From positions 60,240-124,239 of the forward strand of contig CALOCG010000022.1 in NCBI GenBank assembly GCA_942491805.1: a stretch of DNA of 64,000 nucleotides, in the 5' to 3' direction. The stretch comes from Nitrospinota bacterium (GTDB taxonomy: Bacteria > Nitrospinota_A > UBA7883 > JADGGD01). The notes under the pieces are model-generated. The model saw only the letters and a list, made by a program, of their open reading frames with translations. It was not told where the DNA came from and made no database searches. This document shows positions 1 through 64,000 of this stretch, piece by piece (positions within the stretch are counted from its first letter, which is position 1; the number at the start of each line of letters is the position of its first letter). A program made the translations under genes and the position numbers.

Positions 1-906
1 TTTGTTCCCGACCACCGGTTGGCAGAGTTGAAGGTTCTGCAACACCGGTATGCCGGCGTTGAACAAGGTGGAGAAGGTCTGCGAAAAACGGCTGATGGCG
101 AACATCCGATTCAGCTCGCCGAAGACCGGGAGGTCGATCTTCATCCGATCCCACCGATGAAGAAACCACGCGGATTTCTTCTTGGCCAGCCGGACGACGA
201 CGGGGGTTCCGATGGCGACGATCGCCAACACCCACCACCAGTTGACGAAAAAGTCGCTGATGATCATGACGATCCGGGTCGGCGTCGGCAGCTCGACTTT
301 CATCGCTTCGAGTATGGTGATGAACTTCGGCACGACGAAGGTGAAGAGAACGGTAATAAACAGGGTCAACGCGACGAGAACCATCACCGGATAAATCGTA
401 GCCTGCTTGACCTCGCCGACGAGCCCGTCGAGCCATTCGAGATAGGCGGACAGCTCTCGGAATGTCTGGGGCAAAGCGCCGCCCGATTCTCCGGCCTGCA
501 CCATGCTGACGAATTGATCGTCGAAGACTTCCGGGTGTCGCCCCATCCCTTCGTTAAGCAGATAGCCCGCTTCGACGTTGCGGGCCAAATCTTCGATGGT
601 CTTCTTCAGCCGGATGTTTTCGGTGTCGGAGGCTAGAGCCTGCAACGCTTCCATCAGGTTGACCCCGGCGTCGAGCAGGGCGGCGGTCTGCAAACAGAAG
701 TCGATCAGCTCCCGGCGGGTGACCGCTTTCCGGTTGAGGAGCGAAAACCCTCGCTTCGCGGTCCCGTCTTCTTTGGCTTTGCTTTCGACGAGCCAGAAGC
801 CGATGTCTCTCAACTTGATCTCGAGGGTCGATTCGTCGATGGCGGCCATGACGCCGGTGACGGTCTCGCCATCGTTGTTAACCGCGCGATACGTAAAGTC
901 AGGCAT
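1..906 (-). CDS. gspF: Type II secretion / type IV pilus platform protein, GspF/PilC family. The N-terminus is in the window; the gene runs off the left edge.
   Basis: Manual translation of the minus strand from the ATG at 904-906 (GAGG RBS upstream) gives MPDFTYRAVNNDGETVTGV...LFNAGIPV..., which looks like a T2SS_F domain. It lies downstream of gspE in the same orientation. The track ORF 19..636 (+) is the antisense artefact. Confidence 0.7.
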   Translation of the reverse strand, partial: MPDFTYRAVNNDGETVTGVMAAIDESTLEIKLRDIGFWLVESKAKEDGTAKRGFSLLNRKAVTRRELIDFCLQTAALLDAGVNLMEALQALASDTENIRLKKTIEDLARNVEAGYLLNEGMGRHPEVFDDQFVSMVQAGESGGALPQTFRELSAYLEWLDGLVGEVKQATIYPVMVLVALTLFITVLFTFVVPKFITILEAMKVELPTPTRIVMIISDFFVNWWWVLAIVAIGTPVVVRLAKKKSAWFLHRWDRMKIDLPVFGELNRMFAISRFSQTFSTLFNAGIPVLQNLQLCQPVVGNK

Positions 907-1049
907 CGGCGAAAACCGCCTCACGAAAAAGCGTCACCAAGGCAGGCGTGCGCCGGTTCTCTCCCCGCAGCCATGAACAAAAGCCGGCGTCCCCGCCGAC
1001 TCCGCGTCGCCACGTTGAGAGGGCTTTCAAGCCGTCTTGCAGAAAGCGT

Positions 1050-2753
1050 TCATTTGATGACACGAAGCACCTCGCGGATCGTCGTGACCCCCTGCAACGC
1101 TTTGACCACGCCGTCTTCGAGCATGGTGCGGAACCCGGCTTCCCGGGCGATCCGTTTCATCTCCGACGGCGATACGTTGCGCAACACGGCGTCGTGGAGG
1201 GAGTCTTCCATCTTCATGATTTCGTAGATTCCCAACCGCCCCCGATACCCGGCGCCGTTGCAGGCTTTGCATCCTTCGCCCCGCCACAGTTTCAAGGGGC
1301 GTCCTTCGGGGGCTTTCACGTTCAGTTCGAGTCCGGACAAGATTTTCTCCGGCGCCTCTTCTTCCACTTTGCACTCGTCGCAGATGCGCCGCACGAGCCG
1401 CTGCCCCACCACGCAGGCGAGCGCCGAAGTGAGCAGATACGGCTCGATCCCCATATCGACCAGACGGGGGACCGCCCCTGCGGCATCGTTGGTGTGAAGG
1501 GTGGAGAAGACCAAATGACCGGTCAGGGCGGCCCGGACGGCCAGCTCGGCGGTTTCGGCGTCTCGAATCTCGCCGACCATGATGACGTCGGGATCTTGCC
1601 GCAACAACGCCCGCAACCCGGAGGCGAACGACATGCCGACGTCGGGGCGGACTTGGGTCTGCCGGATCACCGGAAGCTGATATTCGATCGGGTCTTCCAA
1701 CGTGAAGACGGAACGTTCGGTGGTGTTGACCATCGACAACGCGGCGTAAAGCGTCGACGTTTTACCCGAACCGGTGGGGCCGGTGACGAGGATGATCCCG
1801 TGTGGATGCCCCAACACCTGCGTAAAATTATCTTCGTCTTTCTTGCCGAATCCCAAAGCGGGGAGGGTCAGCGACAGGCTTCCTTTGTCCAACACGCGGA
1901 TAACGAGATTCTCGCCGTGGACCGTCGGCAAGGTCGAGACCCGAAGATCGATACGGCGTAGACCGAGCTGGAAGGTGATGCGCCCGTCTTGCGGAACCCG
2001 TTTCTCGGTGACGTTCAGGTTGGCCATAATCTTCAGCCGAGCCGTCAACGCCGACTGGAGCTGTTTGGGCATCAACACCTGTTGGGTCAGAACGCCATCG
2101 ACCCGCATTCGAATGCGGACGATCTTTTCGTCCGGTTCGACATGGATGTCGGTGGCCCGGTTCTTGACAGCCAGCGCGATGATCTGGTCCATCAACCGGA
2201 TCATCGGCGCCTCTTCGCCCGCGTCCTCCCCCAAGGTCTCGGCGCCCTTGTTGAGAATCTGATCCATCGTCTCTTCGATGGAGCCCGACTGGGCGTAGTG
2301 ATGTTCGATGGCTTCGAGGATCGCCTGTTCCCCGGCGGTGACGACGTCGACCATTTTGCCCGACGCCTGTTCGGCGGCGTCGACGGCGACGACGTTTAAG
2401 GTGTCGACCATGGCGACGGTGAGGGTCGCTCCGTCGAGAGCGAGGGGGATGATCTTATGCTTTTTCGCCAGCTCGTAGGGGATGAGCGAGAGGGCTTCTT
2501 GTTCGATGACGGCGTTCTTGACGTCGACGACTTGCGCTTCGGTCTCTTCGGCCAAGAGCGAGGCGATGACGTCTTGGCTGACGAACCCGAGGTTTTCGAG
2601 GGCGTCGCCGAGATAGATGCCGAGCCGTTTCTGCTCGCGCAAGGCGAGTTCGAGCTGGGCCTTGCTTACCAAGCCGGCGTCGAGAAGACGCTGTCCGAGC
2701 GGCTTTTTCGTTTTTTTCTGGTCACCGGCGATGTTCGCCTCAGCTTCTGCCAT
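1050..2753 (-). CDS. gspE: Type II secretion / type IV pilus assembly ATPase, GspE/PilB family
   Basis: 567 aa. N-terminal GspII_E_N-like region, Walker A GPTGSGKTST, C-terminal tetracysteine CDEC...CKAC zinc motif. Confidence 0.9.
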   Translation of the reverse strand: MAEAEANIAGDQKKTKKPLGQRLLDAGLVSKAQLELALREQKRLGIYLGDALENLGFVSQDVIASLLAEETEAQVVDVKNAVIEQEALSLIPYELAKKHKIIPLALDGATLTVAMVDTLNVVAVDAAEQASGKMVDVVTAGEQAILEAIEHHYAQSGSIEETMDQILNKGAETLGEDAGEEAPMIRLMDQIIALAVKNRATDIHVEPDEKIVRIRMRVDGVLTQQVLMPKQLQSALTARLKIMANLNVTEKRVPQDGRITFQLGLRRIDLRVSTLPTVHGENLVIRVLDKGSLSLTLPALGFGKKDEDNFTQVLGHPHGIILVTGPTGSGKTSTLYAALSMVNTTERSVFTLEDPIEYQLPVIRQTQVRPDVGMSFASGLRALLRQDPDVIMVGEIRDAETAELAVRAALTGHLVFSTLHTNDAAGAVPRLVDMGIEPYLLTSALACVVGQRLVRRICDECKVEEEAPEKILSGLELNVKAPEGRPLKLWRGEGCKACNGAGYRGRLGIYEIMKMEDSLHDAVLRNVSPSEMKRIAREAGFRTMLEDGVVKALQGVTTIREVLRVIK

Positions 2754-2925
2754 GCCCTACTCCGCCACGATATGAAACCGGCGCCGCGATCGACTGACCG
2801 TGCAACCTCATGATTGTACTCGCTCTTTCCGACGCCCGCCACAGACGCCGGGATACGACGAAGGCGGAGACCGTCATCCGATCCCCGCCCGACGTTTCGT
2901 CCACCCGTCGCCGAGTGTTTTGTCC

Positions 2926-3540
2926 CTAGTTACTGGCCAAATAGACCCGCATGACCCCGCCGCCACCGGCGGCGTATTTGACCTTCCCTCTGATGGCGTT
3001 CGTCGCGGTGGCCATACCGGGATCCATGATGGCGTCGAGGGCGTCGAAATCGGCCGCGGCGACACCGGTAAGGGTCAGCCAGACGATCCGTCGCCCGGCG
3101 GCGACGTCGTTGCTGGTGTTGTCGTCGAACGAGATCGAGGTGCAGTTGCCGGCGGCCGCGTTGGCCCCTGCGGCGGCGCAGTTCTCGATACTGGGAACGG
3201 CGCCTATGGAGGTAAGCCCGCTCACCGGCTCGATGTAGGGTCCCTGCCACCGGGCCCACAACCCGAGCACCACACCGCCACTGGTCTCAAGCTGAGTCTG
3301 CCAAGCGGTGTTATTGGCGGCGGCGATGACGCCGTTGGCGTCGAGCGGGTTGAGGGTGCGCAGATCCTTGTACCAGTCGGCGACGCCGGAGGAGAGCCCC
3401 CGAATGTCGCCTGCCATCCGCGTGACGCGGGAATCGCTGATGACTTTAAAAATCTTGGGGGCCACCATGGCGGCCAGAATGGCGATGACGGCCAGAACGC
3501 CGATCATCTCGATGAGGGTGAAACCGCCACGTCGCTTCAT
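2926..3540 (-). CDS. Prepilin-type N-terminal cleavage/methylation domain protein (pilin / pseudopilin)
   Basis: N-terminus MKRRGGFTLIEMIGVLAVIAILAA is the class III signal peptide (G|FTLIEM) followed by a hydrophobic helix. It is the first gene of the pilin-gspE-gspF operon. Confidence 0.85.
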   Translation of the reverse strand: MKRRGGFTLIEMIGVLAVIAILAAMVAPKIFKVISDSRVTRMAGDIRGLSSGVADWYKDLRTLNPLDANGVIAAANNTAWQTQLETSGGVVLGLWARWQGPYIEPVSGLTSIGAVPSIENCAAAGANAAAGNCTSISFDDNTSNDVAAGRRIVWLTLTGVAAADFDALDAIMDPGMATATNAIRGKVKYAAGGGGVMRVYLASN

Positions 3541-3875
3541 GTCTCTACTTTCCCATGCTTCTTTTCAGTTAAACTACACCCACCGGGTCAAAAGTGATAC
3601 CCATCCCGGCAGACGACACTCTATTTTCCCCAACCCTTTCGACAATAGGTAAAAATCGGGGCACTGTCAACATATTTCACAGCAAGGCCTTTTATATCAA
3701 GGGATGAACTGAACACTTGCCCTATAACAACGCTCATTTATGTTTCATTTCGTGTCGTTCTGGATTAGAACGAATGTAAAATGCCTTTCTTTCTCATCGA
3801 CTGGCTGGACGGATCGACGTGGCCTTGGTATCATTGCGGCTTCTTTTAAACGTATTCATTACCGGAGTGTGACGC

Positions 3876-4553
3876 ATGAGTTCGTTCGAACGGTTGACTC
3901 TGTCAGCGATGGCCCTTCTCTTTGTGGCCGGATGCGATCTCTTCTCGACCGGAAGCGCCGCAAAGGCGACCTCCACCCCCGCGCCGGTGAAGAACTCATC
4001 CGTATCGGTCGCAAAAACACCCGATGCGGCTACCGCACCTACGACCAAAAAGGAAAAGACCATGCAAGAAGTCGCTGTCATCTCGACCCGCCACGGCGAT
4101 ATCGTCATCCGCTTCCGGGACGACCTGGCCCCCAAGCATGTGGAGAGCTTCAAGAAACTGGTGAAAGAGGGCTTCTATAACGGCACCTCGTTCCACCGGG
4201 TGATCCCCGGCTTCATGATCCAGGGGGGAGACCCGGAATCGAAAAACGCCGACAATCGCTCGATGCACGGCACCGGCGGGCCCGGCTATTCCATCAAAGC
4301 CGAGTTCTCCAAAACCAAACATACCCGCGGCATCGTCTCGGCGGCCCGCTCCATGGACCCCGACTCGGCCGGTTCCCAGTTCTTCATCTGCGTGGCCGAC
4401 TCCCCGTGGCTCGACGGGCAATACTCGGTCTTCGGCGAAGTGGTCGAAGGGCTCGATGTGGCCGACAAGATCGTCAACGAACCGCGCGACGCGCGGGACA
4501 ACCCGAATGAGCGGGTCGAAGTGACGATGACTTTGGAAGAACGAGAACTTTAA
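3876..4553 (+). CDS. Peptidyl-prolyl cis-trans isomerase, cyclophilin type, lipoprotein
   Basis: Lipobox LFVAGC. Cyclophilin core motifs FHRVIPGFMIQGGDP and GSQFFI. GGAG RBS. Confidence 0.9.
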   Translation: MSSFERLTLSAMALLFVAGCDLFSTGSAAKATSTPAPVKNSSVSVAKTPDAATAPTTKKEKTMQEVAVISTRHGDIVIRFRDDLAPKHVESFKKLVKEGFYNGTSFHRVIPGFMIQGGDPESKNADNRSMHGTGGPGYSIKAEFSKTKHTRGIVSAARSMDPDSAGSQFFICVADSPWLDGQYSVFGEVVEGLDVADKIVNEPRDARDNPNERVEVTMTLEEREL

Positions 4554-4579
4554 GAGTCCGCTCCTTCATCTATCGACAA

Positions 4580-4612
4580 CGCCCGGCTCTTCGGAATCGG
4601 GCGTTTTTATTT
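4580..4612. terminator. Bidirectional rho-independent terminator between the convergent cyclophilin and methyltransferase genes
   Basis: GC stem CGCCCG...CGGGCG followed by TTTTTATTTT. The methyltransferase TAA stop overlaps the T tract. Confidence 0.6.
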
Positions 4613-5296
4613 TCGCAACGCCATATAGGCGGAGAAGCGAAGGCTCTGACTGAACCGTTGGACGGTGGGGAACCCGGCTTCGGCGAGAAGCCGCATCAGG
4701 GTCGTTTCGTCGATCGGGTCGATCTCCTCTTTGATCTTGGCCATTTTCTCCCGCAACGGCGCCGGGTCGGCGCCTTTCAGGATGGCGTAGGTCCCCCACC
4801 CTTTCTCCAGCGCCTCCTTTAACGGCGACGGGTCGTGGCGCATGACGGCGGCCAGCATCAACGGGGCGCCCGGTTTCAGACGACGGGCGATCTCGACCAG
4901 ATGTTCCCGTTTCCCGTCGTCGCCACGGATGAAGTGCAACACCAACATCGAGGTGGCGCCGTCCCACCGGGTGTCGGTCGGGAGGGTGTCGAGATGGCCG
5001 TGGTGAATGTCGGGCGCCTGTTCGCCGTGACAGCGACGCCGGGTGATGGCGACCATCTGCTCCGACGGATCGACGCCGACGAGCCGCCATGCCGGGTTGG
5101 CGGCGCGCAAGGTAACCAGTTCTTCTCCTCCGCCGCAACCGACCACCAATATCGACTTTTCGCCGGGGAGGGCGTCGACCAGCAACGCGGCGGTCATGGC
5201 GTGCATCGCTTCGTAACCGGGTATGCGGTGGCGTATCTCGTCGACATAGGTCGCCCCATGATCGCCGTCGAAATCGAGTTCGTTTCCCATGGTCAT
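4607..5296 (-). CDS. Class I SAM-dependent methyltransferase
   Basis: Motif I ILVVGCGGGEEL, Rossmann-like layout, 229 aa. Confidence 0.75.
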   Translation of the reverse strand: MTMGNELDFDGDHGATYVDEIRHRIPGYEAMHAMTAALLVDALPGEKSILVVGCGGGEELVTLRAANPAWRLVGVDPSEQMVAITRRRCHGEQAPDIHHGHLDTLPTDTRWDGATSMLVLHFIRGDDGKREHLVEIARRLKPGAPLMLAAVMRHDPSPLKEALEKGWGTYAILKGADPAPLREKMAKIKEEIDPIDETTLMRLLAEAGFPTVQRFSQSLRFSAYMALRK

Positions 5297-6678
5297 CGCT
5301 CCTGATGTTTCTTGCCGAGGTCGTGGGCCAATCCTCGCATCTCGGCGGCTTCGTCATCCCGCCCCATTCTCTCCAACAGGTCGCCGAAGGTAACGAGCCA
5401 CCCGGCGGCGGTCAGGTCGTCGACGGCGCCGTCTTTCCACATGCCGATAGCGTCGATGTAGTGCCCCTCGGCTTCCATATACTGCCCGGCGCCAGACAGA
5501 TAGCGGGCCAACAGCACCCCCGACTCGGCGGTGCGCCGATGTCCGGCGCCATGAATGTTATGGTCGAGCTTGTGGGCTTCGCGCAGACGCCGTTCGGCCG
5601 CTTGCCCCGGATAGAGGGTCTCGTCGATCAGCGCCAAGGAGCGTAGCGTATCCGATTCGAGTTCCGATCCGGCCGGGTAGAGGTGTCGGGCGATGGCAAG
5701 AGCGTCGGTCAGTTTTTCGTGGGCGTCGAGATATTTCCCCTGCCGAAAAAGGAGAAGGCCGTGACGGCGGAGGATACGGGAGACTTCGTCGGAGTTTCGT
5801 CCGTTCTGCCGTTCGGCGACGACGAGGGCTTCTTTGATGGCGGTTTCGGCGGCGGCGTAGTTTTTCTTTTCGTTGGCCATTTTTGCGGTCAACAAGAGGA
5901 GAGACATGTAGTGGGGATTGAGCGGCCCTTTCTTTTTAAAGAAACCGGCGCCCTCTTGGGCCGCTTTCACGGCGACCTCGTCTTTTCCCGCCGCATGGGC
6001 CGCCGTCGCCCACGACGTCATACTCTCGCCGAACCGGGGGCTCTCTTTCCCTTGCGCCTTCACCGACGCCCCGATGACCTGTTCGGCCTCGTTGACGTTT
6101 CCTTTGGCCAAAAGCGCGCGGGAAAGATTGTTGGCCAACGCGGCGGAACGGTCGTTCCCCTCTTTCCCCCCTGCGCTCCTGTGGCGAGCGACCGCTTTTC
6201 GCAAATAATCTTCGGCCTCGTCGTAAGCGCCGCTTTTGAGCGCCGCCTCTCCGGCGCCCTCCAGATAATCGACGTTATCCGGTTCTCCGGCCAACGCCGC
6301 TTTGTAATAAGCGAGCGCTCCGGCGTAATCACCCCGGTCGGCCGCATCATCGGCGGCGTCGGCCCGTATCTCGCCGGGGCTTTTGTCGATCGTCGGATCG
6401 GACGAATCGGAGGTGGCGGGGGTGGCGCCGGTCGGGTCGCCCGTCCCTTCGACGCTCCGGCTCGACGAAGCGGGGCCGCTTCCCCCGCCGCCGGCTTTGC
6501 CTCCCCCTCCTTTCGACTTCCCGAGGCTCCCCCCTTTGATGGCGATCTTGGCGTCCTGATTTTGCATGAAGAGAAAGTAGGTGAAATAGCCTGCGCCACC
6601 GACGGCGACGAGGATGACCATGGCCGAGAGGGCCAGCTCAATCTGTTTTTGGGGGATTTTTTTCAGGAAGTCGAACAT
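5293..6678 (-). CDS. Membrane-anchored tetratricopeptide-repeat protein
   Basis: N-terminal TM helix, Gly/Ser-rich linker, then several TPR-like A/Y-rich repeats (AYYKAALAGE..., AEDYLRKA...). Confidence 0.7.
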   Translation of the reverse strand: MFDFLKKIPQKQIELALSAMVILVAVGGAGYFTYFLFMQNQDAKIAIKGGSLGKSKGGGGKAGGGGSGPASSSRSVEGTGDPTGATPATSDSSDPTIDKSPGEIRADAADDAADRGDYAGALAYYKAALAGEPDNVDYLEGAGEAALKSGAYDEAEDYLRKAVARHRSAGGKEGNDRSAALANNLSRALLAKGNVNEAEQVIGASVKAQGKESPRFGESMTSWATAAHAAGKDEVAVKAAQEGAGFFKKKGPLNPHYMSLLLLTAKMANEKKNYAAAETAIKEALVVAERQNGRNSDEVSRILRRHGLLLFRQGKYLDAHEKLTDALAIARHLYPAGSELESDTLRSLALIDETLYPGQAAERRLREAHKLDHNIHGAGHRRTAESGVLLARYLSGAGQYMEAEGHYIDAIGMWKDGAVDDLTAAGWLVTFGDLLERMGRDDEAAEMRGLAHDLGKKHQER

Positions 6679-6687
6679 AACGACCGG

Positions 6688-7014
6688 CTATTTCGGCGGG
6701 AGCTTCGATACGAACGAACGGGCATGCCGCAACCATCGCTTCAATGATCGGGCGTCGGCGAGGGCGGCGGGGGCGACGTAAAGCATCCCTTTTAACGACC
6801 GTCCGGTGAAATCCATCGCACGGGCGCCCGGCTGGGCCAAAAGCTTTTCATAAGCGTCGGGGCCGACCCTCAGCATGAGGGTGTCGTCGACCACGCCGCC
6901 GAGCATGTTCCCGTTGAACAGAAAACAGAGACCGCCGAACATCTTTTTCTCGGTCACCGGATCGTCTTTTAACGCGCGTCGGATACGCTCGGCCAACGTC
7001 TCGTCATAGGCCAT
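6688..7014 (-). CDS. TfoX/Sxy N-terminal domain family protein
   Basis: 108 aa with the KKMFGGLCFLFNGNMLGGV core typical of the TfoX_N fold. Confidence 0.55.
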   Translation of the reverse strand: MAYDETLAERIRRALKDDPVTEKKMFGGLCFLFNGNMLGGVVDDTLMLRVGPDAYEKLLAQPGARAMDFTGRSLKGMLYVAPAALADARSLKRWLRHARSFVSKLPPK

Positions 7015-7108
7015 GGGACATCTCCATGCAGGGGAGGGAGAAGCGATGTGAATGCCGTTCCGGAGACGCTCCGTTTTTTCAAAAAGAAAGAAGACCTTAT
7101 TCCTCTCC

Positions 7109-9799
7109 TTAGCGCTCGCTGGCGCCGTGGCATTTTTTGTATTTTTTGCCCGAGCCGCAAGGGCAGGGGTCGTTGCGCCCCACCTTCTTCTCCGTTCGGC
7201 GGACCGTCCTGTCGACCGGCTCCGGCTCCTCCCCCCCGTGCGAGGCGATCATCCGCCGTTGCGCCTCGGCTTCTTTCTCCCGCTGTTTTCGTTCCAGCTC
7301 CGCCTCGTCCTTCGGCTTCACATGGACGTGCGACAACATCGACACCGAATCGTTTCTGATCCGGTCGATCATCTCCGCAAACAATCCCATCCCCTCCCGT
7401 TTGTACTCCGTCAACGGGTTCTTCTGGGCGAATCCCCTGAGGCCGATCCCCTCTTTCAGGTAATCCATCGAGAGAAGATGATCTTTCCAGTTCGAATCGA
7501 GGACTTCGAGGGTGACGTACTTTTGCACATCCCGCCAGACCTTCTCCCCCATTTCCTCCCGTTTCGCCGCGAAATGAGCCTCGACGGCCTCCCAAATCAT
7601 TTCTTTCAGCGGCTCGAAGGTGACGGTCTCGAAAGGAATCCGTTTCCCCCCGATGGCCATATCTTTATTTTCCGCCAACACGATGGTGACGTTGTAGTTG
7701 TGTTGTACCGCATCAATCAGCCCCGCCAGATCCCACTCTTCCGGGTCGCTTTTCTCCGGGGTGGCATGCTCCATCAGCTCGTCCAGCGACGCCGCCGCCA
7801 TATCGAGCACCAGCTCGTCGAGATCGTCCCCTTTCAGGATCGTCGTCCGCTGGTCGTAGATCACCTCCCGCTGCTTGTTCATCACGTCGTCGTATTCGAG
7901 GAGATGTTTACGCATGTCGAAGTTGTGGGCCTCTACTTTCCGCTGGGCGTTCTCAATCGCGCGGCTGACCAGCCCCGCCTCGATCGGCTCCCCCTCTTCC
8001 ATGCCGAGCCGTTCCATCAACCCTTGGATACGGTCGCCGCCGAAGATGCGCAACAGGTCGTCTTCCAACGAAAGATAGAATCGGGTGGCGCCCGGATCGC
8101 CCTGACGACCGGCGCGCCCCCGGAGCTGGTTGTCGATCCGACGCGACTCGTGCCGTTCGGTGCCGAGGATCAGCAGGCCGCCTGCCGCCAACACCTGCTC
8201 GTGCTCGGCGGCGCACTGTTCCCGCATGGCGTCGAACACCGCTTGGTACTCTTCGTCGTCCTCTTCGAGCTCTTGCTGGCGAACCATCATCTCCGGGTTG
8301 CCGCCGAGGACGATGTCGGTGCCGCGACCGGCCATGTTGGTGGCGATGGTGACGGCGCCCAAACGTCCCGCCTGGCTGACGATCTCCGCCTCTTTCTCGT
8401 GGAACTTGGCGTTGAGCACATGGTGGGGGATGTTCCGCGCTTTCAACAACGCCGAGAGGGCTTCCGATTTTTCGATGGAGATGGTGCCGACCAACGCCGG
8501 TTGCCCCTTGCCGTGGGCTTCGACGATCTCGTCGGCGATGGCGGCATATTTTTCCTTCACCGTCTTGTAGATCAGGTCGGCCCTGTCGTCTCGGATCATC
8601 GGGCGGTTGGTCGGGATGATGAGGACTTCGAGATCGTAGATCTCGGCGAACTCGGCCGCTTCGGTGTCGGCGGTGCCGGTCATGCCGGACAACTTGTCGT
8701 ACATCCGAAAGAAGTTCTGGAAGGTGATGGTGGCGAGGGTCTGGTTTTCGTTTTCGACCTTCACCCCCTCCTTCGCCTCGATGGCCTGATGGATACCGTC
8801 GGACCAGCGACGTCCCGGCATCAGACGCCCGGTGAACTCGTCGACGATGACGATCTTCCCCTCTTTGACCATGTAGTCGACATCTTTTTTGAAAATGACG
8901 TGGGCCTTCATGGCGGCCTGCACATGGTGCAACAGCTCGACGTTGGTCGGGTCGTAGAGGTTCTCGACCCCCAAGGCCTCTTCGGCCACCGCGATCCCCT
9001 CTTCCGTCAGCATGACCGAACGGGCTTTTTCGTCGACGGTGTAATGCTCTTCGATCGTAAGCTTGCGGGGGACCGTCTTCTCGACCTTGTGATACCACTC
9101 GGTGGAACGTTCCGCCGGACCGGAGATGATCAACGGCGTTCGGGCTTCGTCGATCAGGATCGAGTCGACCTCATCGACGATGGCGTAGTGGAGCCGCTGC
9201 ACCTGTTGGGCGGAGGCGAACTTCATGTTGTCGCGCAGATAGTCGAAACCAAGTTCGTTGTTGGTGCAGTAGGTGATGTCGGCGTTGTAGGCTTCGGCCC
9301 GTTCTTCGTCGTTGAGGCCGTGCTGAATGACCCCGACGGTCATGCCGAGGAATCGATACAGGCGCCCCATCCACTCGGCGTCGCGACGGGCGAGGTAGTC
9401 GTTGACGGTGACGACATGCACCCCTTTGCCGGCCAGCGCGTTCAGATAGCAGGGCAGCGTGGCGACGAGGGTCTTTCCCTCACCGGTTCGCATCTCGGCG
9501 ATCCGCCCTTGATGCAGCGCGACGCCGCCGATGAGCTGGACGTCGAAGTGACGCATGCCGAGCGCCCGCTTCCCCCCTTCGCGGCAGACGGCGAAAGCTT
9601 CGTTCAAGAGGTCGTCGACCGTTTCGCCCGCTTCGATCCGCTGGCGAAATTCGACGGTTTTCGCTTGTAACGCTTCGTCGGAAAGGGAAGCGATCCCCTC
9701 TTCGAGCGCGTTGATCGGCTCGACGTATTCTTTGAATATCCGCTTAATGTCCCGCTCGTTGCGGGATCCGAAGACTTTTTTGAGAAGAGTTCCAATCAT
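7109..9799 (-). CDS. secA: Preprotein translocase ATPase SecA
   Basis: 896 aa. DEAD-like motor motifs. C-terminal [14 protein letters not shown] zinc-binding tail. Strongly conserved N-terminus [20 protein letters not shown]. Confidence 0.95.
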
Positions 9800-9871
9800 G
9801 ACGCTATTCTGTTAAATGGGGAAAAACTGGATTATACACCATTCCCCCCGACACCCAAGGAGGAGCTCTTC

Positions 9872-10606
9872 ATGCGTTCGATCACTCTGGCCATCCTCAT
9901 GGGAGCGCCGTTCGCCTTTGTCCATGCGGCCATCGCCGACGTCACCCTCACCTATGCCGTCGCCGACCAACCGGCCCCGCTGGTGGTCGAGTATCGGGAC
10001 GACGCGACCATGCGCGGAGGACGGTCGAAGAACGAGTTCGCCATCGTCAACGAAGGGGCGCTCTACTACTGCCAACGGAGCGGAGGGCGATGGCGCGTGG
10101 TCGACGTGGCCCGGGCCGCCGACGAACTCGACCAGACCGGCCTTGGCGGGATCGTCCGCCAAGAGGTGAGCCGACGGAACAGATCGGTCCCGGTGGAAAA
10201 GGTGACCCTCACCGACACCGGTAAACCGGAGGTGGTGGCCGGTGTCGCCGGAACGGTCTATGACGCGCTGGTGGAAAAAGAGGACGGCTCGACCGAAACC
10301 CACGAGCTGGTGATGACCAAAGACCCCCGCGCCCTCTCGGCGTGGAACGGGTTTATGGGGGTGGCGTCGAAAAACCTCGAAGCGATCGGCGACGTCATCG
10401 ACCTCGGCGTGGCCGGGATACGGTCGGCGAAAGTCCTCGATACCTTCCGCGACGCGGGGGTGGCGCCGATCCGTATCGACGACCGGATGCGGCTCGCAAA
10501 GGTGGAGGAGACGGCTATCGCCGACGCCCGGTTCAAACTCCCCGCCAAACCGGTGGGGCTGGTCGGAGGTGGGTTGTCGGAACTGGAGAAGATTTTGGGC
10601 AGATAG
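9872..10606 (+). CDS. Secreted hypothetical protein
   Basis: Signal peptide MRSITLAILMGAPFAFVHA. No recognisable catalytic motif. GGAG RBS. Confidence 0.5.
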   Translation: MRSITLAILMGAPFAFVHAAIADVTLTYAVADQPAPLVVEYRDDATMRGGRSKNEFAIVNEGALYYCQRSGGRWRVVDVARAADELDQTGLGGIVRQEVSRRNRSVPVEKVTLTDTGKPEVVAGVAGTVYDALVEKEDGSTETHELVMTKDPRALSAWNGFMGVASKNLEAIGDVIDLGVAGIRSAKVLDTFRDAGVAPIRIDDRMRLAKVEETAIADARFKLPAKPVGLVGGGLSELEKILGR

Positions 10607-10624
10607 GGCGAGGATGGAGCGTCA

Positions 10625-10665
10625 TAGTGAAAAAGGGACCGGATCTTGCGACCCGGCCCTTTTCT
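10625..10665. terminator. Possible bidirectional terminator between the secreted protein gene and pstS
   Basis: An A-run, an imperfect GC stem GGGACCGG...CCGGCCC, then a TTTTCTTTT tract. Confidence 0.35.
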
Positions 10666-10738
10666 TTTGCAACTCGTCCTCAACCTGTCCCGGCCCGGCT
10701 CTGTGAGAAAGATTGGGCCAGAGGTGGCCGTAAGGCCG

Positions 10739-11590
10739 TTAGTCGAGCGATTTGATCGAATCGAGCCGCACCTTCTCGGGGAGAGCGATGTAGCCAGCCC
10801 CTTCGGCCAAAGCCTGCCCCTCTTTCGATAGCTCGTAGGCGATGAACTTTTTGGCCAGCCCTTTCGGTTTCCCGATGGTGTACTGGTAGAGCTTGCGGGA
10901 AACCGGATACGAGCCGTCGGCGATGGTCTCGGCCAAAGGCGCCACGCCGTCGACCTTGGCCAAGATCACCCCTTCGCCATAGGAGATGCCGCCGTAGCCG
11001 ATGCCGTTTTTGTCTTTGCTGACGGCGTTGACGACCGATGCGGTCCCCGGCATGTTCTGGCAGTCGGGGGCGTAATCTTTACCATCCATGACATGCTTTT
11101 TCACGTAGGCGTAGGTGCCGGAGTTGTTCTCGCGGCTGTAGCGGATGATCTGGTGATCGGCGCCGCCGACCTCCTTCCAGTTGTTGATGGCGCCGGTGTA
11201 GATCCCTTTGAGTTGCTCGACGGTGAGGCTGGTGACCGGGTTGGTCTTGTTCACATAAAAGGAGATGCCGTCAAGCGCGATGGCGACCTCAAAGACCTCG
11301 CCCCCCTTAGCTTCGATCATCTTCCGCTCTTTTTTCTTCATCGCCCGGGATGCGTCGGCGATATCGACCGAGCCGTTGATGATCGCCGCGATGCCGGTGC
11401 CAGACCCGCCACCGGTGACCTGGATGCTGGCGCCGGGGTTGGTTTTCATGTAGGTCGCCGCTTCGGAGGTGACCATTTCCAGCAGGGTGTCGGAGCCTTG
11501 GATGGTGATTTTCTCTTCGGCGCGGGCGGGAGCGGCGACGAGGCCGACGGCGGCCATGACGGCGACCGCAAAGTTAAGAGCGCGTTTCAT
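10739..11590 (-). CDS. pstS: Phosphate ABC transporter substrate-binding protein PstS
   Basis: Signal peptide plus the PBP2 PstS pattern (TIQGSDTL, GGGSGTGIAAI, YAYV). Confidence 0.9.
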   Translation of the reverse strand: MKRALNFAVAVMAAVGLVAAPARAEEKITIQGSDTLLEMVTSEAATYMKTNPGASIQVTGGGSGTGIAAIINGSVDIADASRAMKKKERKMIEAKGGEVFEVAIALDGISFYVNKTNPVTSLTVEQLKGIYTGAINNWKEVGGADHQIIRYSRENNSGTYAYVKKHVMDGKDYAPDCQNMPGTASVVNAVSKDKNGIGYGGISYGEGVILAKVDGVAPLAETIADGSYPVSRKLYQYTIGKPKGLAKKFIAYELSKEGQALAEGAGYIALPEKVRLDSIKSLD

Positions 11591-11812
11591 CGGTAATGTT
11601 TCCTCTTTCAGGTTTCGATCTCTTACCCGGCCCTCGTTTTAGGCGCCGGAATATGAAGCGACGGTACGAGGAGAGTCTAAACGTTCCAGAGGGTCATCGG
11701 GGTTAGGAAACGGTTAAAGAAGCGACCGCCCCCCCCTCCCGCCGGACCATGGACGATCCGACGCGATCGTCGCGTGGTTGAGCGGAAGCGAGAAGCGAAC
11801 GGCGATTGGAGA

Positions 11813-12472
11813 CTACACCTTGATGAACTCGCCGGTGCGGATGAAGAGGAGGTACGAAGCGGTCGATTTGATTTTGTCCCCCAGATTCTCGATCGACTTC
11901 ACGATCCGAATCATCCGGATGATCGACCGTTTGTCGAACTTCTCCAGCAACAACGACTCGTGCGCCTTCACGTTGGCCTGATTGACGTTGCCGTCGAGCT
12001 CCAGAATGAACTTAAGCGTATGCTCCGAGATATCTCTCCCGTCGAGGATGTCGATAGCCTTCTCAAGCATGACGATGCAGTTTTGCAACATCGAATCGAG
12101 CAGCAACCGCACCTCGTCGGAGACCGCATTGGGATCGAACTCGAGAATCTTCATCCAGTTCTCCGAGACGCTCTGGCAGAGATCGAGCATCGCCTCCGCC
12201 TCGTGGGCCACCACCGAATCGCAGACCACCGCCCGTTTCAACAACCCGGCCAAGAACAGTTTGCCGACGATCTCGGTCAGATCTTCGGTGATGCGGACCA
12301 TCTCCTTATCGGCGTTCTCTTCGAGCCCGAGGATCTGGTCGACGAGCCCTTGCGGCTCCTCCTCGCCGTTGATGAGACGGATCGTCAGGCGGCAGGCCTC
12401 TTGCGTCTGCGAGAGAAGCGACCGGAGCGCATCGCGGGTCCGCTTCATCTCGTCCATGATGATCTTTGCCAT
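11813..12472 (-). CDS. phoU: Phosphate signalling complex protein PhoU
   Basis: 219 aa, two-repeat PhoU helical layout. Sits between pstB and pstS. Confidence 0.9.
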   Translation of the reverse strand: MAKIIMDEMKRTRDALRSLLSQTQEACRLTIRLINGEEEPQGLVDQILGLEENADKEMVRITEDLTEIVGKLFLAGLLKRAVVCDSVVAHEAEAMLDLCQSVSENWMKILEFDPNAVSDEVRLLLDSMLQNCIVMLEKAIDILDGRDISEHTLKFILELDGNVNQANVKAHESLLLEKFDKRSIIRMIRIVKSIENLGDKIKSTASYLLFIRTGEFIKV

Positions 12473-12503
12473 AGGGGCGTTTCTTTCGTGAAGCGAGTGG
12501 GGG

Positions 12504-13280
12504 TTAACTGAATTTGCCGATGATATAGTCGGCGGTCAGGTTTTCCTTCGGGTTCGAGAACATATCGCTGGTCGTATCATACTCCACCAGCCTCCCCTCG
12601 TAAAAGAAGGCGGTCAGCTCCGCCACCCGTTGGGCCTGTTGCATGTTATGGGTCACCAGCACGATCGTATGGTCGCGGGCCAGATCGATCATCAACTGCT
12701 CCACCAACTGGGTCGATTTCGGATCGAGCGCCGAGCAGGGCTCGTCGAGGAGAAGAATCTCCGGCGCGTTGACGATGGCCCGGGCGATGCAGAGCCGTTG
12801 CTGCTGCCCCCCGGAAAGGGCCGTGGAGAGAGCGTCGAGCCGGTCGTAGACCTCGTCCCAAAGGGCCGCCTTCTCCAGAGCGTTTTGCACCTTTTCGCGG
12901 ATGAGCCGTTTGTCCCGCACCCCCGACGCCAGCAACGGCATCGCCACGTCTTGCGCGATGGTCTTGCCGGAGAAGGGGACCGGTTTCTGCATGACGTAGC
13001 CGATCCGGTCGCCCCTGAGGAGGCAAAGCTCGTACGGGTCGAGGGTCATCACGTCGGTCCCGTCGGCCATGACCACCGAACCGGTGTAGGTGCAGCCGAA
13101 CTCGTCGTTTAACCGATTAAGCCCTTTAAGGAACGACGATTTGCCGCACCCCGACGGGCCTATCAACGCCGTCACCTCGTTTTTCGGGAAGACGATGTCG
13201 ATCGATTGACACCCGACCACCTTGTTGGGGTAGATGACCGAGAACTTGAACGTCTGAAGCGCCCGTTCTTGTATTTCCAT
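12504..13280 (-). CDS. pstB: Phosphate ABC transporter ATP-binding protein PstB
   Basis: Walker A GPSGCGKSS, LSGGQQQR signature, PstB-specific N-terminus. Confidence 0.95.
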   Translation of the reverse strand: MEIQERALQTFKFSVIYPNKVVGCQSIDIVFPKNEVTALIGPSGCGKSSFLKGLNRLNDEFGCTYTGSVVMADGTDVMTLDPYELCLLRGDRIGYVMQKPVPFSGKTIAQDVAMPLLASGVRDKRLIREKVQNALEKAALWDEVYDRLDALSTALSGGQQQRLCIARAIVNAPEILLLDEPCSALDPKSTQLVEQLMIDLARDHTIVLVTHNMQQAQRVAELTAFFYEGRLVEYDTTSDMFSNPKENLTADYIIGKFS

Positions 13281-13287
13281 AAGACCG

Positions 13288-14184
13288 TTACCTGCTCATT
13301 TTTTTTCGGTGCATCCAGCGGATCACCTGACCGATAGAGTTGAAGCCGAAGGTCAGCGTCAGCAACACAAGCGTCGTCGCGTACTGAATCGGCAAGGTTT
13401 CGTCGACGTTGGGGGACTGGGTGCTCATGACGTAGATGTGGTAGCCAAGCTCCATGAACTGGTCGAGCACGTTCCCCGAAAAGTTCGGAATGAAGTAGGC
13501 CACCCCGACGAACAGAATCGGCGCCACCTCGCCGGCCCCGCGCGAGACCGAAAGGACGAGGCCAGTCAGAATCCCCCCCACCGCTTGCGGCAGGACGATC
13601 CATTTGACCACCTCCCACCGGGTGTAGCCGAGACAGATTCCGGCGTGGCGCTGTTCGTCGGAGACCAGCTTTAACGCTTCGGTGACCGAGATGACGTTGG
13701 TCGGAAGGGTCAGCGTTCCCATGGTCAGCGCCGCCCACATCAGGCACCGCTCCTGAAAGACCCGGTCGTAGCCGAAGAACCAGTCGAGCGCCCCCCCCAG
13801 CGCCATCACAAAAAAGGCGAGGCCGAAAAGACCGAAGACGATGGAGGGAACCGCCGCCAAGGTCCGCACCGAACTCATGACCGCGTTGTAGAGCCAGTTG
13901 CGCGAAGCGATCTCGTTCAGGTAGACGGCGATGATGGCGCCCAAAGGAACCGTCATCAGCGACATCAGAATCACCAGATAGGCGGTGCCGAGAATCATCG
14001 GGCCGATACCGCCGTCACTCATGTTCCCGGCGGGGGAGGAGGTGAGAAAGGCGAACGATATCCCGCCGACCCCTTTCACGAAGACCAGCCCCAGGATAAA
14101 AAGAGTGACCCCCACCACGATGGCGGCGGCGGTGTTGGCGACCGCTTTAAACGCGAACTCGTAGAGAAGCCGACGGTCACGCAT
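13288..14184 (-). CDS. pstA: Phosphate ABC transporter permease PstA
   Basis: Six TM helices. EAA-like loop. Position in the operon. Confidence 0.9.
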   Translation of the reverse strand: MRDRRLLYEFAFKAVANTAAAIVVGVTLFILGLVFVKGVGGISFAFLTSSPAGNMSDGGIGPMILGTAYLVILMSLMTVPLGAIIAVYLNEIASRNWLYNAVMSSVRTLAAVPSIVFGLFGLAFFVMALGGALDWFFGYDRVFQERCLMWAALTMGTLTLPTNVISVTEALKLVSDEQRHAGICLGYTRWEVVKWIVLPQAVGGILTGLVLSVSRGAGEVAPILFVGVAYFIPNFSGNVLDQFMELGYHIYVMSTQSPNVDETLPIQYATTLVLLTLTFGFNSIGQVIRWMHRKKMSR

Positions 14185-15203
14185 AGGTCCACTTCCTTAT
14201 CAATATCTGGGAGAGATAGTTGATCACGAAGGTAAAGAGGATCAACAGGAAGCCGAGGAAGAAAAGGACCGAATAGTGGGTCCAGCCGATGACCACCTCG
14301 GCCATCTCGGCGCCGATGGTGGCGGCGAAGGTCCGGGCGCCGCTGGTCAGACGGGCGTCGAGCACCGCCGCATTGCCGGAACACATCAGCACGATCATCG
14401 TCTCGCCGAAACAGCGGCCGAAGCCCAACAGGGCGGCGGCGAAAACCTTGCCGTAGGTGGCGGGGATAATCACCCGACCGATGACCTGATAGTCGTACAT
14501 CCCCACCGATTTGGCGGCGAGAATCTGGTCTTTCGAGTAGGAGGAGTAGATATCTTCGAAGAGGGTGGTCATGATCGGAATGACGATGAGCGACAAAACC
14601 GTCCCGGCCAGAGAAGGCGATGAGCCGATAGGTGCAGCCGAAGATCTCCTCAAAATAGGTAGCGAAGAGCATCAGCCCCAAGCCCAGCACCGCCGATGGT
14701 ATCCCGGCCAGCAGTTCGGCGATCACCTTCACGGCATAGCGAACGCGCCGGGGCAGATAAAAGGCGATGGCGATGGCGGTGAAAAAGGAAAGGACCACCC
14801 CTTCGGCCACGGCGACCATGGTGATCTTGAACGTCCCGGCCACCAACGGCCAAAGAGAGTAGGTCGCCTGATCGCTGACCGGTTGCCAGACCGTCTGTCC
14901 GAACATATTGTCGAGGGTCTGGAAGATCGACGCGTCCCGGTCGAATTCCTCTTCGTTTTCGGTGTCGTGGTAGAGGGACATCTCGTTCCGCTGGTCGACG
15001 TCGGTGAAGATCGGCAGCGACTCTTTGGCGACGAAGAGGAATATCGCCAAGACCATCACCACCGCCAAGGCGCCGCCGAGGAACAACACCGTGACGGCGA
15101 TGTTCTGCTCTCTTCGGCGTCGGGTCATCCAACCGGCCCGGTCGGGGCCGGGATTCTCCACGATCTCGGTGGCCGTTTCCGGCGCCGGTGTCGCCTCACC
15201 CAC
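14177..15203 (-). CDS. pstC: Phosphate ABC transporter permease PstC, interrupted by a one-base frameshift
   Basis: The N-terminal part (track ORF 14076..15203, up to ...LMLFATYFEEIFG) and the C-terminal part (ORF 14177..14653, AAPIGSSPSLAGTV...GETMIVLMCSGN) are both PstC-like but in different frames. The junction is at about 14640-14670. Confidence 0.8.
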
Positions 15204-15336
15204 CGACCGACACGGCCATCGGCCGCCCTCCCCTCCAGCGTCGTCTCCGCATGAAACCTCTCACTTTCTTGTTTTCTCTCATTATTCGTCGTACCATCGG
15301 TGCGCTTGCCCCACGACCCGGAGAGAGAGACCGTTC

Positions 15337-17034
15337 ATGGACATTTCGATCATTCTCGACATGGCCTTCCATGTCATCGGCGGATTGGGGATATTCCTCC
15401 TCGGGATGAAATATCTCTCCGAAGGGATTCAGGCGGTCGCCAGCCATCAGCTCCGTTCGCTCATCGGCTCCGTCACCAACAACCGCTTCGTTGCGGTGAC
15501 CGTCGGTCTTCTTTTCACCTGCATGGTGCAATCGTCGTCGATCACCACGGTCATGGTGGTCGGGCTGGTCAACAGCAGCGTCATGACCCTTGGTCAAGCC
15601 ATCGGCGTCATCATGGGCGCCAACATCGGCACCACCATCACCGGCTGGATTCTGGTCATCAAAATCGGCAAATACGGCCTCCCGATACTGGGAGGGGCGG
15701 CTCTCTTCCATCTGTTCGCCAAGAACGAACGGCTCCGCTTCATCGCCATGGTCGTCATGGGGGTCGGCATGGTCTTCTTCGGTCTCGAACTGATGAAAAA
15801 CGGCTTCAAGCCGATCCGTTCCATCCCCGAGTTCGCCCAGATGTTCGCCTACTTCCAAGCCGATAGCTATTTTGGCGTTCTGAAAGCCGCCGCCGTCGGA
15901 TGCGCGCTGACCTTCATCGTCCAATCGTCGTCGGCCACGCTGGCGATCACCATCGGGCTCGCCTCCACCGGAAGCATCGACTTCCCCACGGCGGCGGCTT
16001 TGGTGTTGGGCGAAAACATCGGCACCACCATCACCGCCTACCTCGCTTCGCTGGGCGCCACGCTGAACGCCCGTCGGGCCGCCTACGCCCATATCGTCTT
16101 CAACATGCTGGGGGTCTTCTGGATCACCTCCCTCTTCCCGATCTACCTCGAACTGGTGAAGGGGTTTTTGGATGTCGATCCCGGCGTGATGAAACTGGAC
16201 GGCGCCGGCATGGAGACGTTCCCTTATGTGGTCATGGGAATCGCCACGGTCCACAGCGGATTCAACGTGGCCAACACCCTCCTTTTCCTCCCCTTCATTC
16301 GGGTGTTGGAGCGAGGGCTGGTCCGCCTTTTCCCCGACCGGGGGGAAGAACGACCGATGCGGATGACAACCCTCGACGAGAATTTGCTGGAGACGCCGTT
16401 GGTGGCGCTGGAGACGATCCGTTCCGAGATCGGCCGGATGGGAGAAATCGTGCGGGAGATGATGGACCAGCTCGGCGAAGCGGCGTCGCAAGAGAAAATC
16501 GACCGGAAACTGGCCGACAAGCTTTTCCATCGGGAAGAGGTGCTCGATCAGGTCAAAAGCGAGATCACCGTCTTCATCACCGACCTGCTGGCCGCCGGGC
16601 TCCCCCACCAGATCACCGACGAGGGGCGACGCCAACTGGAAATCGTCGACGAACACGAATCGATCAGCGACTACGCCGTCCGGGCGCTCAAGCTCCACCT
16701 CCGTCTCCGCAACGACGGGGGCGCCCTCATCCCCGAAGACCGGGAGGGCCTGGGGGGCCTGCACGGCAGGGTGACCGACTACATCAGCCTCGTCACCACC
16801 TCCTTCGCCACCGGGGAGAACAAGATCCTCTTCAAGGCCCAACCCCAGTCGGAGGCCATCAACCACGAGATCCGGCGCTTGCGGGCGGCCCACGCCACCC
16901 ATATGGCCGCCGACAAACGGGATCCGGCGGTGACCATGATCTATTCCGATCTCCTTAACGACTACCGCCGGATGAAAGACCACGCCCTCTCCATCGCCCG
17001 CGATCTCGACGGTCGTCCCACCCTTCATCGCTAA
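15337..17034 (+). CDS. Na+/phosphate symporter, NptA/YjbB family, with a C-terminal PhoU-like domain
   Basis: Start MDISIILDMAFHVIGGLGIFLLGMKYLSEG with a GGAGAG RBS. Two Na_Pi_cotrans repeats (QSSS motifs) and a cytoplasmic helical tail. The track ORF 15004.. is over-extended at the 5' end. Confidence 0.85.
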   Translation: MDISIILDMAFHVIGGLGIFLLGMKYLSEGIQAVASHQLRSLIGSVTNNRFVAVTVGLLFTCMVQSSSITTVMVVGLVNSSVMTLGQAIGVIMGANIGTTITGWILVIKIGKYGLPILGGAALFHLFAKNERLRFIAMVVMGVGMVFFGLELMKNGFKPIRSIPEFAQMFAYFQADSYFGVLKAAAVGCALTFIVQSSSATLAITIGLASTGSIDFPTAAALVLGENIGTTITAYLASLGATLNARRAAYAHIVFNMLGVFWITSLFPIYLELVKGFLDVDPGVMKLDGAGMETFPYVVMGIATVHSGFNVANTLLFLPFIRVLERGLVRLFPDRGEERPMRMTTLDENLLETPLVALETIRSEIGRMGEIVREMMDQLGEAASQEKIDRKLADKLFHREEVLDQVKSEITVFITDLLAAGLPHQITDEGRRQLEIVDEHESISDYAVRALKLHLRLRNDGGALIPEDREGLGGLHGRVTDYISLVTTSFATGENKILFKAQPQSEAINHEIRRLRAAHATHMAADKRDPAVTMIYSDLLNDYRRMKDHALSIARDLDGRPTLHR

Positions 17035-17039
17035 CCGGT

Positions 17040-18778
17040 TCACGTCGTCGCCTCCCCCGCCGGGATCACCAGCGTGAAGACACTCCCCTCGCCGGGGATC
17101 GACTGAACCGTCACCCGCCCGCCGTGGGCCAGCGCCACGTTTTTCACGATGGAGAGGCCGAGCCCGGTCCCCCCTCGCGCCCGACTTCGGGCGGCGTCGA
17201 TTCGGTAGAACCGTTCGAATAGCCGGTCGATATGGGCTTTGTCGATGCCGACCCCATGATCCCGCACCGAAAGGTACAAGGTCTTCCCGGTCAGGGTGGC
17301 GGCCACATCGACGGCGCTCCCTTCCTCGGAGTGGACGATGGCGTTGTCGACGAGGTTCGTGACGGCCCGCTCCATCAGGGGGGAGTTGAGCCGCGCCACA
17401 AGGGTCTCGGCGCAATCGACATTGATCGTCACCTTCCGTTCGGTCGCTTTCGCGGTCAGGTCGGCGACCACTTCGGCGATGATCGGGGCCACCGCCTGTT
17501 CGGTCAGAGCCGCCTCCTCCCCTTCGCCGATCCGGTCGAGCCGGGCCAAGGAGAGGAGGTCTTCCACGATGGCGGCCAGCCGGTCGATCTGGCGTTGCGC
17601 CACGCCGAGGAACCGATGGGTCTGCTCCGGGTCGGAGAGATCGTCCTCCTGCAAGGTCTCCACATAACCCCGAATGGAAGTGATGGGGGTCCGCAATTCG
17701 TGGGAGACGTTGGCGGCGAAGTCGCGGCGTAAGTTTTCGAGCCGTCTTAGATCGGTGACGTCGCTGATGGTGGCCACGACGCCGCCGAAGACCCCTTGTC
17801 GAGGATGAGGGGGGTGATCACCAGTTGCAGGTTACGGGGCGTCGCCCCATGTTCGTAGATCACCTCCCGCTCCAGCGACGAGGGGGAGGATAAGGCATCG
17901 GTCAGGAATCGGAGAAGGTCGCCGTTGGGGAGGATATCGGTCAACGGGGTCGACGGGGCGACGTCGGTTCTGATGGAGAGGATGCGGCGCAAGGCCGGGT
18001 TGATCCGAATGACGCAGCCGTCGGCGTCGACGGCGATGACCCCCTCTTTCATCGAAGCCAAAATCGCCACGGCGCCCCGGTCGGTCTCGTCGGCGTCCGA
18101 GAGACGGTCGGCCAAGGCGGCGCCCATGCGGTTGAGCGATGCGGCGGCGTTGGCGAATTCGTCGATGGCGCCGCCGTAGACTTTCTGGTCGAACCGGGCC
18201 AAGGCGAACCGGGCCGCCCCTTGGTTCAACCGGTCGAGCCCGTCGATAACCACGGCACGGGTCCGCCACGCCACAAGCGCCCCCCCCCCCGCCGCCAGCG
18301 ACAGGAGGATCCCCCAGAAGAAAAAGCCGCCGAAGGCCCCCTCGGGGTTAACCCTTGAAAGAGCCACAGCGCCGATAACGCGCCCTTCGGAGACGATGGG
18401 CAAGGCGATGGCGAGCCGGTCATCCTCGCGCCAGACCGGGGCGCCCGCCAAAGCCGATTCGATCTCTTTTTCCGCAAGACCGACATCACCGGCGGCGCAC
18501 AGCCTGGCGCCGTCGGCGGCGACGATGGAGACGCCGAGAAATCCGTGGGTGACCACCCGACCGCAGACGGCGCCGAGCGACCGGGGGTGGCGGTCGATGA
18601 TCGGATCGACGGCCAGTTCCCGCAACAGATCCCCCTCCTGACGCAGGGCGTGGCGGGCCTCCTTGCGCAAGTTCCGGTTGGCCTGCTCGGAAAGGGGCAT
18701 GACCATCACCCCCAACGAAAAAGCCATCAACCCGAAAAGGAGGGGGAAGAGGCGTCCGAAGAGGGTCTGGCCGGACAT
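17040..18778 (-). CDS. phoR: Phosphate regulon sensor histidine kinase PhoR-like (TM, PAS, HisKA, HATPase), interrupted by a frameshift
   Basis: Sensor plus PAS in ORF 17747..18778. HisKA/HATPase (SHELRTP, GGTGLGL) in ORF 17040..17777. Adding one C to the CCCC run at 17792-17795 would restore ...LILDKGVFGGVVATISDVTDLRRLE... Confidence 0.85.
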
Positions 18779-18780
18779 GG

Positions 18781-19457
18781 TTACCCGTCGAACCGATAGC
18801 CGACTCCCCGGACCGTCAGGAGCCGAGCCCCCACGGAACCGAGTTTCCGGCGCAAAGCGGTCATATGGACGTCGACGGAGCGGTCGGTGACGGTCATCTC
18901 GCCGCCACGGATGTCGGCGACGATCTGCTGACGAGTCATCACTCCGCCACGCCGACGCAACAGGGCGTCGAGGATGGCGAACTCGGAAAAGGTGAGATCG
19001 AGGGGCGTTCCGTCGAGAATCGCTTCGTGCCGAACCCGGTCGACGACCAGACCGTCGATGGTGACGTTGTCGGCGGCGGCTTCGCCCTGCGCCCGTCGAA
19101 GGATGGTGGCGATCCGGGCGAGGAGGACTTTGCTGGAGAATGGTTTCACCACATAATCGTCGGCGCCGGCCTCCAGCCCCCGGATGATGTCTTCCTCTTC
19201 CCCCTTGGCGGTCAGCATGATAATCGGGGTCTCGGCGGTGGCCCGTTCTTTCCGCAACCGGGCGGCGATCTCCAACCCGGAGAGGCCGGGGAGCATCAGA
19301 TCAAGCAGGATCAGCGACGGGGGGGACGCCAGCGCTTTTTCGAGCCCCACTTCGCCGGTCAAGGCGGTGGCGTAGACGCCGTACCCCGCTTTCACAAGGC
19401 TGTGACGCAACAGCTCGATTGAGGACCCTCTTCGTCTTCGACCACCAGCATGTTCAT
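18781..19457 (-). CDS. phoB: OmpR-family response regulator PhoB-like, with a frameshift a few codons after the start
   Basis: Receiver (LILLDLMLPGLSG, TAKGEEEDI) and winged-helix (LTFSEFAILD, RGVGYRF) domains. The ATG at 19455-19457 gives MNMLVVEDEE, then a one-base slip near 19421-19433 moves into the IELLRHSL frame. The track merged it with nadC as 18781..20106. Confidence 0.8.
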
Positions 19458-19499
19458 CGGGCAGACCTTCAGCGGACCAGACTACGCGCATAGGTGGCG

Positions 19500-20413
19500 A
19501 TCTCCTGACAGAGGAGGCCGACTCCGCGTTAGCTTTCCGTTGGGCGAGGCGGATGGGCGGACAACCCCCTGCTCGGCCCAGTTCTACCTGCAACGAAAGG
19601 TCGGCGGCAGGCGCCGAGTGGGTGAGACTGCCGACCGAAATATAGCCGACCCCCGCTTTGGCGTAACGGGCGACGGTGGTCAGGCTCATGTTCCCGCTCG
19701 CTTCGGTCTCGGCTTTCCCGCCGACGATAGCGACCGCCTTCTTGACCATGGCCGGGGTCATGTTGTCGAGGAGGAGCCGATAGACCCCGGCTACTAAAGC
19801 TTGGCGGACTTCGGCTAAAGTCCTCGGTCTCGACTTCGACGAACCCCGGCTCGCCGACCATGGCGCGCGCCCCTTCCACTGCTTGGGCGATCTTCGGCGG
19901 CGGCGATATGGTCTTCTTGATCGAGATCGCCTCCGACAACCGCGCCGATGGTTCTGCCTTCCGGCGGTGACGGCGTATTTTCTTGGAGATCGCACCAGCG
20001 GGGTGGTCTTCCGGGTGTCGAGAATACCACCTGGTTCCTTTGACCTTCTCCACACGGTGAGGGCAGCGACGCCGGGCGTCGTTGCAGGAAGTTTGGCGGC
20101 GACCAACTGCTGGCTTCATCGACCGGGCTGACCGGTGACGGTGTCAACTTCGTCCCCTTCCTGGACCCGCTCGCCGTCGGCGTGGAGTTCGATCCCGATA
20201 CCCATATCGACCACCCGGAAGGTGGCGGCGAAGAGGGGCAATCCCGCCATCACCGCTTCTTCTTTGGCGGCAGGCAGTGCGACGCACCGACGCCCTCTCG
20301 GTGATGGTGGCGATGGAGGTGATATCCCCCTTCGGGGCGTCTTCCATGAGGGCCGCTTCGAGCGTCGGCGTGAAAGGGCGGGGGTTCAACGGTCGAAAGG
20401 CCCGTGCGGGCAT
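19500..20413 (-). pseudogene. nadC: Nicotinate-nucleotide pyrophosphorylase (quinolinate phosphoribosyltransferase) NadC, with multiple frameshifts
   Basis: NadC segments are recognisable across three frames: MPARAFRPL...GDITSIATITERA, AKEEAVMAGLPLFAATFRVVDMGIGIELHADGERVQEGD, NFLQR, VEKVKGTR, GGILDTRKTTP, DHIAAA, LAEVRQALVAGVYRLLLDNMTPAMVKKAVAIVGGKAETEASGNMSLTTVARYAKAGVGYISVGSLTHSAPAADLSLQVEL. At least five indels. Confidence 0.7.
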
Positions 20414-20492
20414 GGCGTTCCCTCGTGATAAGATGTGGTTCCGTTACCGAATGTTAAAGTATACGCGCCCCTTCACCCGCTGTGAAGAGACG

Positions 20493-22031
20493 ATGCCAAC
20501 CCGCCGAGATTCGATGAGCAAAACCAACGTCACCTTATGCGTTCCGCCGCAAGGCTATTTCGCCGAGCGATGGAAAGAGTCGTCGATGCCGACCCTCGGC
20601 GTCCTCTCCATGGCCGCCTGTCTCGAAAAAGAGGGGTTCGGCATAACGTCGCTACCGTCACACATCTTGCGGATGACCATAGAGGACATTGTCAAGCATG
20701 TGACCGACCACAAACCGGAAATCTTCGGCGTCACCGTCACCACCGAGAACCGGTTCGACGCTTTCGACGTGGCCCGCGCCGTCAAACGGGCCCGCCCGGA
20801 GACCAACGTCGTCTTGGGCGGCCCCCACTGCACCACCACCGCTCTGGATACGCTGACCCACATCCCGGAGGTCGACATGGTGGTCTCGGGCGAAGGGGAG
20901 GTGACCATCGTCGAACTGGCCCGGGCCGTCGAAGCGGGTGGAGGGTCGGCGGCGTTTGCGAGGATCGACGGGCTCTCGTTCCGCGACGGAGACCGGATCG
21001 TTACCAACGGGTTGCGCGGCAAACTCCCCGACCTGAACGTCCTGCCCCTTCCGGCGCGGCACTTGGAAGATATGGCCGCCTATAACTTCTTCGTCGACGT
21101 GCCGGGGCGAGGGAAACATCCTGCGGCCAACATCATGACGAGCCGTGGTTGCCCGTTCGACTGCAACTTCTGCGCGACCCCGACCAACTGGGGGCGAAAA
21201 GTGCGAGGGGTGTCGCCGGAGCGGGTGTTAGAAGAGATCGAGCATTGCATGGAGCGGTACGGAACCAAGGCGATCTGGTTCTACGACGACACTCTTAACT
21301 ACAATCCCAAACGGCTCGAAACGATCTGCGACATGATGATCGAGCGGAAACTCGATTTGAGCTGGTTCTGCGAAGTGAGGGTCGACGCCCTTGACCGACG
21401 GCTGTTCGACAAGATGGTGCAAGCGGGGCTCTTTCATTTCGGGTTCGGTGTCGAAAGCGCCAACGAACGGGTCTGCCGCGATGTCATCGGCAAAAAGGCG
21501 ACCTTGCAGCAGGCCATCGACGTCATCGACTGGGCCAACGAGATGCAGGTGACCCCCAATCCCTTTTTCATTTTCAGCCACCCGACCGAAACGTGGGAAG
21601 AGGCGATGGAGACCCTCGAATTCGCCGAGAGCCTCCGTGGACGGGCGCAATGCTCCATGGCGATCTTGCACGTCTACCCCTCCACCGAACTGTGGGATCG
21701 AGCCATTGCAGAGAAAAAAATCCCCGCCGATTTCACCTGGACCAACCCCGACGATCCCCGGATCGTCGAGCTCCCCGAAGCGCAAGGGCGCATTCCGCTC
21801 TACATGGATAAACTGACCTGGTTTCAGATTTCGACCATCATCTTCCGGTTCAGCCAGTCTGCCATGAAGGTGAGCCTCTGGAGCAAGGTGACGAAAGCGG
21901 CGAAACGGATCAACAGTTGGCGCCGCTTCGTCCAGTATTTCGTTATGGGGCTGGCGCTGATCAAGCTGAAACTTGCGCGTGGGAAGAAGAAGGGGAACGA
22001 CGACAAGATGGCCAAGCCTGCGGAGTTTTGA
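20493..22031 (+). CDS. B12-binding domain radical SAM protein (class B radical SAM family)
   Basis: N-terminal cobalamin-binding Rossmann region (LGVLSMAACLEKEGF...), then a radical SAM core (SRGCPFDCNFCATP). Start taken at MPTRRDSMSKTNV (GAAGAG RBS). The track ORF 20277.. is over-extended. Confidence 0.8.
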   Translation: MPTRRDSMSKTNVTLCVPPQGYFAERWKESSMPTLGVLSMAACLEKEGFGITSLPSHILRMTIEDIVKHVTDHKPEIFGVTVTTENRFDAFDVARAVKRARPETNVVLGGPHCTTTALDTLTHIPEVDMVVSGEGEVTIVELARAVEAGGGSAAFARIDGLSFRDGDRIVTNGLRGKLPDLNVLPLPARHLEDMAAYNFFVDVPGRGKHPAANIMTSRGCPFDCNFCATPTNWGRKVRGVSPERVLEEIEHCMERYGTKAIWFYDDTLNYNPKRLETICDMMIERKLDLSWFCEVRVDALDRRLFDKMVQAGLFHFGFGVESANERVCRDVIGKKATLQQAIDVIDWANEMQVTPNPFFIFSHPTETWEEAMETLEFAESLRGRAQCSMAILHVYPSTELWDRAIAEKKIPADFTWTNPDDPRIVELPEAQGRIPLYMDKLTWFQISTIIFRFSQSAMKVSLWSKVTKAAKRINSWRRFVQYFVMGLALIKLKLARGKKKGNDDKMAKPAEF

Positions 22032-22056
22032 TTTTCGCTTTCATTTCGCATATAAT
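22028..22056 (+). promoter_or_regulatory. Sigma70-like promoter candidate for the TcmP-like gene
   Basis: TTGATT (22028-22033), 17-nt spacer, TATAAT (22051-22056), about 30 nt before the ATG. GGAG RBS at 22076-22079. The -35 overlaps the stop codon of the upstream radical SAM gene. Confidence 0.45.
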
Positions 22057-22085
22057 TGCCGTACACGTTCTTTCTGGAGCTTGAT

Positions 22086-23183
22086 ATGGCAACGCCAAAA
22101 GATACTCTTTGGCCACTCGATCCGCATACTTTAGCTAAGCATGAGATTCTCAAACGCTACTTGGGTGCATGGTTTCCTATCATCAGCAAGCGCAACAGAA
22201 GGATCGTCTATATCGATGGATTTTCTGGACCAGGGCGCTACCAAGGAGGCGAACTAGGCTCACCAATAATTGCTCTTGAGGTAGCCCGAAATCATCGCAA
22301 ACCAATCGATGGTGAAGTGGTCTTTTGGTTCGTGGAAGGACGTGCAGATCGCCTCGAACACCTACAACAAGAACTTGCTCAGATAGAAGTCCCAGCCCAC
22401 TTCAAGGTCTCTGCCAATCCTGGAAGGTTTGAACAAAAATTTGAGGCGATGCTCGATTCAATCGATGAAAAGGGAAAGTCCTTAGCTCCTGCTTTTGCCT
22501 TTATTGACCCTTTCGGATTTTCAGGGATTCCATTTGAACTAATAGAGAGACTAATGGGATATAAAAGCTGTGAAGCTTTCATTAACTTTGCTGTTGATCC
22601 GATCAACAGATTTCTCGATCATCCCGACGAAGCAATTGTGCAACACATCGTTGAGGCATTTGGGACTGATGAGGTGAGAGCCATTGCGAAGTCGCAAGGG
22701 GACAGAATCTACAAATTACGAGAGCTATACCAGTCTAGACTTAAGAGTGTCGCAAAGTATGTTCGTTACTTCGAAATGCGCGACAAACGAAATCGCGCAC
22801 AATACCTGATGTTTTTTGCCTCTAATGATGAACTAGGACATCTTAAGATGAAAGAGGCTATGTGGCGAGTTGACCCTTATGGCGATTTCAGCTTTTCTGA
22901 TGCCACCGCTCAAGGGCAGAGCGTCCTATTTGGCGCAGAGGAAACTGCCATTCCGCAGTTGGCCGAGACTCTGCGCAAGAGATACACTGGACAGGCCAAT
23001 CTCAAGGTTCTCATTATGAGAAAGTTTGTTGAAAACGAAACCTCCTTCCTTGCCAAACACATGAAAGCGGCCCTTAGGCAGGAAGAGACCGAGAATAGGA
23101 TTATGGTTTCCGAGTTGAAAAGTGATGGCAAAAGGAGACGGAAAGGCTCGTTTCCAGATGAGGTCACGTTAAAGTGGGTATGA
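22086..23183 (+). CDS. tcmP: TcmP-like protein (usual partner of three-Cys-motif / DUF5131 proteins), AT-rich foreign gene
   Basis: 365 aa from [33 protein letters not shown]. Its stop overlaps the start of the DUF5131-like gene by 4 nt (ATGA). Its GC content is far below the flanking DNA. It has methyltransferase-like motifs (see findings). Confidence 0.55.
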
Positions 23184-23893
23184 ACTCGACCATCGAATGG
23201 ACCGAGGCGACGTGGAATCCGGTCACCGGATGCACCAAGACCAGTCCCGGTTGCAAACATTGCTACGCCGAGCGGATGTCGAAACGGCTCCGCGCTATGG
23301 GCCAGCCGAACTATCAGCACGACTTCACCGAGGTCACCACCCACGAACGAATGCTGGAAGCCCCGTTGCGGCTCCGTAAACCGCATACGATCTTCGTCAA
23401 CTCCATGAGCGACCTGTTCCATCGGGACGTGCCGACCGAGTTCATCCATAAGGTCTTCGGCGTGATGGAGAAGGCCGCACGCCACCGCTTTCAGGTACTA
23501 ACGAAGCGTTCCGGGCGGCTAAGAACGTTAAGCTACTCCCTATCATGGAGTGAGAACGTCTGGATGGGAGTCAGCGTGGAAAGCGCCAAATACACTCATC
23601 GAATCGACGACCTTCGCGCTACCGACGCCGCCGTAAAGTTCCTCTCCATCGAACCGCTTCTCGGCCCAATCCCCCATCTCGATCTTCGCGGTATCGACTG
23701 GGTGATCGTGGGGGGCGAATCGGGACCGGGAGCGCGGCCCATGGACCCTGAGTGGGTCATCGACATCAAAGAGCAATGTGTAGATCGTGGCGTCCCCTTT
23801 TTCTTCAAACAGTGGGGTGGCGTGCAAAAGAAACGGGCCGGTCGAATGCTCGAAGGCCGAATCTGGAATCAGATGCCAACTCTCACCCCATAA
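23180..23893 (+). CDS. Three-Cys-motif protein, phage Gp37/Gp68 (DUF5131) family
   Basis: N-terminus [31 protein letters not shown] carries the characteristic C-x6-C-x2-C triad after a WNPxxGC box. Translationally coupled to the upstream partner. Confidence 0.6.
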
Positions 23894-23960
23894 CCACCCC
23901 CGCAGGATCGCGACGCGTGGCTCCGTCCAACAAGCCACTGACAAACGTTATCGAGCCGGT

Positions 23961-23974
23961 CAGGCCTTCGCCTG
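23961..23974. terminator. Short GC hairpin between convergent genes (weak terminator candidate)
   Basis: CAGGC-CTTC-GCCTG, immediately next to the EF-hand gene stop. Confidence 0.3.
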
Positions 23975-24535
23975 TTAGCCGAACCAGTCGCTCGCCCCAT
24001 CCTTCTGCGGCGACTGATACCAAGGGGAGCTGTAGTTCCCGCCGAGGAGCGACATCGCCCCCTCCAACGCCACACTGCGGTAACTTTGCGTCGGCGCCCC
24101 CTGTTGAGCCATTCCCTTTTCCATATGGGTCGCCAACTCACCGGCGTCGATTTCGCCGTCGCGATTGGTATCGGCCACATCGAATCGTTCGGCGCTAAGC
24201 CCCGACTCTTTGGCGGTCATCCCCCCGTTCCGGTCGGTGTCCTTCATCGCCAGCAACGACCGGGCCAAGGCGGAGAGATCGACACTCCCGGCGGAGGCCG
24301 TTTTCCGTCCGGCCTGCTGTCGGGCGATCTCGTCGGCGGTCAGTTTCCCGTCACCGTCGGCGTCGGTCTCTTTGAACCGGGTGGCGCTTATTCCCGCTTC
24401 CCGGCTCGACAAAGTTCCGTCACCGTCGTCGTCGCGCATCTTCACCAGCAACGTCCCCTGCTGGGAGCTGGTCAGACTCCCGTTTCCGGTGGCGCCGAAG
24501 AGAGACGAAAGAGAGGCCGATTCGAACGAGTTCAT
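23975..24535 (-). CDS. EF-hand calcium-binding protein (four EF loops)
   Basis: Start MNSFESASLSSLFG with an AAGGAAAG RBS. Loops DDDGDGTLSSRE, DADGDGKLTADE, DTDRNGGMTAKE, DTNRDGEIDAGE. The track ORF is over-extended at the 5' end. Confidence 0.75.
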   Translation of the reverse strand: MNSFESASLSSLFGATGNGSLTSSQQGTLLVKMRDDDGDGTLSSREAGISATRFKETDADGDGKLTADEIARQQAGRKTASAGSVDLSALARSLLAMKDTDRNGGMTAKESGLSAERFDVADTNRDGEIDAGELATHMEKGMAQQGAPTQSYRSVALEGAMSLLGGNYSSPWYQSPQKDGASDWFG

Positions 24536-24685
24536 GATCTTTCCTTTCAACGGAACAACGCACCCCCTTATCTCGCAACTTTCGAGCCAACAATAAGCGC
24601 TTGATTTACATCTATTTACCTCGTGGCTACCCGATGAAGAAAGGCAACTTTTTCCCCCACCCCCTCTATCTGCTATTCTTCCCCC

Positions 24686-25864
24686 ATGAAACTCCTTTTT
24701 CTCGCCCCCCAACCCTTCTTCGAGACTCGGGGGACGCCGATCAACATCCGGCTGATTCTCCAGTCGTTATCGACCTTGGGGCATACCGTCGATCTTCTCT
24801 GCTACCCCCACGGCGACGACGAGACGATCCCCGGCGTCACCATCCACCGGGTGGTCAATCCGCTCTGCGTCGGCCCGGCGCCGATAGGGCCGTCGGGAAA
24901 AAAAATATGGTTCGACCTGTTCATGTTCCCCCACGCCTTTTGGTTGATGCTGACCGGTCGGTATCAGGCGATCCACGGGGTCGAAGAGGCCGGGTTTATG
25001 GCGTGGCTTTTGGCGAAAATCTTTCGGGTCCCCTACGTCTTCGATATGGACTCCCACATCGCCGACCAACTCGCCTATTCGAAACTGCCGATCCCATCGT
25101 GGGGAATTCGGCTGGTGGAAAAAATGGAGGGCGCCGCTCTGGCCTCCGCGACGCGGGTCTTGACCGTCTGCCAAGCCCTCTCCGACGTGGCGGCCCGCTA
25201 TACGTCGCTCGACAAGATCGTCTTGATCGAAGACATCCCGCAGGAATACCCCGAAGCCCCCGATGGAGTTACCCCGGCGTCGATCCGGGCGGAACTCGGT
25301 CTCCCGACCGACGCCCCGGTGGTTCTCTATACCGGGAATCTGGAATCGTATCAGGGAATCGACTTAGTCATGGAAGCGGCGCCGATGATCGTGGCTGGGG
25401 CGCCCGACGTACGGATCCTCATCGTCGGCGGGGGGGGGGTGTCGTTGGATCGTTATCGCCGTCAGGTCGGAAGGGCCGGGCTTGACGGAAACGTCATTCT
25501 GGCCGGTTCCCGTCCCCTGTCGCATATGCCGGTTCTCTACGAGATGGCCGATATCCTCCTCTCCCCCCGCCTCTCCGGGACCAACACCCCCCTTAAAATC
25601 TACTCCTATTTGGCCACCGGCAAGGCCATCGTCGCCACCGATCTGCCGACCCATACGCAGGTTCTGACCCCCGAGGTGGCGAAACTGGCCCCGCCGGAAA
25701 AGTTGGCTTACGCCAAAGCCGTTCTGTTATTATTGAAAGAGGGAGCGTTGAGGCGCTCTCTCGGAGAAGCGGGACGGGCGTTGGTCGAAGAAAAACATAC
25801 CCGCCGAATTTTCTCCGACAAGATCGACCGGCTTTATCGGTCGGTCGCTGAATCGATTCAATAA
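24686..25864 (+). CDS. Glycosyltransferase family 4 (GT-B fold)
   Basis: 392 aa. N-terminal acceptor-binding half. C-terminal GT1/GT4 signature (VLYTGNLESYQGIDL, E...LLSPRLSGTNTPLKIYSYLATGKAIVATDL). Confidence 0.85.
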   Translation: MKLLFLAPQPFFETRGTPINIRLILQSLSTLGHTVDLLCYPHGDDETIPGVTIHRVVNPLCVGPAPIGPSGKKIWFDLFMFPHAFWLMLTGRYQAIHGVEEAGFMAWLLAKIFRVPYVFDMDSHIADQLAYSKLPIPSWGIRLVEKMEGAALASATRVLTVCQALSDVAARYTSLDKIVLIEDIPQEYPEAPDGVTPASIRAELGLPTDAPVVLYTGNLESYQGIDLVMEAAPMIVAGAPDVRILIVGGGGVSLDRYRRQVGRAGLDGNVILAGSRPLSHMPVLYEMADILLSPRLSGTNTPLKIYSYLATGKAIVATDLPTHTQVLTPEVAKLAPPEKLAYAKAVLLLLKEGALRRSLGEAGRALVEEKHTRRIFSDKIDRLYRSVAESIQ

Positions 25865-25907
25865 GATGGGGGTCGGTCACCGGCCCCCTTTTGTGTGTGG
25901 TAGCTCC

Positions 25908-26987
25908 ATGTCACTGGTCAAACAACTGGCGAATCTGGCCCTCTTCAAAATGGGGGCCGTCCACCCCGTCGCCGGGCCGATGAAGGTGCAGTGGGAGCTG
26001 ACCTACCACTGCAACCTGAAATGCCAACATTGCCAGATCTGGCGGATACCGTTGAGCGAAATCAGGGCCGACACCCTCACCTTCGATCAGCAAAAAGCGA
26101 TCATCGACGACCTTGCCGCCAACGACGTCCGCCACGTATCGTTCTCCGGCGGAGAGATGTTCCTGCAAAAAACCGTCTACGCGTTAATCGCCTACGCCAA
26201 GAGCAAAGGGATGAAAGTCGGCGGCAACTCCAACGCCTTTCTGATCAACGAAGCCATCGCCCAAAAGATCGCCGACAGCGGTCTCGACTTTCTCTATATA
26301 TCGCTCGACGGTGACAACGCCGAGACCCACGACCAGATACGCGGCGTGCCGAAAGCGTTCGAACGAGTCTTCACCGGGGTCAAGAACCTGCGGGCGACCG
26401 CTCCCGCGCTGAAGATCTTTTTCAACACGACGATCAACCGCTTAAACGTCGGCCAACTGGTCGGCGTCGGCGCCCGTGGTCGTGAAGCCGGGGTCGACGG
26501 GTTGACCATCGAGATGACCAACACCTTCGACAAATATTCTCCGGCCGAAGGGCTGACGTTGCTCGACGAACAGATTCCGCTCCTCCACGCGCAGATCAAA
26601 GAGCTGTTCGATAAATATGGCGATCTTCTGCCGCATCAGATGGGCTATTTCGACGAGTTCGAGACCTATCTGAAGAACCGCGACGAGCTTTACAAATACC
26701 GTTGCGTGGCCGGATACACATCGGCCCAGATTCATCCCAACGGCGATCTCTACGCCTGCCCGGTGGCCTTCGAGAAACTGGGTAATCTGGCCGAGACGAA
26801 GTTCGCCGATCTTTGGTACGGCGAGCGGGCCGACAAGGTGCGGACCGATATCAAAGAGGGACGCCACCCGATCTGCTGGATCACCTGCGTCTCTCCGGCC
26901 AACCAATATCTCTCGTATCTCTCGCCGACGAAGTTCCATAAACTGCTGGCGCCCTCGACACTGAAGCATATTGCGCGGAAGCTGTAG
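25908..26987 (+). CDS. Radical SAM / SPASM-domain protein
   Basis: CNLKCQHC radical SAM triad about 25 aa from MSLVKQL. C-terminal Cys-rich SPASM region (YRCVAGY...YACP...CWITCVSP). Confidence 0.8.
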   Translation: MSLVKQLANLALFKMGAVHPVAGPMKVQWELTYHCNLKCQHCQIWRIPLSEIRADTLTFDQQKAIIDDLAANDVRHVSFSGGEMFLQKTVYALIAYAKSKGMKVGGNSNAFLINEAIAQKIADSGLDFLYISLDGDNAETHDQIRGVPKAFERVFTGVKNLRATAPALKIFFNTTINRLNVGQLVGVGARGREAGVDGLTIEMTNTFDKYSPAEGLTLLDEQIPLLHAQIKELFDKYGDLLPHQMGYFDEFETYLKNRDELYKYRCVAGYTSAQIHPNGDLYACPVAFEKLGNLAETKFADLWYGERADKVRTDIKEGRHPICWITCVSPANQYLSYLSPTKFHKLLAPSTLKHIARKL

Positions 26988-27134
26988 ATATGAGGAAAAC
27001 GTCACCGAGTCGGGCGATACAAGCGGGCTTGCGCCTGTCTTTTCTTCCCGTTACCGACAAGAGCCGTCGTCTTCGCCGACTCCCCGTTGGCAAAAGCGTC
27101 ATACCCCCTCTTTCGACGCCGCAGGTAGTTTTCC

Positions 27135-28130
27135 ATGGATAAGTTAACCCACTTCGCCAACCTCGCTTCCATCTACGGTAGCTATCTCAAACGAGAAGAG
27201 GTCGTCAAGAAGCTCCCGACCCGGGTCTGGATCGAGCCGACCCCGGCCTGCAACCTCTCGTGCGGTCATTGCCCCCACGGGCACGATATCCCTTTCGACA
27301 AGGGGCTGATGAAATGGGAGCTTTTCACCAAGATCGTCAACGAGCTGACCGGGTCGGTCTACGACGTGAACCTCTTCCACCGGGGGGAGTCGCTGATCCA
27401 CAAGCGGCTCGCCGACATGGTCGCCTATTGCGCCGACCGGGGGATGCACACCCGTTTGCATACCAACGCTGGACTCATGGACGAGACGTGGAGTAGAAAG
27501 TTGATCGAAGCGGGGCTCGACTACGTTTCGTTCTCTTTCGACGGCTACACCAAAGAGACCTACGAGAAGAACCGGACCGGCGGTTGTTACGAGACGACCA
27601 TCAAGAACATTCAGACCTTCCTTAAGGTTAAACACGAGCTTGGCTCAAAAGTCTTCACCATCTTGCAAGTAATGGAGCTAGGCGAAGAGGCCGAAGGGAA
27701 AGAAGAGCGGAAGAACGCTCTCATGGCCCATTTCGACGGTCTCGGGTTAAGCCGTTTCGTCGTGCGCACCCCCCACAACTGGGCGGGAGATTTCGACGAG
27801 TTCGGACACGGCGTCGGCGACGAGCCGAGTTTCAAGTTCACCCCCTGCACCTTCCTGTGGTACGCCATGACCATCTTCTACGACGGCCGTGTGGCGCCCT
27901 GCCCGCAAGATTTCTACGGCAAGATGATCATGGGGGACGTGTCGAAGCAGAGCGTCGCCGAAGTCTGGAACGGAGAGCCGATGCGTGCGCTTCGTCGCCG
28001 GATGAAAGAGCGCGACGTGGCCGGACTCGCCCCCTGCAACAGCTGCGACATCCTGAACCGGAAAACTTTCATGGGGGTACCGACCAACTATCTGGGCGCC
28101 TTCGTGAAAGACAACCTCCTCCTGAAATGA
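27135..28130 (+). CDS. Radical SAM / SPASM-domain protein (tandem paralog)
   Basis: CNLSCGHC triad. SPASM Cys cluster (CTFLWY...APCPQD...CNSCD). Confidence 0.8.
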   Translation: MDKLTHFANLASIYGSYLKREEVVKKLPTRVWIEPTPACNLSCGHCPHGHDIPFDKGLMKWELFTKIVNELTGSVYDVNLFHRGESLIHKRLADMVAYCADRGMHTRLHTNAGLMDETWSRKLIEAGLDYVSFSFDGYTKETYEKNRTGGCYETTIKNIQTFLKVKHELGSKVFTILQVMELGEEAEGKEERKNALMAHFDGLGLSRFVVRTPHNWAGDFDEFGHGVGDEPSFKFTPCTFLWYAMTIFYDGRVAPCPQDFYGKMIMGDVSKQSVAEVWNGEPMRALRRRMKERDVAGLAPCNSCDILNRKTFMGVPTNYLGAFVKDNLLLK

Positions 28131-29170
28131 GCGGTTGCAAGGGATGCCCCGAACCGGGCGGTATGCCCGACGATCCCCATAAAGGAAAAGGGCGGATCGT
28201 CGTCACCGGCGCCACCGGCTTCGTCGGCAAACGTCTATGTAAAGCGCTGGAGGAGCGGGGTTACACCCTTCGCATCCTCGCCCGCTCCGACAAGGAAGAC
28301 CCGTACTTCCGCTCGCTCAACGCCGAAATCTTGCGGGCCGACGTCACCGACCCCGCGATGGTCGGCGATCTGATGAGCGGCGCCGACGGGGTGGTCCATA
28401 TGGCCGCCGTGGTGGGGGGCGCCGGGATGAGCGACGACCAATTCCGCGAAGTCCATGTGCGAGCGACAGAACGATTACTTGAAGGGGCGGTCCGCGCCGG
28501 AATCAAACGATTCCTCCATGTCTCGACCATCGGCGTGCTCGGCGCCACCGGTCGGACGCCGGTCGACGAGACGGCGCCCTACAACGTGAAAGACATCTAC
28601 CAAATCACCAAAGCCGAAGGGGAGCGAGCGGCCCTCGCCCATGACGGGAACGAAGGGATGCGGGTGACCGTCGTCCGCCCGGCCGCCGTATACGGCCCCG
28701 GCGACCGACGATTGTTGAAACTCTTCCGCTCCGTAGCGAGAGGAACCTTTCGGATGATCGGCGACGGGGAGACGATGATCCACCCGGTCTATGTGGACGA
28801 TCTGGTCGAGGGGATGGCTTTGGCTTTCGAGAGCGAGCGGGCCGGAGGACGCGCCTACATTCTTGGCGGCCCGGAACCGGTCTCGCTCAACCAATGGGTC
28901 GATACCATCGCGGCGAAAGCCGAACAGCCGCTGTCGGCCCTATCGATCCCCTACGCCCCGGTATGGGTCGCCGCCGTTATCTGCGAAGCGCTCTGCGGGG
29001 TTCTGCGGATCGCCCCCCCCCTTTTTCGTCGTCGGGTCGATTTCTTCGTGAAAGACCGGGCTTTCTCCATCGACCGGGCGCGGAACGAATTGGGCTACGC
29101 CCCGAAGGTCGATCTCAACGAAGGGACGGAACGGACGCTGGCTTGGTACAAGGAGGAGGGGCTGCTTTAA
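28128..29170 (+). CDS. NAD-dependent epimerase/dehydratase family protein
   Basis: Start MSGCKGC overlaps the upstream stop (TGAAATG). Rossmann motif VTGATGFVGKRL. A YxxxK-like catalytic region. Confidence 0.8.
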
Positions 29171-29254
29171 CGACGCTCGTAGACGGCCTTGTCCGGTCAA
29201 GACCAGAGCTGGCGGAGGCGAAAGCCTCGTCGACAGCGACTATTGGTGGAGACG

Positions 29255-29875
29255 TCAGGAAGAAGGGCCGCCTTCGTGGCCGCTCATCCCGGCCATGACG
29301 ACATACCGCATGGCGTCTTCCACCGACATCGACAACGGCGTCACTTTCTCTCTCGGCATCATGATCGTATAGCCGCCGATCTGATACGAGAAGGGGATGT
29401 AGACCGCCACCATCCCGTCGAACGGTTCTAATCCTTTCACGTCGCCAAACGACTGGCGGGTGACGAAACCGATGAGGTGATAGTCGGCGGCGAAAGTGAC
29501 CCGGACCACCAGATCGAGCTGTTGCGACCGGGTACCGGCCACGAAACTCATCATGTCTTTCAGTCCGGCGAAGAGCGATTTCACGAACGGAATCCGCCCG
29601 ACGATCCGCTCCATCCATTCGGTAAGGCGACGCATGACCCAGAGATTCATCACCAGCCCGAGGAGGAAAACCAACACCACCCCCGCGGCGATCCCCATGC
29701 CGGGCCAGTAATAGGCCGGCGCCGGGAGAACCATCCGTATCAGCTCCCCCAACCGGCTCTCGGCCCAGACGCTCATCCAGACCACCACCGAAATGGTCAG
29801 CCCCAACGGCAACGCCGTCAGCAACCCGTTGGCGAAAGCGCGCAATAACGGTCTTCGTATCCCTTCTTTCGACAT
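29255..29875 (-). CDS. DUF502-family membrane protein
   Basis: Two N-terminal TM helices and a conserved cytoplasmic domain. 206 aa. Confidence 0.6.
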   Translation of the reverse strand: MSKEGIRRPLLRAFANGLLTALPLGLTISVVVWMSVWAESRLGELIRMVLPAPAYYWPGMGIAAGVVLVFLLGLVMNLWVMRRLTEWMERIVGRIPFVKSLFAGLKDMMSFVAGTRSQQLDLVVRVTFAADYHLIGFVTRQSFGDVKGLEPFDGMVAVYIPFSYQIGGYTIMMPREKVTPLSMSVEDAMRYVVMAGMSGHEGGPSS

Positions 29876-29977
29876 CGGGTCGATCCTTTCGCTATGAATG
29901 AGTCATGGTACCAGACCCCATCCATCTGACGGACAATCACCTTCTCCCAAAAGCTCTCCCTTAAAACCGTTCCCTTT

Positions 29978-29986
29978 TGCTACAAT
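29978..29986 (+). promoter_or_regulatory. Extended -10 promoter candidate upstream of the stressosome operon
   Basis: TGcTACAAT about 125 nt before the rsbR ATG. No convincing -35. Confidence 0.25.
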
Positions 29987-30109
29987 ATCGCAAGGGTCAA
30001 AAAAGGGGAGGGCTTCATGTACCCAAAAATTCCCTTGTGACCCGTTCCAATTATCCGTGCATCTCCGTCCCGATTCCGGGAGGGTCGACACATCGAAAGG
30101 AGGGGGTTT

Positions 30110-31018
30110 ATGTCTGTCGTAACCGTAGAGGATTGGGAACAGCGAAAAAGGTTCATCGGTTTCGGCGACGACGACATCGCCATTCTCAAAGCGCTCTCTC
30201 CCACCATCGAGAAACAGGTCGATGCGATGGTCGAAGAGCTCTACGACCATTTTCTCTCGTTTCCTCATCTCAGGAAATTCCTGCGGGACGAGGAGGTCGT
30301 CAACCGGCTGAAGATCACTCAGCGGGCCTATTTCCTCGACCTGTTCAAGGGGGAGTATAGCGGCGCCTATCTCGACGGGCGGCTGAAAGTCGGCCGGGTT
30401 CACCAACGGATCGGTCTCGATATCCAGTGGTACATGGGCGCCTTCGTGGTCTACGTCAGCATCATCGCCCCCCGGATCGCCAAACATTATAAGGACGACG
30501 CCAAAAAAATCGCCACGGCGATGATGGCCCTTTACCGGCTCATCAATCTCGACGAAGAATTGGCCATCGACACCTACATCGCCGCCCGCGAAGAGGTGAT
30601 CGCCGAACAGGCCGAAGAGATCATGGAGCTCTCCACCCCGGTGGTGCAGGTCTGGGACGGGGTCGTGGCGGCGCCGATCATCGGCACCCTCGACTCGCAA
30701 CGGACCCAGCTTTTCATGGAGCGGCTGCTCGAGACCATCGTCGAGACCAAGTCGCCGGTGGCTCTCGTCGACATCACCGGTGTCCCGGCCATCGACACCG
30801 CCACGGCGCAACATCTGATCGACACCATCAACGCGGTCAAACTCCTCGGCGCGCAGGTGGTCATCACCGGCGTATCCCCGATCATCGCCCAGACGCTGGT
30901 CCATCTCGGCATCGACCTTTCCGGCATCATCACCCGCTCCAGCCTGGCTCAGGGAATCGCCGTGGCGCTGGAGATTCTCAACCTTCAGATCGTCCCCAAA
31001 GGTAAGGGGGCGAACTGA
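30110..31018 (+). CDS. rsbR: RsbR-like stressosome sensor: N-terminal globin-coupled-sensor domain plus C-terminal STAS domain
   Basis: Sensor-globin block RLKVGRVHQRIGLDIQWYMGAF (proximal-His region). C-terminal STAS (VALVDITGVPAIDTATAQHLI). First gene of a tightly overlapping five-gene operon. Confidence 0.75.
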   Translation: MSVVTVEDWEQRKRFIGFGDDDIAILKALSPTIEKQVDAMVEELYDHFLSFPHLRKFLRDEEVVNRLKITQRAYFLDLFKGEYSGAYLDGRLKVGRVHQRIGLDIQWYMGAFVVYVSIIAPRIAKHYKDDAKKIATAMMALYRLINLDEELAIDTYIAAREEVIAEQAEEIMELSTPVVQVWDGVVAAPIIGTLDSQRTQLFMERLLETIVETKSPVALVDITGVPAIDTATAQHLIDTINAVKLLGAQVVITGVSPIIAQTLVHLGIDLSGIITRSSLAQGIAVALEILNLQIVPKGKGAN

Positions 31019-31377
31019 TGGGCGGCGAAAACATCTCGGTCATCCTGCTTCGGAACATCCTGATGGTCAACGTTCCGCCCGACCCGGACGACGACTCGAT
31101 TCAGGCGTTGCAAGAGAAGGTCTTAAAAGCGATGGAGCGGACCCGCGCCGAAGGGGTGGTGCTCGACATCTCCACCGTCGATATTCTCGACTCCTTCTTC
31201 GCCCGGACCCTCATCGACACGGTCCAAATGATTTCGCTCATGGGGGGGCGGACGGTCATCGCCGGCATGATGCCCTCCGTCGCCATCACCGCCACCCAAC
31301 TGGGGCTCACCTTCGAGAACATCGCCACCGCCCTTGACGTCGATACGGCGCTCGATATGCTTCGGGAAAAGCGGTGA
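31018..31377 (+). CDS. rsbS: RsbS-like STAS-domain protein (stressosome scaffold / antagonist)
   Basis: 119 aa single STAS domain. 1-nt overlap with rsbR. Confidence 0.75.
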   Translation: MGGENISVILLRNILMVNVPPDPDDDSIQALQEKVLKAMERTRAEGVVLDISTVDILDSFFARTLIDTVQMISLMGGRTVIAGMMPSVAITATQLGLTFENIATALDVDTALDMLREKR

Positions 31378-31383
31378 TCGACC

Positions 31384-31791
31384 ATGTCTAACGGGAAACG
31401 TTGGTCTGTCCCCATACGGCAAGAGAGCGACATCGTCCGCGCTCGAACCGTCGGGAGAGAAGCGGCCAAAGCCCTAGGCTTCGGTCTGACCGACATTACC
31501 CGCATCGTCACCGCCGCCTCCGAACTGGCCCGGAACATCTATCGCTACGCCGACGAGGGGGAAATGTCGGCCGAAGAGGTCACCCGCGACGGCAAGAGCG
31601 GCATCGAGCTGGTCTTCGCCGACAAAGGCCCCGGCATCCCCGACGTCGAACTGGCCCTGAGCGAAGGCTACTCCTCCAGCAAAACCATGGGGATGGGACT
31701 CCCCGGCGCGAAAAAGCTGATGGACGAAATGACGATCGAATCGACCGAAGGGATCGGCGCCACGGTGACGATCATCAAGTGGAAACGATAA
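31384..31791 (+). CDS. rsbT: RsbT-like serine kinase (GHKL / HATPase_c_2 anti-sigma-factor-type kinase)
   Basis: 135 aa. N box ELARNIYRYA. G boxes DKGPGI and MGMGLPGAKKLMDE. Confidence 0.75.
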   Translation: MSNGKRWSVPIRQESDIVRARTVGREAAKALGFGLTDITRIVTAASELARNIYRYADEGEMSAEEVTRDGKSGIELVFADKGPGIPDVELALSEGYSSSKTMGMGLPGAKKLMDEMTIESTEGIGATVTIIKWKR

Positions 31792-31794
31792 CGG

Positions 31795-32820
31795 ATGAAC
31801 GAAGGGGAGAAGGCCAACCACTTCGTCTCGGGCCCCGGCGACGTCACCTCCGTCCGAAGGAAAGCCCGCCGTCTGGCCGACGAGATCGGGTTCCCCGAGC
31901 CGGAAGCCGAGTCGATCGCTCTGGTCGTCACCGAACTTGCCACCAACATCGTCAAATACGCCGGTTCCGGCGTCGTCGCCTTGGCCCACAGTCGCGTCGA
32001 AGGGCGCGAAGGGATCACCGTAGAGGCCCGTGATCGCGGCCCCGGTTTCTCCGACGACGAACAGGTGATGGTCGACGGCTACTCCACCTCCGGCACCTTG
32101 GGACACGGGCTCGGCGCCGTCAACCGGATGATGGACGAGGTCGATATCCTCTCCGACGGCGAGCGGGGAACCCAGATCGTCGCCACCCGTTTCTTGCGCA
32201 CCCCGGCCAGCCGCGCCGCCTCCCTCGCCACTTCCCCGTTCGACATCGGCGCCGTCAGTCGTCCCCATCCGAAAATGACCGTCAACGGCGACACCTTCGT
32301 CATCCGCCACTGGAACGGCCATTCGCTGGTGGCGGTCATCGACGGGGTCGGCCACGGCCAATACGCGCAACGGGCTTCGCAAGCGGCCCGCTCCTACATC
32401 GAATCCCACTACGACCAGCCGCTCGACATGATCTTCAAAGGGGCGGCCAGAGCCTGTCGCGGATCGCGGGGGGTGGTCATGGCCATCGCCGTTTTCCGGT
32501 GGAGCGACGGTGAGATCAAATTCGCCTCCATCGGCAATATCGAAACCCGCCTCTTCGGGGTGAACAAGACCGACAAGTTCCATCTGCGGCGCGGGATCGT
32601 CGGCTTGCAGATGCCGACCCCCCACGTGGTCACCGACCTCTGGGCCCCCGGCGCCACGTTGGTCCTCTTCTCCGACGGGATCAGCTCCCGCTGGTCGCAG
32701 GCCGACCTCGGGGTCGATCGGGACTCTCCCTCCGCCCGGTTGGCCCACCGCATCCTGATGGATCATGTGAAAGAAAACGACGACGCCACGGTGGCGGTGG
32801 TGAAGGATCGGCGACCATGA
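31795..32820 (+). CDS. Fusion of a GHKL switch-kinase-like domain and a PP2C (SpoIIE-type) phosphatase
   Basis: The N-terminus is a second RsbT-like HATPase (ELATNIVKYA, DRGPGF, LGHGLGAVNRMMDE). The C-terminus is PP2C-like (VIDGVGHG...FSDGI...). Confidence 0.7.
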   Translation: MNEGEKANHFVSGPGDVTSVRRKARRLADEIGFPEPEAESIALVVTELATNIVKYAGSGVVALAHSRVEGREGITVEARDRGPGFSDDEQVMVDGYSTSGTLGHGLGAVNRMMDEVDILSDGERGTQIVATRFLRTPASRAASLATSPFDIGAVSRPHPKMTVNGDTFVIRHWNGHSLVAVIDGVGHGQYAQRASQAARSYIESHYDQPLDMIFKGAARACRGSRGVVMAIAVFRWSDGEIKFASIGNIETRLFGVNKTDKFHLRRGIVGLQMPTPHVVTDLWAPGATLVLFSDGISSRWSQADLGVDRDSPSARLAHRILMDHVKENDDATVAVVKDRRP

Positions 32821-34988
32821 CCGAGATGGGGCCGACCGACGACACCGAAACCTTGCGGGCCTATATCGCCAGTCTCGAAGCCGAACTGTCCGATACCAAC
32901 GAAGGACTCGTCGCCCTCACCCTCGAACTCGAGGACGCCAAGGAACAATACCGGAGCGTCATCGACAATTCGGTGGAGGGGATCTATCGGACCGACCGCG
33001 ACGGCAAGGTCGTCATGGCCAACCCGGCGTTGGCCCAACTGTTCGGCTACGAAACGGTCGACCGTCTGCTGGAAGACGAGCTTCGCATCGGCGACCGGTT
33101 TCTCGATCCGGCCCGGTGGAACGGATTGATCGAAGAGCTGGCCGACACCGGTCGGGTTCTCGGGGCGGTCATCCCCCTTACCGGCGCCGAGGGTCAAACC
33201 CGGGTCGTCTCCCACAACGTCCGGGCTCTCACCGACAACCGCGGCGCTCTCATCGGCATGGATGCGGTGGTCATCGACATTACCGAACGGCAGCTTCTGG
33301 AAGAACGGCTCAGCCTGATCGCCAAGGTCTTCGAATATTCGGTGGAGGGGATCGTCATCACCGACGCCGACACGACCATCCTCGAGGTCAACCGGGCCTT
33401 CTCCACCATCACCGGCTATCGGACCGACGAAGCGGTGGGACATAAAACCGACCTCCTCTATTCCGGCTGGCAAGACAGCGACTTCTACAAGCACATGTGG
33501 GAGAAACTCGAAACGGACGGGGTCTGGATCGGCGAGATCCGCGACCGGCGCAAGAACGGCGAGTTCTACGTCCAACACCTGACCATCTGCGCCATCGCCG
33601 GGGTTGACGGCGCCCCGGCCCACTACATCGGCATTTTCACCGACATCACCGAAAAAAAACTGAACGAAAAAAAGGTCCGGCAGCTCGCTTACTACGACCT
33701 GCTGACGCGGCTCCCCAACCGGACGTTGCTGATGGAACGGCTCTCCCACGGCATCCGCACCGCCGAACGGGAGAACTACCTGTTGGCGATCCTCTTCATC
33801 GACCTGGACAATTTCAAAAACATAAACGACATGCGGGGGCATCACGCCGGAGACAAGTTCCTGCAACAGGTGGCCGACCGGTTCACCGCCTGCGTCCGGG
33901 GCGCCGACACGGTGGCGCGGTTGGGGGGAGACGAGTTCGTCATCTTGTTAGAGGACATCAAAGATCCGCAGAACGCTTCGTCGGTGGCCAAACAGGTAAT
34001 CGACGAAATGAGGCGCGGTTTCAATCTGGGCGAAGGGGACGAAGTCTTCTCCGGCGCGTCGATCGGCATCGCCATCTACCCGTCCGACGGAGAAAACGCC
34101 GATACGATCCTCAAACACGCCGACACCGCCATGTACACCGCCAAAGAACAGGGGAAAAACGACTATCACTTCTTCCGCGAAGAGATGAACGTCAAAGCGA
34201 TGGAACGGCTCCGCCTAGAGACCGATCTCCGCCGCGCCCTGGAGAATGACGACTTCGTTCTCTTCTACCAACCGAAAGTCGATCTGGCCAGCGGGCGGAT
34301 CCACGGCGCCGAAGCCCTCATCCGATGGCGCCACCCGGAACTGGGGCTGGTCCTCCCCGACCGGTTCATCCCGTTGGCCGAGAAGAGCCCCCTTATCGAA
34401 TCGATCGGGGAATGGGTCATCCGCTCCGCCTTCGCTACCGGCGCCTCGTGGCGGGAGCGCGGGGTCAACCTCTCGTTCCTCTCGGTCAACGTATCGGCCC
34501 GCCAACTCGGCAGTCGCGGGTTTCTTGCCACGATCGAAAAAACCATCGCCGACACCGGCGCCATCCCGACCGATTTCGAACTGGAACTGACCGAGTCGGC
34601 GGTGATGTCCGACGCCGAAAGCTCCATCGAAAAACTGCGCGCCCTGCGCGACATGGGGTTCCGCATCGCCCTCGACGATTTCGGCACCGGCTACTCGTCG
34701 CTGAACTATCTCAAACGGCTCCCCATCGGCGCGGTCAAAATCGACCGCTCCTTCGTGCGGGACATCATGTTCGACGAGAGCGGACGAGCCATCGTCCGGG
34801 CGATCATCGCCTTGTCCCACAAGATGAACCTCGAGGTGATCGCCGAAGGGGTAGAGAAAGAGGACGAGCGAGAGTTTCTCGTGGAACAAGGATGCGATTT
34901 CGGGCAAGGTTACCTTTTCCACAAACCGATGGAAGAACCACATTTGATGGCCCTGCTCGGAAAAGCCCCCTCCCGCCGGGGACGGTAA
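32817..34988 (+). CDS. PAS/PAC-GGDEF-EAL c-di-GMP turnover protein
   Basis: Two PAS/PAC regions. Intact RLGGDEF and EALIRW motifs. ATGA overlap with the upstream gene. Confidence 0.9.
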   Translation: MTEMGPTDDTETLRAYIASLEAELSDTNEGLVALTLELEDAKEQYRSVIDNSVEGIYRTDRDGKVVMANPALAQLFGYETVDRLLEDELRIGDRFLDPARWNGLIEELADTGRVLGAVIPLTGAEGQTRVVSHNVRALTDNRGALIGMDAVVIDITERQLLEERLSLIAKVFEYSVEGIVITDADTTILEVNRAFSTITGYRTDEAVGHKTDLLYSGWQDSDFYKHMWEKLETDGVWIGEIRDRRKNGEFYVQHLTICAIAGVDGAPAHYIGIFTDITEKKLNEKKVRQLAYYDLLTRLPNRTLLMERLSHGIRTAERENYLLAILFIDLDNFKNINDMRGHHAGDKFLQQVADRFTACVRGADTVARLGGDEFVILLEDIKDPQNASSVAKQVIDEMRRGFNLGEGDEVFSGASIGIAIYPSDGENADTILKHADTAMYTAKEQGKNDYHFFREEMNVKAMERLRLETDLRRALENDDFVLFYQPKVDLASGRIHGAEALIRWRHPELGLVLPDRFIPLAEKSPLIESIGEWVIRSAFATGASWRERGVNLSFLSVNVSARQLGSRGFLATIEKTIADTGAIPTDFELELTESAVMSDAESSIEKLRALRDMGFRIALDDFGTGYSSLNYLKRLPIGAVKIDRSFVRDIMFDESGRAIVRAIIALSHKMNLEVIAEGVEKEDEREFLVEQGCDFGQGYLFHKPMEEPHLMALLGKAPSRRGR

Positions 34989-35052
34989 CCGTGGCCCGGT
35001 CCGTCTCGTCGCGATATACTACCGACACACCGACCACCGAGGACGATACCCG

Positions 35053-35493
35053 ATGAAACCCCTTTCCGTCGCCGCCGCACCGCTCCTTGCCCTCGCTCTC
35101 GCCGCCACCGCCCACGCCCGAAGCGACACCGTCGATTACAAAGTGGCCGACGCCGCCGCGACCGCCAAAGGGAAAGAGGCGTTGCTCGATGTCCCCTACT
35201 ATATGAAGGGACAAAAACATCCGGCCGTGGCCAAAAGCATGGGAACCGACCGGAGCAACCGGAAGACCAACGCTTTTAATAAAAGCGACGAGTTCGCCTG
35301 CCAAGTGGCGTTCCTGTCCGCCCTGAAAGCGCTTCAGCAAAAAGCGGTGCAGATGGGCGCCGATGGGGTGATCGACATCTACTCCACGACGAAAGGGAAC
35401 AAGCTGGAAAGCGCCGACTCGTTCCGTTGCGTGGTCGGGACGATCATCTCCCACGTCGGCCTGAACGGCGAATATGTGACGTTCAAAAAATAA
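35053..35493 (+). CDS. Small secreted protein of unknown function (tandem paralog A)
   Basis: Signal peptide. Conserved core SDEFACQVAFLSALKALQQKAVQMGADGVIDI...FRCVVGT shared with the next gene. Confidence 0.6.
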   Translation: MKPLSVAAAPLLALALAATAHARSDTVDYKVADAAATAKGKEALLDVPYYMKGQKHPAVAKSMGTDRSNRKTNAFNKSDEFACQVAFLSALKALQQKAVQMGADGVIDIYSTTKGNKLESADSFRCVVGTIISHVGLNGEYVTFKK

Positions 35494-35514
35494 CCGGGTG
35501 GGGATCGTACGATT

Positions 35515-35949
35515 ATGAAACTTCTCATCGCGTCGTCGCTTCTGCTTCTCTTCGTTGCCACCGACGCTTGGGCGAGGGCCGACCGGGTCGACTACCCGGT
35601 GGCCGGGGCCTTGGCGACCGATCTGGCCAAAGAAGCCCTCCACAATCTTCCGTTCGCCTTCACCGGGGCGAGTCACTCATTGGTGGAGCGGAATATCGCC
35701 ACCGGTTTTAATGACCGGACCACCCGCTCGATATTCCGAAGCGACGAATACGCCTGTCAGGTGGCCTTTCTTTCGGCGCTGAAAGGGTTGCAAGAACGAG
35801 CGGTCCAAATGGGCGCCGACGGCGTCGTCAACATCCGCTCCACCACCCGGGGGGAGACGTTTCGGAGCAGAGACCGGTTTCAATGCGTCGTCGGCTACCT
35901 ATTGGCCAACGTCAGCCTGACCGGCGATTTCGTATCGTTCGCCCGATAG
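35515..35949 (+). CDS. Small secreted protein of unknown function (tandem paralog B)
   Basis: Signal peptide. SDEYACQVAFLSALKGLQERAVQMGADGVVNI...FQCVVGY. Same length and layout as paralog A. Confidence 0.6.
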   Translation: MKLLIASSLLLLFVATDAWARADRVDYPVAGALATDLAKEALHNLPFAFTGASHSLVERNIATGFNDRTTRSIFRSDEYACQVAFLSALKGLQERAVQMGADGVVNIRSTTRGETFRSRDRFQCVVGYLLANVSLTGDFVSFAR

Positions 35950-36115
35950 GCGAGCGCCTATTCTTTGCCTTACCTCGATCACAAAGAGACCGCCTCCGTT
36001 GTCGGCTCGTTCTCGACCGGTCAAGCGGGCTTGCGCCAAAGGAGGAAGATATCAAAGAGGGTATTGTCGATGGAGGCGATAATTGCGGAATTGACGGAGC
36101 ATATATTTTCGAAAG

Positions 36116-36140
36116 CGCCCCGGACCACCGGTCCGGGGCG
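36116..36140. terminator. Terminator hairpin downstream of smc
   Basis: Perfect 25-nt palindrome CGCCCCGGACC-A-CCGGTCCGGGGCG flanked by AT-rich tracts. Confidence 0.5.
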
Positions 36141-36167
36141 TTGAGTGTTGCGTACGGCGCGTAGCCG

Positions 36168-39100
36168 CTACGCCACCGCCAATGGGGTTTGGCGTTCGTC
36201 GGACAGTTCGACCGCCAGGACTTTCGAGACCCCTTCTTCCTCCTGCGTCACCCCATAGAGCCGTTCGGCGAAGCTCATGGTCTTCTGGCTGTGGGTGATG
36301 ATGATGAACTGGGTCCGCTCGGTCATCTCGATGACCATGTCGCGGAACCGGAAGATGTTCGCCTCGTCCAGCGGGGCGTCAACCTCGTCCAAGAGACAGA
36401 ACGGCGACGGCTGCTTCATGAAGACGGCGAACAGGAGCGAGATTGCGGTCATCGCTTTCTCCCCTGCCGAGAGCAGGTTGAGGTGCTGCACCTTTTTTCC
36501 CGGCGGTTGAACCAGAATTTCGACCCCCGGCTCGCTCTTCCCCTCTTCTTCCACCAGCCGCATCTCGGCGTTGCCGCCGCCGAAGAGTCGTTTGAAGACC
36601 GAGGTGAAGTTGGCCGAGACTTCGGCGAAGGTCTCCATAAAGAGTTTCTCGGTAGCGCCGTTGAGGCTGTCGATGGTCTTCCGCTAGGTGGCGATCGACG
36701 AGACCAGATCGGTGTGTTGCGTTTTCATGAACTCGTACCGCCCATTGATCTCCTCGAACTCCTCCAACGCCGTCATGTTGACGTCGCCGATGCGGGAGAT
36801 TTCCCCCCGGAGGAACGAGAGCCGTCGTCCGGTCTCTTCCAGGTCGACTTCCGAGAGGTCGCGGTCTTTCAGATCTTCGACGGGAATGTTGAACTCGTGA
36901 TCGGCTTTCTCGACGATGTTCTCCACCCGCAAAGTCAGTTCGTTGGCTTTCACCGCCTCTTCGGCGATGGCGGCCCGCAACGTCTCCAGCTCTTGAGCCA
37001 GTTCCCGTCCCTCCTGTTCCAGCCGATCCCGCTCGCCGATCTCTTCGGTCAGGGCCTCGGTCATTCGGGTCACTTCCTCTTGCAGGGCCGACTGCCGTTT
37101 GGCGAGTTCGACGTTCTCCCCTCGCATCTCTTCGATGGAACGCTCCATCTCTTCCTTGCGACGGGCGTTTTCCCCCCGTGACGCGACGAGCCGTTCGACC
37201 CGCGCCGTCAGGTCGGCGGTGACGCTTTCGATCCTCTGGATATCGACCTTGGCGGCGGTCAGGCGACCACGGGTTTCGGTAAGGGCGATCTCCTCTTCCC
37301 GGACTCTGCCGGTGACACTCTCCAGCGAGCGGCGATACTCTTCTATCTCGGCGGACGCGCTCTCCACTTGGCCGTCCCGCTCGTTCTTTTCGGTCTCGAC
37401 CGTGGCGACCGCTTCGGCCAAGGTTTTCTCTTCATCGACCAGTTTGGCCCGGTCGGTGTCGAGTTGTTCGGCCTCCCGGTCGAGCGACTCGACCCCTCGT
37501 TGCGACCGTTCCAGGTCGGCCCGGCGCCCCTGCTCTTCCTTACCGGCGGAGAGAGCCGCCATGTCGAAGCTTCGCAACCGTTCGGCGGAGGCGGTCACCT
37601 CTTGTTTGGCCTTCTCGACGGCGGCGACCCCTTCCTCTTTGACCGTGGCCGCGTCAGAGCGGCGCCCCTCCAACCCGGCCAGTTCGCCGGTCAGCTCTTC
37701 GATGATCCGTTTCCGGGCGACGATAGCGGCGCCTTGTCCCGCCGGTTTGCCGCCGCCGGTGACGAACCCGTCGGCGTCGATCAGATCGCCGTCGAGGGTG
37801 ACGACCCCGTAAGCGCCGGGGTGTTGCCGCCAGATCTCCATGCCGTCGGCCAGGTCTTTGGCGACGAAGATCGACGCCAAGGCCCGACGAGCCGCTTGGG
37901 GGGCGGCGTCGGTGAAGGTGACCAGGTCGGACGCCCGTCCCACCAACGAGGGGTGATCGGGGGTCGGGGTGTCGGCGGCGGTCTCGACCATGTCTCCCGC
38001 CAACAAGATCGCCCGCCCGACGGCGCCTTCGCGCAACAGGCGGACCGCTTCGGCGACGCTGGCTTCGTCGGTCAGCATGGCCGCTTCGAGCCGTTCCCCC
38101 AAGGCGGCGGCCAACGCGGTCTCGAACGCGGGGGCGATCCTCAGACCGTCGGCCAAGAGGCCCGACGGTTTTTGGATGGTCCCGTCGTTGGCCAGTTTCA
38201 TAAGCCCTTTGACCCCTTCGCCGAACCCTTCCATGTTCCGCTCCAACTCTTCTAACGAGTCGAGCCGGGAGCGGACGCGGGTGATCTGGTCTTCCACATC
38301 GCGCAACGAAGCCGACGCCTGATCGAGCCGGGCCGTGGCGGCGGAAAGCTCTTCGGTCAGACGTTGATGGGTCTCCCGCTCGGTAGCGGCGTTGGCTTGG
38401 GCGGCGGCCAGCTCTTCGGTGATCCGGGCCACCGATTCGGTGAAGGCGCCCACCTGTTGAGCCGCTTCTTCGCGACGGGCGGTCAAGCCGGAGAGCCGGT
38501 TGTCGGCCATCTCGATCCGGGTGGTCAACTGCCCTTGCCGGTTCTTCGCCTCCGACAGTCGGCGCATCAGATCCATGTTCTCCCGCTGGAGCCGAGCCAG
38601 TTCGTCCTGTTTTCCGGCCAGCCGTTGGCGGACGTTTTTGCTCTCTTCGTCGAGATCCTCTTTCCGGGCCACGGCGACGGCGATCTCTCGATCGAGCTGG
38701 GCCACTTCGGCCAGACGTCCTTCACGGTCGCCGCCGATGCGGACTTTCTCTTCTTCCAACCGGGCGATATCGACTTCGGCCTCTTCTCGGATACGCCCCA
38801 GGTCGCTCAACTGACGGGTCAGCAACTCGATGTGGCTCTCGTTTTTCTCGATGGCGCTGGTGAGCTGGTATCGCTCCTCTTTCTTTTCACCCAAGGCCCG
38901 TTCTTCCACACCGATCCGCCCCGACAGGTTTTCGATCCGGTTCCGGCGGGTCGAGACTTCGGCGGAGACGATGGTCTCTTTCTCGCGGGCGGCCGAAAGG
39001 GTCGCCTCCATGCCGGTCAGTTTGACCTTCTGCATCTGATACTCATTGGCGTACCAGTCGTGGGCTTTCTCCCGGATCTCGGTGCGGAATCCCATGAACC

Positions 39101-39752
39101 GCTCCGCCTTTTTGGCCTGCCGCGACAAGGAGTTCCGTTGCCGTTCCAGCTCGCCGAGGAGGTCTTGGATACGGAGAAGGTTCTGCTGCGCGGCGGCCAA
39201 TTTGTTGAGCGCCGCGTTCCGGCGGGCTTTGTATTTCATGACGCCTGCCGCCTCTTCGATGAGACCGCGACGATCTTCGGGACGGGAGTTGACGATGGCG
39301 GTCACCTGCCCCTGCTCGATGATCGAGAGCGACCGGGTGGAGATGCCGGTGTCGAGAAAAAGGTCGACGATGTCTTTGAGGCGACAGGGGACTTTATTGA
39401 TGTAGTACTCCGACTCGCCGGAGCGGTAGAGCTTCCGGGTGACGGTGACTTCCGGGTATTCGGCGAACGGCATGGTGGTGATTTTGCCGTCGTCGTTGAC
39501 CATAGTGACGGAGACTTCCGCGAAGCCCGCTTGCTTTCTTCTGCCGGAGCCGTTGAAAATAAAGTCTTCCATCTTGCCGCCACGCATATGCTTGGCCGAC
39601 TGTTCGCCCAAGACCCATCGGATGGCGTCGGCGATGTTCGACTTGCCGCAGCCGTTGGGCCCGACGATGGCGGTGATCCCCGGTTCGAACCTGAGGGCGG
39701 TTTCGTCGACGAACGACTTGAAGCCGCGCATTTCAATTCCTTTGAAATACAT
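36168..39752 (-). CDS. smc: Chromosome partition protein SMC, containing an in-frame TAG at 36684-36686
   Basis: N-terminal Walker A (GPNGCGKSNI), long coiled coils, hinge, then ...DLVSSIAT-TAG-RKTIDSLNGATEKLFMETFAEV...LSAGEKAMTAISLLFAV...LDEVDAPLDE. The ABC signature and Walker B lie after the stop. Confidence 0.9.
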
Positions 39753-40095
39753 ATTTCCCTCGAGAAGTGTGCGAGATGAAAACAGTACAGACCTACCACA
39801 GGTGAGAGAATCGTATCAGTGGGTGGATAGGTTGTAAAGGATGAAATGGCCTATATAGGGGTGTCAGATGCTTGGCGCCACTATATAGTGTGTATTGAAT
39901 CGTGCATTGAAATATTTAAACCTATCTCTATGCGCATAGACGCAAATCCATTGTTAGGAGGGGAGTTTCGCTTTTCGCTCTCAAGGGCCGGAGCGCAAGA
40001 AGGAGAAATATCGACGGAAGACCTACCTAAAAATTGTCCCCACTCCTGCACAGTGGGGGAGGGGCGCCAACGCGCTACTCGACAGCTTCAGGCGG

Positions 40096-41090
40096 TCACT
40101 CTTTCCCGTGCATCCATCCCGGCGATGGTAGCGAGAGGAGCGAACCGTCTGGTTTGATCACCCGGATCGGGGCGCCTCCCCCGCCGGGGGCGACGACACC
40201 GATGACGGTCGCTTCGATGGCGCCCTCGGCCACCAACTTCCCAAGCTGGCGCTCTTTCTTTGGGCTGACGGTAAAAAGCAGCTCGTAGTCGTCCCCACCG
40301 GTCACGACAGTTCGCCAATCGTCGTCACTCTTCACGATCTTCCGCGCGGCGGGGGAGAGGGGGATGTCGCCCAACCGGACCGCCGCCGTGAGTCCGCCGG
40401 AGGCTTTGAGCATCCGGGTCAGATCGAGGGCCAGCCCGTCGGAGATATCCATGCAGGCGGTGGCGAGCCGTCCCTTCAATAGAAGCCGTCCCCACGCCAC
40501 CCTCGCTTCCGGGCTCAGATACCGTTTGGTCACGGCGCCCTTTTTCCCCTCGGCCAACGCCCGCCAGCCGAGGGCGCCGTCGCCGACGGTCCCGGTGACG
40601 AAGATCAGGTCGCCCGGTTTTGCGCCGCTCCGGGTTAGCCCTCCCCGTTTCGGGAGCCCCCCCATCAGCGTTACCGTAAACGAGAGATCGGCGGGAGCGC
40701 TGGACATGTTGCCACCGATGACCCGGCAACCGTATCTCTCCAGTTCGGTGGCGAAGCCATCAAGAAACCGCTTGGCCCACGTTTCGGTGACGTCCGGGGT
40801 GAGGGAGACGCTCAATAACGCGAAGGCCGGGTCGGCGCCCATACCGGCGAGGTCGGAGAGATTCACGGCGGCCAGTCGCGCGCCGATCTGGTGGGAGTGG
40901 CCCACTCTCTTTTGAAGTGAACTCCCTCGATCATCGTATCGGTGGTGACCGCCATCGCTCCGGTCGCACCGGTCGCGCCAATGACGGCGCAGTCGTCCCC
41001 GATGGCTACCGGAACGCCGGGGATCGGTTCGGTTCCAAACCGGTTTTCCACCAACCGGATGAACCGGGATTCGCTGAGAGGAGGTCGCAT
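40096..41090 (-). CDS. thiL: Thiamine-monophosphate kinase ThiL with a frameshift after about 65 codons
   Basis: The N-terminus MRPPLSESRFIRLVENRFG...AIGDDCAVIG...TTDTMIEGVHF (ORF 40863..41090) and the remainder HQIGARLAAVNLSDLAGMGA... (ORF 40096..40905) are in different frames. The junction is at about 40895-40915. Confidence 0.8.
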
Positions 41091-41238
41091 GGCCCTATCT
41101 TCTCATTCGGACGCCGTGACGATAAAGGGGAAAACCGTCGCCCCCTCACCCCTCTGATATATCCTTGTAGAAGGAGGTCCTTCCATTTCGCTGTTTCGAC
41201 ACCGCCATGATGAAGCTCCCTTCCCCACGCGGGGAAGA

Positions 41239-41409
41239 TCAGGCCTTCGCCGCTTTGGCGATCTTGGTGGCGGTAGCTTTGCCGTAGTAAGCGCAGGCGC
41301 CTTTCTTCTGGTCCGGCTCGATCCCGGCGGCTTTGATAGCGTCTTTGAATTTCTTCTCCGACACGCCCAACTCTTTCGCCCATTTTCCGGCGGTCATCAT
41401 ATCCGACAT
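41239..41409 (-). CDS. Small lysine/alanine-rich protein (56 aa), absent from the ORF track
   Basis: MSDMMTAGKWAKELGVSEKKFKDAIKAAGIEPDQKKGACAYYGKATATKIAKAAKA with a GAGGAG RBS 7 nt upstream. The track instead shows an overlapping 125-aa ORF that is probably an artefact. Confidence 0.4.
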   Translation of the reverse strand: MSDMMTAGKWAKELGVSEKKFKDAIKAAGIEPDQKKGACAYYGKATATKIAKAAKA

Positions 41410-41505
41410 CCGTTCGCTCCTCTTGATACGTGATTTTTCGTGCCCCTTATGTAGCCGGTTTTCGCCCCGGAGGCAAGCGGCTTCGTAAGAAGCTATACTC
41501 TTCCG

Positions 41506-42975
41506 ATGTCTACCATCGATCTCGTCATCCTCGTCGTCTACGTCGGCGGCGTCACCCTCTTCGGCATGACCTTCGCCAAAGAGGCGTCGACCCCCGCCGG
41601 CTTCACCGCCGCCAACCGGAACCTGCCGGGGTGGCTGGTCGGTCTCTCGATCTTCGGCACCTATCTCTCCTCCATCTCGTTCCTAGCCCTACCGGGAAAA
41701 GCCTATAACGACGGTTTCGCCCCGTGGGCCTTTTCCCTTTCGCTCCCGGTAGCGGCGTTTGCGGCGGTCCGTTGGTTCGCCCCCCTCTATCGAGAAATGG
41801 GCGCCATCTCGGCCTACGCCTACCTGGAGCGACGGTTCGGCCTTTGGGCGCGACTCTACGCCATGACCTGCTATCTCCTGACCCAGATCGCCCGGATGGG
41901 GACGATCCTCTATCTGGTGGGGCTGGCGCTGGTCCCCTTCACCGGCCTTGACGTGGCGACGCTGATTATTGCGGCCGGGATTCTGGTGACCGCCTATACG
42001 GTGATCGGCGGGATCGAAGCGGTGATCTGGACCGATGCGGTGCAGAGCGTGGTGTTGACGGCGGGGGCGCTGGTTTCGCTCGGCTACCTCCTCTTCGCGG
42101 CGCCGGTGGGGGCGACCGATATGGTGACCACCGCTTTCGACGGGGGACGGCTCTCCCTCGGCTCGTTCGCGTTCGACGTCACCGCCGCCGGGTTCTGGAC
42201 GGTCTTTCTCTACGGCTTGGCGATCAACCTGCAAAACTTCGGCGTCGATCAGTCGTACGTGCAGCGCTACCAGACGGCGGCGTCGATGGCCGACGCGCGA
42301 CGGTCGATCTGGCTCGGGGCGATGCTGTACCTGCCGGTGTCGGGCCTCTTTCTTCTCATCGGCGCTCTTCTCTACGCCTGGCACACCCACGCCGGGGGGC
42401 TTCCCGCCGAGATCGCACCGGATAAGATATTCCCTCTGTTCATCGCGGAGACGTTGCCGACGGGGGTGGTGGGAATCGTCATCGCGGCTCTCTTCTCGGC
42501 GGCGATCAGTTCGGTCGATACGTCCCTCAACTCGTCGGCGACGATCCTCATGAGCGACGTCTATCTCCGGTTCGTCCGCCCCGACGCCGACGACCGGGCG
42601 ACGATGCGGTTCCTTCGGGTCACGTCGGTGGTCATGGGGCTCCTCGGCATCGGCGGGGCGCTGACGATGATCTCGGCCAAAGGGGCGCTCGACATCTGGT
42701 GGAGCTGGGCCGGGGTCTTTAGCGGCGGGATGCTGGGGCTCTTCCTGCTCGGCGTCGTGACCCGTACGACGAAAAGCGCCGATGCGGCCATGGGCGCCGC
42801 CGCAGGGGTGGCGGTGATCGTCTGGGCCACCGGAACGGGGAAGTTCGGCTGGACCCCGGCGCCGCCGTTCAATGCGCTGCTCACCATCGTAGCGGGGACG
42901 TTGACGATCTTCGTTGTCGGCGTGGCGCTGGCGCGGGTAAAGACTACCTTTCGGGGTGATGCGAGGTTACAATGA
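41506..42975 (+). CDS. Sodium:solute symporter family transporter
   Basis: 489 aa, about 13 TM helices. SSF-type N-terminus (LVILVVYVGGVTLFGMTFAK, GLSIFGTYLSSISFLALPGKAY). Confidence 0.85.
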   Translation: MSTIDLVILVVYVGGVTLFGMTFAKEASTPAGFTAANRNLPGWLVGLSIFGTYLSSISFLALPGKAYNDGFAPWAFSLSLPVAAFAAVRWFAPLYREMGAISAYAYLERRFGLWARLYAMTCYLLTQIARMGTILYLVGLALVPFTGLDVATLIIAAGILVTAYTVIGGIEAVIWTDAVQSVVLTAGALVSLGYLLFAAPVGATDMVTTAFDGGRLSLGSFAFDVTAAGFWTVFLYGLAINLQNFGVDQSYVQRYQTAASMADARRSIWLGAMLYLPVSGLFLLIGALLYAWHTHAGGLPAEIAPDKIFPLFIAETLPTGVVGIVIAALFSAAISSVDTSLNSSATILMSDVYLRFVRPDADDRATMRFLRVTSVVMGLLGIGGALTMISAKGALDIWWSWAGVFSGGMLGLFLLGVVTRTTKSADAAMGAAAGVAVIVWATGTGKFGWTPAPPFNALLTIVAGTLTIFVVGVALARVKTTFRGDARLQ

Positions 42976-43011
42976 AAAAATACATTTCATTCGATTCGGG
43001 AGGGCGCGCCG

Positions 43012-43512
43012 ATGGTGCGAAGCGGTCTGACGGCGCTGGCCCTCTTGTTGGCGTCGACCGGTTGTGGCGGCGGTGGCGCGACATCGACTGACACCAATGG
43101 CGGCGACGCTGCGACGACGTCGTACACCGGCGAACTGTCCCACGCGTTCACCCGAACGGCGAGCATGACGATGGCGGTCGGTTCGTGCTCCATGACCGGG
43201 CCGATCGATATGACGATCGACGCAAGTGGTAACGTCTCGGCGACGACCGGGTCGCCGACCAGCGATGTGACGGTGGCCTGCCAATACCTCGACGAAATCT
43301 ACGCGGCCCGGTGGGCCGGAACGACCGACGGGTCGAACTTCACCCTGATCGGATCGGCGTCCGGCCCGCACGCGCGCCTGAACGCCGACGCCTCGGGAAC
43401 CTATACCGCGACCGCCGTCGACGGAACCGGGTCGGGAACGGTGACGGTCAACGGGGCGGCTCAGTCGTGGACCGCTTCGACGTCGATCACCTTCCACTTG
43501 ACGGCGCAGTAA
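43012..43512 (+). CDS. Putative lipoprotein, Thr/Ser/Gly-rich
   Basis: Lipobox LLASTGC, low-complexity mature region. Confidence 0.5.
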   Translation: MVRSGLTALALLLASTGCGGGGATSTDTNGGDAATTSYTGELSHAFTRTASMTMAVGSCSMTGPIDMTIDASGNVSATTGSPTSDVTVACQYLDEIYAARWAGTTDGSNFTLIGSASGPHARLNADASGTYTATAVDGTGSGTVTVNGAAQSWTASTSITFHLTAQ

Positions 43513-43550
43513 CCTCCCCCACTTATCTTTTCCGCAAAGGAGCCGCAACG

Positions 43551-44309
43551 ATGGCGATGGAATTCGAGGGGTATTTCAACAAACAGGCGCCCGACTACAA
43601 AGCGTTTCGGCCCGATTACCCGAACGCGCTCTACGAGGCGCTGGCCGACCGGCTCGACCGGCGGGAACGGGCGTGGGACGCCGGGTGTGGTTCGGGACAG
43701 TCGACGGTGAAACTGGCCGACTGGTTCCAAGAGGTGACCGGAACCGATATCTCGGAGGAGCAGATCTCGCACGCCCCGACGGTCGCCAATGTCGATTACC
43801 ATGTCGGTCCGGCGGAACGGGCGCCGCTACCGGACGGGTCGGTCGATCTGATCTCGTCGGCGCAGGCGGCCCACTGGTTCAATCTGGAGGAATTCTATAA
43901 CGAGGCGAAACGGGTCGCCCGACCCGACGGCTCGTCGCGAATCGCGCTCTGGACCTACAATTTGCCGAGCGTGAACGAGGATGTGGACGACGTTCTGACC
44001 GGCTACTACAAAAGAACGGTGGGAGCGTTCTGGCCGAAACAACGCCGCCTCGTCGAAAAGAATTACGCAGATCTGCTCTTCCCGTTCGAGAACAAGGAGA
44101 CGCTGACGTTCACCATGACGAAGGAATGGAGCGTGACGCAGTATCTCGGGTTCCTCCACACCTGGTCGGCGACGCAGCTCTACAAGGAGAAGAAACAGGA
44201 AGACCCGGTGGAGAAAATCCGGATGGAACTCCTGAAGGCGTGGAAATGGGTCGACAAGAACCAGACGGTCTCCTGGCCGATCACCTGCCTCGTCGGGAAG
44301 ATAGGATAG
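43551..44309 (+). CDS. Class I SAM-dependent methyltransferase (type 11)
   Basis: Start MAMEFEGYFNK with a GGAG RBS. Motif I AWDAGCGSGQST. Confidence 0.75.
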   Translation: MAMEFEGYFNKQAPDYKAFRPDYPNALYEALADRLDRRERAWDAGCGSGQSTVKLADWFQEVTGTDISEEQISHAPTVANVDYHVGPAERAPLPDGSVDLISSAQAAHWFNLEEFYNEAKRVARPDGSSRIALWTYNLPSVNEDVDDVLTGYYKRTVGAFWPKQRRLVEKNYADLLFPFENKETLTFTMTKEWSVTQYLGFLHTWSATQLYKEKKQEDPVEKIRMELLKAWKWVDKNQTVSWPITCLVGKIG

Positions 44310-44317
44310 GAGAGGAG

Positions 44318-44344
44318 TCCACCTTTCTTGACAAGAAAGGTGGA
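44318..44344. terminator. Stem-loop (perfect 12-bp inverted repeat) after the methyltransferase gene
   Basis: TCCACCTTTCTT-GAC-AAGAAAGGTGGA. Confidence 0.45.
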
Positions 44345-44361
44345 GCCAAAGAACTTCGCCT

Positions 44362-44400
44362 CAGTGGGGGTGAGGGACGAAGCGCCCCTCACCCCCACTG
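44362..44400. repeat. GC-rich palindromic element (15-bp stem, 9-nt loop)
   Basis: CAGTGGGGGTGAGGG-ACGAAGCGC-CCCTCACCCCCACTG. A related motif CAGTGGGGGAGGGG occurs at about 40055. Confidence 0.5.
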
Positions 44401-44496
44401 AAAGGAAAAACCTTCAGTTCACCGTTCTGTCGAGACAGGGAGACCCTTCCCCTACCCACCAGCCGACCAGCCATGACGAAGCCGGTGTCGTTATAG

Positions 44497-45102
44497 CTAG
44501 TTACTCAGTTTGAGCTTCTCTATTCTTGAATTCATCATACGTGTGACCTTACGATGCTGATCACCAATCACCGTCACATATTGGCTAACTTTCTCATCAA
44601 ATTCTGAATCACCAGCCATCGCTACCGCCATTTCGCTCAAGCGTTCGATCTCATCATTCAGTTCATGGTCAAAATACATTCCCAAGGTACCTCTTCGTAT
44701 CGCTTGCAACTCCCCCAACTTAGCAAGCTCATTCCAAATCTTTTTGTAGTCAGGGGTTTGCGCCATCTTATTTACATGCAATGAGTGCATTTGGTTCAGC
44801 TTTACAACCATTGCCGTGGTTTCTTCCAAAACCTGCTCCATGGCAATGAAGGTTCGCTCGACTACTTTTTCATGAGTCATCAGGGACGCTTTTTTCGTTT
44901 CCAGCTTCTCTGCAAAGGAATGCTCAATCCCTTTTAGCCCTTCATGAATCGTTTTGATGTCGTTGAGCTTTTCGAGTTGAGCGGCTATCTCGCCAGCCTT
45001 TCCAAGTCGGCTATCGAGATAAGGCTTAAGAATCAAAAACCAAGCGGCGGCAAAGAGGGCGCCGGAGATGCCGGATGACGACAGAATTATTTCCCAGTTC
45101 AT
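44497..45102 (-). CDS. Hypothetical membrane-anchored coiled-coil protein in a low-GC islet
   Basis: 201 aa with one N-terminal TM helix and a helical cytoplasmic domain. AT-rich codon usage unlike its neighbours. Confidence 0.6.
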   Translation of the reverse strand: MNWEIILSSSGISGALFAAAWFLILKPYLDSRLGKAGEIAAQLEKLNDIKTIHEGLKGIEHSFAEKLETKKASLMTHEKVVERTFIAMEQVLEETTAMVVKLNQMHSLHVNKMAQTPDYKKIWNELAKLGELQAIRRGTLGMYFDHELNDEIERLSEMAVAMAGDSEFDEKVSQYVTVIGDQHRKVTRMMNSRIEKLKLSN

Positions 45103-45264
45103 CTGCTGATTCTAGCATGACGATTAAATATCGCTTGGAGTGGCTTCGCAATGCCGAAAAACTTATCGACGTCGCAGAAGATATCGTTATGGCTGTGGAT
45201 GGTTGGGGGACAGGATGACGATCCACTCTTTCGTGGGAGCAGGTACCCAAAGGCCCTTCTCGCA

Positions 45265-45304
45265 CCAAAGGCCTTGAGGGGGTCTCCTCCCTCAAGGCCT
45301 TTGG
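45265..45304. repeat. Perfect 16-bp inverted repeat with an 8-nt loop, then a T-rich tract
   Basis: CCAAAGGCCTTGAGGG-GGTCTCCT-CCCTCAAGGCCTTTGG. CCAAAGGCC also occurs twice just upstream as a direct repeat. Confidence 0.55.
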
Positions 45305-45399
45305 CATAAAGTTCTTTTTGCTTCTTTTTACCCCCGGTCAGTTGAACTGGATTCCGTTCCGGGGGTACTTCGTCTTTCAAGAAAAAGAAGGTCTTCGTT

Positions 45400-46194
45400 T
45401 TAATCATCCATCGACATATCGAGATCGTCTTCGTCGTGGATGAACTTGCGGAGTTTGGCGCGGAGGCGCAAGACGCATTTCGTATGGATCTGGGAGACCC
45501 GCGATTCGGTGATTCCCAACACCTCGCCGATCTCCTTCATGGTCAGCTCCTCGTAGTAGTAGAGCGAGATGACCAGCCGTTCCTTCTCCGGGAGCATGTC
45601 GATGGCCTGGGCGATGATCCCCCGGATCTCCTCGATCCGGGCCAGCGTCTCCGGGTCGGTCTCTTTCGTCCCGGCCAGGACCTCCATCACGTCCCGTTTT
45701 TCGCCGTCCTTGTCGACCCCGCCAAGGTCTTCCACCGACATGATCGACTGCCCCGCCGCCCGGTTGAGAAGTTCGTAGAACTCCTCCAGCGACACCTCCA
45801 TTTCGTCGGCCACCTCTTGGTCGTCCGCCGGGCGTCCCAGTTTCTGTTCGAGCCGCGCGTAGGCCGAAGAGATCGACGTCGCCCGTTGTCGGACCGACCG
45901 GGGGACCCAATCTTGCGCCCTCAGCTCGTCGAGCATGGCGCCCCGGATACGAATCTCGGCGTAGGTTTTGAACTGGGTGTCTTTGTCGGGATTGAACTTT
46001 TCGATGGCGTCGATCAGGCCGATGACTCCCGACGAGATGAGGTCGTCCAGTTCGATATGAGACGGAAGACGGACCGCGAGCCGATGGGCGATGTATTTGA
46101 TAAGGGGGGAATACTCGACGATCAGCTTGTCGGCCTCCGGCGTGCCGAGCTTCAAGCCACCCGCCGGCGGTTCCGAGTAATATGCCTTGCTCAT
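45400..46194 (-). CDS. fliA: Flagellar sigma factor FliA (sigma-28)
   Basis: Sigma70 regions 2, 3 and 4 (YAEIRIRGAMLDELR, LTMKEIGEVLGITESRVSQI). Confidence 0.9.
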   Translation of the reverse strand: MSKAYYSEPPAGGLKLGTPEADKLIVEYSPLIKYIAHRLAVRLPSHIELDDLISSGVIGLIDAIEKFNPDKDTQFKTYAEIRIRGAMLDELRAQDWVPRSVRQRATSISSAYARLEQKLGRPADDQEVADEMEVSLEEFYELLNRAAGQSIMSVEDLGGVDKDGEKRDVMEVLAGTKETDPETLARIEEIRGIIAQAIDMLPEKERLVISLYYYEELTMKEIGEVLGITESRVSQIHTKCVLRLRAKLRKFIHDEDDLDMSMDD

Positions 46195-46279
46195 CGCCCC
46201 CTGGTATCGTGACGGTTCATCCGAATATATTCAAAAGATTATACGTGTATCGGAACATCAAGCGCAAGGGCGACGCCGA

Positions 46280-46519
46280 TCATTCCCCTTCCGATTTCCC
46301 CGCCGGTTTGAGCGGTATCGGCGGCGTCGGCGTTTTCACCGGACCTTCGTAGAGGATAACCGCCACCAGCCAGCCGATGAAAACAAAAACCGCTCCTCCG
46401 GCCGAAGCCCGCAAAAGAGCCGTCAACGCCCCCGTCCCGGCGGCCAACGCCACGAAGCCGGTCACCCCGAAAGCGAGCAACCCGACCCCCGCCGCGAACC
46501 GAATGACAAAATCACGCAT
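46280..46519 (-). CDS. Small hydrophobic protein between flhG and fliA
   Basis: 79 aa, two predicted TM helices. Conserved position in the flhF-flhG-fliA cluster. Confidence 0.45.
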   Translation of the reverse strand: MRDFVIRFAAGVGLLAFGVTGFVALAAGTGALTALLRASAGGAVFVFIGWLVAVILYEGPVKTPTPPIPLKPAGKSEGE

Positions 46520-46528
46520 AAGCGCCCC

Positions 46529-47392
46529 TTACCGGGCCGAGAAAATCCGGCCCCAATCGAGCCCCGCCGTGGTGGAGGTCAGCACCGAATCGGCCAGCCG
46601 TTTGATCGACGCCGTCGCCCGCGAGTTGGGATACCGTTGGCTGAAAAGTTTCTGCTCCCGCACCGACGCCGAAACCGCATCGTCCAACGCGATCCAACCG
46701 AGCATGTCGATGGAGATATTCAGACCGAACCGATCGGCCACCGCCTCCAGCCGACGGTGAACCGTTTCGGCTTCCGTCGCCGACTTCACCGAGTTGACGA
46801 TCAGTTTGAAATCCCGCTTGTCGTAATCGCGGGAGAGAACTTTCATGAGGGCGTAGGCGTCGGCGAACGAGGTCGGCTCGGAGTTGGTGACCACCGCCAC
46901 CTCATCGGCCGCCGAGCAGAAGAACATCACGTTGGCCGAGATCCCGGCCCCGATGTCGAACAAGACGATGTCGTAGGTGTCTTCCAGCGCCTCCAGTTCG
47001 GCGGTCAAAGCGAGCATCTCCGGGCCGTTCAGCTCCGAGAAAGCCCGCTGGCCCGATCCGGCGGGGAGAACGTGAATCCCGCCCGGTCCTTCGACGATCA
47101 CCTCTGCGAGACGTTTTTCGCCGTTGATCACGTGTTGCAAGTTGTAGCGGGGCGACAACCCCAGCAGGATATGGACGTTCCCCAACCCCATGTCGGCGTC
47201 GAACACCAAAGGGCGCTTACCCATCGCGGCAAGCTGGTAGGCGAGGTTGGCGACGGTGTTGGTCTTGCCGACCCCCCCTTTGCCCGAAGCGACCGCCAAT
47301 CCGCGGATGCGCCGTCCACGGGCGTCGGACAATGTATCGAGGGTCCGGGCGTCGCGAGACATTCGCCGCAACGATTCAGCCTGGTCTGCCAT
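46529..47392 (-). CDS. flhG: MinD/ParA-family ATPase FlhG (FleN)
   Basis: Deviant Walker A SGKGGVGKT. Sits between flhF and fliA. Confidence 0.85.
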   Translation of the reverse strand: MADQAESLRRMSRDARTLDTLSDARGRRIRGLAVASGKGGVGKTNTVANLAYQLAAMGKRPLVFDADMGLGNVHILLGLSPRYNLQHVINGEKRLAEVIVEGPGGIHVLPAGSGQRAFSELNGPEMLALTAELEALEDTYDIVLFDIGAGISANVMFFCSAADEVAVVTNSEPTSFADAYALMKVLSRDYDKRDFKLIVNSVKSATEAETVHRRLEAVADRFGLNISIDMLGWIALDDAVSASVREQKLFSQRYPNSRATASIKRLADSVLTSTTAGLDWGRIFSAR

Positions 47393-47410
47393 GATCTTCG
47401 TTCTCCTGAT

Positions 47411-48682
47411 TTAAGCCGACTTCCGGTTGGCCCGGAAAATACCTTGGATAAGCCGTTTCGCCCCCGCCGGTTCCAGATCTTCGGGAACACGTTGGCCGGT
47501 GGTGTAGTACGACACCGGCAATCCGGTGCGGGCGCTCTGGTTGAAGACCGGCCCCAACCGGGGGGCTTCGTCCAGTTTCGTATAGAGCAGAGCCGACACC
47601 CCCAGCGGAGCGAAGTTTTTGATGGTCTCTTCCATCTGCTCTTCACTCGACGCCGCAGAGAGGCACAACTGCACCTCCATGCGCGGGGCTTTATCGATAA
47701 ACTTTTTCAGCTCGCCGATCTGGCTCGTGTCCCGTTGGGAACGTCCCGCCGTGTCGACCAGAATCACGTCGCAATCGGCGTGGCGATGAATCGCCCGGGC
47801 CAGATCCATCGGTTGCACCGCGACTTCCAGCGGGATGTCGAGAATCTTGGCGTAAATTTTTAGTTGTTCCACCGCCGCGATACGGTAGGTGTCGATGGTG
47901 ACCAGCGCCACCTTTTTCCCCGCCATGGTCAGTTGGGCCGCCAGCTTCGCCACCGTCGTCGTCTTGCCGACGCCGGTCGGGCCGGTCAACGCCACCACGC
48001 GGGTCGCTTCCTCGTCGCCTGCCAACGTCGGCGTAAAGTCGCCGCCGAAGGTCAGGGTTCCTTTCATCCGGGAAGCGGTCACCGAGACCAGCGTCTTCAG
48101 GTCGGGCGCCGGTGCGTGAGGCCCGCTTTTTTCGATCAGCTCGTCGACGAGGGTGTCGATATATTCGGCCGCCACTCCACGATCTTTCATCAACCGCGCC
48201 AGCGAGAGGAACGAACGGGGCATCCCTTTTTCTTTTTCGATCCCCGCCTGATCGATCAGGTAGGCCATCATCGATTTCAGTTCCCGCACCTCGTCGGCCA
48301 CCGCTTCGGCGCCCTTCGGCTCGACGGAAGCCGACGAAAGTTCGCGCAACGCCACCTTCAGTTCGTCAATCCCGTCCATCAGCGGGTTCATGAGAGCGAC
48401 TGCGTCGCCCAACGCCCGATCGGGACGGGAGGAGAACCCCGCTCCGACCGACGCAGGAGCGGTGGCCGCCGGAGCGAGACGACGGGGGCGGGGGGTCGGT
48501 CGGGCCGCTTCGGCGCCGACGGCGGCGGTCACTTCCATCATCGGTCGACCGAAGACCCCAAACGATCCGGCGCCCCGGTTCACCTTCCGGGAAGAAAGGA
48601 TCACCGCGTCGGGTCCCAGGTCTTCTTTAATGAGGCGGAGCGCCTCATTCATGTCGACCGCTTCGTACCGCTTTACTTTCAT
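47411..48682 (-). CDS. flhF: Flagellar biosynthesis GTPase FlhF
   Basis: SRP-type GTPase (GPTGVGKTTT, DTAGR). Confidence 0.9.
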   Translation of the reverse strand: MKVKRYEAVDMNEALRLIKEDLGPDAVILSSRKVNRGAGSFGVFGRPMMEVTAAVGAEAARPTPRPRRLAPAATAPASVGAGFSSRPDRALGDAVALMNPLMDGIDELKVALRELSSASVEPKGAEAVADEVRELKSMMAYLIDQAGIEKEKGMPRSFLSLARLMKDRGVAAEYIDTLVDELIEKSGPHAPAPDLKTLVSVTASRMKGTLTFGGDFTPTLAGDEEATRVVALTGPTGVGKTTTVAKLAAQLTMAGKKVALVTIDTYRIAAVEQLKIYAKILDIPLEVAVQPMDLARAIHRHADCDVILVDTAGRSQRDTSQIGELKKFIDKAPRMEVQLCLSAASSEEQMEETIKNFAPLGVSALLYTKLDEAPRLGPVFNQSARTGLPVSYYTTGQRVPEDLEPAGAKRLIQGIFRANRKSA

Positions 48683-48751
48683 CGCTTGGCCAATCGGTTA
48701 TCGGTTCTTCCTACGCGGCGGAGAGATGCACACCTTATGCCACGCATTACG

Positions 48752-50878
48752 TCAAACATTTGACGTCGCCAGCCCCACCACCGAGAGGTTCTCGATCTTC
48801 GTTTCCGCCGAAATCTCGTTGTGGGAGAGGACGATCACCCCGGTCAGGAACCGTTCGGTCAGTCGCCTGATATGGGGCCGGATGCCGGGACCGGTGAGCA
48901 ATATCGGCGTGGCGTTCATAAGGTCGAACTTCCCTTGCTCGGCCTGCAAAGTTTCGATAAGGGCCTGGGCGGTGTTCGGGTCGAGCGCCAAATAGGCGCC
49001 ATGCTCGGTCTGCTTCACCGATCGCATGACGGTTTCTTCCACCGACGGATCGAAGGTCATCACCCGCATGGTCCCGTCGGCGCCCCGGAACTGCTTGGAT
49101 ATCTGCCGGGCCAAGGCCGCCCGGACGTACTCGGTAAGGACGTCGGGGTCTTTGATGGTTTCGGCGTGGTCGGCCAAGGTCTCCAAGATCGAGTTGAGAT
49201 CCCGGATGCTGACCTGCTCCCGCAGAAGATTCTGCAAGACCTTCTGGACGCGACCCAACGACAATCCGCCGGGGATGAGCTCTTCGACCACTTTCGGGTT
49301 GCTCTCCTTGAAGGTGTCGATAAGGGCCTGCGACTCTTGGCGCCCCAACAGCTCGTGGGCGTGGGTGCGGATCAGCTCTTTGATATGGGTGGTGATCACC
49401 GTGGCGGTGTCGACCACGGTGTAGCCGCTCAACTTCGCTTTCTCCTTGTTGGCTTCGGTGACCCAGAGAGCCGGGAGGCCGAAGGTCGGGTCGCGGGTCT
49501 CGACCCCCGGAATCTTCGTCACCCCGGCGCCGGAGTTGATGGCGAGGTAATGGTTCATCCAAAGTTCGCCACGGGCCACTTCGACCCCGCGGATGAGGAT
49601 CTGATACTCGTTCGATTTCAGTTGCAGGTTGTCCCGGATATGGAGCGGCGGGACGATGATCCCCATCTCCAAAGCGAACTGGCGACGGACCGACTTGATC
49701 CGCTCCAGAAGCTCTCCGTCTTGGGTCGAATCGACCAACGGAATCAGCTCGTAACCGATCTCCAGCTCCATGGTATCCAAGGGGAGAAGGGCCTCCACCC
49801 GCTCCGGCGCCGGTTGATCGGCCTCTTTTGCATCGGCTTCGGCTTTGGTCGTCTTTTCATCCTCGTCGTCTTGGTACATAAGCCAAGAGAGAAGCCCGGC
49901 GCCGACGCCAAGGGTGGAGAAGGCCAGACCCGGCATACCGGGGACGGCGGCCAGCGACAGCAGGAAGCCTGCGGCGATGGCGAAGGCCCGGGGGTTGACC
50001 ATGATCTGCGCCATCATCTGGCTCCCCAGATTGACTTGGCTGGCGGAGCGGGTGACGATGAGGCCGGCGGCGGTAGAGATGAGAAGCGCAGGTATCTGGG
50101 AAACGAGACCGTCGCCAATGGTCAGAATGGTATAGACCGACGCCGCTTCGGCAAGAGGCATCCCCTGCTGAAGTACGCCGATGGCGAAACCGGCGACGAC
50201 GTTGACGATGGTGATGATGATGCCGGCGACCGCGTCGCCACGAACGAACTTCAGGGCGCCGTCCATGGCGCCGAAAAAGCTGGCTTCGTCTTCCAGCTCT
50301 TTGCGCCGGATGCGGGCTTCGTCTTCGGTGATCATGCCGGCGTTCAGGTCGGCGTCGATCGACATCTGTTTGCCCGGCATGGCGTCGAGGGTGAACCGGG
50401 CGGCCACCTCCGCGATACGAACCGAGCCGTTGGTGATGACCCGGTAGTTGATCAGGACGAGAATGACGAAGATAACGATACCGACGACGTAGTTACCGCC
50501 GACCACGAACTGGCCGAACGCTTCGATAACCTTGCCGGCGGCGTCGAAGCCTTGATCGCCGTAGAGGAGGATGTTCCGGGTGGTGGCCACGTTCAACGCC
50601 AACCGGAAAATCGTCAGGATGAGGAGAAGCGAGGGGAACGAGCTGACCTTGAGAGGACTGCTGATATACATGACGACCAGCAGGAGCAACAGCCCTGCGG
50701 TAATGGAAGAGGAGAGGAGAAAGTCGAGCATGACGGTGGGGATCGGGATGACCATGACGGCCAAAATTCCGACCACACCGACGGCCAGACCGATGTCGGC
50801 GTTGCCGATCATCCGACCCGAAAAGCCGCCTTCTGCCTCTGCCATTTTCTTTCTTCCTGTCAATTCTTTGTCGCGCAC
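48752..50878 (-). CDS. flhA: Flagellar export apparatus protein FlhA
   Basis: 708 aa. TM domain plus the FHIPEP cytoplasmic domain. Confidence 0.95.
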   Translation of the reverse strand: MRDKELTGRKKMAEAEGGFSGRMIGNADIGLAVGVVGILAVMVIPIPTVMLDFLLSSSITAGLLLLLVVMYISSPLKVSSFPSLLLILTIFRLALNVATTRNILLYGDQGFDAAGKVIEAFGQFVVGGNYVVGIVIFVILVLINYRVITNGSVRIAEVAARFTLDAMPGKQMSIDADLNAGMITEDEARIRRKELEDEASFFGAMDGALKFVRGDAVAGIIITIVNVVAGFAIGVLQQGMPLAEAASVYTILTIGDGLVSQIPALLISTAAGLIVTRSASQVNLGSQMMAQIMVNPRAFAIAAGFLLSLAAVPGMPGLAFSTLGVGAGLLSWLMYQDDEDEKTTKAEADAKEADQPAPERVEALLPLDTMELEIGYELIPLVDSTQDGELLERIKSVRRQFALEMGIIVPPLHIRDNLQLKSNEYQILIRGVEVARGELWMNHYLAINSGAGVTKIPGVETRDPTFGLPALWVTEANKEKAKLSGYTVVDTATVITTHIKELIRTHAHELLGRQESQALIDTFKESNPKVVEELIPGGLSLGRVQKVLQNLLREQVSIRDLNSILETLADHAETIKDPDVLTEYVRAALARQISKQFRGADGTMRVMTFDPSVEETVMRSVKQTEHGAYLALDPNTAQALIETLQAEQGKFDLMNATPILLTGPGIRPHIRRLTERFLTGVIVLSHNEISAETKIENLSVVGLATSNV

Positions 50879-50962
50879 GCATGGATCGTCAATAATCCGG
50901 CGTCATGCCATTGACGACCCGTTCGTCGGCCCGTTCACTCTCGAAAGCCTAAACTCTCGCCA

Positions 50963-52028
50963 TTACACCGCTTTAGCCTTCAACCGATAGACATACGCCA
51001 ACGTTTCGGCCACCGCTTTGTAAAGGTTGTCGGGGATTGTTTCTCCGATATCTACATGCTTAAACAAGGTTTGTGCCAAAGGCTTATCCTCCACCAAGAC
51101 GATGTCGTTTTCTTTGGCGATCTCCCGGATTTTAAGAGCCACAAACCCGGCCCCTTTGGCGACCACCACCGGCGCCGGATCGCGCAACCGGTCGTAGCGC
51201 AAGGCGATGGAGAGGTGGGTCGGATTGGTGATGATCACCTCCGCTTCGGGAACCGCCTGCATCATCCGGTTCCGGTGCATTTCGTACTGTTTGTTCCGAA
51301 TCCTCTGTTTTATGCGAGGATCACCTTCCGACTGTTTATGTTCGTCTTTAACCTCCTGCTTGGTCATCTTCATGTTGTCCTTGTACGACCATTTCTGGTA
51401 GGTGAAGTCGATGAAGGCGATGATCGCCAATGCCCCGAGAACCCGCAGGAAAAGAATAAACGCCTCATTACCGAGAACCTGAAAGGTCTGTTCGAGAGGA
51501 AGTTCCATCAGGATCGGAATCGTTTCGATCTCGTCTTTGAGGGCGATCCAGACCGCCGCGCCGATGATCGAAAGCTTGCCGATGGCCTTGAGAAGATTCA
51601 TCGCCCCTTCTTTCCCCATGAACCGTTTGAAGCCGGTCAGGGGATTGAGTTTGCTGAGCTTTAGCTGAAGGGGTTCGAGCGAAAACAACCAGCCGTCGTT
51701 CTGCCAGTAGTTCGACGCCACCCCCACAAAGGCGATGGTCAGCATGAAAGGAAGCGCAACCCCCATCATCTTTTCGGACAACATACGACCAAGAAGCTGG
51801 GCCGATTCGACCGACAACGGATATTCGGCCGCGTTGCTGAAGATTTCCGTCCACAGCTCCATGATCCGTTGATACATCTGGAAGGCGAAAAAGGTGAAAA
51901 AGACGGTGGCGCCCCCGAGGATGAGAAACGAGTTCAGTTCTGACTCTTGGCCACCTGCCACTTTTTTCGGGCTTCACGCAATCGTTTTTGTGTCGGTTCT
52001 TCTGTACGAGACTCTTTATCTTCGGCCA
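50963..52028 (-). CDS. flhB: Flagellar export protein FlhB with a frameshift after about 30 codons
   Basis: The ATG at 52026-52028 gives MAEDKESRTEEPTQKRLREARKK (canonical FlhB N-terminus). The frame then slips at about 51938-51942; inserting one G restores ...GQVAKSQELNSFLILGG. The NPTH autocleavage site is present (ITNPTHLS). Confidence 0.85.
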
Positions 52029-52042
52029 TCGCTCATCCCTTC

Positions 52043-52825
52043 TCAGGTCATCAGACCGAAGAGCCGGTCGATCTGTTCGAGGTTCTCCATGAACATCCGG
52101 CTAAATGTTTTCGAATACGGTTCCATCAGTACCGCCAAGGTGAAGAGTCCCAAGGCGATGGTGATCGGAAAACCGAGAACGAAGATGTTCATCTGGGGAA
52201 CGGTGCGGGCCAGAATCCCCATGGCCAACTGCTTGAGTATGAGCCCCACCGTGATGGGGGCGGAAAGTTGCGCGGCGGTCACCAACATAGCGCCGAGCGC
52301 GTCGATCAGCATTTTCCCCATGGCGACGTTGGGGGAAAAAGTTCCCGGTGGAACCAGCCGAAACCCTTCGGCGAACCCGAGGAGCATGAAATGGTGGATG
52401 TTGAAGGTCATAAAGAGCAACATCATCATGATGTTCAGGAACTGGGCGAGGATCGAGACCTGTTGGCCGCTGGTCGGGTCGACGACGTTGACGATACCGA
52501 ACCCGATCTGGAACCCCATGATGTAACCGGCCATCTGGACGGCGGAGAACATGAGGGTGACCAAATAGGCGGTCAGCATGCCGATAAGCGATTCCGACGC
52601 GACCAGAAGGGCGAGCGTCATCACATCCATCTCGATGTCGATGCGACTGATATCGACCGCCGGGAATATCACGAAGGCGGTCATAAGGGCCAACCCGGCC
52701 TTGGCCGATTTCGGCGACGATCCGCCGAAGATCGGCAAAAAACCGTAGAGAGCCGCCATCCGCACGAAGACCAACAAGAACCCTTGGAAGGTGGCCAGGT
52801 CGAGCGGAAAAAGATCGGGGGCCAT
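52043..52825 (-). CDS. fliR: Flagellar export protein FliR
   Basis: 260 aa, polytopic. Position in the operon. Confidence 0.9.
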   Translation of the reverse strand: MAPDLFPLDLATFQGFLLVFVRMAALYGFLPIFGGSSPKSAKAGLALMTAFVIFPAVDISRIDIEMDVMTLALLVASESLIGMLTAYLVTLMFSAVQMAGYIMGFQIGFGIVNVVDPTSGQQVSILAQFLNIMMMLLFMTFNIHHFMLLGFAEGFRLVPPGTFSPNVAMGKMLIDALGAMLVTAAQLSAPITVGLILKQLAMGILARTVPQMNIFVLGFPITIALGLFTLAVLMEPYSKTFSRMFMENLEQIDRLFGLMT

Positions 52826-52834
52826 ACGGGGCCT

Positions 52835-53107
52835 TTACCGGATGTACTGGGGGATGTTGATGATGATGTTGGCGGTATAGTCGACCATCATCTGGATCAT
52901 CCAGGGGAAGAAGATCACCATCGAAACCATGACGGCGAGGATCTTGGGAATGAAGGTAAGGGTCATCTCTTGAATGGAGGTGACCGCTTGGAAAATCGAA
53001 ACCGTCACGCCGATAATCAGCCCGAACCCGAGCATCGGCGCGGCGATCAAGAGAGCCATTTGCAGGCTCTGGGCCGAGATGGAAACGACGAATTCGGGGG
53101 TGACCAT
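52835..53107 (-). CDS. fliQ: Flagellar export protein FliQ
   Basis: 90 aa, two TM helices, FliQ motif. Confidence 0.9.
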   Translation of the reverse strand: MVTPEFVVSISAQSLQMALLIAAPMLGFGLIIGVTVSIFQAVTSIQEMTLTFIPKILAVMVSMVIFFPWMIQMMVDYTANIIINIPQYIR

Positions 53108-53116
53108 AAAACGCTC

Positions 53117-53884
53117 CTATACTGCGAAACTGCGCATCATCGATCCGACGATCAGGTACCAGCCGTCGACCAATACGAAAAGCATGATCTTGAACGGCAG
53201 CGAAATCATGACCGGGGGCAACATCATCATCCCCATGCTCATCAAGACGCTGGCGATGACCATGTCGAGAACGAGAAAGGGGAGATAGATCAGAAAGCCG
53301 ATGGTAAAGGCGGTCCGCATCTCGGAGATGAGAAACGCCGGGATGATCGTGGTGATCGGCAGATCGTCGGCGGTTTCGGGCGGCGCCATCCCCGACATCT
53401 CGACAAACAGCGAGAGATCCTTCTCGCGGGTCTGATTCAGCATGAAGGCCCGCAACGGAGTGGTGGTCTTGGTGTAGAACTCCGACAGGCTGATCTCTTC
53501 TTTGGTGAACGGGACGAAGGCCTCTTCGTAGATCTGGGTGAAGGCCGGTTGCATGATGAAAAAGGTCATGAACATCGCCATGCCGGCCATGATCTGGTTG
53601 GGGGGCATGGTTTGCGTCCCCATGGCCTGCCGCAAAAAGTGCATCACCACGATGATCCGCACGAACGAGGTGAGCGAGATGAAGATCGAGGGCGCCAACG
53701 AAAGGACCGTCATCAGCACCATGATCTTCATGCTGGTGGCGATGGTCTGGTTATCCCCCCCGTCGCTGAAGCTGACCGTCAAAGCGGGGCCGGTGTCGGC
53801 GGCCAGAGCGACGGTCGGCAGCAGGATCGCGGCGACGAGGGCGCCGGTCAGCAGCGTCGGGAGGGTCGGTCGCATCGGGAGCAT
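53117..53884 (-). CDS. fliP: Flagellar export protein FliP
   Basis: Signal peptide plus conserved FliP core. Confidence 0.9.
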   Translation of the reverse strand: MLPMRPTLPTLLTGALVAAILLPTVALAADTGPALTVSFSDGGDNQTIATSMKIMVLMTVLSLAPSIFISLTSFVRIIVVMHFLRQAMGTQTMPPNQIMAGMAMFMTFFIMQPAFTQIYEEAFVPFTKEEISLSEFYTKTTTPLRAFMLNQTREKDLSLFVEMSGMAPPETADDLPITTIIPAFLISEMRTAFTIGFLIYLPFLVLDMVIASVLMSMGMMMLPPVMISLPFKIMLFVLVDGWYLIVGSMMRSFAV

Positions 53885-53889
53885 CTCCT

Positions 53890-55263
53890 TTATGCGCTCT
53901 GCAACGTGGCGTTGGCGCCCCGGATGGCGCCGGTGACCCGACGCATCAGCTCTTCCCGCGAGGGGCGAGGCTCCACCCCTTCCCGGGAGGGGGCCGGGCT
54001 CTGTTTCGACACGGTCGGTGTGTAGGTCTCTTCGCCCCGCCCGGCGGCGGCCGCCAATTTTCCGGCGAAGGTGTCGAGGTCCTCTTCGTTCATCAAAGCG
54101 GGAGCGGGGGACGCCGCTTTTTTCGCGCCGCCGAAGCGCGACAGGCGGGCCATGATCCCTTTCTTGGCCGGTTTCTTTTTCGATGCCCCGCCAGAGAGAG
54201 CGCCACTGATCGACGCGAGGAAGGCGGCGTCGCCCGCTCCCGGCTCGGGGGCGCCCATCCGGCGGATTCGATCGGCGGTTTCGGTGTCGTCAATGGTGGT
54301 CAACAGGGAGATCGACTCGTCGGAGATGCCGAGCGCCATCACCTCTCCGGCCACTTCCACCAAGGCGATTCGTTGTTTCGGGCCGATGGAGGTGGTCGCC
54401 AAGGTTCGCACCAGCGGGTTCCCGGCAGGGCCGCCCAGTTTCAGTTTGCCGGTCAGTTTCCGAAAGAGAACGGCGCCCAAGAGAAACAGGCCGACGGTCA
54501 CCGCGAGGGCGACCACCATTTTCACCGTCGCCGCGCCGAGATCGGGGGCGCCGGGCATTTCGGTTTTCTCGTATTTCAGATAGCCGGTTTTGCCGCCGTT
54601 TTCTTTGGCGGCCTTGGCCTCTTGTTGGGCCGCCTCGGCTTTGCGGACAAACAGTCCGGCCAACGGGCTCTCCTGTTTGGTCGGGCGCTTCGTGGCGGTG
54701 GCGGTGGCGCTCCCTTTGGCGTCGGACCAATCGGTCGTCGCTTTCAAGGGGGGAGCGATGGGGGCCGAGCGGAGAGGATCTTTCTTCGCCACCGGTTTCG
54801 GCGTTTCCTCCACCACCGGGGCGGGTGCGGTCGTGACCACCGGCGCCGGGGTGTCGACGGTCAGGATCAGCAGGTTGCCGTCGGTCGACAGTTTGGTCAC
54901 CGGAATAAGTTTGCGCCCATCTTTTTTCGTAAAGAAGCGGAGCCGCAAAAGCTCGGGGGAACGTTGGTAGATGCCGGCCATGGAGAACTGAGGAGCGTCA
55001 AGGGGCATCTCTTTTTTAGCCGGGACCGCATAGGCCATCGGCAGATCGACCTGCACCGACTTTTCGTAAAACGAAAGTTTCGGGAGGGTCGTCACCCCTT
55101 CACGCATACGGATCACCAGCCGGGCGCCATCCCCTTCGTGGAAGAGGGTTACTTCTTCCAAACGGTTCATGGCCGACAGATCGACAGCGGCGATCACCGG
55201 CGCCGGAAGCATCAGTATGATGGCGGCGGTGATGGTCAGGGTCAGTCCGAATAGCAGTCTCAC
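53890..55263 (-). CDS. fliO: FliO-domain protein with an unusually long N-terminal extension
   Basis: The C-terminal TM plus IALVEVAGEVMALGISDESISLL matches FliO. The roughly 230-aa N-terminal periplasmic/Pro-rich region is atypical. Confidence 0.6.
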   Translation of the reverse strand: MRLLFGLTLTITAAIILMLPAPVIAAVDLSAMNRLEEVTLFHEGDGARLVIRMREGVTTLPKLSFYEKSVQVDLPMAYAVPAKKEMPLDAPQFSMAGIYQRSPELLRLRFFTKKDGRKLIPVTKLSTDGNLLILTVDTPAPVVTTAPAPVVEETPKPVAKKDPLRSAPIAPPLKATTDWSDAKGSATATATKRPTKQESPLAGLFVRKAEAAQQEAKAAKENGGKTGYLKYEKTEMPGAPDLGAATVKMVVALAVTVGLFLLGAVLFRKLTGKLKLGGPAGNPLVRTLATTSIGPKQRIALVEVAGEVMALGISDESISLLTTIDDTETADRIRRMGAPEPGAGDAAFLASISGALSGGASKKKPAKKGIMARLSRFGGAKKAASPAPALMNEEDLDTFAGKLAAAAGRGEETYTPTVSKQSPAPSREGVEPRPSREELMRRVTGAIRGANATLQSA

Positions 55264-55493
55264 GATTCCGGTCTCCTTGCCGTCAGGGTCCCGGCGGCGC
55301 CGGGATTTTGGCCCTGATCAGGCTCACCGATAGGGAATAGCAAGGGAGATGCCAGAATAAACGGCGAGATTTTGGCGGAACCGTCACCGGTCTTTTTCGC
55401 CTCCCGTCTTCGGACAAGCGTTTCTTCGAAACGCCGGTTTGGACAGGTAAAGAAGGAGACGACAATCACCCCGTCATATGGGGCGATTATCGG

Positions 55494-55955
55494 TTACGTC
55501 AGCGATTTGATCCGTTCGTTGGCGTCGGTGATTTCGGTGATTCTGACGCCGAATTTTTCGTTGACGACCACCACTTCCCCTTTGCCGATGGTCTTGGAGT
55601 TGACCATCACTTCGAGCGGCTCCCCCACCAGCTTCGTCAACTCGATGACGGAGCCTTGACCGAGTCGCATCAGGTCGTTGATCAACATCTTCGCCCGCCC
55701 CAGCTCCACCGTCACCCCCATGGGGATATCGAGGATACGGTCGAGCTCCCCCGACGAAGCGGTGACCGACGCCGCCACGGGGAGAGGAGCGGGGGCCGCT
55801 TCGGCGGCGGGCGCGGCAGGCGCGTCTTTCTGTTCGGCGGCGGCGGGAGCGGCGGAGGCGTCGCGCAGCATGTCTCGTTGTTTGGCCAGATCCTCGGCGG
55901 CGGCCGCCCAGAGGTCTTCTTCGTTTTCCGCGTTCAGTTCGCCTTCGTCGCTCAT
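55494..55955 (-). CDS. fliN: Flagellar motor switch protein FliN
   Basis: C-terminal SpoA/FliN domain (VELGRAKMLINDLMRLGQGSVIEL). Confidence 0.85.
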   Translation of the reverse strand: MSDEGELNAENEEDLWAAAAEDLAKQRDMLRDASAAPAAAEQKDAPAAPAAEAAPAPLPVAASVTASSGELDRILDIPMGVTVELGRAKMLINDLMRLGQGSVIELTKLVGEPLEVMVNSKTIGKGEVVVVNEKFGVRITEITDANERIKSLT

Positions 55956-55980
55956 GACTCTTCTCTCGTCTTAAGGGGGG

Positions 55981-57029
55981 TCAAACCCGTTCCATCGGCG
56001 GTTCGTTTTCGTCGTGGGGCAGTTCCGGCGCCGACATGCCGTCTTCTTTGGCCCCTTGCCGGGGGACGATATAGGTCACCTGCACCGCCCGGTTTTCTTT
56101 CACCACACCGGGGCGTCCTTTAAACTTCGGTATCCCCTCTACTTTCACAATCAACTCGTCGTCGATATCGGTGGTCAACCCGAGGATGTCCCCCGGCTCC
56201 AGTTTCAGAAAGTCTTGGCTCATCACCGTCGCTTTTCCCAATTCCACCACCACGCCGACCGAAGCTTCCGCCAGCCGATCACGCAGACGTTGAATCCACG
56301 CTGATCGACTTCGAGCTGGTCCGACTGGAACCCGGCCCTCAGCTTGCCGATGATCGGCTCGATGGTCGAGTAGGGGAGGCAGACCGTCAGCGTCCCGTTG
56401 ACGCTGTCCAGCTCCACTTCGAACATGATCACCACCACCACGTCGGTGGGGGGGACGATGGCGGCGAACTGGGGGTTCACCTCGGAGCGGACGTAGGTCA
56501 TCTTGATATTGTGGACCGGTTTCCAGGCCGCTTCGAGATCGGCCAGCACCATCAGGACCACCTTTTTGATCATCCGTTGTTCGATGGTGGTGAAGTCGCG
56601 TCCCTCGATTTTCATCTTCGCCTCGCCGGAGCCGCCGAAAAAGGTGTCGACCAGAGCGAAGACCAGTTTACTTTCGGCCACCAGCAACGCGAAACCGCGC
56701 AACGGCTCGATCTTGAAGATGTGCAACGACGCCGGGACCGGCAGACTCTTGACGAACTCGCCGAATTTCACCGTGTCGGTGGAGACGGCGGAGATGTCCA
56801 AGACTTTCCGCAACGCCGACGAAAGGGAGTTCCGAAAGAGCCTGGAGAACCGTTGGTTGATGATGTCCAGCGTCGGCATCCGGCCACGGATGATCCGTTC
56901 CTGACTGGTCAGGTCGTAGGGGACGATCCCCGACTCGTCGGCGACATACTCGACCTCGGTCTCGATCTCGCCGTCGGTGACCCCACGCAACAGGGCGTCG
57001 ACTTCCTCCTGAGAGAGGACCTGACTCAT
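55981..57029 (-). CDS. fliM: Flagellar motor switch protein FliM with a frameshift near codon 250
   Basis: ORF 56223..57029 (N-terminal and middle domains, LSQEEVDALL) and ORF 55981..56253 (C-terminal FliN-like domain) are in different frames. Adding one T in CGTGG at about 56295 restores ...DQRWIQRLRDRLAEASVGVVVELGKA... Confidence 0.85.
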
Positions 57030-57083
57030 GGGGCCACTCCCCCCCCATTGCGGGGCCCAATGGTTCGGTTGACGCGCATCGTT

Positions 57084-57575
57084 TTACTGTACCACGAACT
57101 CGGTGAAGAACATTTCCCGCACCACCCCTTTGCTGAGCATGGAGTTGATCCGTTTGACCAGCTCCAGTTTCAGGTCGTATTTCCCCTGAATCGAGAGGAC
57201 CTCCTCCGGCGTTTTGGAGGAGAGGACGGTGATGATGCTGTCTTTGATCTGCGGATTTTTGGCGGCGATCTCCTCCTGCGCCGTGGCCGACGAGAGTTGC
57301 AAGACGATGACCGCCTTCAGATAACGGTCGATCCCCTGGCTCGACAGGTTGACCACGAAAGGATCGAGCTCCACCGTCACCCCCATGGCGGCGGTCGGGT
57401 CTTCCTTCGGCGCGGCGTCGGCGCCGCCGTCGCTGGTCCCTGCCGCCGCAGTCGGCTTCTGGGTCATGAAGTAGAACATCCCCCCCCCCGCTGCGATCAG
57501 CAGAACCACCAACACCGCGATGATGATGATGAGGAGTTTGCTCCCCCCCTTTTTCGCTTCTTCCTCGTCGGCCAT
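57084..57575 (-). CDS. fliL: Flagellar basal-body-associated protein FliL
   Basis: Single TM helix plus a FliL periplasmic domain. Confidence 0.8.
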   Translation of the reverse strand: MADEEEAKKGGSKLLIIIIAVLVVLLIAAGGGMFYFMTQKPTAAAGTSDGGADAAPKEDPTAAMGVTVELDPFVVNLSSQGIDRYLKAVIVLQLSSATAQEEIAAKNPQIKDSIITVLSSKTPEEVLSIQGKYDLKLELVKRINSMLSKGVVREMFFTEFVVQ

Positions 57576-57635
57576 GCTTTTTAGGCTCCTTCGTTCCGGT
57601 CGCGCCGATGGAGGCCCACCGGTCTGGTTTTGTTT

Positions 57636-58448
57636 TTACCTACGCCCCCTTCTTCGGGGCTCACGCCCCCGCGGGGCGCATGCCCCTTCGGGGGGCGCCT
57701 GTTCGACAACGATCTCGACCCGTCGGTTGCGAGCCCGGTAACTTTCGCTGATGTTGCGGACCAGCGGACGGCTGTCGGCATAGCCAAAAGCGCCCAGAAT
57801 CCGTTCCGGCCTCATATTCTTCTCGTCGATCAGATAGCGCATCACCTCACCGGCCCGGGCCGCCGACAGCTCCCAGTTGGAGGGATAGCGGGGGGTATCG
57901 ATCGGGAGGTCGTCGGTATGCCCCTCGATGACTATCCTGCTGTCGCTATACTGCATGGCGTCGGTAAGCCGGTCAAGAGCAAGCCGCGCCGACGGGGTCA
58001 AGGTGGCCGAAGCCGGTTGGAACATCGTCTTGTCCGGGAAAGTAACCACAAACTTGGGGCCCCGTTTTCGTATGGTCCCCTGATTCAACAACAGCGCCTC
58101 TTCGATCCCCGCGATACTGATCGGCGCCATGACGTCGGTCGACGAGGTGTCGTCGGCCAAAAACTCGAGAAACTGCTTGATCGACATCGTATGGGGGGCG
58201 ACGAAGTAATCGCGCCGCATCCGCTCCATCGGGAACCGGTCGGTGAACCACAACGGCCCGGCCCCCCCCGAGAAGGCGGTGAACATCTCTTTGAGAACCT
58301 GATTGTCGAGAGTCTTCATCGAAAACAGGAGGACGAAAAAGGTGAGCAGGAGCGATAGGAGATCGCCGAAGGTGAGCATCCACCCTTCGGTGTCGAACTC
58401 GGCCTCGCCCCCTCCCTTCTTTTTCTTCTGCGCCCGCGAAACACCCAT
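57636..58448 (-). CDS. MotB-like stator / OmpA-domain protein (second paralog)
   Basis: TM helix with WMLTFGDLLSLLLTFF. C-terminal OmpA peptidoglycan-binding domain. Confidence 0.75.
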   Translation of the reverse strand: MGVSRAQKKKKGGGEAEFDTEGWMLTFGDLLSLLLTFFVLLFSMKTLDNQVLKEMFTAFSGGAGPLWFTDRFPMERMRRDYFVAPHTMSIKQFLEFLADDTSSTDVMAPISIAGIEEALLLNQGTIRKRGPKFVVTFPDKTMFQPASATLTPSARLALDRLTDAMQYSDSRIVIEGHTDDLPIDTPRYPSNWELSAARAGEVMRYLIDEKNMRPERILGAFGYADSRPLVRNISESYRARNRRVEIVVEQAPPEGACAPRGREPRRRGRR

Positions 58449-58463
58449 GACTCGTTCCTCTCC

Positions 58464-59171
58464 TCACAGGGTCCAGCGATACCGGATTTCGGTCCGGTCG
58501 TTTTTAAGAGCGTCGTCATACCCTTCCACAGTGGTCAAAGGGCGCATGGCGCCGTACCCGGCCACGGCCAGCCGTCTCTGATCGATGTCGGCGTCGGCGA
58601 TAAGGGCGCGGGCCACCGTGCCTGCCCGTGCGGCGGTGAGGGTGACGGCGTCGGGAAAACGACGGCTGGCCACTTTCGGGTCGGCCACGTGGCTTTCGAT
58701 CAGCAATCCCCCCTCGGCTTGCCGAAAGATCGGGCCGAGCCGTTCGACCAAATTTTGACCGAGCGAGGTAAGCCGGGCCGATCCCGCTTCGAACAGGATG
58801 CTGTTGTCGAGCTGCACCGTCACCCCCCCGTGCGAGATAAAGGTCCGGGCGAACTGGGCGGTCCGGGTCCGCATCATATGCTCTTCGAACTTGCCGAGGA
58901 GATAGGCCAGTTGCGACCGGGCGGTGAGGAGCGGCGCCCCTTTGGCCGCCACGTTGCGACTCTCGGAGCTCATCGGCGAGGTTCCGCCGGGAAGGATGCC
59001 GAGCGACCCGGTCATCGATCCCAAGGCGATCTTCTTTTTCGATTCGGCCGGAACCGCCAGGGTGTTGAGCACGATAAAGAAGGCGAGGATCAACATCATC
59101 AGGGTGACGTTCAACGGACGGGAGGGATCTTTCTCCCCCCGCCGGTCGTTGAGGATCCTCGTCCTAGTCAA
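58464..59171 (-). CDS. motB: Flagellar motor protein MotB
   Basis: TM helix plus an OmpA-like C-terminus. 8-nt overlap with motA. Confidence 0.75.
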   Translation of the reverse strand: MTRTRILNDRRGEKDPSRPLNVTLMMLILAFFIVLNTLAVPAESKKKIALGSMTGSLGILPGGTSPMSSESRNVAAKGAPLLTARSQLAYLLGKFEEHMMRTRTAQFARTFISHGGVTVQLDNSILFEAGSARLTSLGQNLVERLGPIFRQAEGGLLIESHVADPKVASRRFPDAVTLTAARAGTVARALIADADIDQRRLAVAGYGAMRPLTTVEGYDDALKNDRTEIRYRWTL

Positions 59172-59925
59172 AATTATTCTCCCTCAATTTCGGCAACAAG
59201 AAGGCGTTTAACTTCTGCTCGATAATCCGGGGGTTGTCGCCGTTGGTGATGGAGATGACCCCCTCGATGATCAGCTCTTTGATCATGTTCTCGTCGGCGG
59301 CCCGTTTTTTCAGTTTTCCCGCCATCGGCAGGAAGATCAGGTTGGCCATCAGAGCGCCGTAGAAGGTGGTAATAAGCGCGATGGCCATGGCCGGACCGAT
59401 GGTGGAGGGGTCGTCGAGCTTTTGGAGCATCAGCACGAGACCCACGAGAGTTCCGATCATCCCCATGGCCGGGGAGAAGGTCCCCAAGGTCTGCATCATC
59501 TCCATACCGAGCCGATGACGCTCTTTCACATACTCGGCTTCGGTCTCCATGATCTTCATGATCTGTTGCGGTTCGGTACCGTCGATGGCCAGCTGAATTC
59601 CTTTTTGCATGAAGGGCTCTTCCACCGATCCGACGACCGCCTGAAGGGCGAGGATGCCGTCTCGTCGAGCCCGTCCGGCGAAGTCGAGAATCTGGGGGAT
59701 CACCTCGCCGGGGGCGGTGGTCTTGTAAAAAACGGTTTTCATCATGATCGCGATGAAGGCGATCAGGTCTTTCATCGGATAGTTGACGGCGAAGGCGGCC
59801 ATGGTGCCGCCGATGACGATCAGAAACGAGGTGATGTCGATGAAGTACTTGAGCGAAGCCGGACCGATGGCGGCGCCGATGAGCCCGAGCCCACCGAGGA
59901 TGCCCAATATGGTGGTGATATCCAT
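59164..59925 (-). CDS. motA: Flagellar motor stator protein MotA/PomA
   Basis: 253 aa, four TM helices. MotA/TolQ/ExbB signature (GTLVGLVLMLQKL, ALITTFYGALMANLIFLP). Confidence 0.9.
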   Translation of the reverse strand: MDITTILGILGGLGLIGAAIGPASLKYFIDITSFLIVIGGTMAAFAVNYPMKDLIAFIAIMMKTVFYKTTAPGEVIPQILDFAGRARRDGILALQAVVGSVEEPFMQKGIQLAIDGTEPQQIMKIMETEAEYVKERHRLGMEMMQTLGTFSPAMGMIGTLVGLVLMLQKLDDPSTIGPAMAIALITTFYGALMANLIFLPMAGKLKKRAADENMIKELIIEGVISITNGDNPRIIEQKLNAFLLPKLRENNFD

Positions 59926-60208
59926 ACGTCCGTTCTTCTTCTTTACCGTTGCGCTGCGTCACAGTTCCGTCGCCCATAGGCGCCCGTGACGTCGCCATAG
60001 TCAAAAGCAATTATGGCGCCATGACCGAGAAAGACAAAATCGCCATTCTTCTGACGCCCCCTCGCTCAACGCACGATACGCTCGACCGGTTTCCCGTGAA
60101 GGAGTCCCGGCTTTTCACGAGAACCCCTCGCTTAAAACAGGTATACTCTCTAGCGTCGGCAACGAGGGGTTGCCGATCTTTCCGTACCTTCATTCTCCCT
60201 TCCGCAGC

Positions 60209-62448
60209 ATGACCGAAGAAAAACGACTGGGCCGTTACGAGATCGTCCGCGAACTTGGACGGGGGGGCATGGGGATCGTCCTCGAAGGACGCGACCCGAT
60301 GATCGACCGGCCGGTGGCGCTCAAAATCATCAAGCTCTCCGAAATGGGGAGCGCGATGGAGGAAAAGGAGCTCAAAGAGCGGTTCTTCATCGAAGCCAAA
60401 GCGGCCGGGCGTCTCATCCACCCCCACATCGTCACGATCTACGACGTCGGCGAGGAGGAGGGGAAGAGCTTCATGGCGATGGAGTTCGTCGAGGGAGAGG
60501 ACCTGGCCGGGATCATCACCGACGAAGGGCCGATCCCGCTGGCGCGGGCGGCCAAGATCGTCGCCCAGATCGCCGACGGACTCGCCTACGCCCACGAACA
60601 CCATATCGTCCACCGGGATATCAAGCCGGGGAACATCCTCATCACCCGCGGCGACCGGGTGAAAATCACCGATTTCGGTTTGGCCCGTCTCACCACCACG
60701 GCAGGGTCGGTGACCCAAACGGGTCACGCCGTCGGTTCCCCTTCCTACATGTCGCCGGAGCAGGTGCAAGGGCACGCCATCGACGGACGGTCCGATCTCT
60801 TTTCGCTGGGGGTCCTTTTCTACGAACTGGTCACGGGGAGACGCCCTTTCGTCGGGGAAGGGCTCACGAACATCATCTTCAAAATCATTCAGGACAATCC
60901 CCCTCTCGTCTCGACGGTGAATCCAAAACTCCCCAAATCGCTCGACCGGGTGGTCGAGAAGCTACTGGCCAAACGGCCCGACGAACGGTACCGGAACGGA
61001 CACGAAGTGGCCAACGCTTTGGCGCCCTTCACCGGCGCGGTGGAGGAAGAAGGGGAATTTGGCGCCACCATGGATATGGCGACCGCCGGGAAGACGATCG
61101 ATTTCGAGAGCGACAAGATCCTCGAATTCAGCCACGAACAGAAAAAGGGGAGTGGCGCTCTGATCGGTGGGGTGATCGTCGCCACCATGCTCCTCGTGGG
61201 GGGAACCTTCTACGCCATCAAGGAGAGCCGAACCGGCGCCCCGGCGCCGACCCCGACGCGCGTGGCCGAAACGGCCCCGACCCCGACCCCGACCTCGACG
61301 CCAACGCCAACGCCGACGCCGACGCCGACGGAAGAAGCGCCCGCCAAGGAGGCGGAAAAACCGGCGGTGGCGCAACCGGCCTCGCTGACGGTCACCCCGT
61401 CCGTGGCCGGGACGTTGTTCATCGACGGGACCAAGGTGGGGGATGCGCCAGTGAAGGGAATCGAGACGGTCGCCGGAAAGCACCAACTGAAGGTGACCGC
61501 CGACGGGTATGATCCGTGGGAGGTGGGGGTGGATTTGGCGCCGGGAGAAGAGGCCCGGTTCGCCCCGAAACTGACCTTGGCCCCGGCGAGCCTGATGATC
61601 ACTTCCACCCCCGCCGAAGTGGCGGTCTCCCTCGACGACAAACCGGTCGGGAAGACGCCGCTGGTCATCCCTTCGCTGAAACCGGGCGCGCATGCGCTCG
61701 TCCTTTCGGGGAAAGGATTGGTGGCGGCGAAACGGTCGGTCACCATCTCGGCCGAAGAACCGACCACGCTGGCGGTGACGATGACCGCCGATACCGGCAC
61801 GGTGGCGGTGGCCGGACCGAAGGGGGCCGCGATCTATATCGACGGCAAGAAGCAGGGGACGGCGCCGACCACGCTCACGCTCCTGTCGGGGGGCGCTATT
61901 CGCTGGCGCTGGCGAAAGAGGGCTACCACACCAAGTCGATCGCTACGGTGGTGGAACGGGGAAAGAAGGTGACGGTCGAAACGACCCTGGTCAAAAAGGG
62001 GTTCGGCTCGCTCAGGGTCACCTCGATTCCGTGGGCCGACGTTTGGGTCAACGGCGAAAAGATCGGCCCCACCCCCCGCACGATCGAGAAGGTGGAGGAG
62101 GGGGAGGTGAAGGTGGTTCTGAAAAACCCCGGCTATCGCCCTTGGACCACCACCGCCAAACTGGCCGCCGGAGCCACGGCGTCGGTCTCTCACACGTTCA
62201 CCGAATCCGAAGAGATCGACACCCCGAAAGAGAAGAAAAAAGCGGTCGAAATGGGGACGTTGCTGATCACCTCTACCCGGAGCGGGGTGGTCTTCATCGA
62301 CGGTCGTCACTACGGCGACACCCCGGTGAAAGCGGAAGAGGTGGCGGCGGGGGATAGAAAAGTGGTAATCAAGAGGGAAGGTTTGCCCGACTATACGCGA
62401 ACCGTAACCGTCGTCGGTGGCATCGTAACCCGACTTGCGGTGGAATAG
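60209..62448 (+). CDS. Ser/Thr protein kinase with a TM segment and C-terminal PEGA repeats, containing a frameshift in a G-run
   Basis: Hanks kinase motifs (GRGGMG, VALK, HRDIKPGN, DFGLA). TM helix. Thr/Pro linker (TPTPTSTPTPTPTPTPT). PEGA-like beta repeats continue in ORF 61516..62448 after a slip at GGGGGG 61888-61893. Confidence 0.8.
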
Positions 62449-62490
62449 TCCACCGCATCTTCCGCCGCCGTCGGCCTTAAGGATGACGGC

Positions 62491-63564
62491 ATGCGCTCTT
62501 TTCGACTGACACTCGTCTTCGCCCTGGCGGCTTTCTCGCTCTTTACGCTCCCCTCGTCAGCGTCGGCCGCCGACGTGTCGAACGCCCTCAAGAAGGGGGA
62601 GAAGCTCTACTACGAAGGGGAGTTCGGCGAGGCTTCCCGCCTCCTCTCCGAAGCGGCCGCCGCCGCCACCGACCCGGAGCAGAAACTGCGGGCCTGGACG
62701 ACGCTCGGCATGGTGAAGGTGGCCGAAGGGGACACCACCGCCGCCGAGACCGCTTTCCGCTGGGCTATCGAGCTCTCCCCCTCGCGCAAGCTGTCGACCA
62801 AAGAGTTCCCCCCGCAAGTGACCAGCCTCTACGACGCGGTCCGGGCTCGCACCGTCGGATCGGTCTCGATCCAGACCACCCCGTCGGACGCCAAGATCAG
62901 TCTCGACGGCAAGGTGGTGGGGCTCTCGCCGGTGTTGATCAACGACCTGGTGGTCGGCCCTCATCCGATCGTCATCGAGAAGGAGGGGTATCGCAAAGAA
63001 GAACGGACCTTGGTGGCCCGTCCGTCGGAGCGGGGGGTTTTCCATCTCGAGATGGTGGTGGCCGACGAACTGGCGCCGTTGGTAGAGCATACGCCGATGG
63101 TCGAGATGATCGAAGGACGTTCGGCCCGCATTCGGGTATCGGCCAGCGATAACCACGGGATCGCCCGGGCGATGTTGGCGTGGCGGGGGAACGCCGGGGG
63201 CGCCTTCAGCGAAACGGCGATGGAGCAGGTGGAGGCGGGGGTCTACGAAGGGGTCATCCCCCGCAACGAAGTCCTTCCCCCGTCGCTCGAATATTACATC
63301 GCCGTCACCGACGTCGGCGGCAACGTCACCTCCGACGGCGACGCCGAGCATCCCCACACCATGCGGGTGGAAGAGTTCGACAAGGAACCCCCCCACATCT
63401 TCCACAACCCGTTGCTGGCCACCTCCGACGCCAGCAAGATGATCATCCGGGCGCAGATCAAAGACAACAAAGGGCTGGCTTCCGTACGGATCGGCTACAA
63501 ACGTGATGAGGACCAAGGCTACATCGTCGAAAACGTCAAAGACGAGCGGGGAATAGAGGAATAG
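62491..63564 (+). CDS. Secreted TPR plus PEGA-domain protein
   Basis: Signal peptide MRSFRLTLVFALAAFSLFTLPSSASA. TPR-like helices, then a PEGA-like module. Confidence 0.6.
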   Translation: MRSFRLTLVFALAAFSLFTLPSSASAADVSNALKKGEKLYYEGEFGEASRLLSEAAAAATDPEQKLRAWTTLGMVKVAEGDTTAAETAFRWAIELSPSRKLSTKEFPPQVTSLYDAVRARTVGSVSIQTTPSDAKISLDGKVVGLSPVLINDLVVGPHPIVIEKEGYRKEERTLVARPSERGVFHLEMVVADELAPLVEHTPMVEMIEGRSARIRVSASDNHGIARAMLAWRGNAGGAFSETAMEQVEAGVYEGVIPRNEVLPPSLEYYIAVTDVGGNVTSDGDAEHPHTMRVEEFDKEPPHIFHNPLLATSDASKMIIRAQIKDNKGLASVRIGYKRDEDQGYIVENVKDERGIEE

Positions 63565-63568
63565 CACC

Positions 63569-64000
63569 GTGCAGATTCCCGACGTTTTTCTGGAAGCCGA
63601 CAAGATTCTCTACTATCTGGAAGCGGTCGATCAGGCCGGGAACGTCCAGTACGCCGGTCGCCCCGACGCCCCCAACCCGGTGACCGTGCTGAAGGTTTCG
63701 CCGAAAAAGGACGGCTACATCATCGACCGGACCGTCGAAAAGGACGGCGACCTGACCCGCGACGTGGTCATCAATCTCGGTACCATGAAAGGGGCGGCGA
63801 AGAATCAGATCTTCACCGTCTTCGCCGCCGACGATCAGGTGGTCGACCCGGAGACCGGCACGGTGCTGGCCGTGAACCAACGGATGACCGGGAAGGTGAA
63901 GGTGACCCTCCCCGGTCCCGCCTCCTCCCGCGCCCGGATCACCGAAGAGGATCGGGACTTCCCCATAGCCAAAGGAAACCTCATCCGCTTCCGCCCCAGC
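63569..64000 (+). CDS. Partial ORF. Either a frameshifted continuation of the preceding gene or an adjacent paralog; it runs off the right edge.
   Basis: Open frame from GTG 63569 to the window end. It contains KILYYLEAVDQAGNV, which resembles SLEYYIAVTDVGGNV in the preceding protein. Confidence 0.45.
   Translation, partial: MQIPDVFLEADKILYYLEAVDQAGNVQYAGRPDAPNPVTVLKVSPKKDGYIIDRTVEKDGDLTRDVVINLGTMKGAAKNQIFTVFAADDQVVDPETGTVLAVNQRMTGKVKVTLPGPASSRARITEEDRDFPIAKGNLIRFRPS

Follow-up and report, generated by a model that had tools for sequence, protein, structure and literature searches.

Gene organization and insertion site

The window, the whole 64-kb stretch of Nitrospinota DNA analysed here, carries a pair of overlapping genes encoding TcmP (a three-Cys-motif partner protein) and a DUF5131 (Gp37/Gp68-family) protein. 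The pair lies with a third gene between two host genes, and the features of the locus are as follows.

20526..22031, + strand: flanking host gene for a B12-binding radical-SAM enzyme (Pfam B12-binding and Radical_SAM); left border
22028..22056, + strand: candidate sigma-70-like promoter TTGATT-N17-TATAAT (-35 at 22028-22033, -10 at 22051-22056)
22032..24685, no strand: inserted segment with the TcmP, DUF5131 and EF-hand genes, delimited by blastn against loci L101, L102 and L096
22076..22079, + strand: GGAG ribosome-binding site, read from the sequence, 6 nt 5' of the TcmP ATG
22086..23183, + strand: TcmP gene (ATG start, 365 aa, TIGR04474)
22086..22901, + strand: TcmP N-terminal core, residues 1-272; predicted class I SAM-methyltransferase fold, with RlmJ its nearest match
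22893..23111, + strand: TcmP C-terminal winged-helix domain, residues 270-342 (PF22560 GMT-wHTH)
23180..23893, + strand: DUF5131 gene (ATG start, 237 aa, PF07505); radical-SAM-like fold
23231..23263, + strand: codons of the Cys triad C18-x6-C25-x2-C28, from the translation; presumed [4Fe-4S] ligands
23975..24535, - strand: EF-hand protein gene within the insert (Pfam EF-hand families)
24686..25864, + strand: flanking host gene for a glycosyltransferase (Pfam Glycos_transf_1/4); right border

As a preliminary description of this DNA had stated, the end of TcmP and the start of DUF5131 share the letters ATGA at 23180-23183, a 4-nt overlap. The TcmP ATG at 22086 is backed by homologues that begin with MATPKE. 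An alternative DUF5131 start, the GTG at 23174, gives a 10-nt overlap like that of the homologous loci L001 and L003 and may, on sequence grounds, be the true one; with either start, the two genes are translationally coupled. The promoter and ribosome-binding site proposed earlier for the gap in front of TcmP are both found there, the former as a candidate in terms of function. The candidate promoter matches 10 of 12 consensus positions, its -35 hexamer shares nucleotides with the stop codon that ends the radical-SAM gene upstream, and a match of this type is unique within the 64-kb window, where shuffles predict 0.

A conserved operon opens with the radical-SAM gene, whose product shares 90% identity with a protein from a Nitrospinae MAG; the glycosyltransferase gene comes second. 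In three related Nitrospinota loci (L096, L101 and L102) these genes follow one another with 14-236 bp between them. Blastn homology to the three loci stops by 22029-22031 (21973 for L096) and picks up again at 24686, the glycosyltransferase ATG. Because these relatives lack 22032-24685, the whole cassette is an insertion. Judged by this synteny, the pair is a horizontally acquired module within a 2.65-kb insertion that splits a conserved Nitrospinota operon. As it sits within a conserved operon, the cassette needs a promoter-like element of its own, and it carries one. The nearest relative, L094, has a different gene (AlbA_2/HATPase_c_4) at the insertion spot. The EF-hand gene is missing from the syntenic site in relatives as well; nothing indicates a joint function with the pair, and no third gene is conserved beside the pair across 70 loci. 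Searches for direct or inverted repeats flanking the insertion returned only short chance matches, and there are no tRNA genes within the 64-kb window. The cassette's neighbours in the window are biosynthetic and phosphate-regulon genes, with no defence island.

Family assignment and predicted folds

TcmP matches TIGR04474 at 213.7 bits (cutoff 53), over profile positions 1-262 of 263. Its core carries K18-H19, motif I (D44-G50) followed by R51-Y52, G58-S59-P60, and a motif IV-like D141-P142-F143-G144. The nearest structural relative of the predicted protein is RlmJ, the 23S rRNA m6A2030 methyltransferase (PF04378/DUF519; PDB 6qe5, 2oo3); Trm1, CmoA, TYW2 and Trm5, likewise among the rRNA/tRNA methyltransferases, also resemble it. 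E. coli RlmJ and TcmP have four motifs in the same order: K18-H19, Y-x-D-x-x-x-G-x-G-R-Y, G-S-P-x-I-A and I-D-P. However, the two proteins are only ~15% identical, motif IV is DPPY in RlmJ and DPFG in TcmP, and TcmP is without RlmJ's helical insertion after motif I. TcmP in turn has an extra ~100-residue region and a C-terminal winged helix and, unlike RlmJ, it is mobile and has a radical-SAM partner.

Profile methods do not recover this relationship. TcmP reaches none of the Pfam methyltransferase models, and its core finds no PF04378 match at E <= 10, against a score of 424 bits for E. coli RlmJ. An hhalign comparison of the TcmP profile with E. coli RlmJ aligned 24 residues, covering motif I alone, at a probability of 5%. 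Given this weak result, homology between TcmP and RlmJ rests on fold and motifs rather than on a significant profile match. Single-sequence and profile searches of PDB sequences returned chance matches only. The winged-helix domain scores 25.8 bits with PF22560, slightly below the cutoff of 27, and is also among the precomputed domains of P0001; in the conservation profile, this region is the least conserved stretch of TcmP.

DUF5131 matches PF07505 at 344 bits against a gathering threshold of 28.9, over profile positions 1-243 of 243. Its N-terminus contains W12-N13-P14 and the triad WNPVTGC(18)-x6-C(25)-x2-C(28). At least 94% of 50 homologues retain W12-N13-P14, the triad and C200, and the catalytic-type residues are kept to the same degree among 50 homologues whose identity ranges over 26-99%. 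Spore photoproduct lyase is the best match to the predicted fold; other radical-SAM enzymes, RlmN among them, come next, and the fold has the partial TIM barrel of the radical-SAM type. DUF5131 is also given as a radical-SAM subgroup in the literature (PMC9477430). It resembles these enzymes in predicted fold and in its N-terminal three-Cys motif, to which it adds the invariant C200. In contrast, identity to spore photoproduct lyase is ~8%, DUF5131 is far smaller (237 aa), and the canonical CX3CX2C is replaced by Cx6Cx2C; PF04055 gives no match at E <= 0.01, and the Cys-motif loop is modelled at low confidence.

The preliminary description had named both families and pointed to the WNPxxGC triad, and these assignments stand. 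Its TcmP motifs YIDGFSGPG and FIDPFGF are present, at residues 42-50 and 139-145. Of the proposed amino-methyltransferase motifs, motif I is common to RlmJ, and the motif IV-like sequence reads DPFG and not (D/N/S)PP(Y/F/W).

Composition and codon usage of the cassette

The TcmP gene has 46.2% GC (GC3 0.451) and the DUF5131 gene 57.8% (GC3 0.710), in keeping with earlier estimates of ~45% and ~58%; the background, taken earlier as ~65%, is 60.4% for the whole window. Intergenic positions 22032-22085 have 39% GC. Against 40 host genes (GC3 0.804 +/- 0.033), TcmP has strongly foreign codon usage (z = -10.6), and DUF5131 also lies below the host (z = -2.8 to -3.8). The first 100 codons of DUF5131 (z = +0.2) and the EF-hand gene (z = -0.7) are host-like. 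An inherent AT-richness of TcmP imposed by its amino-acid content is ruled out: its amino-acid composition resembles that of its closest relatives in high-GC hosts, and their genes have a GC3 of 0.80-0.88.

GC falls directly after the stop of the upstream radical-SAM gene, as had been described, and homology to relatives also ends there, at 22029. The rise had been placed at the junction between TcmP and DUF5131. DUF5131 is indeed richer in GC, but the GC3 climb starts within TcmP, at about codons 272-289 (nt ~22900-22950), with the best changepoint at codon 289 and not at the junction. The winged-helix region has an intermediate GC3 of 0.58. Within DUF5131, GC3 steps from 0.82 to 0.63 at codon 103 (permutation p = 0.035). 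DUF5131 itself appears to be mosaic and, in the reading favoured below, holds a further recombination patch.

Two earlier claims about the history of the locus fare less well. Only the partner gene had been thought foreign, but three relatives lack the EF-hand gene together with TcmP and DUF5131, and the codon usage of DUF5131 deviates too. That TcmP was replaced recently cannot be shown, its nearest relative among 5.8 billion proteins being 64% identical.

Distribution of the pair and its defence context

TcmP is a large family, with 7,382 clusters at 50% identity, and the pair is patchily distributed over many bacterial phyla, some archaeal phyla and temperate phages. Of 80 species-representative loci, about 66 have DUF5131 next to TcmP, arranged in four different ways, and linkage reaches ~90% among loci with enough flanking sequence. 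The proposed linkage of the pair is thus supported. Pairwise identities of the two proteins correlate (r = 0.57, Mantel p = 0.001). Among the phage proteins, longer Gp37/Gp68-type members (phiE125, Squirty, prophiGD43A-5) have no TIGR04474 neighbour, and a TcmP partner for every phage DUF5131 is thereby ruled out.

The adjacent genes match PADLOC models PDC-M30A (E = 5e-55), PDC-M30B (3e-115) and PDC-M41B (3e-119). By these profile matches, the pair belongs with the candidate defence systems PDC-M30/PDC-M41, for which the defence function is itself a candidate. It agrees with catalogued pairs of this kind in that both HMMs score far over threshold, the adjacent genes overlap, as they do in most of those pairs, and the motifs are conserved. 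It differs from them in being solitary within a biosynthetic operon, not in a defence island, and in the unlike codon usage of its two genes. Elsewhere, the pair adjoins a PglZ/SNF2 (BREX-like) cluster and an SNF2/DUF1156-methylase/DUF499 (methylase/helicase) cluster. A PADLOC census of 115 neighbouring ORFs from 32 loci found scattered MADS, type II and type III R-M, Nhi, AbiO and HEC-06 genes, which shows presence only, as the census has no baseline and no enrichment is claimed. Temperate Gordonia phages carry TcmP within the prophage lysogeny module, immediately 3' of the immunity repressor. In another Gordonia phage cluster, defence is conferred by genes expressed along with the repressor (PMC6426606), and in S. 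meliloti a TcmP gene is two locus tags away from the Hna defence gene (PMC12445080). The defence or modification context that had been suggested is thus supported by the PDC-M30/M41 match, the BREX-like and methylase/helicase neighbours and the lysogeny module. A literature search on TcmP, DUF5131, PDC-M30/M41, PF22560, and RlmJ with radical SAM found listings and no functional study. The CarolAnn defence paper deals with genes other than TcmP and DUF5131.

Exchange of TcmP beside a conserved DUF5131

Four near-isogenic Gordonia phages provide a case of partner swapping. Their DUF5131 proteins are 93-97% identical and their metalloproteases 95-97%, whereas the adjacent TcmP alleles share 21-25% identity, and all three allele types pass TIGR04474. 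Nucleotide identity breaks at the end of DUF5131, which is the gene junction. The repressor adjoining TcmP varies too, so part of the variation stems from the usual mosaic character of the immunity region. These phages support the preliminary description's general notion that partners are swapped. At the Nitrospinota site, by contrast, all of 22032-24685 is absent from the relatives.

Composition points in the same direction across the family. In 34 of 44 loci, DUF5131 has the higher GC3 of the two genes (Wilcoxon p = 2.5e-6); counting against exchange, GC3 agrees between them in ~85% of loci. Two unrelated genomes, those of L042 and of the complete chromosome L068, show low-GC TcmP islands a single gene wide. 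In these comparisons, the claim that TcmP has repeatedly been replaced by very different versions across the family, while DUF5131 stays, holds.

A conserved catalytic gene whose neighbour is exchanged, at one and the same locus, for highly divergent alleles recalls R-M systems with exchangeable specificity subunits, such as type I HsdS. The likeness is limited: the pair lacks a nuclease, HsdS-like target-recognition repeats and, in its vicinity, any recombinase or apparatus for inverted-repeat shuffling, and it is the variable partner, TcmP, that carries the methyltransferase-like fold. Compared with R-M, BREX and DISARM, the two-gene window cassette lacks any effector such as a nuclease, PglZ or helicase.

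Proposed mechanism and origin

The reading that we favour, at a probability of roughly 55%, is that the locus holds an acquired TcmP-DUF5131 module whose proteins act jointly on nucleic acid, with an exchangeable TcmP, and that the present chimera arose through allele exchange. We infer that the role of the pair is nucleic-acid modification in phage-host conflict. Under the proposed mechanism, TcmP and DUF5131 would act together on one nucleic acid. The winged helix and DPFG pocket of TcmP would bind and position the target base or nucleotide, possibly with methylation by TcmP, and DUF5131 would use a [4Fe-4S] cluster and SAM for radical chemistry on that target. The result might be a protective mark or damage to invader DNA or RNA. 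TcmP would then be an exchangeable specificity module and DUF5131 the conserved catalytic core, and the GC3 series of 0.45, 0.71 and 0.80 for TcmP, DUF5131 and host would reflect exchange of TcmP alleles between lineages of unlike GC.

The strongest competitor, to which we give somewhat less than even odds, concerns origin. The cassette may have been imported whole and already chimeric, with recombination between TcmP and DUF5131 having occurred in a donor or mobile element and no swap in this genome, such that its GC contrast is a fossil of the donor. Such an import accounts for the absence of the entire 22032-24685 segment from three relatives and for the departure of DUF5131 as well as TcmP from host codon usage, and the phages on which swapping is seen could have carried finished chimeras. 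However, the host-like first 100 codons of DUF5131 and the host-like EF-hand gene fit local recombination or long residence better, and no donor exceeds 64% identity for TcmP or 76-85% for DUF5131.

Two other functions appear improbable. DUF5131 could, like viperin, take a free nucleotide as its substrate, with TcmP methylating or tailoring the product into a small antiviral or signalling nucleotide. We doubt this, because the best structural match of DUF5131 acts on DNA and those of TcmP act on RNA, TcmP has a winged-helix domain, and a hypervariable partner better suits recognition of diverse macromolecular targets. Slightly less likely still is a housekeeping pair, an RlmJ-like methyltransferase plus a radical-SAM enzyme, that modifies rRNA or tRNA and has no phage role. 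The rRNA/tRNA methyltransferases closest to TcmP, the radical-SAM RNA modifiers such as RlmN among the DUF5131 matches, and window surroundings that are no defence island would all suit such a function. Against it stand the absence of the pair from the relatives' syntenic site, a patchy taxonomy over many phyla with a best identity of ~64%, foreign codon usage, carriage in prophage lysogeny modules, TcmP alleles only 21-25% identical between near-identical phages, and the PADLOC entry, all of them unexpected in a housekeeping modifier. A chimera created in assembly or binning behind the low-GC gene, or chance behind the GC contrast, is very hard to credit, given flanks syntenic with relatives, an insert bounded precisely by a stop and a start codon, the same gene overlap in homologous loci, a z of -10.6 against 40 host genes and a like pattern in the complete chromosome L068.

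Within the favoured reading of an acquired module with an exchangeable TcmP, a more specific version is offered only tentatively. The pair might be a retargetable immune module in which the RlmJ-like subunit picks a DNA or RNA target, DUF5131 installs a novel radical-derived modification or lesion, and replacement of the whole TcmP gene, at the junction and between GC-distant lineages, tracks phages. If the general model of an RlmJ-like targeting or methylating subunit acting with a radical-SAM enzyme holds, radical-SAM chemistry on nucleic acids would join the repertoire of prokaryotic immunity or epigenetics, and a change of specificity through whole-gene replacement would be shown. The pair is widespread and already catalogued as a defence candidate; what is offered here is a testable RlmJ-like and radical-SAM model. 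The window copy is an ordinary, solitary member, and its value is that its compositional chimerism led to the family-wide pattern. The near-isogenic Gordonia phages, which differ essentially in their TcmP allele and can be cultured together with their host, constitute a natural experiment.

Family assignment and gene layout

The gene pair is real and correctly identified, and represents a further copy of an already catalogued candidate system. Profile searches bore out the family assignments of the preliminary description, placing the first protein (TcmP) in TIGR04474 with 213.7 bits against a cutoff of 53, and the second (DUF5131) in PF07505 with a full-length match of 344 bits. TcmP residues 270-342 also match PF22560, a GMT-like winged helix, at 25.8 bits, slightly below the cutoff of 27. 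The pair matches both components of PDC-M30 and of PDC-M41, two PADLOC candidate anti-phage systems in which subunit A is of the TcmP type and subunit B of the DUF5131 type. DUF5131 falls in phrog_2045; TcmP has no PHROG match. A literature search for either family found no functional study, and a listing of radical-SAM subgroups includes DUF5131 (PMC9477430).

Features of the locus
22028-22056, promoter-like TTGATT-N17-TATAAT, found once in 64 kb, against an expectation of none from shuffled sequence
22086-23183, + strand, TcmP ORF, 46.2% GC, GC at third codon positions (GC3) 0.451
23180-23893, + strand, DUF5131 ORF, 57.8% GC, GC3 0.710
23975-24535, - strand, EF-hand gene, host-like codon usage, not present at the syntenic position of three relatives

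The overlapping ORFs, the low-GC first gene, the promoter-like element and a GGAG 6 nt ahead of the TcmP ATG, all described earlier, are present in the sequence. Both ORFs share the ATGA at 23180-23183, where TcmP ends and DUF5131 starts; an alternative GTG at 23174, perhaps the actual start of DUF5131, would extend the overlap to 10 nt, as in homologous loci. The 54-nt spacer upstream of TcmP is 39% GC, and the mean over the window is 60.4%, lower than the background of about 65% initially estimated. Relative to 40 host genes of the window (GC3 0.804 +/- 0.033), TcmP deviates strongly in GC3 (z = -10.6) and codon-usage score (z = -13.8), and DUF5131 more mildly (z = -2.8 and -3.8, respectively).

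Insertion into a Nitrospinota operon

The flanking B12-radical-SAM protein is 90% identical to one Nitrospinae MAG protein and 75-78% identical to others, which identifies the host as Nitrospinota. In three comparison loci (L096, L101 and L102), the gene order is response regulator, nadC, B12-radical-SAM, glycosyltransferase, two SPASM radical-SAM genes and epimerase, with a gap of 14-236 bp between the B12-radical-SAM and glycosyltransferase genes. Nucleotide homology to the window stops at 22029 (L101 and L102) or 21973 (L096) and restarts at 24686, the glycosyltransferase ATG; 22031 is the last nucleotide of the radical-SAM stop codon. Therefore, 22032-24685, comprising TcmP, DUF5131 and the opposite-strand EF-hand gene, is an insertion into the operon. 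The proposal that only the partner gene, TcmP, is foreign is thus incorrect at this locus, because the relatives lack the whole segment. Its position inside an operon explains why the cassette has a promoter-like element of its own. No flanking repeats were found at the insertion edges, and no tRNA genes mark them.

The position after the radical-SAM gene is variable, since the nearest relative (L094:1656-3317, radical-SAM gene 90% identical) has an AlbA_2/HATPase_c_4 gene directly after it; the site appears to be a variable-gene hot spot. A gene of this kind is also found in a BREX-like cluster of another locus, L003. The interrupted operon, at 20526-29170 of the window, is conserved in Nitrospinota and adjoins nadC and a phosphate-regulon two-component system.

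Patchwork composition of the insert

The insert is a compositional patchwork.

GC3 of segments within the insert
TcmP core, codons 1-272: 0.41
TcmP winged helix: 0.58
DUF5131 5' part, codons 1-103: 0.82, host-like
DUF5131 remainder, after codon 103: 0.63
EF-hand gene: 0.78, host-like

A single GC3 changepoint fits best at TcmP codon 289. The internal step near codon 103 of DUF5131 has a permutation p of 0.035, and that within TcmP a p of 0.086; none of 52 other loci has a DUF5131 step as large as that of the window. The DUF5131 step points to a patch of recombination in the 5' part of that gene, where conservation is highest. The amino-acid make-up of the window TcmP matches that of its high-GC relatives, so its compositional difference sits in synonymous sites. 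Rival explanations are that the cassette was a ready-made chimera, imported as one unit, or that it is an assembly artefact.

Compositional contrast between the partners extends beyond the window. GC3 is higher in DUF5131 than in TcmP in 34 of 44 loci (Wilcoxon p = 2.5e-6), with a difference of at least 0.2 in five of the 44. In a Chloroflexota locus (L042) and a complete Dehalococcoidia chromosome (L068), a GC of 0.6-0.7 gives way to about 0.4-0.5 over TcmP exactly and rises again in DUF5131. The closest TcmP relatives (64%) match their own partner genes in composition. Two Nitrospinota MAGs (L024 and L025) have another TcmP-DUF5131 pair (58-60% identity), with GC3 of about 0.5 in both genes and flanks of 0.60 GC; these pairs are independent acquisitions within the same phylum.

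Linkage and partner replacement

DUF5131 adjoins TcmP in about 66 of 80 species-representative loci. Four layouts occur, the two genes being divergent, convergent or co-directional with either one first. Across 70 loci, no further gene is conserved alongside them; the largest neighbour family is present in four. Between loci, TcmP and DUF5131 identities are only moderately correlated (r = 0.57), and the nearest match of the window DUF5131 (73%, L060) has a TcmP partner just 41% identical to that of the window.

Whether only the partner varies was tested in the temperate Gordonia phages ThankyouJordi, Bosnia, Angelique and BaxterFox (L097-L100, ~3480-5350), whose gene order is integrase, HTH, metalloprotease, DUF5131 (forward), and TcmP and immunity repressor (both reverse). 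DUF5131 is 93-97% and the metalloprotease 95-97% identical among them, whereas the TcmP genes form three allele types sharing only 21-25% identity. All three pass TIGR04474 (125-187 bits); one is of the PDC-M30A type and another of the PDC-M41A type. An identity of 85-100% at the nucleotide level falls to background within ~60 nt of the DUF5131 stop codon. The partner swapping proposed for the window is right for the family as a whole and only partly right for the window locus. Part of the TcmP variation is ordinary immunity-region mosaicism, because the repressor varies too; nevertheless, Bosnia and Angelique share a TcmP allele (89%) despite having different repressors. Since near-identical phages pair the same DUF5131 with M30A- or M41A-type TcmP, it appears that PDC-M30 and PDC-M41 are a single system whose A subunit comes in alternative forms. 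The longer Gp37/Gp68-type proteins of phages phiE125, Squirty and prophiGD43A-5 have no TcmP neighbour.

Predicted folds and conserved residues

The predicted TcmP model (pLDDT 85.5) adopts a class I SAM-methyltransferase fold. TcmP resembles E. coli RlmJ in four motifs occurring in the same order: an N-terminal H-x-x-x-K18-H19, a 13-residue motif I stretch corresponding to YLDTHAGAGRYQ in RlmJ, GSPxIA, and IDPFGF (IDPPYE in RlmJ). The TcmP residues of these motifs are kept in at least 94% of 50 homologues (26-99% identity), among which conservation is lowest in the C-terminal 85 residues. The hhalign alignment with RlmJ is limited to motif I. Membership of the Pfam RlmJ family was ruled out, as TcmP has no match to it. 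DUF5131, whose fold is likewise predicted, has a Cx6Cx2C motif; C18, C25, C28 and C200 are kept in at least 94% of 50 homologues, and the protein has no match to PF04055.

Genomic context and proposed mechanism

Close homologues lie directly downstream of a PglZ/SNF2/AlbA_2 cluster, and others adjoin an SNF2/DUF1156-methylase/DUF499 cluster with Vsr and Dcm. Further neighbours elsewhere match type III R-M, MADS, Nhi and AbiO, as scattered hits from which no enrichment is claimed. In the Gordonia phages, the repressor gene is immediately followed by TcmP, and in another cluster of Gordonia phages, defence is conferred by genes that are co-expressed with the repressor (PMC6426606). In S. meliloti, a TcmP gene is co-regulated with the Hna defence gene and lies two locus tags away from it (PMC12445080). 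No defence neighbours were found beside the window copy.

Both proteins may act jointly on DNA or RNA, with TcmP providing target recognition and possibly methyl transfer, and DUF5131 radical-SAM chemistry. The outcome would serve the prophage or host against other phages. Alternatively, the pair could be a housekeeping RNA modifier or belong to a small-molecule nucleotide pathway.

The closest TcmP relatives (61-64%; L013/L001:182-9939, L014, L015, L018, L045) have in common a large upstream gene of ~1000 aa, which may be functionally associated with TcmP in that subclade only. In L001, the upstream cluster comprises an SNF2 helicase, a DUF1156 methylase and a DUF499 protein, ending ~60 nt before TcmP. 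Elsewhere in the window, a low-GC islet at 44497-45407 (- strand) holds two overlapping ORFs (201 and 102 aa; GC3 0.52, z ~ -8.5 relative to host genes) with no Pfam or PHROG match, and is likely another foreign two-gene insert.

Follow-up and report, generated by a model that had tools for sequence, protein, structure and literature searches.

A conserved gene module of Nitrospinota that probably tailors a cell-envelope sugar by radical chemistry

Introduction

BtrN, the 2-deoxy-scyllo-inosamine dehydrogenase of the butirosin pathway (PDB 4M7T), carries a truncated SPASM, or twitch, domain C-terminal to its radical SAM core. Its auxiliary cluster is fully Cys-ligated, by four Cys, and is thought to take an electron in the two-electron oxidation of an alcohol, the substrate being a cyclitol (PMC9012708). 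BlsE and DesII are radical SAM enzymes whose substrates are sugars linked to a nucleoside or a nucleotide; SkfB is a twitch-type sactisynthase. The class-B methylases (TokK, GenK, HpnJ/HpnR, and BchE) share with AprD4 a layout in which an N-terminal B12-type Rossmann domain precedes the radical SAM core; AprD4 is a radical SAM diol dehydratase that works with the NAD(P)H reductase AprD3 in the C3' deoxygenation of apramycin. Polyprenyl-phosphate-linked sugars are modified and transferred in the Arn-type and Wzx/Wzy-type pathways, and neither the Arn nor the O-antigen pathways are known to include a radical SAM reaction.

Here we describe a locus of an uncultured Nitrospinota bacterium, lying in a stretch of 64,000 nucleotides (the window), whose core is a GT4 glycosyltransferase, two radical SAM enzymes (rSAM1 and rSAM2), and an extended SDR protein, with a class-B radical SAM enzyme as an accessory. 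This conserved operon probably uses radical chemistry to modify a sugar in a glycoconjugate of the cell envelope, either a surface polysaccharide or a glycolipid.

Gene content of the locus

Eight genes, all uninterrupted and with zero internal stops, occupy positions 20493-29170 in the following order, with a spacer that comparison with relatives marks as peculiar to this genome:

20493-22031, + strand: class-B radical SAM enzyme with a B12-binding domain, 512 aa (Pfam PF02310, 9.5e-19; PF04055, 4e-26; motif CPFDCNFC)
22086-23183, + strand: TcmP, three-Cys-motif partner protein (TIGR04474, 213 bits vs a cut-off of 53)
23174-23893, + strand: DUF5131 / phage Gp37-Gp68 protein (PF07505, 6e-103)
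23975-24535, - strand: EF-hand calcium-binding protein, 186 aa (Pfam EF-hand_1, 4e-12; EF-hand_7)
24686-25864, + strand: GT4 glycosyltransferase of the GT-B fold, 392 aa (Pfam Glycos_transf_1, Glyco_trans_1_4, Glyco_trans_4_4)
25908-26987, + strand: rSAM1, twitch-type radical SAM enzyme, 359 aa (motif CNLKCQHC)
26988-27134, no strand: rSAM1-rSAM2 spacer, 147 nt
27135-28130, + strand: rSAM2, putative BtrN-like twitch radical SAM enzyme, 331 aa (motif CNLSCGHC)
28127-29170, + strand: extended SDR, NAD(P)-dependent epimerase/dehydratase/reductase, 347 aa (Pfam Epimerase, 1.5e-41; 3Beta_HSD, 3.7e-29)

An earlier note on this DNA had placed all eight genes, and each was located again, with the start codons of four slightly amended; the EF-hand gene begins with the ATG at 24535 rather than at the ORF start 24712. 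The core genes share one strand, with 43 nt between the GT4 stop and the rSAM1 start, and the rSAM2 stop and the SDR start overlap as ATGA, a sign of translational coupling. The 359-aa length of rSAM1 agrees with the source's own gene call (P0121). No module protein scores high enough for the curated cut-off of a named NCBIfam family, so no function can be transferred by homology, and this shortfall also counts against a sugar-tailoring role.

Auxiliary-cluster cysteines and structural relatives of the radical SAM pair

Both radical SAM proteins match Pfam SPASM (3e-9 and 7e-15), but neither has the two-cluster form of that domain. Past the core each has exactly four Cys, all invariant within the respective family (266, 284, 323, and 327 in rSAM1, as CX17C...CX3C; C238, C256, C301, and C304 in rSAM2), a number that suffices for a single auxiliary cluster, as in a twitch domain, whereas a full SPASM domain has two. 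rSAM1 and rSAM2 are indeed paralogs, as the note had proposed, albeit distant ones (24% identity; hhalign E of 2.7e-35). The rSAM2 family is broad, and that of rSAM1 is rare: a threshold of E<=1e-30 retrieves only 84 proteins from 1.84 billion cluster representatives.

BtrN is the top match of rSAM2 by both sequence profile and structure. The family profile finds it in the PDB at 3e-25, with the runner-up at 2e-10, and Foldseek with the AlphaFold model (pLDDT 90.7) returns BtrN, BlsE, and DesII as best, with SuiB ranked among them. The four auxiliary Cys align gap-free and one-to-one with those of the C-terminal twitch domain of BtrN, and both proteins are small and lack a peptide-binding domain. 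They differ in that rSAM2 exceeds BtrN by 80 residues and has an insertion between core and twitch as well as a conserved helix at its N terminus, and in that rSAM2 is found in envelope-glycan loci of uncultured phyla rather than in an aminoglycoside cluster. Profile and model together point to rSAM2 being a BtrN-like twitch radical SAM enzyme, with a reaction that is predicted. The identity to BtrN is only ~17%, and the peptide-modifying SuiB, SkfB, and CteB are almost as near in fold, which counts against a sugar substrate.

For rSAM1 (AlphaFold model pLDDT 93.3), the nearest solved folds are SkfB (7.6e-18) and BlsE (1.2e-14), with TM scores of 0.67-0.72, and the profile gives the same two (1e-26 and 8e-23). 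The RiPP enzymes SuiB and CteB are likewise among its nearest solved relatives, and DesII ranks high for rSAM1 and rSAM2 alike. That a sactisynthase is its top structural match counts against a sugar substrate as well. The match begins past the N-terminal peptide-binding region of SkfB, which rSAM1 lacks, and the spacing of its four Cys is its own when compared with SkfB, BlsE, and DesII. Every NCBIfam equivalog falls far under its cut-off for rSAM1, and no genes of the blasticidin or desosamine pathways lie near it.

Glycosyltransferase, SDR, and B12-binding enzyme

GT4 is the first gene of the conserved core, and the solved proteins most closely related to its product, PimA and MshA, are weak matches (1e-12). 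GT4 orthologs stand immediately 5' of the two radical SAM genes, with identities of 47-83% in Nitrospinota, 39% in Aerophobetes (L173), and 33% in Armatimonadota (L083). The SDR protein retains both the nucleotide-binding motif TGATGFVG and the YxxxK motif (YQITK) and scores under its family cut-offs (OleD, 164 bits vs 580; HpnA, 154 vs 368); an SDR ortholog adjoins the pair in Nitrospinota and in the Armatimonadota locus.

The B12 enzyme carries a good Pfam B12-binding domain. Among solved structures, its family profile matches AprD4 best (4e-30), over the radical SAM core only, and as with AprD4/AprD3 one cluster holds both a radical enzyme and an NAD(P) reductase. All named NCBIfam class-B families are far under cut-off, the best being BchE (156 bits vs 481). 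Its orthologs (44-54% identity) are often solitary, without other module genes, and the gene is missing beside the module in several Nitrospinota. The B12 enzyme is thus an accessory, loosely attached member whose link to the module is facultative.

Co-conservation and genomic context

We surveyed 80 species-level genome loci, selected solely for an rSAM2 homolog, and counted a gene as a neighbor when it lay within 7 kb of that homolog. By this measure, GT4 orthologs accompany rSAM2 in 23 of the 80 loci, SDR in 32, rSAM1 in 19, and the B12 enzyme in 13, all 13 of which also have GT4. The five genes are linked far beyond chance, across several phyla, and the suggestion that they form a real tailoring unit is borne out by this co-conservation.

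In every sampled Nitrospinota locus, GT4-rSAM1-rSAM2(-SDR) is present regardless of what flanks it, at a conserved core-genome position (nadC, secA), and in L001, L089, and L090 consecutive genes either overlap or directly adjoin each other. Nitrospinota, Aerophobetes, and Armatimonadota share the adjacency of GT4, rSAM1, and rSAM2. In the Armatimonadota locus, they and the SDR gene sit between Wza/Wzc and a run of acetyltransferase, two GT4, deacetylase, and Wzx genes; in the Aerophobetes locus, GT4-rSAM1-rSAM2 lies among Rml-type genes, Wzz, GT2s, methyltransferases, and Wzx. The B12 enzyme, GT4, SDR, and rSAM2 occur together in at least four further phylum-level groups, contiguously in L051, L054, and L063 and within a few kb of one another in L016, L017, L027, L037, and L041; L078 has all but SDR. 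Further rSAM2 loci hold genes for GT2, hexapeptide acyltransferase, LPG_synthase_TM flippase-like, AsnB, NAD-epimerase, DegT-like, and TMEM260/PMT_2 GT-C proteins. The option of an unusual glycan modification, raised in the earlier note, fits both the Wza/Wzc/Wzx and Wzz/Wzx polysaccharide loci and these other settings of rSAM2.

In other phyla, rSAM1/rSAM2 homologs keep company that recalls Wzx/Wzy-type (Wza/Wzc/Wzz/Wzx) and Arn-type systems, the latter through ArnC-like GT2, flippase-like, small EamA-like, and GT-C genes. The Nitrospinota module differs: no flippase, polymerase, priming transferase, or nucleotide-sugar gene adjoins it in the window or in other Nitrospinota, nor does a GT-C gene in the window, and this counts against a sugar-tailoring role. 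So do an rSAM1-rSAM2 pair isolated among housekeeping genes in Aminicenantes, a solitary rSAM1 in Planctomycetes, and the frequently lone B12-enzyme orthologs; the first two imply that the pair need not depend on a neighboring glycosyltransferase.

A model for sugar tailoring and its alternatives

In the most likely reading, the product of the operon is an unusual sugar destined for a glycan of the cell surface. Gene content, operon structure, Cys architecture, structural neighbors, and co-conservation within polysaccharide loci are observed, and from them we infer the substrate, the order of steps, and the product. GT4 would move a hexose from a nucleotide sugar onto a membrane-bound or growing glycan acceptor or, alternatively, transfer the finished modified sugar. 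If rSAM2 acts like BtrN, its 5'-deoxyadenosyl radical would abstract a hydrogen from a ring carbinol carbon, the electron passing to the single four-Cys auxiliary [4Fe-4S] cluster to leave a keto-sugar, which SDR could reduce with NAD(P)H so that the sugar is, in sum, epimerized or taken through one stage of a deoxygenation. rSAM1 may carry out another radical reaction on that sugar, possibly an epimerization or a BlsE-like decarboxylation, and the B12 enzyme, where present, could add a C-methyl branch or carry out an AprD4-like dehydration.

If the acceptor were instead a hopanoid-, polyprenol-, or inositol-lipid-like glycolipid, GT4 would glycosylate the lipid at the surface of the membrane, and SDR together with the radical enzymes would remodel the sugar, for example into a cyclitol-like or branched head group, as HpnI/HpnK/HpnJ do in forming the cyclitol ether of bacteriohopanetetrol, and as calditol synthase does in archaea. 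This is credible though rather unlikely. The top family models of SDR are lipid-acting (OleD, 4e-48; HpnA, 5e-45; SdmB, 2e-27), the B12 enzyme reaches 2.9e-42 on the HpnJ model, the lipid-acting PimA and PimB' are the closest solved relatives of GT4, BtrN acts on a cyclitol, and the Nitrospinota module is compact and stand-alone, without adjoining Wzx/Wzy/Wzz genes. However, the SDR and B12 scores are two- to four-fold under the curated cut-offs, the annotated flanks of the Nitrospinota loci hold neither squalene-hopene cyclase nor other hpn genes, and the informative neighbors, where there are any, are polysaccharide export and assembly genes. An aminoglycoside- or aminocyclitol-like secondary metabolite, with a BtrN-like dehydrogenase, an AprD4-like enzyme, GT4 (for which BtrM/NeoM is the comparison), and a reductase as in the butirosin and apramycin pathways, is quite improbable: the best solved relatives of rSAM2 and the B12 enzyme would suit it, as would the DegT aminotransferase gene directly 3' of SDR in L089, but the core-genome position is atypical of secondary-metabolite islands, no 2-deoxy-scyllo-inosose synthase, resistance, or export genes lie nearby, and Foldseek identities to aminoglycoside enzymes are very low (14-17%).

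We consider a glycosylated RiPP or other peptide-derived product, in which the radical SAM pair would cross-link or epimerize a precursor for GT4 to glycosylate, very improbable, even with the SPASM matches, the RiPP enzymes near rSAM1, and a 50-aa ORF (26990-27142) in the rSAM1-rSAM2 spacer. That ORF is not conserved in the closest relatives, and its spacer is missing from them: only ~26 nt of unaligned sequence separates the two genes in the closest (L003), they overlap in L001, and the window and fetched loci hold no further copy of the 147 nt. Overlapping or abutting genes in other Nitrospinota leave no room for a precursor gene, and a short-ORF search found no conserved small ORF, in keeping with the earlier note, which saw no obvious precursor peptide. 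A Pfam search found no PqqD/RRE or other peptide-recognition domain in rSAM1 or rSAM2, peptide-maturase NCBIfam models are all far under cut-off for both, no protease, transporter, or leader-processing genes are near in the window or related loci, and the genomic contexts are glycan loci. The twitch form, the BtrN and AprD4 relatives, and the lack of both a peptide-recognition domain and a conserved small ORF leave the RiPP option of that note unsupported.

Neighboring genes outside the module

TcmP and DUF5131 are adjacent and co-oriented, overlap by 10 nt, and match both components of PADLOC PDC-M30 (TcmP, PDC-M30A, 5e-55; DUF5131, PDC-M30B, 3e-115, and also PDC-M41B, 2e-119), a candidate system of undescribed mechanism without a functional tie to the surrounding operon. 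TcmP has a GC of 0.46 and a third-position GC (GC3) of 0.45, vs 0.75-0.80 (~0.78) for neighboring and cluster genes, and a sigma-70-like site (TTGATT-17-TATAAT, 22028-22056) lies 5' of it. L001, L009, and L014 lack both genes at this junction, another pair (PDC-M41 A and B) fills it in L015, and the insert differs in each related genome. The view that this cassette is a later insertion is thus upheld, and the pair is foreign and, by sequence match, a candidate phage-defense system, components A and B, outside the module.

The divergently transcribed EF-hand gene encodes four D-x-D-x-D-G loops; LanM was rejected as its identity at 39.8 bits on the lanmodulin model, under the cut-off of 135. It had also been taken for a later insertion. 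Its GC3 of 0.78 is native codon usage, and a 54%-identical gene holds the same position in L003 only; it lies outside the module and is a resident gene specific to this lineage, not a recent arrival.

Gene organization of the module

The 20.4-29.2 kb portion of the window holds eight intact genes, and the closest database relatives of every encoded protein are in Nitrospinota metagenome-assembled genomes (MAGs). The core of the module consists of a GT4 glycosyltransferase, two radical SAM proteins designated rSAM1 and rSAM2, and a short-chain dehydrogenase/reductase (SDR). The coordinates and motifs reported in the earlier note stand, apart from four start positions adjusted here (TcmP, rSAM1, SDR and EF-hand gene).

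Genes at 20.4-29.2 kb of the window (coordinates, strand, description)
20493-22031, +, B12-domain radical SAM (PF02310 and PF04055; CPFDCNFC)
22086-23183, +, TcmP (TIGR04474)
23174-23893, +, DUF5131 / Gp37-Gp68 (PF07505)
23975-24535, -, EF-hand protein with four calcium-binding loops
24686-25864, +, GT4 glycosyltransferase (Glycos_transf_1 and Glyco_trans_4_4)
25908-26987, +, rSAM1 (CNLKCQHC)
27135-28130, +, rSAM2 (CNLSCGHC)
28127-29170, +, extended SDR (TGATGFVG, YQITK)

The window has a GC content of about 60%, with GC3 of real genes at roughly 0.75-0.85, and the stop codon of rSAM2 overlaps the start codon of the SDR in an ATGA. An Rfam scan of 19.5-30 kb gave no credible match to a riboswitch or other RNA, and promoter and terminator scans of the region remained at background level. 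A strong GC-rich hairpin (25868-25898), in which 8 of the 9 pairs are G-C and after which comes TTTTGTGTGT, separates the GT4 stop from the rSAM1 start. It could act as an internal attenuator or serve in processing or stability, and is to be read against the background-level count of terminator-like structures in this region.

Two twitch-type radical SAM enzymes outside the named families

Both rSAM1 and rSAM2 match the Pfam SPASM domain (PF13186) after the radical SAM core, at 3e-9 and 7.3e-15, respectively, and had been read as SPASM enzymes from their cysteine motifs. The two-cluster SPASM domain is defined by seven to eight conserved cysteines arranged as CX9-15GX4C ... CX2CX5CX3C ... C, but exactly four follow the core in rSAM1 (C266, C284, C323 and C327, invariant in a family alignment of 51 sequences) and in rSAM2 (C238, C256, C301 and C304, invariant among 53), and the CX2CX5CX3C block is absent from both. 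The twitch domain is a shortened version of SPASM with three or four cysteines and a single auxiliary cluster, and the auxiliary cluster of BtrN is ligated by four cysteines (PMC9012708). Because only four invariant cysteines follow the core, and a twitch domain binds one cluster, both proteins are predicted to be of the twitch type found in BtrN, MoaA and SkfB, with one auxiliary cluster each, and the reading of the SPASM label as a two-cluster domain is not supported.

The closest structural counterpart of rSAM2 is BtrN, which its family profile matches in the PDB at 3e-25 (next match, 2e-10), and its four auxiliary cysteines align without gaps with four in the C-terminal twitch domain of BtrN. 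The predicted model (pLDDT 90.7) has BtrN, BlsE, SuiB and DesII as its nearest folds. Orthology with BtrN, a DOIA dehydrogenase, was rejected, with identity of about 17% and flanks that lack both 2-deoxy-scyllo-inosose synthase and btr-type genes. For rSAM1 (pLDDT 93.3), the nearest structures are SkfB and BlsE, and the match to SkfB begins beyond its N-terminal peptide-binding region. The radical SAM core of both proteins starts at residue ~24-30 with a single helix before it, and this conserved N-terminal helix is common to what are otherwise distant paralogues (24% identity; hhalign E 2.7e-35). The family of rSAM2 is broad, while that of rSAM1 is rare: among 1.84 billion representatives, 84 proteins reach E<=1e-30. 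Distant rSAM1 relatives include very long proteins (700-1900 aa; P0360, P0366, P0369, P0374 and others) with two to four separate stretches that match the query, in which several radical SAM/twitch modules may have been fused.

The earlier note had left room for membership in a housekeeping heme or quinone cofactor clade, and both proteins fall below all such cut-offs. Curated NCBIfam models (AhbC/D, NirJ, MftC, PqqE, SkfB, tungsten-cofactor maturase, HpnH and others) score two- to six-fold below cut-off; the best for rSAM1 are AhbD (124 vs a cut-off of 500), MftC (101.5 vs 265) and PqqE (66 vs 381), and the best for rSAM2 is W_rSAM_matur (88 vs 380), with models for anSME and QhpD not among the matches listed for either. 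Across the module's proteins, membership in heme (AhbC/D, NirJ), PQQ, mycofactocin, tungsten-cofactor maturation and hopanoid (HpnJ/HpnH/HpnA) pathways was rejected on curated cut-offs. Judged by these profiles, rSAM1 and rSAM2 lie outside every named peptide-maturase family, and neither twitch family has, as far as we know, a characterized member.

The B12-domain enzyme, the glycosyltransferase and the SDR

The first gene is predicted to encode a cobalamin-dependent (class-B) radical SAM enzyme from its domains (PF02310, 9.5e-19, residues 31-142; PF04055, 4e-26) and its CPFDCNFC motif. Assignment to a named class-B subfamily (BchE, HpnJ, HpnR, PhpK, KedN5, AprD4, BzaD or ladderane-type) was rejected, with every NCBIfam cut-off missed, including BchE (156/481), HpnJ (145/578), HpnR (105/650), AprD4 (100/500) and rSAM_ladder_B12 (121/360). 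Among solved structures it comes closest to AprD4, which is the radical diol dehydratase in the biosynthesis of apramycin, through a match confined to the radical SAM core. The GT4 enzyme has the domains of a retaining GT-B glycosyltransferase (PF13579, 3.8e-11; PF13439, 3e-8; PF00534, 1.1e-20; PF13692, 8e-19) and weakly resembles PimA and MshA; it reached no named equivalog. The translated SDR motifs TGATGFVG and YQITK and a PF01370 match (1.5e-41) place it in the extended type, which is defined by TGxxGxxG, YxxxK and a length of ~330-350 aa. Its nearest group is OleD/HpnA/3-beta-HSD, with the HpnA, OleD and SdmB equivalog cut-offs missed, and its best solved match is 3WJ7, an unnamed oxidoreductase. 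All parts of the module are of known enzyme classes, and nothing in it is categorically new.

Conservation of the module across genomes

Genomic context was drawn from homologues of rSAM2, neither the window's own rSAM2 nor P0001 having an exact match in the contig index. We sampled 80 loci from species-representative genomes chosen solely for an rSAM2 homologue and searched the surrounding 7 kb for orthologues of the remaining window proteins. The SDR was found in 32 of the 80, GT4 in 23, rSAM1 in 19 and the B12 enzyme in 13, all 13 of which also carried GT4. The linkage across these rSAM2-chosen loci is real, and the prospect raised by the earlier note, that the genes might not be co-conserved elsewhere, is not borne out.

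Two overlapping conserved sets can be distinguished, and the window is their union. The first, GT4-rSAM1-rSAM2(-SDR), occurs in all Nitrospinota loci sampled, whatever the flanking genes, and recurs in an Armatimonadota locus (L083; 33/41/42/41% identity) and, as GT4-rSAM1-rSAM2, in an Aerophobetes locus (L173; 39/44/39%). The second, B12-GT4-SDR-rSAM2, is contiguous in three loci (L051, L054 and L063), and its genes are grouped within a few kb in five more (L016, L017, L027, L037 and L041, from Methylomirabilota, "Proteobacteria", candidate division B38 and Aminicenantes); a deltaproteobacterial locus (L078) has B12, GT4 and rSAM2 and lacks the SDR. One Nitrospinota MAG with proteins 58-76% identical to those of the window (L001) has the order nadC(-), B12, GT4, rSAM1, rSAM2, SDR, with a single unrelated 235-aa gene separating B12 from GT4, and in L009 and L014 B12 abuts GT4 directly.

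The B12 gene is the loosest member of the module. Several Nitrospinota carry other genes upstream of GT4, the closest relative has its B12 gene on a separate contig, and the orthologues (44-54% identity) obtained in a metagenome scan and in a 7.3-Mb MAG are solitary. About eight loci with true orthologues were recovered in the metagenome scan from the B12 side, and the other module genes are absent from these except in L099, where a B12 gene of 40% identity is followed by an SDR homologue; we therefore treat the B12 enzyme as accessory.

In Armatimonadota and Aerophobetes, the module sits in surface-polysaccharide loci. In the Armatimonadota locus, the four genes are flanked by Wza and Wzc on one side and by a hexapeptide acyltransferase, two further GT4s, a polysaccharide deacetylase, a Wzx-type flippase and a GT2 on the other. 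The Aerophobetes module is preceded by Rml-type SDRs, a dTDP-sugar isomerase, Wzz and a GT2, and followed by methyltransferases, an acetyltransferase, a GT2 and Wzx. Neighbors of rSAM2 homologues in Actinomycetota (Humimicrobiia), Methylomirabilota and others include ArnC-like GT2s, NAD-epimerases, hexapeptide acyltransferases, LPG_synthase_TM flippase-like and small EamA-like proteins, TMEM260/PMT_2 GT-C transferases, asparagine-synthase-type amidotransferases and DegT-like aminotransferases. These are parts lists for envelope-glycan assembly on polyprenyl phosphate. There are counter-examples, however: in Aminicenantes, the rSAM1-rSAM2 pair stands alone beside gatB and transketolase, and a solitary rSAM1 occurs in Planctomycetes. 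A Pfam search of the window flanks (~13.3-35 kb) found no Wzx/Wzy-type locus genes (flippase, polymerase/chain-length regulator, export, priming transferase), although such genes do surround the orthologous modules in Armatimonadota and Aerophobetes.

Proposed function and alternatives

The enzyme classes, cysteine architecture and genomic associations are observed, and from them we consider it reasonably likely that the operon serves to tailor an envelope glycan or glycoconjugate sugar. The chemistry is argued by analogy with BtrN. If rSAM2 acts as BtrN does, it would oxidize a carbinol carbon of the sugar to the ketone level, its auxiliary cluster accepting the electron, and the translationally coupled SDR could reduce this ketone, resulting in an epimerization or part of a deoxygenation. 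A second radical step would fall to rSAM1, GT4 would install the sugar or supply the substrate, and the B12 enzyme, where present, might contribute a C-methylation or dehydration. A more specific and tentative version is that rSAM1 and rSAM2 form an unrecognized two-enzyme radical route that remodels an envelope-committed sugar, either lipid-linked or transferred by GT4, into an undescribed sugar of the bacterial surface glycan, for example, one that is keto, epimerized, C-branched or carbocyclic and, in genomes with the B12 enzyme, bears an additional C-methyl. If true, this would place radical SAM dehydrogenase/epimerase chemistry for the first time in primary envelope biogenesis as opposed to antibiotic biosynthesis, and the two-enzyme route would be a conserved Nitrospinota trait.

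A variant in which the tailored sugar belongs to a lipid head group draws on the compact, stand-alone module of Nitrospinota and on the lipid-type matches of the SDR and the PimA-like matches of GT4; we regard it as rather unlikely. To our knowledge, radical SAM enzymes that rework sugars come almost only from antibiotic pathways (BtrN, DesII, BlsE, AprD4 and GenK). An aminoglycoside-like metabolite is improbable, given the core-genome position of the module and the absence of 2-deoxystreptamine genes from its flanks.

The glycosylated RiPP-like product suggested by the earlier note, from SPASM labels beside a glycosyltransferase, we now hold to be very improbable, with no conserved precursor ORF, RRE or two-cluster SPASM domain found. 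All intergenic ORFs of at least 20 aa were listed, and the sole plausible one (26990-27142, 50 aa) is not conserved. It lies, with a small hairpin (27023-27038), in the 147-nt spacer between rSAM1 and rSAM2 (26988-27134), which has no second copy in the window or in the sampled loci and is missing from the closest relatives (L003 and L001); module genes overlap or abut in other Nitrospinota. Protease and exporter genes are absent from the vicinity, and no PqqD/RRE Pfam domain was found in rSAM1, rSAM2 or neighboring genes. Twitch enzymes often act on small molecules, and the cysteine count tells these one-cluster enzymes from two-cluster SPASM maturases. The module also corrects a common annotation habit, that of reading a RiPP into a Pfam SPASM match next to a glycosyltransferase.

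Returning to the tailoring of an envelope sugar, the module of a BtrN-like enzyme, its rare paralogue, an SDR and a GT4 is fixed in the Nitrospinota core genome and recurs in surface-polysaccharide loci of other uncultured phyla, and its proteins lie outside all named families; together, these features therefore point to uncharacterized envelope sugar chemistry. Literature searches from the twitch, BtrN/O-antigen and SPASM/exopolysaccharide angles found no description of such a radical SAM module in polysaccharide loci. Nitrospinota are globally important marine nitrite oxidizers, and the gene set probably encodes new carbohydrate radical chemistry in this ecologically important phylum. In practical terms, it is a defined set of four or five genes suited to heterologous expression.

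Insertions at the B12-GT4 junction and flanking genes

The junction between B12 and GT4 (22032-24685) contains the TcmP and DUF5131 genes and the EF-hand gene, all of which had been taken for later insertions. For the TcmP cassette this view is upheld by the deviant composition of TcmP (GC 0.46, GC3 0.45 vs a genome GC3 of ~0.78) and from junction content that varies between genomes. The adjacent genes, with a 10-nt overlap, match both components of the PADLOC candidate defense system PDC-M30 (A, TcmP, 5e-55; B, DUF5131, 2.9e-115), and a sigma-70-like site lies just upstream of TcmP. No convincing direct or inverted repeats flank the cassette within the window, and a literature search on TcmP/DUF5131 turned up no more than passing mentions. 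Elsewhere, the junction is empty (L009 and L014), holds a 235-aa protein that is rich in lysine and carries an RNLFIH (HEPN-like) motif (L001, 6624-7703) or a PIN-like gene and a PDC-M41 pair beside a 68-nt duplication from the 3' end of B12 (L015, 4965-7931), and in the closest relative B12 is followed by an AlbA_2/Schlafen-type ATPase (L092, 1656-3317). The junction looks like a small insertion hotspot for defense-type genes.

The EF-hand gene, by contrast, has native codon usage and occurs at the same position in the closest relative only (54% identity); it is lineage-specific and not a recent arrival. Its product has four acidic loops (DDDGDGTLSSRE, DADGDGKLTADE, DTDRNGGMTAKE and DTNRDGEIDAGE), and an assignment as lanmodulin was rejected at 39.8 bits vs a cut-off of 135.

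Upstream of the cluster, nadC (18781-20413, -) is split over two reading frames. In an alignment with a related NadC, its residues 11-40 match 20365-20261 in frame -1 and its residues 37-279 match 20286-19579 in frame -2, and the nadC frame continues without a stop into a response-regulator ORF (18781-20106). The cause is either an assembly error of the indel kind or a pseudogene or fusion. The gene that comes after the SDR in the window is DUF502 (29255-29875, -). In other Nitrospinota, SecA directly follows the SDR (L001) or the SDR and DegT (L089), whereas here it lies about 10 kb upstream of the module on the opposite strand (7109-9799, -), and a local rearrangement has therefore split it from the module.

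Follow-up and report, generated by a model that had tools for sequence, protein, structure and literature searches.

We identified a five-gene operon on the plus strand (positions 30110-34988 of the 64-kb stretch of DNA analysed, hereafter the window) which we read, with a probability of roughly 0.7, as a heme-based gas-sensing RsbR-RsbS-RsbT stressosome with a PAS-PAS-GGDEF-EAL protein as its dedicated output, RsbT being the favoured partner that docks on a helix of this protein. A globin stressosome with a c-di-GMP output is not a new concept, since globin-coupled stressosomes with predicted c-di-GMP outputs have been described by Vibrio biochemistry and cryo-EM and by genome surveys (PMC9237108, section 10; PMC4976288), among them that of V. 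vulnificus (PMC9237108, PMC10014275). Added here are two features for which we found no description in the literature, namely a kinase-PP2C fusion as the standard fourth gene and a coiled-coil motif in the output.

Operon structure and conservation

The five closely spaced genes encode RsbR (R), RsbS (S), RsbT (T), a kinase-PP2C fusion (gene 4) and the PAS-PAS-GGDEF-EAL protein (gene 5). All five open reading frames of the preliminary description were present on the plus strand, and every one of its domain calls proved right in Pfam searches, in which all listed matches exceeded the curated cut-offs (Table 1). The overlaps of 1-4 nt that it had claimed hold for two of the four junctions, R/S (1 nt) and gene 4/gene 5 (4 nt, ATGA), whereas S/T and T/gene 4 are separated by gaps of 6 and 3 nt. 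Upstream of the first ATG lies a strong Shine-Dalgarno sequence (AGGAGG, 30098-30103); a scan of the leader for consensus sigma-70 sequences found no promoter. The two small paralogous genes at the 3' side, for which no family match above threshold was obtained, are possibly co-transcribed with the operon, and they are outside the conserved cassette, as the pair was not found 3' of it in Mariprofundus or in the three closest relatives.

The same five-gene order was present in Mariprofundus aestuarium, in the three closest relatives, where the flanking genes differ in each, and in Methylococcaceae and KSB1 MAGs; with unrelated genomes sharing it, a chance arrangement can be dismissed. No RsbV, RsbW, second STAS or PP2C gene was detectable elsewhere within the window, in agreement with the sigma-B-independent type proposed earlier.

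Table 1. Features of the operon and its flanks (positions in the window).
Feature	Position	Strand	Details
DUF502 membrane-protein gene, divergent from operon	29255-29875	-	DUF502 match E 1.4e-23
Intergenic leader and promoter region	29876..30109	+	sequence read directly
RsbR gene	30110-31018	+	302 aa
RsbR Protoglobin domain	30131-30592	+	aa 8-161; Pfam E 3.6e-44
RsbR STAS domain	30638-30916	+	aa 177-269; Pfam E 2.3e-13
RsbS gene, single STAS domain	31018-31377	+	119 aa; Pfam STAS E 3.7e-12; Ser59 in ILDS59FF
RsbT gene, GHKL serine kinase	31384-31791	+	135 aa; Pfam HATPase_c_2 E 2e-12
Kinase-PP2C fusion gene (gene 4)	31795-32820	+	341 aa
Second RsbT-like kinase domain of fusion (T')	31831-32184	+	aa 13-130; HATPase_c_2 E 1.8e-14
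RsbX/MtX-type PP2C domain of fusion	32242-32814	+	aa ~150-340; SpoIIE E 2.8e-6, aa 175-300
PAS-PAS-GGDEF-EAL gene (gene 5)	32817-34988	+	723 aa
N-terminal heptad coiled-coil motif	32853..32951	+	aa 13-45: LRAYIASLEAELSDTNEGLVALTLELEDAKEQY; conserved hydroxyl residue Thr27
PAS1	32964-33293	+	Pfam
PAS2	33345-33653	+	Pfam
GGDEF domain	33687-34160	+	Pfam E 9e-50; GGDEF aa 370-374; I-site R361xxD364
EAL domain	34224-34928	+	Pfam E 5.6e-76; EAL aa 499-501
Two paralogous small secreted-looking proteins	35053-35493, 35515-35949	+	50% mutual identity
Terminator-like hairpin	35936-35956	+	after the small paralogous pair

The kinase-PP2C fusion and the helix motif of the output

Gene 4 had been described as a kinase-PP2C fusion, and its HATPase_c_2 and SpoIIE matches bear this out, with the N, G1 and G2 boxes of T' and the PP2C metal-binding motifs (NGD166, DGVGHG188, SDG295, DDAT332) intact. 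RsbT and T' share 30% identity over 135 aa in a gapless alignment. In an AF2 model of the fusion (pLDDT 88.6, pTM 0.87) the PP2C domain matched MtX of Moorella thermoacetica most closely (3ZT9; TM 0.92, rmsd 1.7 Å) and also RsbX (3W40), the kinase domain matched SpoIIAB, and Mycobacterium tuberculosis Rv1364c (3KE6) was among the structural matches as well. All ATP-binding and catalytic motifs of the fusion were invariant among 30 homologs, so that T' probably has kinase activity and would need a substrate. The fusion is the standard fourth gene behind R-S-T: a scan of species-representative genomes yielded 436 loci encoding it, and among the best 80 of these, which span many phyla of bacteria and archaea, it nearly always follows R-S-T.

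The gene following the fusion begins with a motif of consensus LQxELxETNRGLxALxxELE, found in 74 of 77 species-representative loci and in 86 of 90 fusion loci overall, compared with one of five loci with a single-domain RsbX or none (p 1e-4); the HMM used was built from the same loci on which it was first tested, so that independent support comes only from part of the searches, namely a reverse test, a search of 1.84 billion representative proteins and some further loci. In the reverse test, four of four motif-bearing gene calls picked without genomic context directly followed R-S-T-fusion, and in the protein search the motif was N-terminal in about 137 of the best 150 of 641 matches. No further match occurred within 1.64 million six-frame residues, and no Pfam or NCBIfam family covers the motif. 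It resembles generic signalling-helix linkers at a low level (NosR REC to HD-GYP linker, E 6e-8; NarQ and SiaA weaker). The motif occurs irrespective of the type of output; most outputs are histidine kinases, and at loci with a globin RsbR they are GGDEF-EAL proteins. In minimal outputs the motif is the only recognisable element before HisKA-HATPase_c. A domain fusion linking kinase domain and helix occurs in Deinococcus radiodurans and Caballeronia and, weakly, in Embleya, where an RsbT-like domain immediately precedes the motif in the same chain.

From these comparative data we propose that the stressosome may act on its output at the motif helix. RsbR (globin-STAS) and RsbS (STAS) would form a core complex holding RsbT, and the heme of RsbR, through its ligand or its redox state, would set the rate at which RsbT phosphorylates Ser196 and Thr230 of RsbR and Ser59 of RsbS, by analogy with V. 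brasiliensis, in which the RsbT step is activated by RsbR in the deoxy-Fe(II) form and suppressed by RsbR with O2 bound (PMC4976288). Phosphorylation would let an RsbT-family kinase domain go from the core, and the freed domain would act on the helix and alter the dimer state of the enzyme and hence its c-di-GMP phosphodiesterase (possibly cyclase) activity. Docking by RsbT is favoured here on the model of RsbU, on which RsbT acts via the N-terminal domain and coiled-coil linker; the Moorella cyclase is reached through that domain too (PMC12143880). The gene 4 protein would reset the system, as experiments on RsbX of related systems suggest, its PP2C domain dephosphorylating the STAS proteins and T' serving as a tether to the core or as a second kinase activity.

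Against this reading, the gene 5 product gave no match to RsbU_N at E <= 1, the sole RsbT docking site known so far, and the motif tracks the fusion and not RsbT, so that T' as partner fits at least as well as RsbT. It is possible, although we hold it with some doubt, that the transmitter is the fused protein, with T' binding the helix or phosphorylating Thr27 and the PP2C domain reversing it. This would make the protein a bifunctional switch for the output, comparable to SypE in its action on SypA or to a single chain combining RsbW and RsbU; which activity dominates would then be all that RsbT and the R/S core decide, for example via T-T' heterodimerisation. This would suit the probable kinase activity of T' and the residue at position 14 of the motif, which is Thr or Ser in 71 of 72 loci and Thr27 in the window, and there are precedents in SypE, with kinase and PP2C in one chain and a single substrate (PMC10120452), and, per secondary sources, in RsbT-type phosphorylation of the Moorella cyclase (PMC4976288). 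Vibrio modules, which have RsbT and a single-domain RsbX, carry neither fusion nor motif. However, the fusion PP2C is nearest to the STAS-directed phosphatases MtX and RsbX, known substrates of the RsbT kinase family are STAS domains and not helices, and a distance-matrix co-variation test gave no preference for T' (r 0.596 for T and 0.589 for T', the bootstrap interval of the difference spanning 0). Moreover, the non-fusion sample comprises five loci only, two of them from Vibrio and one (Halanaeroarchaeum) with a weak internal motif, and Phaeobacter has the fusion without the motif.

Proposed core complex, output enzyme and heme pocket

RsbS matched Listeria and B. subtilis RsbS best among solved structures (E 2.5e-23), with the phospho-serine column conserved, and for RsbR the best such match was its full-length counterpart from the V. 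vulnificus stressosome (7O0I_B, E 8e-47, aa 6-294). RsbT, whose nearest solved relative is SpoIIAB, has its N box (E47..N51), G1 box (D80-G-P-G84) and G2 box (G103-M-G-L-P-G108). As the phosphorylatable STAS positions are all present (RsbS Ser59, RsbR Ser196 and Thr230), we infer phosphotransfer among the three proteins. Assembly is not readable from sequence, only one RsbR is encoded at the locus and none of the solved stressosomes has a phosphatase with an additional kinase domain, so an ordinary small partner-switching module of STAS antagonist, kinase and phosphatase, with no pseudo-icosahedral cage and with 'stressosome' as a homology label, could be imagined. We consider this unlikely, because RsbR and RsbS are homologous over their full length to the cryo-EM chains of the V. 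vulnificus, Listeria and Bacillus stressosomes and because in V. vulnificus the complex forms with a single RsbR (PMC9237108).

Both catalytic motifs of gene 5 are intact, as had been claimed, and the EAL domain has its accessory residues (N558, E590/E593, DDFGTG 620-625, K641, E677, Q697). Among 13 cassette-linked orthologs the EAL residues and the I-site were invariant, whereas the first Gly of GGDEF is substituted (AGDEF/SGDEF) in several Methylococcaceae-type orthologs, which makes c-di-GMP hydrolysis the more likely conserved output. Of the earlier claim that the stressosome feeds into c-di-GMP turnover, the link to c-di-GMP is therefore supported and balanced turnover is less likely. A GGDEF-EAL fifth gene occurred at eight of ten globin-RsbR loci and at none of 60 loci with other RsbR types (Fisher p 5e-9), consistent with control of c-di-GMP by the stressosome through this enzyme. 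That gene 5 is a mere neighbour run by its own two PAS domains, with the stressosome target elsewhere and unlinked, seems to us quite improbable: both PAS domains are intact and might, through ligand binding, give the enzyme separate inputs, RsbU_N is missing, and an RsbT-D1 interaction was sought and not detected in V. vulnificus (PMC9237108), but gene 5 overlaps gene 4, the adjacency is kept in at least five lineages with differing flanking genes, the fifth gene co-occurs with globin RsbR as above, and the cassette-specific N-terminal motif is retained in orthologs with a single PAS domain or without any (L082, L025).

RsbR had been called a globin-coupled sensor fused to STAS, and both domains were found. 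Alignment of the globin domain to AfGcHK, GsGCS and HemAT, the nearest heme-binding sensors, placed the proximal His98 and the distal Tyr45 and Thr70 opposite His123, Tyr70 and Thr95 of HemAT, with His98 and Tyr45 opposite His99 and Tyr45 of AfGcHK. The string RIGLDIQWYMGAF, previously quoted as the proximal-His region, does not contain this residue, which lies two positions upstream (VH98QRIGLDIQWYMGAF). Tyr45, His98, Asp195 and Thr230 were invariant among 41 globin-RsbR homologs, Vibrio included. RsbR is thus predicted to bind heme, with O2 as the most likely ligand; non-heme RsbR globins that sense something besides gas are known, as in Bacillus (PMC8717448, PMC4976288), but such a sensor is very improbable here given the strong Protoglobin match, the heme-binding nearest relatives and the invariant His and Tyr, which are missing from the Bacillus clade (PMC4976288). 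With heme pocket and acceptor residues both in place, the globin stressosome to c-di-GMP reading of the preliminary description is supported.

Comparison with known systems

The O2-sensing stressosome of V. vulnificus and V. brasiliensis (RsbR-RsbS-RsbT-RsbX plus D1/D2) resembles this operon in its gene order, RsbS, RsbT and an RsbX-type PP2C following a globin RsbR in which the proximal His and the distal Tyr are both present. The RsbR proteins align over their full length, neither system has an adjacent sigma factor, and for both c-di-GMP degradation is the predicted end point. The Vibrio RsbX, however, is a single 194-aa domain, and the Vibrio output, which lacks the N-terminal motif, runs indirectly, through a hybrid histidine kinase of 1057 aa followed by a REC-HD-GYP protein. 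In the operon described here, a second RsbT-like kinase domain sits on the phosphatase, and the GGDEF-EAL enzyme is a direct, motif-bearing output. In Moorella thermoacetica, too, the stressosome is directly coupled to a c-di-GMP enzyme, in this case the diguanylate cyclase MtG (Quin et al. 2012, cited in PMC12143880 and PMC4976288); according to these citing accounts, MtG is a GAF-GGDEF protein that takes RsbT via an RsbU_N four-helix bundle, where the output here has a motif of about 33 residues, and the Moorella RsbR is not of the heme-globin type. MtX, unlike gene 4, is a single domain.

The sigma-B stressosomes of Bacillus subtilis and Listeria (RsbR paralogs, RsbS, RsbT, RsbU, RsbX) likewise have a STAS scaffold, phosphorylation by RsbT at Ser59 of RsbS and at two sites of RsbR, and resetting by a PP2C, and their RsbS is 40-50% identical to that found here (aligned region, by eye). 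They differ in non-heme RsbR sensors, in an output through RsbU, RsbV, RsbW and sigma-B, and in a single-domain RsbX at the operon end; the coiled-coil motif was searched for in the Listeria locus and not found. Kinase and PP2C also share a chain in Vibrio fischeri SypE (RsbW-like kinase-REC-PP2C, acting on the STAS protein SypA; PMC10120452), in the same N- to C-terminal order as in gene 4 but with a central receiver domain deciding which activity wins and with no link to an RsbR-RsbS-RsbT module. Rv1364c (PAS-PP2C-kinase-STAS) joins PP2C and an RsbW-like kinase in the opposite order, with its own sensor and STAS domains and outside any R-S-T operon. The fusion and the motif are both widespread, and together they may explain how such complexes signal to their outputs.

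Layout and surroundings of the operon

ORF calling delimited five genes, encoding RsbR, RsbS, RsbT, a kinase-PP2C fusion (gene 4) and a PAS-PAS-GGDEF-EAL enzyme (gene 5), and every domain that the preliminary description had named in them was found by Pfam, in all cases above curated thresholds. The overlaps of 1-4 nt that it had described hold at two of the four junctions, RsbR/RsbS (1 nt) and gene 4/gene 5 (4 nt), whereas gaps of 6 and 3 nt separate RsbS from RsbT and RsbT from gene 4, respectively. The first ATG of the operon is preceded, at a distance of 6 nt, by a consensus Shine-Dalgarno sequence (AGGAGG), and the G+C content of the operon is that of its flanks. A scan for consensus sigma-70 promoters returned no site upstream of the operon, and the many minus-strand terminators that scanning produced were disregarded because of their positions within coding sequence. 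Rfam and tRNA scans gave no match in the whole window, and no sigma-B partners were detected within its 64 kb.

Genes of the stressosome-like operon
Gene	Coordinates	Strand	Basis
RsbR	30110-31018	+	ORF call
RsbS	31018-31377	+	ORF call
RsbT	31384-31791	+	ORF call
Gene 4 (kinase-PP2C fusion)	31795-32820	+	ORF call
Gene 5 (output)	32817-34988	+	ORF call

Directly 3' of the operon, and 5' of a terminator-like hairpin (35936-35956), stand two tandem paralogs (35053-35493 and 35515-35949, + strand) of about 145 aa, which share 50% identity, signal-peptide-like N-termini and two conserved Cys. Pfam and NCBIfam searches assigned the pair to no family above threshold, yielding only weak YbjQ_1 matches (E 0.01-0.07), and the pair was not found beside the cassette in the other loci (Mariprofundus aestuarium and the three closest relatives); on both grounds it was treated as outside the system. 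Further downstream, an SMC gene (36168-39752, - strand) is split by one in-frame TAG at 36684-36686 (...LVSSIAT*RKTIDSLNG...) into ORFs of 1022 and 156 aa in the same frame; possible causes are a sequencing error, a pseudogene of recent origin, or read-through. The - strand also carries flagellar export genes at 12-20 kb 3' of the operon (FlhF, 47411-48682; FlhA, 48752-50878; a FliO-domain ORF, 53890-55263) and, 27 kb 5' of it, a secretion ATPase of the MshE type that contains an MshEN domain (1050-2753). MshEN is a c-di-GMP-binding module, and the ATPase and the flagellar export genes are possible c-di-GMP targets, linked to the operon solely by proximity. Two long ORFs, 15196-17415 (- strand, 739 aa) and 51947-54025 (+ strand, 692 aa), had no Pfam match at E ≤ 1e-5 and may be spurious high-GC shadow ORFs, since long opposite-strand ORFs overlap both.

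Predicted heme sensor, scaffold and kinases

RsbR combines an N-terminal sensor with a C-terminal STAS domain (aa 177-269), as is typical of RsbR proteins, and its sensor has the sensor-globin fold according to Pfam (Protoglobin PF11563, E 3.6e-44, 154 of 158 profile positions covered). The globin aligned unambiguously with the solved sensors AfGcHK (5OHE, E 5e-17), GsGCS (2W31, 1e-15) and HemAT (1OR4, 2e-14). In this alignment the proximal His is kept, with RsbR His98 on HemAT His123 and AfGcHK His99, and so are the distal residues of the heme pocket, with Tyr45 (B10) on HemAT Tyr70 and AfGcHK Tyr45, and Thr70 on HemAT Thr95. Both Tyr45 and His98 are invariant in 41 aligned globin-RsbRs, including those of Vibrio, Flammeovirga, Nitrospinota and KSB1. 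With the fold, the proximal His and the distal Tyr present, RsbR is predicted to be a heme-binding globin-coupled sensor. In the complete genome of Mariprofundus aestuarium (L001, CP018799.1), gene calling split the globin-RsbR into a 69-aa Protoglobin fragment (6326-6535) and a 188-aa STAS protein (6647-7213), which suggests a frameshift or pseudogene in that strain.

Among solved structures, the full-length RsbR was matched best by the RsbR of the V. vulnificus stressosome (7O0I_B, E 8e-47, aa 6-294). In that alignment Ser196 and Thr230 stand opposite Ser199 and Thr233 of the V. vulnificus protein, a pair that has been equated with two phospho-threonines of B. subtilis RsbR, Thr171 and Thr205 (PMC9237108). 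Thr230 is invariant in 41 homologs. RsbS, a protein of 119 aa with a single STAS domain, best matched the RsbS proteins of Listeria and B. subtilis (E 2.5e-23) and carries Ser59 in ILDSFF, opposite the vdmidSfi segment of B. subtilis RsbS; the aligned Ser of that segment we take to be Ser59 of the B. subtilis protein, its phospho-serine. Since the heme-pocket residues and the STAS phospho-acceptors are all present, neither of the two losses that the preliminary description had named as telling against its globin-coupled stressosome was found.

RsbT matched HATPase_c_2 (E 2e-12) and possesses E47/N51, D80xGxG84 and G103xGxxG108, corresponding to the N, G1 and G2 boxes of GHKL kinases. In stressosomes, RsbR and RsbS assemble into a pseudo-icosahedral complex of about 1.5-1.8 MDa that sequesters RsbT. 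The window system is putatively placed in this class by the homology of its RsbR and RsbS to chains of solved stressosomes.

Gene 4 (341 aa) matched HATPase_c_2 and SpoIIE/PP2C in Pfam. Its kinase domain has its N, G1 and G2 boxes at the same positions as RsbT, with which it shares 30% identity over 135 residues without gaps, and we therefore regard the protein as an RsbT paralog (RsbT') fused to a phosphatase. Only about 20-30 residues link the two domains, and the metal-binding Asp motifs of the PP2C domain are present and invariant in 30 homologs. In an AF2 model (pLDDT 88.6, pTM 0.87) compared with solved structures, the PP2C domain superposed best on MtX, the Moorella stressosome phosphatase (3ZT9; TM 0.92, sequence E 3e-11), and also on RsbX (3W40), and the kinase domain superposed on SpoIIAB. 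An RsbX-type PP2C is hence encoded together with RsbR, RsbS and RsbT, its extra fused kinase domain being outside the classical definition. At least 738 relatives of the fusion were retrieved from the protein collection at E ≤ 1e-5, the best 120 of which were all about 330-350 aa long with both domains. A scan of one genome per species identified 436 fusion-encoding loci, none of which exceeded about 51% identity with the window protein.

The cassette, its outputs and their N-terminal helix

In almost all of the best 80 of these 436 loci, the fusion is the fourth gene after RsbR-, RsbS- and RsbT-like genes. The 80 loci come from bacteria (Acidobacteriota, Chloroflexota, Verrucomicrobiota, Planctomycetota, Methylococcaceae, Nitrospinota, Myxococcota, Cyanobacteria) and archaea (Asgard archaea, Methanotrichaceae, Haloarchaea), and the window holds one instance of this five-gene cassette across many phyla, composed of RsbR, RsbS, RsbT, the RsbT'-RsbX fusion and an output. 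Gene models in related loci were ORF or stop-to-stop calls made here and annotated with phmmer seeds from the window proteins. The exact order of the window recurs in Mariprofundus aestuarium and in Methylococcaceae-type and KSB1 MAGs, and the three closest relatives of its RsbR show the same five genes with different flanking genes in each. In those scan loci whose downstream sequence was long enough, a GGDEF-EAL fifth gene accompanied a globin RsbR in 8 of 10 cases and other RsbR types in 0 of 60 (Fisher p 5e-9), 7 of the 60 having an incomplete upstream end. Because several of the eight are related Methylococcaceae, about five independent lineages stand behind this association.

Gene 5 contains GGDEF (370-374), the I-site R361xxD364, D329/D331/N337/D338 and EAL (499-501). 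Its two catalytic motifs, described beforehand as intact, are so: the full set of EAL residues (EAL, N, ExxE, DDFGTG, KxD, EGVE, QG) accompanies GGDEF and the I-site. All 13 cassette-linked orthologs keep the EAL residues and the I-site unchanged, whereas the first Gly of GGDEF is Ala or Ser in several of them (AGDEF/SGDEF). Cyclase activity is therefore not a conserved property of the family, and the conserved catalytic output is probably c-di-GMP hydrolysis; with its intact GGDEF, the window enzyme may both hydrolyze and synthesize c-di-GMP. Six loci from Methylococcaceae-type MAGs (L013, L016, L022, L024, L026, L028) have a degenerate GGDEF with intact EAL residues. These six and L030, from a MAG of the same type in which this was not seen, carry the N-terminal helix described below as a tandem duplicate (at about positions 20 and 56) in the fifth gene.

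Within the first 45 residues of the 13 cassette-linked GGDEF-EAL proteins, L20, E23, L24, G30, L31, A33, E37 and E39 (window numbering) are invariant. They belong to a motif of about 33 residues, an a/d heptad from L13 to Y45 of gene 5 with the consensus IRxLQxELxETNRGLxALxxELE, which persists in orthologs without one or both PAS domains. Over 72 loci the consensus was IxxLQxELaeTNrGlxALtxELE, with Glu10 in 100%, Leu11 in 99%, Thr/Ser14 in 99% and Asn15 in 93%. A regular expression applied to 86 loci, on both strands and to every ORF of 60 aa or more, gave 64 matches, all of which fell in the gene directly 3' of the fusion. A profile built from these matches, and first tested on the loci that they came from, matched that gene in 74 of the 77 scan loci whose downstream sequence reached 300 nt or more, and gave no match below E 0.1 elsewhere in 1.64 million six-frame residues.

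Annotated loci outside the profile set, those of Deinococcus radiodurans pMP1, Caballeronia, Variovorax, Streptomyces chartreusis, Embleya, Nonomuraea, Xanthomonas vasicola and Streptomyces NBC_01558, also encode both the fusion and the motif. A profile search of a 5.8-billion-protein collection gave gene calls of 52-80 aa only, apparently because its candidates are chosen by short-query similarity. Four motif-bearing gene calls obtained through the profile alone are all located immediately 3' of R-S-T-fusion. The motif faintly resembles generic signalling-helix linkers. Among 1.84 billion representative proteins, however, there were only 641 matches at E ≤ 1e-3, about 137 of the best 150 starting within the first 25 residues, so the motif is more than a generic signalling helix. 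Many matches in that library have two to four tandem copies.

Overall, the motif was present in 86 of 90 loci with the fusion versus 1 of 5 without it (p 1e-4), the second group being small. It was not found in Listeria, in two Vibrio loci whose RsbX is a single domain or in a Streptomyces R-S-T locus that has no RsbX; in Halanaeroarchaeum, also without the fusion, it is weak and internal. Histidine kinases predominate among the 54 motif-bearing proteins, with HisKA in 37; GGDEF-EAL occurs in 13, and a receiver domain was also found in 10 of the 54. In the shortest ones, the kinase core is preceded only by the motif and an ERT-type signalling helix. The motif-bearing fifth gene of Streptomyces sp. 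NBC_01558 (L107, 7481-9229) encodes a SpoIIE/PP2C phosphatase, so the cassette can feed, besides kinases and c-di-GMP enzymes, a phosphatase, presumably a partner-switching or sigma-factor route.

A third RsbT-like (HATPase_c_2) domain is fused directly N-terminal of the motif in D. radiodurans pMP1 (L089, 10515-12245) and Caballeronia (L094), and a weak one occupies this place in Embleya (L097). The Phaeobacter output (L090, 10365-11522) has an N-terminal RsbT-like domain without the motif. An RsbT-like adaptor domain may generally connect stressosomes with their outputs. A degenerate RsbT-like domain at the N-terminus of the Vibrio output D1 is a lead at most: phmmer gave a weak match in V. 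aquimaris (L102, 6959-9697; E 9e-3), and hhalign lacked significance (probability 0.5%, E 0.13).

Signal transfer and known stressosomes

Judging from homologous systems that have been studied, RsbR and RsbS would form a scaffold phosphorylated by RsbT and reset by the RsbX-type phosphatase, and the heme state of RsbR would tune the phosphorylation step. In V. brasiliensis, the Fe(II) form is active, and the Fe(II)-O2 and Fe(III) forms show basal activity (PMC4976288). The output would be the fifth-gene enzyme, which the signal would enter via its N-terminal coiled coil. We favor a reading in which released RsbT docks on this helix, because of the parallel with RsbU, where RsbT acts on the N-terminal domain and the coiled-coil linker and the effector dimerizes (PMC12143880). 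What we say of function in the window system we infer from sequence and related systems.

The main rival gives the role of helix partner to RsbT' of the fusion, in which case Thr27 (motif position 14) might be phosphorylated and the fused PP2C might reverse this. The co-occurrence of motif and fusion speaks for it, and SypE is a precedent for a kinase-phosphatase that acts in this way (PMC10120452); however, the phosphatase of the fusion has RsbX/MtX character, and the RsbT precedent favors docking of RsbT. A mirror-tree comparison of distance matrices over 72 loci gave near-equal r values of 0.596 for RsbT and 0.589 for RsbT', favoring neither model. SypE consists of an RsbW-type kinase, a central REC and a C-terminal PP2C, whereas the window fusion has kinase and PP2C and no REC and is outside the SypE family, although by analogy it may work in a SypE-like manner. 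Docking of the Moorella or Bacillus type is rejected as such, as it proceeds through RsbU_N, for which Pfam gave no match in gene 5 either with the full protein at E ≤ 0.01 or with residues 1-68 at E ≤ 1; HisKA and REC were likewise absent by Pfam.

We tentatively propose, with a probability of roughly 0.4, that the motif of about 33 residues is a general receiver through which RsbT-family kinase domains turn effectors as different as histidine kinases, GGDEF-EAL enzymes and PP2C phosphatases on or off, as a counterpart of RsbU_N where sigma-B is lacking.

The O2-dependent activity of a globin-coupled stressosome has been published (PMC4976288), as have a cryo-EM structure, physiology and a globin-RsbR survey that lists c-di-GMP outputs in Vibrio, Chromobacterium and Herbaspirillum (PMC9237108, PMC10014275), and the Moorella stressosome is cited as directly controlling a cyclase (in PMC12143880 and PMC4976288). 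With its concept, the preliminary description had thus correctly recognized a system of a known kind, and what we did not find described in the searchable literature is the particular architecture. Vibrio-type loci have a single-domain RsbX (about 190 aa in Vibrio sp. THAF191d and V. aquimaris) in place of the fusion, and their output is a hybrid kinase (D1) followed by a REC-HD-GYP protein (D2) instead of PAS-PAS-GGDEF-EAL; in the Moorella type, the output docks RsbT through RsbU_N, which the window output lacks. The window locus belongs to a third, very widespread architecture beside these two. Neither the kinase-RsbX fusion, of which an earlier mention is possible, nor the motif strings or a coiled-coil receiver in stressosome outputs were found in the searchable literature, outside which lie the surveys of Pane-Farre et al. 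(2005, 2017); terms for fusion and motif are also absent from the supplements of PMC9237108.

Stressosomes are well understood only where the output is sigma-B, and the link from RsbT to the output is a gap in Gram-negative bacteria and archaea: most downstream proteins have no detectable RsbU_N, which leaves the RsbT transmission step unexplained (PMC9237108). The window locus offers a testable candidate for this link, a short, strongly conserved N-terminal helix and a co-travelling kinase-phosphatase fusion, in a system of few parts with a predicted heme gas sensor as input and an output, hydrolysis or synthesis of c-di-GMP, that is simple to measure. Cultured carriers with other sensors and outputs include Deinococcus radiodurans pMP1, Xanthomonas vasicola, Phaeobacter inhibens, Variovorax and Streptomyces. 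Were the helix idea wrong, the locus would still illustrate cleanly an already predicted kind of O2-to-c-di-GMP pathway, by itself of moderate interest only. If the helix idea is true, it would answer the question posed by the work on Vibrio of how stressosomes without RsbU_N-bearing partners signal, and could supply a portable coupling of a sensor complex to an effector.
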